From an uncultured Actinomycetes bacterium (GTDB lineage: Bacteria > Actinomycetota > Acidimicrobiia > IMCC26256 > PALSA-555), in assembly GCA_963849135.1 (NCBI GenBank), contig CAWKGF010000003.1, forward strand, positions 944,939-976,938: a DNA stretch of 32,000 bases, given 5' to 3'. The position numbers and the translations under genes are program-made. Below are positions 1-32,000 of the stretch, piece after piece. Numbering within the stretch: position 1 is the stretch's first letter; each line of letters begins with the position of its first letter. The notes beneath the pieces are model-generated. The model saw only the letters and a list, made by a program, of their open reading frames with translations, was not told the DNA's origin and ran no database searches.

Positions 1-353
1 CCTCCGTGATCCACGAGTCGGGGAGGTGCTTCTCGAAGGCGAGGAGCTGCGCCAGGACCCACTCCGAGATCGGGATCGCGCTCGGCCCCCCGCGAGCAGG
101 TCAGGGTGCGGTCGCCCACCTCGTCGAGCGGGAACCGGTCGACCCCGGTGCCGAGGGTGTGGATCCAGCGGACGTCGCGGCTCAGCACGTGCTCGAGGTT
201 CGGTGCGCCCCACGCGAGGGTGAAGAGCACGTCGCCCCGGATGCCGTCGTCGAGGCGCTCGTCGGCGGGGATCACCACGAGGTCGACCTCGGGCACCGCG
301 GCGCGGATCTCGTCGATCATCGGGCCGCCGACGTGGGTGAGGACGGTCGTCAC
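1..353 (-). pseudogene. D-isomer-specific 2-hydroxyacid dehydrogenase, N-terminal part (C-terminus lies beyond the window start); frame breaks near the C6 run at 86-91
   Basis: Manual minus-strand translation from GTG at 353 gives VTTVLTHVGGPMIDEIRAAVPEVDLVVIPADERL...VRWIHTLGTGVDRFPLDEVGDRTLTCSRG. The family sequence then continues in another frame as SAIPISEWVLAQLLAFEKHLPDSWITE. The GTG overlaps the upstream stop as GTGA (350-353). Confidence 0.6.
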
Positions 354-1174
354 GACAGCTCCGGCCAGAGGGTGCGGGCGGTGCCCCCCAGGTAGGCGAC
401 CCGGTCGTCGTCGCCCAGCTTCGACGCCGCGTAGCGGGCGTACTCCACGACGTCGGGGTACGGGCGGTCGTGGGTCTGGCTGTAGTCGGAGCCCCAGCAG
501 AGCCGGTCGGCGCCGAACCGGGCCACCAGCTCCGGGAGCAGCTCGCGGACGTCGCCGTGCGCGGCCGCCGCGTCGAGCGCGATCGTCGACACCTTCAGCG
601 TCAGGTTCGGGAACTCGGCCAGCGCCACCAGGTCGTCGGGCAGCCCGGAGCGGTAGTCGGCGAAGCCGCAGTGGTCGAGCGCGATCGGCAGGTCGGGCAG
701 CGTCGGGAGCGCGCTGGCGAGCGCCGGCAGGTGCTCGGCGAGCAGGGTCATCACCACCGGGAGCCGCGCCGCGTCGACGGCGTCCCACACTGCTCGGGGC
801 TCGGCGACGCCCCCGTCGTGGATCGCGACCCAGCGCAACCCCCGCGCCCCGGCCGCGAAGAGGCGCCGTGCCTCGGAGGCCGGGTTGGGGCTCGTCAGGT
901 CGACGCAGACGACCGGAGTGCAGCGGTGAGGGTGGCCCGCGGCGGCGTCGAGCGTGTACCGGTTGTCGTAGCGGTACGCGCTCATCCCCTGCACCAGCAC
1001 CGCGGCGCCGACGTCGGCGTCGTCGAGCAGCCCGACGAGCCGCTCGACCGAGCACGGGTCGTCCCGGTACCAGGGTCCGGTGACGCCGCTCGGGTTCAGC
1101 GGGTAGCGCTCCTCATCCTCGGCGACGACGTGCACGTGGGTGTCGACGATCAGGCCCGGTCGATCGGGCGTCAC
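350..1174 (-). CDS. Amidohydrolase-2 (PF04909-like, ACMSD/TIM-barrel metal hydrolase) family protein
   Basis: 274-aa ORF. N-terminal LIVDTHVHVV metal-binding HxH motif and C-terminal CWGSDYSQTH motif. The GTG start overlaps the stop of the upstream SDR (GTGA at 1171-1174). Confidence 0.85.
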   Translation of the reverse strand: MTPDRPGLIVDTHVHVVAEDEERYPLNPSGVTGPWYRDDPCSVERLVGLLDDADVGAAVLVQGMSAYRYDNRYTLDAAAGHPHRCTPVVCVDLTSPNPASEARRLFAAGARGLRWVAIHDGGVAEPRAVWDAVDAARLPVVMTLLAEHLPALASALPTLPDLPIALDHCGFADYRSGLPDDLVALAEFPNLTLKVSTIALDAAAAHGDVRELLPELVARFGADRLCWGSDYSQTHDRPYPDVVEYARYAASKLGDDDRVAYLGGTARTLWPELS

Positions 1175-1934
1175 AGCTCCTCGCCCGGGTCAAGAAACCG
1201 GCGGCCTGCGGTCAACCCGCCGTCGACGGTCAGCGCGGTGCCGTGCACGAACGAGGCGTCGTCCGAGGCGAGGAACAGCGCCGCCGCGGCGACCTCCTCG
1301 GGTTGCCCGGCCCGGCCGAGCAGGTGCCACGCGACGAACCGGTCCCGGATCCGGGCGAACCCGGGATCGCGCAGGATCGCGGTGAGCGGCGTGTCGATGA
1401 GGCCCGGGCACAGGCAGTTGACCCGGACGCCGGCCGCGCCGAAGTCGGTCGCCATGTTGCGGGTCAGGAGCACCACCCCGCCCTTCGACACGTTGTAGGC
1501 GGTCTGGCCCGAGAAGCCGATCAGCCCCTCGACGCTGGCCAGGTTCACGATGCTGCCCGAGCCGGCGGCGGCCATCCGGCGCACCACGTGCTTCGACACC
1601 AGCCAGGTGCCGGTGAGGTTCACGCCGAGGACCCGATCCCATTCCGCTTGTTCCATCGTGTCGGCGGCGCCGATGCTGAGGACGCCCGCCGCGTTGACGA
1701 GCACGTCGATCCGCTCGAAGCGGTCGGCGACCTCCTCGACCGTCCGCTCGACCGCCGCCTCGTCGCGGACGTCGACCGTCCACCACCCGGCGGCCGGTGA
1801 CCCGTGGGGCTGGGCGGCCTGGTCGGCGCCGGCCACGACCGCGCCTTCCTCCACGAAGCGGGCCGCGCAACGGCGCCGATCCCCGACGTGGCGCCGGTGA
1901 CGAGCGCCACCTTCCCGGCGAGCCGGTCACCCAC
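1171..1934 (-). pseudogene. SDR family oxidoreductase, one frameshift near 1860-1865 (pseudogene or sequencing indel)
   Basis: The Rossmann N-terminus GKVALVTGATSGIGA is in ORF 1620..1934. The rest is in ORF 1171..1854 (RFVEEGAVV..., NAAG, catalytic YNVSKGGV, PGLIDTPL). The junction CGGCCCGC fits a 1-nt loss in a G/C run. Confidence 0.8.
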
Positions 1935-1949
1935 GTCGTGCCAACTCGG

Positions 1950-2870
1950 TCACGGTCGGAACCCGTCGAGCATCCGGTCGAGGTCGCCTCGCCCCGCCGG
2001 GAGCGGTGTCCACGGTCCGTCGGCCATGACCGTGTCCCAGTGGTCGCGGATCGACTCGGGCGTGAGCGGACGGCCGTGCCACCCGTCGTTGACCGCGATC
2101 GCGACCCGGCCGATGTACCCGCCGCCGACGCTGTAGCACTCGCCGCTGACCGTGCAGTCCTCGTGGACCAGCCAGACCGCCAACGGCGCGACCTGGTCCA
2201 GCGACAGCCACTCGTGCAGCGCCTCCGACGCCGGGATGGGGCCGAACCCTCCGGGCCGGGTCTTGGCGCAGGGCGCGATGACGTTGACGGTCACTCGGTG
2301 CTCGGCGCCTTCCAACGCCAGCGCACGGGTCAGGCCCACCACGCCGAGCTTCCCCGCCGAGTAGCCGGTCATGCCGGGGACGCCCCAGAGCCCGGCGCCC
2401 GACGAGACGTTCAGCACCCGTCCCGAGCCGGCGGCGACGAGATGCGGCCACGCGGCCCGGGTCACGTTGAAGTGGCCACCCAGCTGGGAGGCCAGCACCG
2501 AGTCGACGAGGGCCGGCCCGTACTCGGCGAAGGGCGCCTGGCGGGCCACGCCGGCGTTGTTGATCACGACGTCGAGCCGCCCGAAGGCGTCGAGGGCCCG
2601 CTGCACGATCGCCGCCCCACCCTCGGGCGTCGCGACGCTGTCGGTGCTCTCCACCGCCGCGCCACCGTCGGCGACGATCTCGTCCACCACCGCTCGAGCC
2701 GGGTTCGTCTCGGGTGGGGTACCGGATCCGTCGGTGTCGCTGATCGCGACGCCCAGATCGTTGACGACCACCGATGCGCCCCGCGACGCGAGCAGCTTCG
2801 CGTACGTTCGGCCGAGGTTGCGGCCCACGCCCGTGACCACAGCGACCCGGCCGTCCCAGCGCAGCTCCAT
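1950..2870 (-). CDS. SDR family oxidoreductase, MFE-2/Hsd4A-N-terminal-like (3-hydroxyacyl-CoA dehydrogenase type)
   Basis: Start taken at the internal ATG (MELRWDGRVAVVTGVGRNLGR). Motifs VVVNDLG, NNAG and YSAGKLG are present. The upstream part of ORF 1950..3017 is Ser/Thr/Pro/Arg-rich with no family motifs and overlaps the neighbouring SDR. Confidence 0.85.
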   Translation of the reverse strand: MELRWDGRVAVVTGVGRNLGRTYAKLLASRGASVVVNDLGVAISDTDGSGTPPETNPARAVVDEIVADGGAAVESTDSVATPEGGAAIVQRALDAFGRLDVVINNAGVARQAPFAEYGPALVDSVLASQLGGHFNVTRAAWPHLVAAGSGRVLNVSSGAGLWGVPGMTGYSAGKLGVVGLTRALALEGAEHRVTVNVIAPCAKTRPGGFGPIPASEALHEWLSLDQVAPLAVWLVHEDCTVSGECYSVGGGYIGRVAIAVNDGWHGRPLTPESIRDHWDTVMADGPWTPLPAGRGDLDRMLDGFRP

Positions 2871-2898
2871 CGGTCGGGGACGGTAATCGACCGTCGCG

Positions 2899-3679
2899 CT
2901 ACGCGTCGGCGCCGAGCGCGTTGAACGGCCCGGCGAGGTAGCCGCCGTCGATGACGAACTCGGAGCCGGTGCAGTACGCGCTGGCGTCCGAGGCGAGGTA
3001 GCAGACCAGCTCCGCAACCTCCTCGGGCTGGCCGATCCGGCCCAGCGGCATCGACGCCGCGAGCCCGGGCCGCATGTCGAAGCCGCCCCAGCTCTCGGGC
3101 TGGACCATCGGCGTGTCGATCGGCCCCGGGTGCAGCGAGTTCACCCGGATCTGGTACCGACCGAGCTCCAGCGCGGCGGCCTTGGCCAGCCCCCGCAGCG
3201 CGAACTTGCTCGACACATACGCCGCGATACCTCCCGCGCCGACGATCCCGTTGACCGACGAGGTGAGCACGATCGAGCCGCCGCCAGAATTCGGCGATCG
3301 CCGGCACGGCGGCCCGGATCGCGACGAACGCCGCGATCTGGTTCACCTCGATGACCCGCCGGTACTCGTCGGGTGTCGTCCGCACGATCGGCTTGGGTCG
3401 AGGCGACACGCCGGCGTTGCTGATCAGCACGTGCAGGCCACCGAACCGGTCGACGGCCCGACGTACCACCGCATCCCAGTCCCCTTCGCAGGTGACGTCG
3501 AGATGCTCGAACGCGGCCCGGTCGTCGCCGAGCTCGGCGGCCACCCGGGCGCCCTCGTCGTCAAGGACATCGCCGAGCACCACCCGGGCGCCTTCCGCAG
3601 CGAAGAGCCGCGCCTCGGCCGCGCCCTGCCCGCGGGCCGCGCCGCTGATCAGTGCGACCTTCCCCTCGAGCCGTCCCAT
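2899..3679 (-). pseudogene. SDR family oxidoreductase, one frameshift near 3288 (pseudogene or sequencing indel)
   Basis: The N-terminal half MGRLEGKVALISGAARGQGAAEA...SNAG...PAIAE is in ORF 2564..3679. The C-terminal half (GGGS)IVLTSSVNG...YVSSKFAL...PGPIDTP is in ORF 2899..3270. Removing one T from GAATTCT restores PAIAESGGGSIVLTSS. Confidence 0.85.
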
Positions 3680-3683
3680 CGGA

Positions 3684-4856
3684 TCAGACGAATGAGTCGG
3701 GGATGTGGTCCAGGTGGTACAGCGCCTTGCAGTTGTCGTGGAGCATGCGCCGCACCTCGTCGCGAGGGACGCCCCGGAAGTCCCGCTCGATCATCACCCG
3801 GTTGTTGGGCCAGTCGCTCCCCGTGTGCGGGTAGTCCGTCGACCACAGCAGATGACCGAGGTTCATCCGGTGGCGGAGCTGGATCCCGACCGTGTCGATC
3901 ATGAAGGTGGCCCAGAAGTTCCGATAGAAGGTCCGGCTCGGCATGGTCCGCATCTGCTCGACCCCGTTGGTGAACCAGCGGTAGCGGAGGAACATGTCGT
4001 CGACCTGCTCGAGCAGGGTCGGGATCCAACCGATGTTCGCCTCGACCAGCAGCACCTTCAGCTTTGTGAACCGCTCGAAGATCCCCGAGAAGATCAGGTC
4101 GCACACGACCGGGATCGTGTGCGCGCCGGCCTTGCTGGCCCCGGCTGTCCCCATGAAGGCGAGCGTGTCGAGCGCGGGCGGCGCGCCCCCCACGCTCTTC
4201 AAGAAGCTGCCGATGTGCACCGCGATCGGGACGTCGGCCTCCTGGGCAAACGCCCAGAAGCGGTCGTCCTCCGAGGAGGCTTCGAGCGTCCCGTTCGGGA
4301 ACGACGAGATCACGACCCCCCGGTGGCCGAGCGCGAGCGCCCGTTCCGTCTCGGCGATCGCGTCGTCGACGCCGGTGGTCGGGAGGATCCCCTGGCCGAT
4401 CAGCCGCCCCTCGGAGCCGTCGCAGAACTCGGCCAGCCACTCGTTGTAGGCCCGGACGCACGCCCGCTGCAGGTCGGGCTCGGAGCCGTACACCCGAGCA
4501 CCCGAGAGCGTCACGCTGGGGTACAGGACCTGGGCGTAGATGCCGTCGGCGTCGAGGTCGGCGAGGCGGGCCTTGGTGTCGTAGGACCCGGGCCGCATCG
4601 AGTCGTAGGTGATCCCCGACGGCCGGTACTGCAGGTAGGAGAGCCCCGCCGTCGCGGTGAGCCCGACCGGCCGCAGGCTCTTGCCATCGTCGAAAGACCA
4701 CACGTCGCCGCCGTCGCCGTGGACAACCTTCGGGGCTCGCTCCCGCAGCGCCGCCGGAACCCGGCTCTGCCAGGTGTCGGGCGGCTCGTTGACGTGCGCG
4801 TCGGCGTCGATGATCGGGTAGTCGATGCTGGCGACTTCCAGGAACGGCTCGGACAC
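3684..4856 (-). CDS. Amidohydrolase-2 (PF04909-like) family protein
   Basis: C-terminal 390 aa of ORF 3684..6011. It begins at the GTG for VSEPFLEVASIDYPIIDADAHVNEPPDTW and ends in ...LWSTDYPHTGSDWP. The upstream part of the long ORF is Arg/Gly/Pro-rich with no family motifs. Confidence 0.85.
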   Translation of the reverse strand: MSEPFLEVASIDYPIIDADAHVNEPPDTWQSRVPAALRERAPKVVHGDGGDVWSFDDGKSLRPVGLTATAGLSYLQYRPSGITYDSMRPGSYDTKARLADLDADGIYAQVLYPSVTLSGARVYGSEPDLQRACVRAYNEWLAEFCDGSEGRLIGQGILPTTGVDDAIAETERALALGHRGVVISSFPNGTLEASSEDDRFWAFAQEADVPIAVHIGSFLKSVGGAPPALDTLAFMGTAGASKAGAHTIPVVCDLIFSGIFERFTKLKVLLVEANIGWIPTLLEQVDDMFLRYRWFTNGVEQMRTMPSRTFYRNFWATFMIDTVGIQLRHRMNLGHLLWSTDYPHTGSDWPNNRVMIERDFRGVPRDEVRRMLHDNCKALYHLDHIPDSFV

Positions 4857-4904
4857 AGCGCCACGCTCGCGCTTCCCGACCGGACCTGCAACTGGGGCGC
4901 GCGC

Positions 4905-4933
4905 GTCGGCACGGGCCAGCCTGGCGTGCCGAC
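4905..4933. promoter_or_regulatory. Near-perfect 29-bp palindrome (candidate operator) in the 140-bp divergent intergenic region 4857-4996
   Basis: GTCGGCACG(GG)CCAG C CTGG CGTGCCGAC. The outer 9-bp arms are perfect reverse complements, and the inner CCAG/CTGG arms are also complementary. It lies between two divergently transcribed operons. Confidence 0.4.
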
Positions 4934-4996
4934 ACGGGATATCGGAGGGAGCGTCGTGTTGACGGCGTCCCGACCTCCTGGGAGGGTGCGGGGCGC

Positions 4997-6155
4997 ATGA
5001 CCGTCGCGGGGGCTCGCTCCGAGATCCACGGGCAGTGCGACGCCCGGTACGCGGGCGTGCGCGACACGTTCGCGGACGGGTTCTCCCGAGGCCTCGAAGC
5101 TCGGCGCGGCGGTGAACGTCATCGTCGCCGGGACACCGGTCGTGGATCTGTGGGGCGGCTGGGCGGACGAGGGGCGCACCCGGCCGTGGGAGCACGACAC
5201 GATCGCCTGCGTGTTCTCGTGCACGAAGGGCCTCGCCGCGGTGGCGCTCCTGGTGCTCGTCGACCGGGGGGTCGTCGACCTCGACGCGCCGGTGGCGACC
5301 TGGTGGCCGGAGTTCGCGGCGGCCGGCAAGGAGACCCTGCCCGTCCGCTACCTCCTCACCCACGAGGCGGGACTCGCGGCGCTGAGCCGGACGCTGCCGT
5401 TCGGGTCGCTGTCCGACTGGGACCTCATGACCGACGCCCTCGCCGCCCAGCAGCCCTGGTGGGAGCCGGGCGTCGGGCACGGCTACCACGGCGTCACCTT
5501 CGGTCACCTGGTGGGAGAGGTCGTGCGACGGGCCGACGGACGCTCGATCGGGCAGTTCGTCCGCGACGAGATCGCCGGTCCACTCGGCATCGACTGGTTC
5601 CTCGGCCTGCCCGCCCCGGAGGAGCCCCGCACCGCGCAGATGACGATCGAGTACCCGGGGCCGGGCCAGCGCACCTTCTTCTCCCACTGGGGACCGGACG
5701 ACCTCGGCCCGAAGGCGTTCGGGAACCCGCCCGACTGCAACCTGATCGAGCACACCAACACCCGGGCGTTCCGCGCCGCGGAGATCCCGGCTGCCAACGG
5801 GCACGCCACCGCCCGCGCGCTGGCCGGCTTCTACGACGCGCTGGGGCACGGTCGGCTGCTCACTCCCTCGCTGGTCGCTGACGCCGCCCGTCCCCACGTC
5901 GAGGGACACGACCTGGTCATGGACGCCCCGACCCGGTTCGGACTCGGGTTCGAGATCACCGACCCTCCGGCCGCGTTCTCGTTCGGTCCCGGCGCTCGCA
6001 CCTGGGGTCACAACGGCTCCGGCGGCTCGCTCGGCTGCTTCGACCCGGACGCCGACGTGGCGTTCGGCTACGTGATGAACCGGATGGCGTGGACCGAGCG
6101 CCGCGACGACGTGCGGTGGGTTCCGGTCTTCAACGCGCTGTACGCCGCCCTGTGA
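4997..6155 (+). pseudogene. Class-C beta-lactamase-like serine hydrolase/esterase, one frameshift near 5097-5098
   Basis: The N-terminus MTVAGARSEIHGQCDARYAGVRDTFADGFSRGLE is in ORF 4997..5881. It continues as LGAAVNVIVAGTPVVDLWGG...FSCTKG (SxxK nucleophile motif) in ORF 5112..6155. Removing one A from GAAGCT restores GLELGAAV. Confidence 0.8.
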
Positions 6156-7102
6156 AGCTCTCCGTCGTCGTCCCCGAGACCCGATCGCTCCGCCGGGTCG
6201 AGGAACTCGCCCGGCGAGCGGAGACGCTCGGTCTCCACGGCCTGTTCCTCGGGACCGCGTTCGGGTTCGACCCGATCCTCGCCCTCGCGCTCGCCGGACC
6301 CGCGACGAGCCGCCTCCAGCTCGGCACGTCGGTCGTCCCGACCTGGACCCGGCACCCGCTCGTCATGGCCCAGGACGCCGCGACCGCCAACGCGGCGTGC
6401 CACGGGCGTTTCCGGCTCGGGGTCGGTCCCAGCCATCCGTTCCTCATGCAGATGCTCGGCGTCGACTACGACCGTCCGGTCAGCCACGTCCGCGAGTACG
6501 TGACGATCGTCCGGGCCCTGCTCGCGGACGGTCACGTCAAGCACCGCGGCAGCCGGTACACCCTCACCGCGGTCCTCGACGTCGAGGACGCCGGCCACCC
6601 GCCGGTGCTGCTCGCCGCGCTACGGGAGCAGCTGTGCCGGACTGCGGGCGCGGTCGCCGACGGCGTCCTGCCCTGGCTGGCCCCGCCGTCGTGGATCGCC
6701 GACGTGATCGCACCCTCGGTGCGGGCCGGAGCCGACGCGGCCGGCCGGCCCGCGCCCCCCATCGTCGCCACGATCCCCTGCTACCTCTCGTCCCGCCCGT
6801 CCGAGGTGCACGAGGCGGCCCGGCGCGACCTGGCGATCTATGCCAACGTGGCGACCTACACCGAGATGCTGACCGCCGCCGGCGTCCCCGACGCCGCCGA
6901 CGCGGCGAGTCGAGGCTGGACCGACGCCATGATCGATGCCGTCATCCCCTCCGGGGACGAGGACCGCCTGGCCGCGCGCCTCGACGCCTACGTCGAGGCA
7001 GGCGCCGACGAGGTCGCGGTGTCGCCCTTCGCGTGCGGTCCCGACTCGGAACGCAATCTCGAGGACTGCTGGGAGCTGCTCGGTGCCCTCGCACGAGGCT
7101 GA
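6152..7102 (+). CDS. LLM-class (luciferase-like) flavin/F420-dependent oxidoreductase
   Basis: The GTG start (VKLSVVVPE...) overlaps the upstream stop as GTGA at 6152-6155. The sequence has the typical LLM layout (LGLHGLFLGTAFGFDP, RFRLGVGPS, ...YVEAGADEVAV). Confidence 0.8.
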   Translation: MKLSVVVPETRSLRRVEELARRAETLGLHGLFLGTAFGFDPILALALAGPATSRLQLGTSVVPTWTRHPLVMAQDAATANAACHGRFRLGVGPSHPFLMQMLGVDYDRPVSHVREYVTIVRALLADGHVKHRGSRYTLTAVLDVEDAGHPPVLLAALREQLCRTAGAVADGVLPWLAPPSWIADVIAPSVRAGADAAGRPAPPIVATIPCYLSSRPSEVHEAARRDLAIYANVATYTEMLTAAGVPDAADAASRGWTDAMIDAVIPSGDEDRLAARLDAYVEAGADEVAVSPFACGPDSERNLEDCWELLGALARG

Positions 7103-7487
7103 CCTCGTCCGCGAGCTGTTCGCCCGCCTCTCCGGGCGTGACTTCGAGGGGCTCGTCGCGCTCCTTGCCGACGACGTCGAGTTCGACCTGGCCTACGCCC
7201 CCGAGTTCCTCCCCATGCCGACCCGGGGCCGCGAGGCGGTCGGCGAGCTGGTCGCGAACGTGATCGGCGGCATGTTCGAGCCGTTCACCATCGAGGTCGT
7301 CGCCACCTACCCGGGCGCGGAGTCCGGCGTCGTCATCGCCGAGTACGCCAGCGACGGCACCGTGAAGCACAACGGCAACCGGTACCTGAACCGGTACGTC
7401 GGGATCTTCCGGTTCCGGGAGGACAAGGTGGCGTTCTGGCGCGAGTATCACAACCCTGAAGCAGCGACGAAAGCGATGACGGGATGA
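7083..7487 (+). CDS. SnoaL-like / NTF2-family protein
   Basis: ADLVRELFARLSGRDFEGLVALLADDVEF...YVGIFRFREDKVAFWREYHNP is a typical SnoaL/ketosteroid-isomerase-like fold signature. GTG at 7083 is the only plausible start, giving a 20-nt overlap with the LLM gene. Confidence 0.7.
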   Translation: MPSHEADLVRELFARLSGRDFEGLVALLADDVEFDLAYAPEFLPMPTRGREAVGELVANVIGGMFEPFTIEVVATYPGAESGVVIAEYASDGTVKHNGNRYLNRYVGIFRFREDKVAFWREYHNPEAATKAMTG

Positions 7488-8725
7488 CTGAGCAGCGAGT
7501 GGTCCTCACCAACGCCAACCTGGTCGACGGCGAGCACCCGGCGAAGCCGGGCGCGCACGTCGTGGTCGAGGGGAACCGCATCACCGCGGTCGGGACCGGC
7601 GCCGTCGACCGCCGAGCCGGGGACCGCGTGGTCGATCTCGCCGGCCGCACCATCATGCCCGGGATGGTCACCTGCCACTTCCACTCCACCTACCACGAGC
7701 TCGGCGCGACCCCCGCCCCCTATGGGCTCGAGGCCCCACCGCCGTACCAGGCCCTGCGCGCCGCCCACAACCTCGAGACCGCGCTGCGGTGCGGGTTCAC
7801 GAGCGCGGTGAGCGCCGGGGCGCCCTGCGACGTCGACGCGTCGATGAAGCGGGCGATCAACGAGGGGCTGATCCCCGGTCCACGGTTCGTCCCCGGCAGC
7901 CGGGAGCTGTCCACCACCGGGCACGGCAACGACACCAACCCGTGGTACTGGGAGATGGCCGCGTGGGGCGCGGCCCGCTGCTGCGACAGCCCCGAGGAGT
8001 TCCGCAAGGCGGTCCGCGACGAGGTGAAGCGCGGCGCCGAGATGATCAAGCTCTTCGTCACTGGTGGACACGGCGTCCTCACGCCGAAGGACCGGCTCGA
8101 GATGACACCAGCCGAGTTCACGGCCGCGGTCGAAACCGCCCACGACCGCGGCGCCCGAATCCGCGGCCACATCGTGAACAAGCGGGCCATCATGCTGGCC
8201 GTTGAGGCCGGGATCGACGTGATCGACCACGGCGACGAGATGGACGACGAGTGCATCGCCGGCATCGTCGAGCGAAACATCTTCGTCGCGCCGAGCGTGC
8301 TGTTCCCCAAGACGTTCCTCGAGCTCATGGGCTCCGGGCTCGGGTTCACCGATCAGATGCGCGCCGACCTCGACCGGACCCTCGGCATCCTGGCCGACGC
8401 CAACGCGGCCGGCGTCAAGCTGGTCGTCGGCGACGACTACGGCGCGGTCGGCTTCGCCCACGGCCGCTACGCCGAGGAGCTCGAGGTCTACGTCCGCGAC
8501 GCCGGCGTCCCCGCGCTCGAGGTGCTGCGCTGGGCGACGAAGCACGGCGCGGAGCTCATGGGCCGCGCCGACGAGCTCGGCACCGTCGCCGAGGGCAAGC
8601 TCGCCGACCTGCTGGTCATCGACGGTGATCCGCTCGAGGACGTGACAGTGCTCCAGGACCGGGACCGGATCCTCGCCATCGTCAAGGACGGCGTGTTCGT
8701 CAAGGACGAGCTCGCCGCGGCCTGA
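7484..8725 (+). CDS. Amidohydrolase family protein (metal-dependent hydrolase, COG1228-like)
   Basis: 413-aa ORF. ANLVDGEH...IMPGMVTCHFHS (HxH), KLFVTGG and DHGD motifs are present. The ATG overlaps the upstream stop (ATGA at 7484-7487). Confidence 0.85.
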   Translation: MTEQRVVLTNANLVDGEHPAKPGAHVVVEGNRITAVGTGAVDRRAGDRVVDLAGRTIMPGMVTCHFHSTYHELGATPAPYGLEAPPPYQALRAAHNLETALRCGFTSAVSAGAPCDVDASMKRAINEGLIPGPRFVPGSRELSTTGHGNDTNPWYWEMAAWGAARCCDSPEEFRKAVRDEVKRGAEMIKLFVTGGHGVLTPKDRLEMTPAEFTAAVETAHDRGARIRGHIVNKRAIMLAVEAGIDVIDHGDEMDDECIAGIVERNIFVAPSVLFPKTFLELMGSGLGFTDQMRADLDRTLGILADANAAGVKLVVGDDYGAVGFAHGRYAEELEVYVRDAGVPALEVLRWATKHGAELMGRADELGTVAEGKLADLLVIDGDPLEDVTVLQDRDRILAIVKDGVFVKDELAAA

Positions 8726-8767
8726 CCTCCCGGTCGGCGTTCCCGCCCGGTTCTCGGCCCGGGCCGG

Positions 8768-10612
8768 TCACGCGGGGGTCGAGACCTCGGCGCCGACGAC
8801 GATCTTGACCAGCGGGACCGGCTCATCGAGGCCCTTCAAGGCCACCGCGCCCATCGACTCGTGGGGCGGGACGGCGTCGAGGAGGGCGAGCATCGCCTCG
8901 GGGATCACGATCTCGCCCCGGCCGGCCTGGCCGCAGAGGCGGCTGGCCAGGTTCACCGTGTCCCCGACCACGTCGTACTGGCGGCGCCGCCCACCGCCGA
9001 CGTGGGCGGCGACGACCGGCCCGCTGTTCATCCCGATGCCGAACTGGATGGCCGGGATGCTCAGGTAGGCGAGCTGCTCGTGGAGGTGGGGGGCTCGGCG
9101 TTGGATCTCCATCGCGCAGTCCAGCGCGACCTGCGGGTAATGCTCGACCGGCAGCGGCGCCCCGAACACGGCGAACACCTCGTCGCCGACGAACTTCAGG
9201 ACCGTGCCTCCCGCGTCGAGGATGACGCGGGTGGTGAGCTCGTAGAACTCGTTCAGCATGGCCCGCACGTCGCTCGGTTCGAGGGTGGCTGAGAGCGACG
9301 TGAAGCCGCGGAGGTCGCAGAAGAAGAGGCTGACGTCCAGACGCTCTCCTTCGAGGGTGGCCTCGATGCGCCCCGACTCCTCGAGCTGCCGGGCCACCGC
9401 CTCGGGTACGTACTGGGCGAACAGGGCTGAGACCTGCCGGCGGTGCCGGGTCTCCGTCGCGTAGCGGACACCGAGCGCGGCGACGAACGCGACCACCATG
9501 GCGCCGATCGGGTAGAAGAGGTTCTGGATCTGCCCGTGGTCGAAGCTGACGATCGAGAACGCGATCCACCCCGCCACCAGCAGCACCGTGATGCCGCTCG
9601 ACGCCCACACCGGCAGGATGATCACCGCGAACGCGACGATGAGCACGAGCAGCGCGACCCACAGGTCGGTCTGCAGGTTCGAGACCGGAGTGAGGTACGA
9701 CGCGGTGAGCATCGTGTTCAGCGCGTTGGCGTGGACGAACACCCCCGGGATGCCGCTGCTCTTGTTGGTGGGGACCAGCGGGTGGTCGCCGAGCAGCGGG
9801 TCGACCGCGCCGACGAACACCGCCTTGCCCGCGAAGCGGCTCGCTGGGACCGTCCCGTTCAGCACGTCCACGAACGAGACGAGGCTGGCCTGGCCGGGCG
9901 TTCCTTGCAGACCGCTCGCCCAGTTGAGGCGCAGCAAGTGCCGGCCTTCGGTCGGGATGAAGTGGCCAGCCGCGTCGACCCCGTCGGGCCGGATCGTGAC
10001 CGCGCCGGTCTGATGGTGGAGGGCCTGGAACGCGGCGAGGGACAGGGACGGGATCAGGACCCCGTCGGGCTTCTCGACCACCAGCGGCAGCTCGCGGACG
10101 ACCCCGTCGGTCGGGTCGGGCAGCACCTCGGCGTGGGCGATCACGGTCGCGGCGTGCGGCGGGCCGAGGGAGGCGAGGGGGGCGGACACCTCGGTCAGCT
10201 CGTCGAGCCCCACGTCGGGGCCCGGGCTCAGCCGGCCGGTCTCGGCGAGGACCGCGTTCGGCAGGCTGGCGAGGCCAGCCGCGAACGCGGCGTCGTCGAG
10301 CGGCTCGGTCGAGTGGCCGTACACCACGTCCCAGACCACCACCGCCGCGCCGTCCCGGGCCAGCTGCTCGGCCAGGTCGGCTTGATAGCTGCGCGGCCAG
10401 TTCCCGTAGGCGCCGAGCTCGTTCTCGGACTTCTGGTCGATCCCGACGACGACCACCCGCGGGTCGGTCTTCGCGGACGGGAACAGCGCGTCCGAGGCTC
10501 GACGCTGGAACCCCCCGAACCCTCCCGCGGCGAGGGCAGCCGCGGCGAGGGCGGTGACGACGATGCTCACCACGACCGCGCTCACGACGCGGCGCACAAC
10601 TCGACGATGCAT
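8768..10612 (-). CDS. CHASE2 extracytoplasmic-sensor class III adenylate cyclase (membrane-bound)
   Basis: Start at the ATG of MHRRVVRRVVSAVVVSIVVTALAAAAL (TM1). This is followed by a periplasmic region of about 280 aa (VVVGIDQKS...GNWPRSYQADL), three TM helices, then the cyclase core FFCDLRGFTSLS, KFVGDEVFAVFGAP and QYDVVGDTVNLASRL. The Lys (KFVGD) and Asp (YDVVGD) pair indicates ATP specificity. Confidence 0.85.
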   Translation of the reverse strand: MHRRVVRRVVSAVVVSIVVTALAAAALAAGGFGGFQRRASDALFPSAKTDPRVVVVGIDQKSENELGAYGNWPRSYQADLAEQLARDGAAVVVWDVVYGHSTEPLDDAAFAAGLASLPNAVLAETGRLSPGPDVGLDELTEVSAPLASLGPPHAATVIAHAEVLPDPTDGVVRELPLVVEKPDGVLIPSLSLAAFQALHHQTGAVTIRPDGVDAAGHFIPTEGRHLLRLNWASGLQGTPGQASLVSFVDVLNGTVPASRFAGKAVFVGAVDPLLGDHPLVPTNKSSGIPGVFVHANALNTMLTASYLTPVSNLQTDLWVALLVLIVAFAVIILPVWASSGITVLLVAGWIAFSIVSFDHGQIQNLFYPIGAMVVAFVAALGVRYATETRHRRQVSALFAQYVPEAVARQLEESGRIEATLEGERLDVSLFFCDLRGFTSLSATLEPSDVRAMLNEFYELTTRVILDAGGTVLKFVGDEVFAVFGAPLPVEHYPQVALDCAMEIQRRAPHLHEQLAYLSIPAIQFGIGMNSGPVVAAHVGGGRRRQYDVVGDTVNLASRLCGQAGRGEIVIPEAMLALLDAVPPHESMGAVALKGLDEPVPLVKIVVGAEVSTPA

Positions 10613-10614
10613 CG

Positions 10615-10686
10615 TCAGCGGGCGCGCGGCCGACCGGGCTGATCGGCCGGTTCGAGCACCGGGCGCGTCTGGTCGGCGGCGTCCAT
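10615..10686 (-). CDS. Candidate 23-codon upstream ORF (MDAADQTRPVLEPADQPGRPRAR) coupled to the cyclase start, or a frameshifted N-terminal extension of the cyclase
   Basis: A strong SD, GGGGAGGAGCTCACG, sits directly 5' of the ATG at 10686. The stop TGA (10617-10615) lies 2 nt before the cyclase ATG (10612), which has no SD of its own. Confidence 0.3.
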   Translation of the reverse strand: MDAADQTRPVLEPADQPGRPRAR

Positions 10687-10870
10687 CGTGAGCTCCTCCC
10701 CGTGAGGGCCGCCAGCGTAGAGGGCCGAGCGCCGCCGCGTGACGCGTCGCGCGAGGCCGCTCGGCGCGCCGCTGCCCGGACAGCGTCGGGCCCGTGTGCG
10801 AGACTGCCCGCCTGGCGGGGGCCCGACATCCCGAACGAAGCTGCGCCCACACGAGCCGGGAGGACAGCCC

Positions 10871-11914
10871 GTGTGGCTCATCAGCCTGCGAGACCTGCAG
10901 TGGCGGCGGCGGCGGTTCGTGATCGCGGTCGTCGCGACCGGCCTGGTGTTTGGTATCACGCTGCTCCTGGCCGGGATCAACGCCAGCTTCAGCAAGGAGA
11001 TCGACCGCACCGTCGGCTCCTTCCACGCCAGCGCGTGGGTCGTCCCCGCGGCCGCCGCGGGTCCCTTCACGAGCAGCGACGCGTTCGACGCCACCGTCGC
11101 ACGCCAGGTCGCCCGCACCTCGGGGGTCCGGGAAGCCGACCCGATGGTCGTGACCCGGGTGACCGTGCCCGGCTCCGGCTCGACACCGACCGACCTCATC
11201 GTGTTCGGCACCGTCATCCACGGGATCGGCCCGCAGGCCACCACGGGGCGGAACCCGGTCCGGTCCGGGGAGATCGTGGTCGACACCAAGCTCGGGAAGG
11301 GCATCGGGGACGACGTGAGCCTGGCGGGTCGCCAGTTCCGGATCGTCGGCACCTACGACGGCAACACCGTGTTCGCCGGCCTCCCGACCGCGGTGGTGCC
11401 AATCCAGGACGCGCGGCGCATCTCCTTCGACGGGGAGCCACTCGCGACGTCCGTCGTGGTGCGCGGCTTCCCGCACGGCGCGCCAGCCGGCTTCAAGGTG
11501 GAGACCACGAACCAGGCCGCCAACGACCTTCGCCGGCCGGTGAAGTCGGCGAACGGCACGATCGGATTCCTGAACATCTTGCTGTGGTTCATCGCGGCCG
11601 GGATCATCGGCTCGATCGTCTACCTGACCGTCATCGAGCGGACGCGGGACTTCGCGGTGCTGAAGGCGACCGGCTTCGGGAGCCTGGCCCTGTTCCTGAG
11701 CCTCGCCATCGAGGCGGTCGTGATCGCAGTCGCGGCGGCGGTGGTCGCGATCGTGTTCGCGTTCGCGCTCCACGGGCAGCTCGCGCTGCGGGTCGAGATC
11801 TCAACCGGCGTGTACCTCGCCTTGATTGGCATCGCCGTGCTGGTGGGCATCCTCGCCAGCCTGGTCGGCCTCCGGCGGGCGGTCGGCGTCGACCCCACGC
11901 TGGCGTTCGGATGA
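10871..11914 (+). CDS. ABC transporter permease, FtsX/MacB-type
   Basis: GTG start preceded by GGGAGGA at a 6-nt spacing. The product starts VWLISLRDLQWRRRRFVIAVVATGLVFGITLLLAG (TM1), followed by an extracytoplasmic domain of about 230 aa and a C-terminal three-TM FtsX module (ILLWFIAAGIIGSIVY...). Confidence 0.85.
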   Translation: MWLISLRDLQWRRRRFVIAVVATGLVFGITLLLAGINASFSKEIDRTVGSFHASAWVVPAAAAGPFTSSDAFDATVARQVARTSGVREADPMVVTRVTVPGSGSTPTDLIVFGTVIHGIGPQATTGRNPVRSGEIVVDTKLGKGIGDDVSLAGRQFRIVGTYDGNTVFAGLPTAVVPIQDARRISFDGEPLATSVVVRGFPHGAPAGFKVETTNQAANDLRRPVKSANGTIGFLNILLWFIAAGIIGSIVYLTVIERTRDFAVLKATGFGSLALFLSLAIEAVVIAVAAAVVAIVFAFALHGQLALRVEISTGVYLALIGIAVLVGILASLVGLRRAVGVDPTLAFG

Positions 11915-12975
11915 CCGAGCCGCCCGAGGCCGCGTCCGCCCCCGCGTCGAGCGGCGGGACAGGGGTGCAGGACAGCGCCGCGAGGCTGGTCGTCGAGGAC
12001 CTGACGATCGAGTACTCGAGCAGCGGGTACACGGTCCGGCCCATCGACCACTTCAGCCTCGAGGCCCACGGCGGCGAGCTGGTGCTGCTGCTCGGCGCCA
12101 GCGGCTGCGGCAAGACGACGCTGCTGTCGGTGCTAGCCGGCATCCTCTCCCCCACCTCGGGGTCGGTGATGGTCGGGACCACGCAGGTGGTCGGCCTGAC
12201 CGGGCGGGCGCTCACTGAGTACCGCCGTCACCAGGTCGGGATCGTCTTCCAGGCCTTCAACCTGCTCCCGAGCCTCACCGCGAACGAGAACGTCCAGGTC
12301 CCCCTCCGTGGCGACCGCGTCTCGGGCCGAGCAGCCAAGGCCCGCGCCACGCAGCTCCTCGAGGAGGTGGGGCTCTCCGACCGGATGGAGCACCGACCCG
12401 GCGACCTGTCCGGCGGGCAGCAGCAGCGGGTCGCGATCGCGCGCGCGCTGGCCCACGACCCGCCGGTCGTGCTCGCCGACGAGCCCACCGCACACCTCGA
12501 CTACCTCCAGGTCGACGGGGTGATCCGGCTGCTTCGCAGCCTCGCCGACTCCGGGCGGCTCATCGTCATCGCGACCCACGACGACCGGCTGGTGCCCCTC
12601 GCCGACCAGCTCGTCAACCTCACCCCCCGCCGCGACACCGAGTCCCGGCCGCCCGAGACCACACAGCTCCGGGAGGGCGAGTACCTGTTCCGCCAGGGCG
12701 AGCCGGGCGAGCTCGTCTACATCGTCAACGAGGGCGCGATCGACATCGTCCGGAACCGGCAGGACGGCAGCGAGGAGCTGCTCACCACGGTCCGGCCCCC
12801 TGGCTACTTCGGGGAGCTCGCCCCCATGTTCGGCCTGCAACGCGCCGCATCGGCCCGGGCTTCGATAACGACCACCGTCACCGGGTACACGGTGCGCGAC
12901 TTCCGAGCCCAGCACAGCGGGAGCGTCGGCCAGCTCCTCTCGGGCGCCATCGACGCGGTCGAGGGCAACGCCTAA
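11911..12975 (+). CDS. ABC transporter ATP-binding protein fused to a C-terminal cyclic-nucleotide-binding (cNMP) domain
   Basis: ATGA overlap with the permease stop. Walker A GASGCGKTT, signature LSGGQQQRVAIARAL, Walker B VVLADEPT and H-loop ATHD are present. From about 12655 the sequence continues LREGEYLFRQGEPGELVYIVNEGAIDIV...YFGELAPMFGLQRAASARA, a phosphate-binding-cassette-like FGE...RxAS motif. Confidence 0.85.
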   Translation: MTEPPEAASAPASSGGTGVQDSAARLVVEDLTIEYSSSGYTVRPIDHFSLEAHGGELVLLLGASGCGKTTLLSVLAGILSPTSGSVMVGTTQVVGLTGRALTEYRRHQVGIVFQAFNLLPSLTANENVQVPLRGDRVSGRAAKARATQLLEEVGLSDRMEHRPGDLSGGQQQRVAIARALAHDPPVVLADEPTAHLDYLQVDGVIRLLRSLADSGRLIVIATHDDRLVPLADQLVNLTPRRDTESRPPETTQLREGEYLFRQGEPGELVYIVNEGAIDIVRNRQDGSEELLTTVRPPGYFGELAPMFGLQRAASARASITTTVTGYTVRDFRAQHSGSVGQLLSGAIDAVEGNA

Positions 12976-12995
12976 CGCCAGCCTCCCGGGGGCGG

Positions 12996-14177
12996 TCAGG
13001 CCGGTGCCGGGACCCGGTCGGGCTCCTCGACCTGGTAGAGGCGAGCCGCGTTGCCCCACAGGATCTGCTCGCGGACCTCGGCCGGCTGGCCGGCCAGGCC
13101 GGCGTCGATCCGCTCCCGCACGTCCCCGAACAGGCAGATCGGGTGCGGGTAGTCGGTCTCGAACAGCAGCCGACCCGGGCCGACCGCCTCGATGACGGTC
13201 GGCACCGTGCGATCCTCGAAGAACCAGCAGCTGTACACCTGACGCTGGAAGTACTCGCTCGGCTTCATGTCGAAGTACGGACGCTCGAGCCACACCTTGC
13301 CGTCCTCGAACGCGTAGTCGGAGGCGTCGAGGATGAACGGGATGAACCCGATGCCGCTCTCCACCGAGACGAACTCGAGGGTCGGGAACCGGGCCAGGAC
13401 CCCCGACATGAGCAGATCCGCGATCTGGATGCCGTTCTCGAGGAAGAGCTGCACCGACGTTGCGACGCGGGTGGGACCGACCCCGTGGGCCTTGATCCGA
13501 CCGGCCGAGAAGCCACTCTCGAAGTCGCCGCTGCCGATGTGGAACGAGATCGGCAGCCCCAGCTCCTGCACCGTCGCCCAGAACGGGTCCCAGTGGTGAT
13601 CACCGAGGTACGGGAGGCCGTACAGCTGCGGCTCCCCGGTGAACAGGACGCCCCGGTGCCCGAGCTCGGCGCAGCGGCGCACCTCGTCGACCGCCGCGTC
13701 GACGTCCCAGAACGGGGTGGCCGAGATCGCCAGCAGCCGGCGGGCGTCGGTGGCGCACCACTCGATGAGGAAGTCGTTGTAGGCGCGCACGCAGGCGAGC
13801 ATCAGCTCCGGGTCGCCGAGGGCGAGGAACTGCTGGTTGCCGAACCCAGCCACGTTCGGGTACAGGGCCTGCGCCCACACGCCGATCGAGTCGAGGTACT
13901 CGAGGCGGGCGGTGGCGTCCCACGCCGCCCGGGGCACCTCCTCCATGTTGCGGGGACCGGACGGGAACGGCTCCGGCCAGCCCGCCACCGCGGTGAACCC
14001 GACCGGGACCATCGGCCGGCTGTCCGCGACGTGCCACACGTCCCGACCGGTCTCGTCCCGCTGCATGTGGGGGCCCCGGTCGCGGAGACGCGCCGGGAGG
14101 CGAGCCGTCCACACGTCGGCCGGCTCGGTGATGTGGGCGTCGACGTCGATCACCCAGTCCTGGCTCGCCATCTCCAT
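12996..14177 (-). CDS. Amidohydrolase-2 (PF04909-like) family protein
   Basis: 393-aa ORF. WVIDVDAHITEPADVW, HRGVLFTG, SFHIGSG and FETDYPHP motifs are present. It is a paralog of 3684..4856. Confidence 0.9.
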   Translation of the reverse strand: MEMASQDWVIDVDAHITEPADVWTARLPARLRDRGPHMQRDETGRDVWHVADSRPMVPVGFTAVAGWPEPFPSGPRNMEEVPRAAWDATARLEYLDSIGVWAQALYPNVAGFGNQQFLALGDPELMLACVRAYNDFLIEWCATDARRLLAISATPFWDVDAAVDEVRRCAELGHRGVLFTGEPQLYGLPYLGDHHWDPFWATVQELGLPISFHIGSGDFESGFSAGRIKAHGVGPTRVATSVQLFLENGIQIADLLMSGVLARFPTLEFVSVESGIGFIPFILDASDYAFEDGKVWLERPYFDMKPSEYFQRQVYSCWFFEDRTVPTVIEAVGPGRLLFETDYPHPICLFGDVRERIDAGLAGQPAEVREQILWGNAARLYQVEEPDRVPAPA

Positions 14178-14281
14178 CTCCCGTCAGTCCGGCCGCATGG
14201 GCCCGGCGACCTGCGCCGACGGTACCCGGCCGTGCGGGCGCTCGACTAGAACAAGGGCCGGTCCCAGCACGAAGGGGAAGC

Positions 14282-15208
14282 ATGGCCGGCACACCCGAGG
14301 TCCACGACGTCGCCGAGGGCCTGCAGTTCCCCGAGGGTCCCGTCGCGCGGGGCGACGGGTCGGCGCTCCTGGTCGAGATCCGGCGGGGCACGCTGAGCCA
14401 CGTCGACCCGGCCGGGAAGGTCAGCGTGGTGGCTGACCTCGGCGGCGGTCCCAACGGCGCCGCGATCGGTCCCGACGGCGCCTGCTACGTGGTGAACAAC
14501 GGCGGGTTCGCCTGGAGCCAGGTCGGCGACCTCACCATCCCGCTCGACCTCGCGACGGGCAGCAACGAGCCGCCCGGCTTCGAGGGCGGCTGGGTCGAGC
14601 GAGTGGACGTCGCGACCGGCGAGCACCAGGTCCTCTACCAGGACTGCGACGGGCAGCGGTTCCGCAGCCCGAACGACATCGTGTTCGACGCCGCGGGCGG
14701 CTTCTGGTTCACCGACCTGGGCAAGACCCGGCCCCGCGACCTCGACAAGGGCGGCCTTTACTACGCGACGGCGGACGGGTCGGCCGTGACCTGCGTCGCG
14801 TACGGCCTCTACGGCGCCAACGGGGTCGGCCTCGCCCCGGGCGGCGACCGCGTCTACGTCGCCGAGAGCTTCACGGGGCGGCTCTGGGCCTGGGACCTCG
14901 AGGCGCCCGGCGTCGTGCGGGGCGGCGGGGGGCCGGGCAGCGGTCGTTGCGTCCTCGCCACCACTGGCCACTTCGACTCGCTGGCCGTCGAGGAGGACGG
15001 CACGGTGGTCGTCGCCGCGATCACCGACGGGCTGTGCGTCGTGCGCCCGGACGGGAGCTACGAGTACGTCGAGATGCCGGACCGGTTCACCACCAACGTC
15101 TGCTTCGCCGGCCCGGACCGGCGCACCGCGCTCGTCACCCTCTCCGGCTCGGGGCGGCTCGTCGCCCTCGAGTGGCCACGTCCCGGGCTGGCGCTCGAGT
15201 ACGCATGA
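14282..15208 (+). CDS. SMP-30/gluconolactonase/LRE family protein
   Basis: 308-aa ORF. EGLQFPEGPV, GGPNGAAIGPDG, RSPNDIVFDAAGGFWFTD and ANGVGLAPGG are beta-propeller repeat signatures. The RBS GAAGGGGAAGC lies upstream of the ATG. Confidence 0.85.
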   Translation: MAGTPEVHDVAEGLQFPEGPVARGDGSALLVEIRRGTLSHVDPAGKVSVVADLGGGPNGAAIGPDGACYVVNNGGFAWSQVGDLTIPLDLATGSNEPPGFEGGWVERVDVATGEHQVLYQDCDGQRFRSPNDIVFDAAGGFWFTDLGKTRPRDLDKGGLYYATADGSAVTCVAYGLYGANGVGLAPGGDRVYVAESFTGRLWAWDLEAPGVVRGGGGPGSGRCVLATTGHFDSLAVEEDGTVVVAAITDGLCVVRPDGSYEYVEMPDRFTTNVCFAGPDRRTALVTLSGSGRLVALEWPRPGLALEYA

Positions 15209-16855
15209 GCTCGATCGCGGATCTGGTTCGCGCCCGCGCCGACGACGGAGACCGGGTCGCGCTGCACTTCGAAGACGAGGCGTGGACGTGGGCTGGCTAC
15301 CTGCAGGCCTGCGCGGCCCGGGCCGCGTACCTCACCGCCACGCTGCGACGGGAAGCTCCCGCCCCACACCGGCCTGCTGCTCGACAACGTGCCCGAGTTC
15401 CCGATGTGGCTGGGCGCCGCCGCGCTCACCGGCGACGTGATCGTGGGCATCAACCCGACCCGTCGCGGCGCCGAGCTCGAGCGCGACATTCGGCACGCCG
15501 ACTGTCAGCTGATCGTCACCGAGCGCCGATACCTCGACCTCCTCGACGGCCTGGACCTCGGGCCGGCCGACGGTCGGGTCCTGGTCGCGGAGGACGCCGA
15601 CGCCGAGCTGGTCGCCTGCCGAGACGCGCCACTCCCCGACGACCCCGTCGACGAGCACGGGATCTACCTCTTGCTGTTCACGTCCGGCACCAGCGGCGCC
15701 CCGAAGGCGTGCATCTTGTCGCAGGGTCGTCTCGCCCGGATGGCGAGCGTGCTGAGCGAGCGGCTGCAGCTCGGCCCCGACGACGTCCTCTACTGCTCGA
15801 TGCCGCTGTTCCACTCGAACGCCATCATCACCAGCTACGCCCCGTGGCTGGTGTCGGGCGGGGCGTGCGTGCTGCGCCGCAAGTTCTCCGCGTCGGGGTT
15901 CCTCCCCGACGTCCGCAAGTACGGGGTCACCTACGTCAACTACGTCGGGAAGCCTCTCTCCTACGTGCTGGCGACCCCCGAGCAGCCCGACGACGCCGAC
16001 AACACGATGACCCGGGTGTTCGGCAACGAGGGCGCTGACCTCGACATCGAGCGGTTCGCCCGCCGCTTCGCGGTGCCGGTCATCGACGGGTACGGGTCCA
16101 CCGAGGGCGGCGCGAACATCAACCGCACCCCCGACATGCCGAAGGGGTCGCTCGGGATCGGCCCCGAGGGGACGGCGATCCTGAACTCCGACACCGGCGA
16201 GGAGTGCCCGCGGGCCCGGTTCGACGCGGACGGTCACCTCCTGAACCCCGACGAGGCGATCGGCGAGATCGTGAACAAGAACGGTGCCGCGGGCTTCGAG
16301 GGCTACTACCGAAACGACGAGGCCAACGCGCAGCGGGTCCGCGACGGCTACTACTGGACCGGCGACCTCGGGTACCGGGACGAGCACGGCTACTTCTACT
16401 TCGCGGGTCGAGACTTCGAGTGGCTGCGGGTCGACGGGGAGAACTTCGCCGCCGCGCCAGTCGAGCGGATCCTGGCCCGCCATCCCGACGTGGTCCTGGC
16501 CGCGGTCTACGCGGTGCCCGACGAGGACGTCGGCGACCAGGTGATGGCGGCGCTGCAGCTGCGCCCTGGGGTCACCTTCGAGCCGGGCCGCTTCGACGCC
16601 TTCCTCGCCGAGCAGGCCGACCTGGGCACGAAGTGGACGCCCCGCTACGTGCGGGTCACCGACCAGCTGCCCGTCACCGAGACTCAGAAGGTCCTGAAGC
16701 GGGTCCTGCGCCGGGAGGGCTGGAGCGTCGACGATCCCGTCTACTGGCGTCCGCATCGGGGCGAGCCGCTCGCCGCGATGAGCGAGCCCGACCGGGTGGA
16801 GCTGCGGGACCGCTTCGCGGCCCGGGATCGGCTCGACCAGCTCGAACGAGTCTGA
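15205..16855 (+). pseudogene. AMP-dependent acyl-CoA synthetase (FadD17-like), one frameshift near 15353
   Basis: The N-terminus MSSIADLVRARADDGDRVALHFEDEAWTWAGYLQACAARAAYLTATLRRE starts at an ATG overlapping the upstream stop (ATGA at 15205-15208). It continues as LPPHTGLLLDNVPEFPMWLG...LLFTSGTSGAPKA...YYWTGDLGYRD in ORF 15389..16855. Removing one A from GAAGCT restores the frame. Confidence 0.85.
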
Positions 16856-16887
16856 GCGGCCGGCCCGTCGGTGCGGAGCGCCCTGTC

Positions 16888-17868
16888 GTGACCGATCGAG
16901 CCGCCCCCCTGCTCGACGGGCGCGTCGCGGTCGTCACCGGGGCCGGGCGCGGCATCGGCCGAGCGGAGGCGCTCACCCTCGCCGGCTACGGCGCCCGGGT
17001 GGTCGTGAACGATCGCGGCGTCGCGACCGACGGCAGCGAGACCGCCGAGTCGCCGGCCGAGGCGGTGGTCGCCGAGATCGCGGCCGGGGGCGGGGAGGCG
17101 GTCGCCGACCGGCACGACATCGGGACCAGCGCCGGCGGCGCGGCGGTCGTCGAGCGGGCCGTCGACACCTGGGGCCGGGTCGACGTGGTGGTGAACAACG
17201 CGGGGTTCGGGCGCCCCCGGATGGTCTTCAACCTGAGCGACGACGACTGGGACGACGTGCTCCGCGTCCACCTACGGGGCACCTTCTCGGTGAGTGCTCC
17301 CGCTTGCCGCTGGTGGCGCGCGGAGCACAAGGCCGGGCGAGGCGGGTACGGGCGGCTCGTGAACACCGCAACCGGCCTGCTCCTGTACGGCGGCGCGGGG
17401 CAGTCCAACTACGTGGCAGCCAAGGCCGGGGTCGTTGCGTTCACCGAGGCGGTCGCGACCGAGATGGCCCCCTACGGGGTGACCGCCAACAGCATCATGC
17501 CGTCGGCCCGCACCCGGCTGGCCGCGATCGGCTGGCGCATCGACCGCAACGCCGACCACGCCGAGGACGCCTTCGACCCCACCGACCCCGGGCACGTCGC
17601 CGAGATGGTCGCGTACCTGGCGTCGCCCGCCGCGGGGTGGATCAACGGCCAGTGCTTCCAGGTGCGCGGCGGGACGGTCGAGCACGTCCGGGCCTGGGAG
17701 GTCCGAGACCAGCTCGAGCGCCCCGACCGGGCGTGGACGGCGACGGACCTGGTGGCAGAGGTCCCGCGGCTCTTCGGTGCGGGCGCGAAGCGCTCCGATC
17801 CGCCGCCCGCCGACTGGCAGGCCCGCTACCGCGCCCGCGGCGCGTCCGCGACCGCACCCGGCGACTGA
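16888..17868 (+). CDS. SDR family oxidoreductase, MFE-2/Hsd4A-N-terminal-like, with a C-terminal extension
   Basis: GTG start (VTDRAAPLLDGRVAVVTGAGRGIGR). Motifs VVVNDRG, NNAG and YVAAKAGV are present. It is a paralog of 1950..2870. Confidence 0.8.
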   Translation: MTDRAAPLLDGRVAVVTGAGRGIGRAEALTLAGYGARVVVNDRGVATDGSETAESPAEAVVAEIAAGGGEAVADRHDIGTSAGGAAVVERAVDTWGRVDVVVNNAGFGRPRMVFNLSDDDWDDVLRVHLRGTFSVSAPACRWWRAEHKAGRGGYGRLVNTATGLLLYGGAGQSNYVAAKAGVVAFTEAVATEMAPYGVTANSIMPSARTRLAAIGWRIDRNADHAEDAFDPTDPGHVAEMVAYLASPAAGWINGQCFQVRGGTVEHVRAWEVRDQLERPDRAWTATDLVAEVPRLFGAGAKRSDPPPADWQARYRARGASATAPGD

Positions 17869-17877
17869 CGCCGGCGG

Positions 17878-18387
17878 CTACGGGGTCGGCGCCGGGTCGT
17901 CGTCGGTCGCGACCAGCAGCACGACCGCGGCGGCGAGGCCCACGTCGAGCAGCGAGCGCAGCGGGTGGAACCGCAGCAGCCCGGCGACGGCGAGCAGCAC
18001 CTCGGTGACGTACACCGCGACCGCGACCCAGCCCCGCCGGCGCGTCACCTGCACCGCGAGGACGATCAGCCACGCCGCGAGGAGAAGCAGCGCGAGACCC
18101 CAGAGGAACGGGTGCTGGGCAAGCTGCGAGTGGAAGTAGCGGTTGGCGAACCGGTGCCGGCGGGCGCCGGACAAGAACCAGAGCAGCAGCCCGGTGAGGG
18201 CCAGCAGCCCGCCCTGCACGCCGAGGATCACCGCCGCCGCAGTCGCCCGGCCCGACCGTCGGGTCGGCGCGGCGCCGGCCGGCTGGTCGGGCAGCGGGGG
18301 CGGGGGCGGCAACGTGCTCACGGGCAGGCAGGCTGCTCGGCTCGTGGGCAGACTGTCAATCGCGCCGCCCGACGTGTCCCCGCCCAC
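17878..18387 (-). CDS. Hypothetical small integral membrane protein (start uncertain; an alternative GTG is at 18321)
   Basis: About four hydrophobic helices (AAAVILGVQGGLLALTGLLLWFL, FLWGLALLLLAAWLIVLAV, WVAVAVYVTEVLLAVAGLL, LLDVGLAAAVVLLVA). GC3 is high on this strand, and competing frames give Arg/Pro-rich translations with no motifs. I recognise no family. Confidence 0.45.
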   Translation of the reverse strand: MGGDTSGGAIDSLPTSRAACLPVSTLPPPPPLPDQPAGAAPTRRSGRATAAAVILGVQGGLLALTGLLLWFLSGARRHRFANRYFHSQLAQHPFLWGLALLLLAAWLIVLAVQVTRRRGWVAVAVYVTEVLLAVAGLLRFHPLRSLLDVGLAAAVVLLVATDDDPAPTP

Positions 18388-18408
18388 CCGCAGCAGGCCT
18401 CACCTACA

Positions 18409-19534
18409 GTGCCGTCGGTGCGCGACTGGCCGACCTTCGACGTCGACTCCCACTTCATGGAGCCAGCCGACCTGTGGCGTCAACATCTCCCGCCGGCGTT
18501 CCGCGACCGGGGCCCGTTCGCGACCGACGACCGCGGTGGTGTCGTCGTCGACCGCGACCGGCGCTTTCCCACCGTCCGGTGGCGGAGCCGCGCCGGCGGC
18601 CTCCAGACCCTGAACGAGGAGTGGGAGACCACCTACGGGCGCTACTCGTCGCGCTGGCTGGGATCCGGAGGCGTACGTCCTCGCCATGGACGACCAGGGC
18701 ATCGACCGCATGGCCCTGTACCCGAGCCGCGGCCTGATGCAGGTCGCGGCGTGGGGCCTCGACCCCGTGCTGGCCGGCGAGATCGTGCGGGCCTACAACG
18801 ACTGGGCGGCGTCGTTCGTGGCCGAGGTGCCGGACCGGCTGCTCGGGGTCGGCCAGCTCGACCTGCGCGACGTGGACCGGGCGATGGCCGAGGCTCGCCG
18901 CGGCGTCGCCGAGCACGGCTTCCGCGCCTTCTTCGTCCTCCCCGAGCCGCCGCTCCCCGGCGTGACGCTCGAGCGCGACTACTACGACCCGCTGTGGAGC
19001 ACCCTCGAGGAGCTCGACGTCGCGCTGGCGCTCCACAACGTGGCCGGCACCGGGTTCGGTCAGCTGGGCGCGGACCGCTTCGGCGACTGGGCGCTCCCCC
19101 GCATCGCGGCCGCGTTCCCGCTCGAGGCGCAGCTGAGCCTGTTCTCGTTCCTAGTCGGCGGCATCTGCGACCGCCACCCCCGCCTCCGGGTCGTGGTCCT
19201 CGAGTCGGGGGCGGGCTGGCTGCCGTTCTGGCTGTGGTGGCTCGACGAGCTCTACGAGCGCTACGAAGGCCTCGACTGCGACCCGCTGTCCGCGCCGCCG
19301 AGCGAGCTGTTCCGCCGCCAATGCTTCATTTCGGCCGAGATCGAGGAGCCCACCCTGCGACCGGTGCTCGACGCGCTCGGCGTCGACTGCGTGGTCACCG
19401 CCTCGGACTTCCCACACCCCGAGGGGTCGTTCCCCGACGGGGTCCGCGAGTTCGTTGCGCGCTCCGACCTCAGCGACGACGAGAAGCGTCGGATCCTCTG
19501 GGACAACCCGCGCCGCCTCTACGGCGTCCCGTAG
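18409..19534 (+). pseudogene. Amidohydrolase-2 (PF04909-like) family protein, one frameshift near 18660-18662
   Basis: The N-terminus (VPS)VRDWPTFDVDSHFMEPADLWRQHLPPAFRDRGP...YGRYSSRWL is in the frame of ORF 17965..20190. It continues as DPEAYVLAMDDQGIDRMALYPS...TASDFPHPEG in ORF 18686..19534. Removing one G from CTGGGAT restores the frame. The start is GTG at 18409 or 18418. Confidence 0.8.
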
Positions 19535-19559
19535 CCGCGGACAGCGTCGCCGGCCCGGG

Positions 19560-20813
19560 TCAGCCGAACACAACCGGCAACCCGGCCGGCGACCGGAACA
19601 TCAGCCCGGTGATGTGCGGGTCGCCGCCGTCGTCAGCGAGCCGGACGTTAGGAAGCCGGTCGAGGACCGCGTTGATCACGACGGTCGTCTCCATGCGGGC
19701 CAGGTGCATGCCGAGGCACATGTGGGGGCCGAACGCGAAGGCCAGATGCTGCTGCGGCGTGCGGAACAGGTCGAAGCGGTCCGGGTCGTCCCAGCGAGAC
19801 GGGTCGCGGTTCGCGGCGCCGAGGCACACGCTGATCGGCGAGCCGGCCGCGATCTGCACCCCGTCGAGCTCGACGTCGCGGGCCGCGGTGCGGCCGATCC
19901 CGGTCAGCGGCGGCTCCCAGCGCAGGCCCTCCTCGATCGCCGCGCCCATGAGCGACCGGTCGCCGCGCAGCCGGTCCAACTGGTCCGGGTTCGTGAGCAG
20001 CCCGAACATCAGGTTGCTCGACGACCGGTACGTCGTCTCGGCTCCGGCCGGGAGCAGCAGCCGCAGGAAGGCGATGATCTCCTCGTCGGTGAGCCGCTGC
20101 CCGTCGAGCTCGGCCTCGACGAGGACGCTGATCAGGTCCGCGTGCGGCGCGGCGCGGCGGTCGGCGATGACGCCAGCAAAGAAGTCGTAGAGCCACTGCG
20201 AGGCGAGCAGCCCTCGTTCGATCTCTACCGCGATGCTGATCAGCTCGACCGCCTTGCGGTGGAACTCGGGCAGGTCCTCGGCGGGCAGGCCGAGCATGCC
20301 CGCGATGACCTGGACCGGGAACGGCCAGAACAGCTCGCGGACCAGGTCGGCGTGACCGTCGTTGACGAACTGGTCGATGAGGTCGTGGACGATCGGGCCG
20401 ACCAGGTCGACCTCCCAGCGGTCCATCGCCTTGCGCGTGAACGCCTGCTGGATCAGCGACCGGTACGCGTGGTGCTCAGGCTCGTCCATCTCGAGGATCG
20501 AGTGCCCCATGACCAGACCCATGCTGTCCGCGTACCCCGACGAGGTGAACGTGTCCCCGTCCTTCAAGACGGCCTGCACCGCGTCGAACGACAGCGGCGT
20601 GTAGAGCGTCGTCTCGGGGTTGGAGAGCGTCGGGTCGAGCGGCTCCTCGAAGCCGAACCGGTCCGGGAACGGCCCGGCGAGCACCGGGCACTGGTCCCGC
20701 AGCTCGCGGAACACCGGGTACGGGTCGCGCACCGTCCCCGCCCCCACCGACGAGTCGAACACCGCGAAGGCGTCGTAGTCCTCGTCTGGGCTGTCGGCTC
20801 GAACCTCGCTCAT
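19560..20813 (-). CDS. Cytochrome P450
   Basis: 417-aa ORF. I-helix AGAETT, EEGLRW (ExxR) and the heme-thiolate loop FAFGPHMCLGMHLA are present. Confidence 0.92.
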   Translation of the reverse strand: MSEVRADSPDEDYDAFAVFDSSVGAGTVRDPYPVFRELRDQCPVLAGPFPDRFGFEEPLDPTLSNPETTLYTPLSFDAVQAVLKDGDTFTSSGYADSMGLVMGHSILEMDEPEHHAYRSLIQQAFTRKAMDRWEVDLVGPIVHDLIDQFVNDGHADLVRELFWPFPVQVIAGMLGLPAEDLPEFHRKAVELISIAVEIERGLLASQWLYDFFAGVIADRRAAPHADLISVLVEAELDGQRLTDEEIIAFLRLLLPAGAETTYRSSSNLMFGLLTNPDQLDRLRGDRSLMGAAIEEGLRWEPPLTGIGRTAARDVELDGVQIAAGSPISVCLGAANRDPSRWDDPDRFDLFRTPQQHLAFAFGPHMCLGMHLARMETTVVINAVLDRLPNVRLADDGGDPHITGLMFRSPAGLPVVFG

Positions 20814-20907
20814 GGCCTCGCGTCTCCCGATGTCGGCGATCCTGGCGCCCCCGGCCGCCCTTCAGACTGCCACGCGTGGACACCCCCGGTTGTGCGAGCC
20901 TGGCGCG

Positions 20908-22908
20908 GTGGGGAACGTCGACCGGCTGCTGGCGCCCCTGCGGGTCGGGCCGGTAGAGCTCCGGAACCGGGTCCTGTGCGGCGCCCACTTCACGATGTTC
21001 ACCGAGCCGAACCCGGTGTGGGGCGAGCCGGGCTTCTACGGCCGCCGCTACGGGCGCTACCTGGCCGAGCGGGCCGCGGGTGGGGTGGCGGTGGTCATCG
21101 CCGGCGAGACCGCGGTGGCGCCGAACACGGCCTACAAGATGCCGAACAACGCCAACGGCTGGGACCCGGCCTGCGTCCCCCACTACGAGGCGCTCACCGT
21201 CCAGGTCCACGAGCACGGCGCGCTGGCGTTCATCCAGCTGACCCACAGCGGGGCGATGATGCTCGGCAACTGGTCCAAGCAGGTTGCGCTCGGACCGTCG
21301 AGCGTCCCCGACTACTTCGAGGCTCCCAAGCCGATGGACCGCCGCGACATGGCGGAGATGATCGACTACCACGTGCGCTGCGCCCGCAACGCCGTCGCGG
21401 GTGGGTTCGACGGGATCGAGATCCAGAGCGCGCACGGCTACCTGCTGCACCAGTTCCTGTCCCCGAAGTTCAACGAGCGCACCGACGAGTACGGCGGCTC
21501 GCTGGAGAACCGGATGCGCTTCGGCGTCGAGGTCCTCACCGCGGTGCGGGACGCGGTCGGCGACGGGGTGGCGGTAGGGCTACGCCTGGCCGGTGACGAC
21601 GAGCAGACCTACGGGCCCGGTCTCACCGCCGACGACGCAGCCGAGGTCGCGGCCCGCTACGAGGAGCTCGGCCTCGTCGACTACCTGAACGTCAGCGTCG
21701 GGATCGGCGGGGTCGGGATGGTCCGCACCAACTACGCCCCGCACTGCTTCGGCTCGTACGCGGCTCACGCGGTGAAGAAGGCGGTCCGGGACACGCCGGT
21801 GTTCACCGTGCATCGGATCCTGACCCCCGACGAGGCCGAGGGGATCCTCGAGCGCCACGAGGCGGACGGCATCACCCTGGTGCGAGCGTTGATCGCCGAC
21901 CCGGAGTGGGTGAACAAGGCGCGGGACGGTCGCGCGGCGGAGATCCGCCGCTGCACCGGGATCAACCAGTCCTGCTACGGGAACCTGCTCCAGTCGATGC
22001 CGATCAACTGCGTCCAGAACCCGGCCGTGGGCCGCGAGGACGAGCTCGGGCTCGGCACGCTGCGGCCCGCGGCCCACCCCAAGTCGGTCGTCGTCGTCGG
22101 CGGCGGACCGGCCGGGCTCGAGGCGGCCTGGGTGGCGGCCGCCCGCGGCCACCGGGTGACGCTCCTCGAGGCCGCCGACCAGCTCGGCGGCGCCATCCGC
22201 TGGGCGCAGCGCCTCCCCGGGCGGGGCGAGATCGCCGACCTCGCCGACTGGCGCGTCGGCGAGTGCGAGCGGCGCGGCGTCGACGTGCGCACCGGCGTCA
22301 CCGCGACCGTCGCGTCGGTGCTCAAGCTCCGACCGGACGCGGTCGTCGTCGCGACCGGGGGCCGAGCCACGAAAGACGGGCGCTCCGCCTACCACCCGAT
22401 GCCGGTGCCGGGCGCGGAGCAGGAGTGGGTGCTCGACACGGTCGAGGCGCTCCGCCGCGCCGAGGAGGAACCCGACCGGCTCGGCGACCGGGTCCTCATC
22501 CTCGAGGCGGTCGGCCACGTGCAGGGGGTCGGGCTCGGCGAGCTGCTCGCCGCCCAGGGACGCGAGACGACCGTCGTCTCGACGCTGCCGGTGCTGCTGG
22601 CCTGCGACGGCGAGACCCAGGCCGCGATCCTCCCCCGGGCCGTGCAGGCCGGGGTGCGATGGCGGCCGAGCACCGCGCTCGCCGCGATCGGCGACCACGA
22701 GGCGACGCTCGTCGACGTGCTGAGCCACCAGGCCGACACCGTCGCCGTCGACACGGTCGTGATCGTCACGAACGGGGCGCCGAACACCGAGTTGTTCCGC
22801 GCCCTCGACGGTCAGCTCCCCGAGCTGGTGCTCATCGGCGACGCGGTCTCGGTCCGGCCCGTCGACCGGGCCGTCTACGACGGCCAGCGGGCCGGACGGA
22901 CGCTCTGA
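20908..22908 (+). CDS. Two-domain flavoprotein: OYE-like FMN oxidoreductase fused to an FAD/NAD(P)-binding domain (2,4-dienoyl-CoA reductase / NADH:flavin oxidoreductase family)
   Basis: LLAPLRVGPVELRNRVL, IQLTHSG and IEIQSAHGYLLHQFLSP...NERTDEYGGSLENR form the OYE core. VVVVGGGPAGLEAAWVAAARGHRVTLLEA is a GxGxxG dinucleotide fold. The GTG at 20908 is chosen because the ATG at 20812 would overlap the divergent P450 start, so the start is uncertain. Confidence 0.85.
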   Translation: MGNVDRLLAPLRVGPVELRNRVLCGAHFTMFTEPNPVWGEPGFYGRRYGRYLAERAAGGVAVVIAGETAVAPNTAYKMPNNANGWDPACVPHYEALTVQVHEHGALAFIQLTHSGAMMLGNWSKQVALGPSSVPDYFEAPKPMDRRDMAEMIDYHVRCARNAVAGGFDGIEIQSAHGYLLHQFLSPKFNERTDEYGGSLENRMRFGVEVLTAVRDAVGDGVAVGLRLAGDDEQTYGPGLTADDAAEVAARYEELGLVDYLNVSVGIGGVGMVRTNYAPHCFGSYAAHAVKKAVRDTPVFTVHRILTPDEAEGILERHEADGITLVRALIADPEWVNKARDGRAAEIRRCTGINQSCYGNLLQSMPINCVQNPAVGREDELGLGTLRPAAHPKSVVVVGGGPAGLEAAWVAAARGHRVTLLEAADQLGGAIRWAQRLPGRGEIADLADWRVGECERRGVDVRTGVTATVASVLKLRPDAVVVATGGRATKDGRSAYHPMPVPGAEQEWVLDTVEALRRAEEEPDRLGDRVLILEAVGHVQGVGLGELLAAQGRETTVVSTLPVLLACDGETQAAILPRAVQAGVRWRPSTALAAIGDHEATLVDVLSHQADTVAVDTVVIVTNGAPNTELFRALDGQLPELVLIGDAVSVRPVDRAVYDGQRAGRTL

Positions 22909-22929
22909 TTCCGTCGCCCGCGGCGGGGC

Positions 22930-24415
22930 TCAGAGCGGCGCCGGGCTCGGGTCGCAGCGGACCACGGCCAGCCCGCGGTGAGCTAGCTGCGCCGGCATCT
23001 CGCGCACCGCGTCGCGGTCCAGGTCGCGGACCGACTCCGGCAGCTGCTCCCAGTCGACCAGGTAGGGGGTCGTCTTGGCCTTCGGGTCGCGCTGGGGGCC
23101 CAGGTGCCAGCCCTGCCGGGTTCGCTCGGCCATCCAGCGCTCGTGTTCGAGGCGGGCCATGACCTCCACCTCGTCGGGCGTGAACACGAACGGGGGCGCC
23201 TCGCCCCCGTGGTACCCGACCACGTCGCAGTGGATCGCGTCGAGCTTCTCGACGAAGTGGGCCGCCTGGTCGCGGTTCGAGGCCCGCAGCGTCTCGGGCA
23301 GCTTGTCCCACTCGGCGAGCGACGGGTCCCCAGAGGCCAGCGTCGCCTTCCGCCGCTCCCGGTACGACTCGTGAACGCCCCGGGCAAGGACCTCGAGCCG
23401 GATCGCCGACCGCAGGCCGACGAACACGATGATCGCGACGAACAGGTCGAGGACCGCGGCGAGCTGCTGGTCGGCGAAGAGGAACACCTGGGTCAAGAAG
23501 ATGGACACCAGCACCCCAGCCTCGAACCAGCGGAAGGCCTCGAGACGAGCCCGGGGCAGCAGCGCAGCGCCGATCAGCGCGCAGGTCAGCGACGCGACGG
23601 AGGACGCCGCGGTCGCCCACTGCGCGAACGTGTGCACCCGGGAGTCCGCGAGCAGCACCGTCGCGATCTGGACGACGTCGAGCGCGGCGAGGAGGAGGAA
23701 GAAGGCGCTCACCGTGAACGAGAAGCCACGCCGCACCGTCCACCGCTCGTAGACGTCGAGGGCCCGGTACCGGAAGCGGCTGAACCGGGTTGGAGTGGGC
23801 TGCCCGATCGTGGGGACCTGGCGGAGCAGGTCGCGGACCGGGCCCGCGAGCGGCACGTCGCCGCAGGTGCGGTCCAAGAGGGCGATGGCCTGCAGCCGGT
23901 TCGCCTCGTCGAGCCGGCCGATCGACGCCGACTTCACCGCCTCGAGCGCGTTCATGATCGCCTCGTCGGACCGGTAGCTGCGCCGCTCCAGCGAGCGGAA
24001 CACCAGGTACATGACGACGAACACCGAGTAGATGAGCGCGAGGGTCGGCCGGTAGAAGTAGTTGACGTCCCGGGTGATGAACTTGCCGAAGTCGTCGACG
24101 AACCATCCGAACCCGGCGCCGCCGAGGACGGCGACGAAGCCCCGGACGACCGGGGAGACGAACGCCACCGCGACGACCGAGCGCGGTCACCATCATCAGC
24201 CCGCCCCAGATGGCGTGCGAGATGTGCAGGGTCCCGTTGCCGACCTGCGGGTAGCCGGTCAGGACCAAAAAGAAACGGTTGCCGAGCACGCCGGCCACCG
24301 CGCAGGCGAAGAAGAGGTCGAGGTGCCGGGTCAGCTCGGTGCTGCGCACCACGAGCGGGTGCACACGGGGCTTCTTCTGCTGGTCCGCTGTGCTCGGAGC
24401 CTGGGTCGTCGTCAC
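22930..24415 (-). pseudogene. Polytopic (about 8 TM) membrane protein with C-terminal tandem RyR-like repeats, one frameshift near 24177-24178
   Basis: The N-terminus VTTTQAPSTADQQKKPRVHPLVVRSTELTRHLDLFFACAVAGVLGNRFFLVLTGYPQVGNGTLHISHAIWGGLMMVTAL follows an SD (GAGGAC) and a GTG at 24415. It continues as VVAVAFVSPVVRGF... in ORF 22930..24168. The C-terminus carries ARGVHESYRE...LAEWDKLPETLRASNRDQAAHFVEKL and ARLEHERWMAERTRQGWHLGPQRD...PYLVDWEQLPESVRDLDRDAVREMP. Confidence 0.75.
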
Positions 24416-24618
24416 CGTCTTCGTCCTCGGCCGTCGGGGTTCGACCCGGTCGCGCCGTGGGACGCCAGCCGCTCGGAGGCGTGCTCGCCGCTCGGTGCGC
24501 AGACCAGGTCGGGGCGGCCCGCTGCCCGCTGACCCGGTGGCGCCCCGCTGGAGTCTCCCCCACCGCGCTCCCACGGCACAACACCCCGACCGCTCCGACG
24601 GGCCGCGGGGCCGCGAGG

Positions 24619-25447
24619 TCAGACGTGGGCGCCGCCGGCGACGGTGATGGCCTGCCCGCTCACGAAGCTGGCCGCGTCGCTGGCGAGGAACACCACCACC
24701 GCGGCGGTCTCCTCGGGGGTCTGCATCCGCCCGAGCGGGATGGTCGCCCGCACCCACTCGTCGAGGCCGCGGCGGGCCACGCCGTGCTCCAGGCCCGGGT
24801 TGCCGCCGCCCGCGGCCGGCGACACGCCGAGCGGGCAGATCGCGTTGGCTCGGATCTGGTGGGGGGCCAGCTCGGTGGCTAGCACCTCGGTCAGCCGCAG
24901 GACCCCCGCCCGCGCCGCGGAGAACGCGCCGAACCCGGCTTCGCCGGCGACGCCCGCTGACGAGGACAGGCTCACGATCGCGCCGCCTCGTCCGGCGTCG
25001 ACCATGCGACGCGCGGCAGGCCTGCGCGCCGAGCCACACCGTGGTGAGGTTCGCGTCGAGCGTCGCCCGCCATGAGACCGGGCTGAGCCCGAGCAGCGAC
25101 CCGTTCCCCAGGTCGGGCCCGGTCCCGCCCGAGAGGTTGCAGCACACGTCGAGGCGCCCGAACGCGTCGACGGTCGCCGCCACCGAGGCCTCGACCGCGT
25201 CAGGGTCGGTGAGATCGACGGGGAGGGTCATCACCCGGTGGCCCTCAGCCGCGACGGCGTCGGCGGTGGCGTCGAGCGCGTCGCGGCTCACCCGGTACGA
25301 GGTCGCGTCGGTCGGCGTGTCGGTGACGACGTCGACGACCGCCACGTCGGCGCCTCGCCGAGCCAGCTCGACCGCCGTGGCTCGCCCGATTCCGGGCCGG
25401 CGGGCCGCGCCGGCCACCCAGGCGACCCGGCCCTCGAAGTCGCTCAC
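24619..25447 (-). pseudogene. SDR family oxidoreductase, one frameshift near 25017
   Basis: The N-terminus (GTG) MSDFEGRVAWVAGAARRPGIGRA...ANLTTVWLGAQA is in ORF 22832..25447. It continues as AARRMVDAGRGGAIVSLSSSAG...FSAARAGV...ASFVSGQAITVAGG in ORF 24619..25005. A single extra T in GGCCTGCCGC accounts for the shift. The start overlaps the upstream stop (GTGA at 25444-25447). Confidence 0.8.
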
Positions 25448-26277
25448 GGCGGGGTCAGCCGGTCCAACACGGTGGCGACCGTGCGCTCCCCCTCCCGGGT
25501 CTGCCCGCCGACCTCGAGGAAGCGGTGCATCCGTCGCGCCGACTCGGGATCGAGGCGGGTCTCGTGGAACGCGGCGCCTTCCACGACGAACCCCGGCGTC
25601 GGGTCCGGGAGCGCAGCGTCAACGGCCCGCTTCGCGGCGGCGACCGCGATCGGCGGCAGGCTCGCGACCCGGAGGGCGAGCGTCCGCACGAAGCGCTCGA
25701 TCTCGTCGTCGGGCAGCACCCGGTTCACGTACCCAATCGCGGCCGCTTCGTCGCCGGTGACGTCGTCGCAGCCGAGGATGACCTCCAGCGCCCGGGCGCG
25801 GCCCACGAGCCGGGTCAGGCGCTGGGTCCCGCCCGCGCCGGGGATGATGCCGAGCGCGACCTCGGGCTGACCCAAGCGGGCGTCGGAGGTCGCGAAGCGC
25901 AGGTCGCAGGCCAGCGCGATCTCGGAGCCGCCCCCGCGGGCGATGCCCCGCACCAGCGCGATCGACAGCTTCGGGGTGACGCGCAGCCGGTCGAGGAGCT
26001 GGTTCACCGGGGCCGGCCCGTCCCCGGGGGCGGCCGTCCCAGCCGGGAGGTCGAGGATCATCGCGACGTCGGCGTGGGCGATGAAGTACTCGTCGTCGGC
26101 GCTGGTGAGCACCAACACCCGGGCCGCGTCGTCGTGCTCGAACCGTCCGACCAGCGCGACGAGCTCGCGGGTCAGGTCGGCGTCCCAGAGGTTCAGGGGC
26201 GGATGGTCGATGGTCGCCCACAGGACGCCGTCGGCCAGCTCGACCCGGATCGAGGTGCCCGGCCCGTCGCTGGTCAT
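25444..26277 (-). CDS. Enoyl-CoA hydratase/isomerase (crotonase) family protein
   Basis: Start at the ATG of MTSDGPGTSIRVELADGVLWATIDHPP, overlapping the upstream stop as ATGA (26274-26277). ALVRGIARGGGSEIALACDLRFA and GIIPGAGGTQRL are oxyanion-hole regions. Confidence 0.85.
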   Translation of the reverse strand: MTSDGPGTSIRVELADGVLWATIDHPPLNLWDADLTRELVALVGRFEHDDAARVLVLTSADDEYFIAHADVAMILDLPAGTAAPGDGPAPVNQLLDRLRVTPKLSIALVRGIARGGGSEIALACDLRFATSDARLGQPEVALGIIPGAGGTQRLTRLVGRARALEVILGCDDVTGDEAAAIGYVNRVLPDDEIERFVRTLALRVASLPPIAVAAAKRAVDAALPDPTPGFVVEGAAFHETRLDPESARRMHRFLEVGGQTREGERTVATVLDRLTPP

Positions 26278-27065
26278 TCGGGCATGGGCGGGTCCCACTG
26301 GACCCCGTTGATGTGGCTGCCCCCGTCCGCGAAGAGCGTGTTCCCGGTCACGTAGTCGCTGTCCTCGCTGGCCAGGAACAGGGCGACGCCGCCGATGTCA
26401 TGCTCCGGATCCCCCATGCGGCCCTGCGGGTTCTGCTTCAGCATCTCCCGGGCGTTGTCCGGGGCCATGGTGGCGAACTGCACGTACGCGGGCGACGCGG
26501 CGGCGGGGGCGATCGCGTTCACGAGGATGTTGTGCCGGGCCCACTCCCGGGCCGCGGTGCGGGTGATGGCCCGGATCGCCTCCTTCGCCGCGTTGTAGTC
26601 GACGCTGTACATGTGGGCGTTCACGCCGTTCAACGACACAAAGTTGATGATGCGTCCCCACCGCTGGGCCTTGAAGTGGGGGAAGACGGCCTGCATGGCC
26701 CGGTAGGTGTGCAGCGGACCGCCCCGGAACGCCAGCTCGAGGTCGGTGTCCGGCTTGCGCTCGAAGCGGTCGTTCCCACCCGCGGCGTACGCGTTGTTCA
26801 CCAGGATGTCGACCCGCCCGACGTGCTCGACGGCCGCGTCGACCATGGCCGTCACCTGGGCGGCGTCGAGCACGTCGGTGGCGACGAACCGGGCGTCGCC
26901 GCCCAGCTCCTCCCGGACCTCGCGCTCGACCGCGGCGCCGGTCTCGGGATTGCGCTCCGCGAGGAGCACTCCGGCGCCTTCCCGCGCGAACCGGCGGGCG
27001 ACGCCGCGCCCGATGCCCTGGCCCGACCCGGTGATGATCGCGACCCGTCCGTCGAGGCGGCCCAT
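26274..27065 (-). CDS. SDR family oxidoreductase
   Basis: 263-aa ORF. GRVAIITGSGQGIGRG, NNAY and YNAAKEAI are present, with the C-terminus ...YVTGNTLFADGG. The RBS AAGGGGGAGA lies upstream. Confidence 0.9.
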   Translation of the reverse strand: MGRLDGRVAIITGSGQGIGRGVARRFAREGAGVLLAERNPETGAAVEREVREELGGDARFVATDVLDAAQVTAMVDAAVEHVGRVDILVNNAYAAGGNDRFERKPDTDLELAFRGGPLHTYRAMQAVFPHFKAQRWGRIINFVSLNGVNAHMYSVDYNAAKEAIRAITRTAAREWARHNILVNAIAPAAASPAYVQFATMAPDNAREMLKQNPQGRMGDPEHDIGGVALFLASEDSDYVTGNTLFADGGSHINGVQWDPPMPE

Positions 27066-27144
27066 CGTCTCCCCCTTGCCTGGTGCGCCGGGCCGGTGAG
27101 GGTACCCGAGGCGGGGCGGAGGCCGCCCGACGCCGCGCCCGCGC

Positions 27145-28344
27145 TCAGCAGGGCGCCGTCTTGGGGGCGGGGATGCCGAACTCGGACTGGTTGGCGATGT
27201 CGGGCGCCGGCGCCGCGCCGGGCTTGCCGCTCTTCGTCAACGACGACGGCAGCGTGGCGTCGGGCGACGTCGTCGCGGTCGTCGAGGCGGACTGACCGGG
27301 CAAGTTGCCGTTGATCGACACCGCAGCCGGGTTCGCCTGGCCACCCAGCCGGGCGAGCAGCGCGTCTGCGTCCGGCTCCCGCACGTACAGCACCTCCTGC
27401 CCGCCGCCCTGGTTCGGCCCCTCCGTCCAGGGGAGGGTGGCGAACTGCACCTGGCCGCTGTTGTTCGGGTTCACGGACCGGAACGCGTCGACGAGGCCGA
27501 GGACGTCGGACTTGCTCAGCCCGCTGTCGACGGTCAGGTTCTCGAGCACCTTGTCGACGATCTCGTTGGCGGTCAACGGGTTGCCCAGGCTGCTCTTCAC
27601 CGCGATCCCGGCCAGCGTCTTGATGAACTGCTGCTGGGCAGCGATGCGACCGATGTCGGGCACCGCGTACGCCGACATCCACTCCCCCCGCGACTTGCTG
27701 TAGTACTCCAGGTCCCGAGACCGCACGTAGGCGAGCGCATCGGCCCCGTTGAACGTCTCACAGCCCGGCACCGGCTGGTACAGGCCGGTCTCGGGGTCCT
27801 GGGCCTGGTACGGGACGTAGACGTGCACGCTCCCGATCGCGTTGACCACGCCCTGGAAGCTCTGGAAGTTCAGGGAGATGAAGTGGTTGATACTGAGGTG
27901 GAAGTCCAGCTTCAGCATGTTGATGACCGGCTGGGGGCCGCTGTTGTAGGCGGCGTTGATCTTCGACATGCCCATGCCGGGGACCTTGACCCAGAGGTCC
28001 CGGGGGAACGACACCGCCAGTGTGGTGTGCGTCGCCTCGTCAACCCGGATCACCATCATGGCGTCGGAGCGCTGCCCGCCGGCGTTGGCCTCGTTGCCGA
28101 ACTGCTGCTGCAGCGTCGAGTTCCCCTTCGTGAACGAGCGGGTGTCGGAGCCCACGACGAGGAAGTTCTCCGGGCCGGACGTCGCCGCCGCGGTGTGCAC
28201 CGTGACCCGGGTGACCTTCGACAACTTGGCGTTGATGATGTAGTTGACGCTCAGCACCCCACCGGCCACGACCGCGGCCGCCAGCGACAAGGCGATGATG
28301 AACCGGCCCGCAAGGGCGCGCACTGGTCCGCGTCGACGAGACAT
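27145..28344 (-). CDS. LCP (LytR-CpsA-Psr) family cell-envelope phosphotransferase
   Basis: 399-aa ORF with an N-terminal TM anchor (FIIALSLAAAVVAGGVLSV). FLVVGSDTR, GQRSDAMMVIRVD, SFPRDLWV and INAAY are LCP core motifs. The C-terminal tail is Ser/Thr/Pro/Ala-rich. Confidence 0.88.
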   Translation of the reverse strand: MSRRRGPVRALAGRFIIALSLAAAVVAGGVLSVNYIINAKLSKVTRVTVHTAAATSGPENFLVVGSDTRSFTKGNSTLQQQFGNEANAGGQRSDAMMVIRVDEATHTTLAVSFPRDLWVKVPGMGMSKINAAYNSGPQPVINMLKLDFHLSINHFISLNFQSFQGVVNAIGSVHVYVPYQAQDPETGLYQPVPGCETFNGADALAYVRSRDLEYYSKSRGEWMSAYAVPDIGRIAAQQQFIKTLAGIAVKSSLGNPLTANEIVDKVLENLTVDSGLSKSDVLGLVDAFRSVNPNNSGQVQFATLPWTEGPNQGGGQEVLYVREPDADALLARLGGQANPAAVSINGNLPGQSASTTATTSPDATLPSSLTKSGKPGAAPAPDIANQSEFGIPAPKTAPC

Positions 28345-28564
28345 CCAGGCTCCGAAGGTCGGCGCGCCTTGTCGTCACGAGGCCGCGCGGCCACCGAGAC
28401 TACGCTCGCCCCACGCCCGAACGCGGCCGGGCCCCCGCCGCTGCGCACCGTCGCCGCCCCGGGCCGCCGCGAGGCCCGCGACGACGACGGCTCGGCAAGG
28501 GATCCGATCGTGCGCCGGTGGACGCCACCAGCCGCGTGAGTCGCGAATCCGACGAAGGAGACCG

Positions 28565-29394
28565 ATGAGCGACGACCCGACTCTCGACGAGCAGGTGCAG
28601 CGCGTGCACGCCGACGGTGTGACGTGGATCACGCTGAACCGGCCCGACGCGGGAACGCGCTGACCCCTGATCAGCGCAACCGCATCATCGACCTGCTCGA
28701 CGACGCCAACGCCGACGTCGCGGTGCGGGCCGTCGTGCTGACCGCGGCGGGTGACCGAGCCTTCTGCACCGGCGCCGACCTGCGCGTCGACCGGCCGGTG
28801 ACGCACGCTCGGCCCGAAGGGGCACCCGAGCGGCCGGTCCTGTCGGTCGATCACACCTGCTTGGGCGCGCAGCGTCTGATCGCGGCGCTCCAGGACTGCG
28901 ACAAGCCGATCGTGTGCGCGGTGAACGGCACCGCGGCGGGGATCGGCGCCCACCTCGCGTTCGCCTGCGATCTGGTGGTCGCGGCCGAGCACGCCCGCTT
29001 CATCGAGGTGTTCGTGCGGCGGGGCATCATCCCGGACGGGGGCGGCGCCTACCTGGTGACCCGCCTGGTCGGACCGCTGAAGGCGAAGGAGCTGGTGTTC
29101 TTCGGCGACGACCTGTCGGCCCCCGACGCGGCCCGGCTCGGCCTCGTGAACCGGGTCGTGCCCGGGGCGGGTCTGCACGACGCGGCCGCCGAGTGGGCGG
29201 GACGCCTGGCCGCCGGCCCCACGCCCGCGATCGCGCTCTCGAAGCGGCTCATCAACCGGGCCCTCGAGATCGACCGGGTCACCGCGTTCGCCGACGAGCG
29301 CTGGGCGCAGGAGATCGCGATGGCGAGCGCCGACGCGGCGGAGGGGCTGGCCAGCTTCGCGGAGCGGCGCCCGCCGGTGTTCCGAGGCTGGTGA
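28565..29394 (+). pseudogene. Enoyl-CoA hydratase/isomerase (crotonase) family protein, one frameshift near 28651-28653
   Basis: A strong SD (GAAGGAGA) precedes ATG 28565: MSDDPTLDEQVQRVHADGVTWITLNRPDAG, then a premature TGA. The sequence continues as NALTPDQRNRIIDLL...CAVNGTAAGIGAHLAFACDL...GIIPDGGGAYL in ORF 28624..29394. The junction fits one G lost from a G run. Confidence 0.85.
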
Positions 29395-29414
29395 GCCGAC
29401 CCGCCCGGCGTGGT

Positions 29415-30839
29415 ATGACGCTGGCGATGACCGACACCGAGCTGGCCGCCCGCGCCGACGAGGCGCGCCGCGCCGCGGCCGCCGGGATGGACGCGGCCCG
29501 GGCGTCGCTCGGGGACCTGGTGCGGATCCCGAGCATCAGCGCCGACCCCGACCGGGTCGGGGACGTGCAGCGCAGCGCCGACGCCACCGCCGCCCTGCTC
29601 GAGGCGAGCGGCCTCGAGTCGGTCCGGCTGGCGTCGGTTGACGGCTGCCCGCCCGCCGTGATCGGCGAGCGCCACCACAGCCCGGACGCGCCGACGGTGC
29701 TGCTCTACGCGCACCACGACGTGCAGCCGCCCGGGTTCACCGACCGGTGGTCCTCGGATCCCTTCGAGCCAGTCGAGCGGGACGGGCGCCTCTACGGGCG
29801 GGGCAGCGCCGACGACAAGGCCGGCGCGGTCGCTCACGCGGCCGCGGTGCGGGCCTGGCTCGACGGCGGAGCCGAGCCGCCCTGCAACGTGACCGTCTTC
29901 GTCGAGGGGGAGGAGGAGGTCGGCTCCCCGCACCTCGACGCCTTCCTCGGCCGCTACGTCGACGAGCTGGCCGCCGACGTGCTGCTCCTCGCCGACGCCG
30001 GCAACTGGAGCGTCGGCGTGCCCGGCCTCACCTGCTCGCTGCGGGGCCTGGCCGGCGGGCTCCTCCGCCTCCGGGCCCTCAACGGGCCGGTCCACAGCGG
30101 CATGGCGGGCGGCGTCGTCCCCGACCCGACGCTGGCGCTGGCGCGGCTCCTCGACTCGCTGGTCGACGAGCACGGCGACGTCGCGATCGACGGCTTCTGG
30201 GACGACGTCGACGAGCCGACCGCCGCCGAGCGGGCCCGGCTCGCCGAGCTGGGCGGCGATCCGGCCCGGGTCCTCGGCCTCTACGGCGCCCGGCCCGGGG
30301 TCGAGGCGGCCGGCGACCCGGCGGTGCCGGTCTTCGAGCGGCTCTGGCTCCGGCCCGCCCTCACCGTCCTCGCCGTCGACACGCACCCGATCGCCGGGTC
30401 GTCGAACCAGATCGTCGCCGACGCGGCGGCGCTCGTCAGCGTCCGCCTCGCGCCACGCCAAGACCCGCACCGGGCCCTCGACGCGCTGCGCTCGCACCTC
30501 GCGGCGCGGATCCCGTGGGGGCTCGAGTGGTCGTTCGAGGCCGACTGGGTCGCGCCGGGCTGGGCCTGCGAGCCGACCGGCTGGGCGTTCGGCGCCGCCG
30601 ACCGGGCGCTGCAGGCCGGGTTCGGCCGGCCGCCGGTGGTGATGGGCGTGGGCGGGTCGATCCCGTTCGTCAAGCCGTTCGCCGACGCGTTCGGGGGCAT
30701 CCCGGCCCTGCTGCTCGGGCCGGCCGACCCCGAGAGCCGCATCCACGGGGAGGACGAGAGCCTCCACCTCGGCGACTGGCAGCACCTCATCCTCAGCGAG
30801 GTCGCGCTCCTCGCCGAGCTCGCCGACGCCGCCCCCTGA
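29415..30839 (+). CDS. M20-family metallopeptidase (dipeptidase/ArgE-DapE-like)
   Basis: Start at the ATG of MTLAMTDTELAAR. LLYAHHDVQPPG, GRGSADDKAG, FVEGEEEVGSP and ...RIHGEDESL are M20 metal-binding and catalytic signatures. Confidence 0.85.
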   Translation: MTLAMTDTELAARADEARRAAAAGMDAARASLGDLVRIPSISADPDRVGDVQRSADATAALLEASGLESVRLASVDGCPPAVIGERHHSPDAPTVLLYAHHDVQPPGFTDRWSSDPFEPVERDGRLYGRGSADDKAGAVAHAAAVRAWLDGGAEPPCNVTVFVEGEEEVGSPHLDAFLGRYVDELAADVLLLADAGNWSVGVPGLTCSLRGLAGGLLRLRALNGPVHSGMAGGVVPDPTLALARLLDSLVDEHGDVAIDGFWDDVDEPTAAERARLAELGGDPARVLGLYGARPGVEAAGDPAVPVFERLWLRPALTVLAVDTHPIAGSSNQIVADAAALVSVRLAPRQDPHRALDALRSHLAARIPWGLEWSFEADWVAPGWACEPTGWAFGAADRALQAGFGRPPVVMGVGGSIPFVKPFADAFGGIPALLLGPADPESRIHGEDESLHLGDWQHLILSEVALLAELADAAP

Positions 30840-30860
30840 GCCGACCGCCGGGTGAGCCGG

Positions 30861-32000
30861 TCAGGCGACCGCGGCCCGCTTGGTGCGGAAGTGCGGGATG
30901 ACGTGCTCGCCCCACTGGCGGATCGTCTCCATGCACGCGGCCTGCGGGACGGTCCCCATCTGGATGAGGCACATGATCTCGTCCGCGCCCGCGGCCTCGA
31001 GCCGCTCCGCGTAGGCGATCGCGTCCCGCCACGACCCGTAGGCGTGCTCGACGAGGTTGAACGTCGCGCCGCTGCTCGGCCCGACCGGGATCTTCGCCTC
31101 GTGGAGATGGGCGATCATCCGGTCCTTCGACCGCTCGATCTCGGCCACCTGGTCGGTCTCCCGGTCGCCGACCTGGGGCGGCGGGCCGCCGCCGTACCAG
31201 TGGGCGATCGCCTCCGCGAAGAAGCGCTGACCGCGGGCGCCGGTCTGGAGGGCGACGTCGGCGTCGTCGAGCACGACGGTGGGGCATAGCGCCGAGAAGT
31301 GGTCGTTGACCTGCGAGGACACGAACCGCTTCTTGGAGCGGGTCGCGATCGTGTCCGCGTAGCGCTGGTGCATCGCCGCGACGTCGTCGGGGCCCGAGAA
31401 GCCGAGCACGAGCGCGCCGATGCCGTACTCGGCGGCGAGCGCGACGGTGTCGTTCTTCGTGCACGCCAGGTACAGGGGCGGGTGCGGCAGCTGCACGGGG
31501 CGGGGCAGGATCGGGTGCGGCGCGACCTGGAGTAGCTCGCCGTGCCACTCGAACACGCCGCCGTCGTCGCCGCGCCACATCGAGCCGATCATCCGCAGCG
31601 CCTCCTCGACCTCCGGGTAGGTGCGGGTCGGGTCGACGCCCATCGCCGACATCTCCTGAAGCGTCGCGCCGCGGCCGGCGCCCAGGTCGAGACGGCCGTT
31701 CGAGAGCGTGTCGAGCATCGCGGCCCGCTCCGCGACGCGGATCGGGTGGTTGTAGTGGAACGGCATGCAGACGACGCCGTGCCCGATCCGGATCCGCTCC
31801 GTCTTGGCGGCCACCCAGGTGAGGAACACCTCGGGGGCGCTCATGTGCGCGTACCACTCGAGGCAGTGGTGCTCCACGGCCCACACCCGGTCGAAGCCCA
31901 TCTGCTCCCCGTAGACGGCCTGCTCGACGCAGTCGTGCAGCACCTGGTGCTCGTTGGCCGCCGACGAGTCGGCCATCTGGGCCTCGAAGATCATCGAGAA
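30861..32000 (-). CDS. LLM-class (luciferase-like) flavin-dependent oxidoreductase; the N-terminus probably lies just beyond the window end
   Basis: The reading frame stays open to base 32000 (..FSMIFEAQMADSS...). GFDRVWAVEHH, RIRIGHGVV and LDLGAGRG are LLM signatures. Confidence 0.85.
   Translation of the reverse strand, partial: FSMIFEAQMADSSAANEHQVLHDCVEQAVYGEQMGFDRVWAVEHHCLEWYAHMSAPEVFLTWVAAKTERIRIGHGVVCMPFHYNHPIRVAERAAMLDTLSNGRLDLGAGRGATLQEMSAMGVDPTRTYPEVEEALRMIGSMWRGDDGGVFEWHGELLQVAPHPILPRPVQLPHPPLYLACTKNDTVALAAEYGIGALVLGFSGPDDVAAMHQRYADTIATRSKKRFVSSQVNDHFSALCPTVVLDDADVALQTGARGQRFFAEAIAHWYGGGPPPQVGDRETDQVAEIERSKDRMIAHLHEAKIPVGPSSGATFNLVEHAYGSWRDAIAYAERLEAAGADEIMCLIQMGTVPQAACMETIRQWGEHVIPHFRTKRAAVA

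Follow-up and report, generated by a model that had tools for sequence, protein, structure and literature searches.

A CHASE2 adenylate cyclase gene divergent from the operon of a candidate cAMP-gated type VII ABC transporter in a clade of Acidimicrobiia

ABC transporters that pair a MacB-like permease with an ATPase ending in a cyclic-nucleotide-binding (cNMP) domain are a large, widespread and already predicted actinobacterial type, usually encoded without an adjoining cyclase. The Mycobacterium tuberculosis pairs Rv0072/Rv0073 and Rv2563/Rv2564, which we take to belong to this type, resemble the pair described here in two-gene architecture and sizes, and homologues from Mycobacterium spp. 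(not the H37Rv proteins themselves) show about 59 to 62% identity to the nucleotide-binding domain encoded here and about 50% to the cNMP domain. However, the mycobacterial-type loci examined have no CHASE2 cyclase, whereas our locus has a full-length one that is divergently adjacent and kept within its clade. The mycobacterial family has been described as type VII or MacB-like, nonessential and of uncertain function (PMC7761784), and Rv2564 is listed with PF00027 (PMC4886424). The uncharacterized mycobacterial relatives that the initial annotation had named do exist, as judged from the homologues that we recovered and from that description (PMC7761784).

Among better-described transporters, the type VII systems that work by mechanotransmission (MacB, LolCDE, FtsEX and YbbAP) resemble the present transporter in fold, in the subfamily of the nucleotide-binding domain and in having FtsX and MacB_PCD domains, but our locus has no gene for an adaptor (MacA), a partner hydrolase or a lipoprotein carrier. 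To our knowledge, none of these four systems carries a second-messenger domain on its ATPase. The HrtBA heme exporter of Corynebacterium diphtheriae (PDB 7w78-7w7d) has a similar permease of about 345 aa, with four transmembrane (TM) helices and a small extracytoplasmic domain; however, HrtB is only 18 to 19% identical in sequence to our permease, HrtA lacks the cNMP domain that our ATPase has, and no heme-related genes or regulators were found near the three genes. Ligand-binding domains appended C-terminally to the ATPase also occur in the importers (MetN, ModC, MalK, CysA and PotA), where they control how the nucleotide-binding domains close (trans-inhibition), but they have another fold (no cNMP β-barrel), serve another transporter type and bind other ligands. 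The same logic of a signal maker encoded beside its receiver is seen in MscS-like channels that carry a cNMP domain and have a neighboring cyclase, of which Rv2434c/Rv2435c of M. tuberculosis is presumably an example, although the effector there is a channel and not an ABC ATPase. In the relative L083, a cluster of this kind (MS_channel with cNMP_binding, Guanylate_cyc, FHA and PDE) sits 3 kb from the triad. The CHASE2 adenylate cyclases CyaD1, CyaD2 and CyaK of Sinorhizobium meliloti have the CRP-like Clr as their output, whereas the candidate effector in our locus is a transporter ATPase. A CyaD1 construct without CHASE2 gives constitutive cAMP (PMC5498481).

The window (the whole stretch of DNA analyzed, 32,000 nucleotides) encodes three proteins that are residue-for-residue identical to the products of genes called on a 1.68-Mb public contig (Table 1), and every Pfam match of the three exceeded the curated cut-offs. 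The observations of the initial annotation were confirmed: the CHASE2 class III cyclase with its Lys/Asp pair is borne out by Pfam and by alignment to solved cyclases, the two-gene operon lies divergently across a 258-bp gap, and its products are an FtsX/MacB-type permease and an ABC ATPase fused to a cNMP domain (FtsX, MacB_PCD, ABC_tran and cNMP_binding). The motifs that it named (KFVGDE, YDVVGD and FGELA...RAASARA) are present and fall on functional positions when aligned with solved cyclases and PKA. Its interpretation, a self-contained cAMP-gated transport module, was partly supported.

Table 1. Features of the cyclase and transporter locus in the window
Feature	Position	Strand	Size and basis
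Membrane CHASE2 class III adenylate cyclase gene	8768..10612	-	614 aa; ORF and start codon; Pfam CHASE2 and Guanylate_cyc
CHASE2 extracytoplasmic sensor domain, residues 20-326	9635..10555	-	PF05226, E 1.2e-39
Class III cyclase catalytic domain, residues 426-594	8831..9337	-	PF00211 Guanylate_cyc, E 6.4e-22, 78.5 bits
Divergent intergenic region	10613..10870		258 bp; between cyclase and permease genes
Type VII (MacB/HrtB-fold) ABC permease	10871..11914	+	347 aa; Pfam, PDB match, AF2 model, hydropathy
ABC ATPase with C-terminal cyclic-nucleotide-binding domain	11911..12975	+	354 aa; ABC_tran and cNMP_binding
cNMP_binding domain, residues 252-332	12664..12906	+	PF00027, E 9.3e-17
Phosphate-binding cassette YFGELAPMFGLQRAASARA, residues 299-317	12805..12861	+	Alignment to PKA RI-alpha

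In the cyclase, hydropathy finds TM1 (residues 9-27) on one side of the CHASE2 domain and a C-terminal TM cluster (residues 317-335 and 364-382) on the other, and by our own reading of the sequence residues 338-358 form a weaker TM segment that stays under the threshold of the hydropathy script. All six catalytic residues are intact in alignments to 6fht/2w01, CyaB (3r5g), AC8 (8buz) and the adenylate cyclase 4p2f: the metal-binding Asp residues lie in FFCDLRGFT and KFVGDE, the ATP-specifying Lys/Asp pair in KFVGDE and YDVVGD, and the Asn/Arg pair in TVNLASRL. The Lys/Asp pair aligns with that of adenylate cyclases; Cya2 (2w01), presumably a guanylate cyclase, has Glu and Gly at these two positions.

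The permease gene is immediately preceded by GGGAGGA, and its product matches FtsX (E 4e-9) and MacB_PCD (E 4.5e-7, residues 20-189), with TM1 at residues 16-34, an extracytoplasmic domain at about residues 35-230 and TM2 to TM4 in the FtsX region (residues 233-340) by hydropathy. The sole significant full-length sequence match in the PDB was 7w78_B (E 3.5e-7), and a Foldseek comparison of the AF2 model (pLDDT 88) gave HrtB as the best match (TM-score 0.71-0.73), followed by MacB, LolE and YbbP, which agrees with the MacB-type fold proposed earlier. Legacy names tell another story, since the mycobacterial homologues and some database entries, such as our homologues P0326 and P0354 ('glutamine ABC transporter permease'), point to an importer of glutamine or another amino acid. 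Such names go back to a resemblance between the ATPase and GlnQ, and the paper that reports this calls the assignment doubtful (PMC7761784). We consider such an importer very improbable: there is no gene for a substrate-binding protein in the operon or nearby, the permease has the four-helix FtsX/MacB_PCD fold and not that of a type I importer, and the nucleotide-binding domain is nearest to those of MacB, LolD, DevA, FtsE and HrtA. A hydrophobic or envelope molecule, not glutamine, is the probable substrate.

The start codon of the ATPase gene overlaps the permease stop codon (ATGA), resulting in translational coupling. The ATPase (ABC_tran, E 1.7e-34) has an intact Walker A motif (GASGCGKTT), signature (LSGGQQQR), Walker B motif with catalytic Glu (VVLADEPT) and H-loop (ATHD), and the best structural and family matches of its nucleotide-binding domain are MacB, LolD, YbbA, HrtA, DevA and FtsE. 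Only the importer ATPases mentioned above (MetN, ModC, MalK, CysA and PotA) aligned to the whole length of the AF2 model (pLDDT 87) among PDB chains, and they did so poorly (rmsd 11-13 Å). A conserved LTPR...R.P linker joins the nucleotide-binding domain to the cNMP domain, whose cassette is intact and of the cAMP type: it aligns to FGELALIYGTPRAATVKA of PKA RI-alpha with Gly-Glu and Arg-Ala in common, so that the key residues are retained as the initial annotation had anticipated.

Some CRP/FNR-family proteins have lost nucleotide binding, and the domain could in principle take another ligand or be merely a dimerization or autoinhibitory module. It is a minimal version of the fold, lacking the N-terminal helical bundle and ending in short helices that are modeled with low confidence past residue 340; the family has no solved structure, and our literature search found no biochemical data (nucleotide binding, ATPase or transport) for any ABC-cNMP member (PMC7761784). 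However, loss of cAMP binding seems improbable to us, because an unused pocket would not be expected to stay invariant: the ribose-phosphate contacts (pattern G-E...R-[SA]-A) are found in 82/82 copies from 80 loci of Acidimicrobiia, Mycobacterium, Nocardioides and others, and G301, E302 and R311 are invariant across 57 homologues. Additionally, the domain is most similar in sequence to those of PKA and PKG, which truly bind cAMP or cGMP.

We therefore favor, with a probability of roughly 55%, a reading in which an ATP-specific CHASE2 cyclase stands beside a type VII transporter gated by cAMP through its cNMP domain. The first of two transcription units would encode a homodimeric membrane adenylate cyclase in which extracytoplasmic CHASE2 controls the cytoplasmic class III catalytic domain, and the second a two-gene transporter with a cNMP domain at the end of each ATPase subunit. 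These domains, hanging under the ATPase dimer, would take up cAMP and alter the readiness of the two nucleotide-binding domains to close on ATP, and closure would drive or stall a piston-like motion of the extracytoplasmic domain and of the long helices TM1 and TM2. The example of other cNMP-domain proteins suggests activation through relief of autoinhibition, which we prefer only slightly to inhibition. Within this clade of Acidimicrobiia, the adjoining cyclase is probably a main source of the transporter's cAMP; across the family as a whole, the transporter would sense the cellular cAMP pool. The three genes could serve as a good experimental model for predicted cAMP-gated transport.

Besides the window, the triad occurs at L001, L002, L081, L082, L083/L084, L090 and L091. 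Every close relative checked (cyclase at least 69% identical) has it, and the C-terminal part of the ATPase is 77 to 78% identical in L001 and L002. Most of these relatives also share the flanking genes, which are catabolic as stated earlier (Amidohydro_1, Amidohydro_2, SDR, luciferase-like, SnoaL, SGL and AMP-binding), so that simple synteny between close relatives may explain much of the conservation. L090, however, has entirely other genes on both flanks, which means that the triad moved or was kept as a unit, and in L083/L084 the flanks differ in part. Cyclase homologues at 64% identity or less (55 to 63% checked) never adjoin the transporter but lie next to hydantoinase, GMC-oxidoreductase or unrelated genes. 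The expectation of a neighborhood conserved across Actinomycetota failed, as 78/80 species-level transporter loci have no CHASE2 cyclase; the triad is confined to close relatives, and a self-contained module is thus a possibility for one clade and not a property of the transporter family. What sets this small Acidimicrobiia group apart within a known transporter type is the divergent full-length cyclase.

These distributions also suit a reading in which adjacency has no functional meaning, the transporter being an ABC-cNMP family member like any other that draws on a global cAMP pool to which many cyclases contribute, the CHASE2 cyclase serving chiefly other effectors, e.g., CRP-type regulators, and the two units being neighbors only by descent in a young clade. 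In its favor are the Amidohydro_2, SGL and AMP-binding flanks common to most triad loci, as synteny would predict, the unrelated contexts of the nearest out-group cyclases and the 70/80 species-level loci with no cyclase within 3 kb. Nor does the intergenic region show a shared regulatory element in an alignment with five relatives; searches there gave no CRP-type site by pattern, no Rfam match and nothing in a promoter scan. Since that scan was empty, the weakly conserved GAGACT some 65 nt before the permease start (10800-10805; GATACT in relatives) is a putative -10 element at most. We hold meaningless adjacency to be possible but rather unlikely, given the persistence of the triad among changed flanks in L090 and, in part, L083/L084, and given that unrelated lineages (L007, L054, L008, L027, L055 and L045) repeatedly have cyclases of other architectures right beside the operon. 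Class III cyclases of five architectures lie within 10 kb of 14/80 species-level loci and within 3 kb of 10/80; those of other architectures lie within the latter distance in 8 of the 78 loci without a CHASE2 cyclase, an association that recurs but is weak. A binomial test that ignores kinship among loci gives p = 0.007 for the concentration near the operon, but collapsing related loci reduces this to about 5 independent adjacency events versus 4 distant ones. About 20/80 loci, mostly of the Mycobacterium type, adjoin genes for an LppX_LprAFG lipoprotein and an MFS protein.

A cyclase gene next to one for a cNMP-domain protein also recalls Pycsar antiphage systems, in which infection triggers a cyclic nucleotide and the effector kills or arrests the cell. 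PADLOC models of PycC do hit the cyclase, at best with E 6.8e-17 and 59.6 bits, and the cNMP part of a Pycsar effector model gives a weak hit in the ATPase C terminus (E 0.0028). However, the PycC score is below that of the generic Pfam cyclase model (78.5 bits), as expected from a shared fold, and the cyclase combines an extracytoplasmic CHASE2 sensor with the purine-specifying Lys/Asp pair. With a complete ABC transporter in place of a TIR or pore-forming effector, catabolic flanks instead of a defense island, and a permease/ATPase-cNMP pair that is stable on the chromosome in at least 490 species genomes, a defense role is extremely improbable.

The initial annotation had described a CHASE2 adenylate cyclase gene transcribed away from a two-gene operon for an FtsX/MacB-type permease and an ABC ATPase ending in a cyclic-nucleotide-binding (cNMP) domain. 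Gene calls and Pfam bore out the three genes and their 258-bp divergent spacing in full, and the domains that had been named (CHASE2, Guanylate_cyc, FtsX, ABC_tran, and cNMP_binding), as well as MacB_PCD, all scored above the curated Pfam cut-offs. The gene models of this triad are independently backed: a 1.68-Mb public contig has called genes with the same three products, identical in sequence. The GC content of the window is ~72%, and its nearest relatives are metagenome-assembled Acidimicrobiia genomes. On both sides of the triad the window holds unusually many Amidohydro_2 genes, at least four within its 32 kb, accompanied by SDRs, two luciferase-like monooxygenases, a P450, an OYE-type reductase, enoyl-CoA hydratases, and an acyl-CoA ligase. 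These flanks look like a large catabolic island, and much of it is syntenic in the close relatives L081, L082, and L091. Interspersed with the catabolic genes is one for a protein whose C-terminus carries a RyR domain (PF02026, E 2.7e-14) and for which Pfam gave no other match.

Coordinates of the triad, its surroundings, and features observed in related loci
Feature	Sequence	Coordinates	Strand	Remarks
Cyclase gene	window	8768-10612	-	614 aa
Divergent intergenic gap	window	10613-10870		258 bp between two transcription units
-10-like GAGACT	window	10800-10805
Permease gene	window	10871-11914	+	347 aa; GGGAGGA precedes start
ATPase gene	window	11911-12975	+	354 aa; ATG overlaps permease stop (ATGA)
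Catabolic flanks	window	1-8725 and 12996-32000
RyR-domain protein	window	22930-24168	-	412 aa
MscS-cNMP/cyclase/FHA/phosphodiesterase cluster	L083	11844-15697		~3 kb from triad
Tandem permease and ATPase-cNMP pairs	L043	8471-12532		two copies
Tandem permease and ATPase-cNMP pairs	L050	6110-10441		two copies
LppX_LprAFG and MFS genes beside the pair	L013	5094-7540
Split permease match	L090	4618-5653		two tblastn pieces, overlapping in query
Split cNMP match	L091	3648-3984		two out-of-frame tblastn pieces
cNMP region with the cassette variant	variant loci	around 10180-10460

The CHASE2 match of the cyclase (PF05226, residues 20-326) reached 136.9 bits against a cut-off of 26.3 (E 1.2e-39), and that of the catalytic domain (PF00211) reached 78.5 bits against 21.9 (E 6.4e-22). 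Hydropathy places one transmembrane (TM) helix before CHASE2 (residues 9-27) and a cluster after it (317-335 and 364-382) that precedes the output domain, so that CHASE2 is extracellular and the catalytic domain cytoplasmic. When the enzyme was aligned to the solved cyclases AC8, 4p2f, and CyaB, all six functional positions were filled: the metal-binding Asp pair lies within FFCDLRGFT and KFVGDE, the ATP-selecting pair consists of the Lys of KFVGDE and the Asp of YDVVGD, and the transition-state Asn and Arg are found in TVNLASRL. In the same alignment, Cya2 (2w01), a guanylate cyclase, carries Glu in place of the Lys and Gly in place of the Asp; in 6fht, the form of Cya2 engineered into an adenylate cyclase, the Lys position is again Lys. 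Because the catalytic and specificity residues are present, unlike the Glu/Gly of Cya2, the triad cyclase should be an active, ATP-specific adenylate cyclase.

The permease matched both FtsX (37 bits, E 4e-9) and MacB_PCD (30.8 bits, E 4.5e-7), each above its cut-off, and hydropathy gives it four TM helices with an extracytoplasmic domain of ~195 residues between TM1 and TM2. Its single-chain AlphaFold model (pLDDT 88) had HrtB as the top full-length structural match, with a TM-score of 0.71-0.73, followed by MacB, LolE, Spr0695, and YbbP; 7w78_B (HrtB) was also the sole significant full-length sequence match in the PDB. The ATPase matched ABC_tran with 119.8 bits (E 1.7e-34) and has a present and conserved Walker A motif (GASGCGKTT), Q-loop (FQAFNLL), signature (LSGGQQQR), Walker B with catalytic Glu (VVLADEPT), and H-loop (ATHD). 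The top family and structure matches of the nucleotide-binding domain were DevA, FtsE, LolD, MacB, YbbA, and HrtA. The transporter is a type VII (MacB-fold) ABC machine. Its established likeness to the HrtBA heme exporter is one of fold (TM-score ~0.72 at 18% identity of the permease), and the HrtB-like fold of the model points to a hydrophobic or envelope-associated molecule as a candidate substrate. A gene for a substrate-binding protein, an adaptor, or a partner enzyme was absent among the neighbors of the transporter in the window. A glutamine importer of the GlnHPQ type was rejected, as there is neither a substrate-binding protein nor a type I permease and the permease is of the FtsX/MacB type; "glutamine importer" is a legacy name among the homologues.

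Following the nucleotide-binding domain and a conserved LTPR...R.P linker, the ATPase passes straight into the beta-barrel of the cNMP domain (PF00027, 61.2 bits against 27.5, E 9.3e-17). The phosphate-binding cassette FGELAPMFGLQRAASARA lines up with FGELALIYGTPRAATVKA of PKA RI-alpha in every column and, by this alignment, keeps the Gly-Glu that contacts the ribose and the Arg that contacts the phosphate. These residues (G301, E302, and R311) were unchanged in 57 of 57 homologues, and the pattern G-E-x8-R-[S/A]-A was unbroken in all 82 copies at 80 species-level loci, the best 80 of at least 490. Such strict conservation across Acidimicrobiia, Mycobacterium, Nocardioides, and others makes it very likely that the putative cyclic-nucleotide pocket is in use, and a cNMP fold that has ceased to bind nucleotides is improbable given the invariant cassette. 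That Ala comes after the cassette Arg, as it does in cAMP-selective PKA, hints at a cAMP preference. Sequence and fold searches of the PDB returned no solved structure of an ABC-cNMP fusion. A cassette variant, YVGELGPILNLPRSASVRA, in which Phe is replaced by Val, occurs in an Acidimicrobiaceae subgroup (L019, L035, L039, L047, L060, L064, L078, and L080).

A cyclase next to a cNMP-domain protein also recalls the Pycsar anti-phage systems, in which a pyrimidine cyclase is combined with a cNMP-domain TIR or TM effector in a defense context. This assignment is excluded in practice: the PycC model scored 59.6 bits, below the 78.5 bits of the generic cyclase model, the Lys/Asp specificity pair is of the purine type, the effector is a full ABC transporter, and the flanks are catabolic.

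The residues and the fold speak for one mechanism that would join the parts of the triad. An extracytoplasmic cue would act on CHASE2, and the cyclase dimer would supply cAMP; the C-terminal domains of the transporter ATPase dimer would then bind it, the closure of the nucleotide-binding domains would be altered, and the long TM1/TM2 helices and the extracytoplasmic domain would move, or cease moving. The steps from cAMP binding onward are drawn from the conserved residues and from the established behavior of type VII transporters and of C-terminal regulatory domains in ABC ATPases. As cNMP domains in the apo state tend to be inhibitory toward their partners, we lean slightly toward activation as the effect that cAMP would have on the transporter. 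The two steps before cAMP binding are suggested by the architecture of the cyclase and by the CHASE2 cyclases of Sinorhizobium (PMC13001267; PMC5498481).

The initial annotation had also raised the possibility that the triad is a conserved neighborhood across Actinomycetota. A profile of the junction region was run against one genome per species and found a relative in at least 490 genomes, and the neighborhoods of the best 80 of these at least 490 were examined out to 10 kb at most on each side. (A search of the representative library with a C-terminal profile returned fragments and multi-cNMP repeat proteins along with true fusions and so gauges the family size only roughly.) In 79 of the best 80 loci (of at least 490) the permease gene immediately precedes that of the ATPase; the remaining locus is cut by a contig end. 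Among the loci with this pair are those of Mycolicibacterium stellerae and of several Mycobacterium sp. genomes. A CHASE2 cyclase was found at the transporter in two of the best 80 (of at least 490), namely, the two closest, L001 and L002. All six further close relatives (L081, L082, L083/L084, L090, and L091) kept the divergent triad, and none of the cyclase homologues with 55-63% identity (L085-L089, L092, and L093, six of them distinct) had the transporter beside it; most of these adjoin hydantoinase A/B and a GMC oxidoreductase. With two of the best 80 loci, 6/6 close relatives, and 0/6 distinct homologues at or below 63% identity, conservation across the phylum was not upheld; what stood was a clade-specific unit that survives a change of context.

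Amidohydro_2, SGL, and AMP-binding genes flank the triad in most of these triad-bearing close relatives, so part of its conservation may be plain synteny. The main rival explanation, a possible one, builds on this: the adjacency would be inherited synteny and the transporter would read the global cAMP pool. L090 is informative here because its triad is kept in entirely different surroundings: a 675-aa gene without annotation lies to one side, and genes for an ECF sigma factor, a glyoxalase, and a DAHP synthase lie to the other. As a clade-specific unit, the triad has come through at least one such change of context intact. That it forms a dedicated one-locus circuit in this clade, with a cue at CHASE2 leading through cAMP to direct switching of the type VII ABC machine via the cNMP domains of its ATPase, is a tentative reading to which we give a probability of about 0.3.

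A two-round HMM search for cyclases at the 80 loci, replacing tblastn, which misses divergent cyclases such as that of L007, found a class III cyclase domain in 14 of the best 80 loci (of at least 490), within 3 kb of the operon in 10. The cyclases near the transporter were the CHASE2 cyclase (L001 and L002), a ~460-aa cyclase (L021, L027, and L055), a divergently adjacent double-cyclase-AAA_16(-TPR) protein (L007 and L054), a HAMP cyclase (L045), another soluble cyclase (L008), and a cyclase fragment (L037). Their concentration near the operon gave a nominal binomial p of 0.007, a figure with no genome-wide null behind it, and after related loci were collapsed, about five independent adjacencies stood against four distant cyclases. 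The transporter family at large has no more than a weak, if recurrent, tendency to adjoin cyclases. A large same-strand protein follows the ATPase in five of the loci with the cassette variant (L019, L035, L064, L078, and L080). These proteins were rejected as cyclases: they cluster with the cyclase-AAA proteins, yet 0/5 matched the cyclase HMM, and Pfam shows no cyclase domain in the one of L019, a BTAD-AAA_16-TPR regulator. The pairing of a cyclase with a cNMP effector is well known from elsewhere, as in a cluster near the triad of L083 that encodes an MscS-type channel-cNMP_binding fusion, a soluble Guanylate_cyc protein, an FHA protein, and a PDEase_II/metallo-beta-lactamase phosphodiesterase; this cluster has no counterpart in the window.

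The intergenic region contained no CRP-type site (TGTGA-N6-TCACA, up to two mismatches), and the pattern matched once in the whole window versus 4.85 matches expected by chance. Scans of positions 8500-13300 gave no promoter-like sigma-70 site and one terminator-like match, at chance level and inside the permease gene, and no Rfam family reached threshold in the whole window. When the divergent spacer was aligned with those of five relatives, its length ranged from 258 to 728 bp. The only conserved element was the -10-like GAGACT (GATACT in the relatives), preceded by CCGTG and located ~65 nt upstream of the permease start, with aligned positions in L002, L081, and L082.

The permease/ATPase-cNMP pair presumably belongs to the actinobacterial family of Rv0072/73 and Rv2563/64 of M. 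tuberculosis, and cNMP-domain ABC ATPases are a long-standing prediction for mycobacteria. For functional work on Rv0073, Rv2564, or any cNMP-ABC transporter, the literature yielded reviews and genomic surveys alone, and no substrate or binding data were found there for the ABC-cNMP family. The Rv0072/73 and Rv2563/64 systems are described as type VII-like and non-essential, with an uncertain function, and a doubtful "glutamine transporter" label is still carried by mycobacterial ABC-cNMP systems (PMC7761784); Rv2564 carries PF00027 in a survey (PMC4886424). The probable tie of the window pair to the Rv0072/73 type runs through the Mycobacterium homologues and these two papers.

Every part of the triad comes from a known family, CHASE2 cyclases included, and the linkage is confined to one clade; the novelty may lie in this specific pairing of cyclase and transporter and in its retention in a clade. 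A subclade that keeps a complete, apparently active sensor cyclase by the transporter offers an experimental handle on an uncharacterized effector class. If cAMP gating is true, MacB-fold ABC transporters would join the short list of direct bacterial cAMP effectors, and cAMP signaling would be tied to envelope or export functions in Actinomycetota, pathogens included. If the dedicated circuit is true as well, it would provide the first case of a second-messenger-gated mechanotransmission transporter whose cognate cyclase is identified, and the orphan Rv0072/73-type transporters of mycobacteria would also be explained.

Several smaller features of the related loci were recorded. The permease match of L090 and the cNMP match of L091 are split, the latter indicating a frameshift, and assembly errors seem likelier than real pseudogenes in both. 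Genes for an LppX_LprAFG lipoprotein and an MFS transporter adjoin the pair in L013 and in ~20 other loci, mostly of the Mycobacterium type, as a rule on the upstream side and in the same orientation but in a few loci on the downstream side, with riboflavin-synthesis-like genes further out; this adjacency is probably lineage synteny, although both neighbors are envelope-transport genes. The tandem copies of the permease and ATPase-cNMP pair in L043 and L050 are local duplications of the whole transporter.
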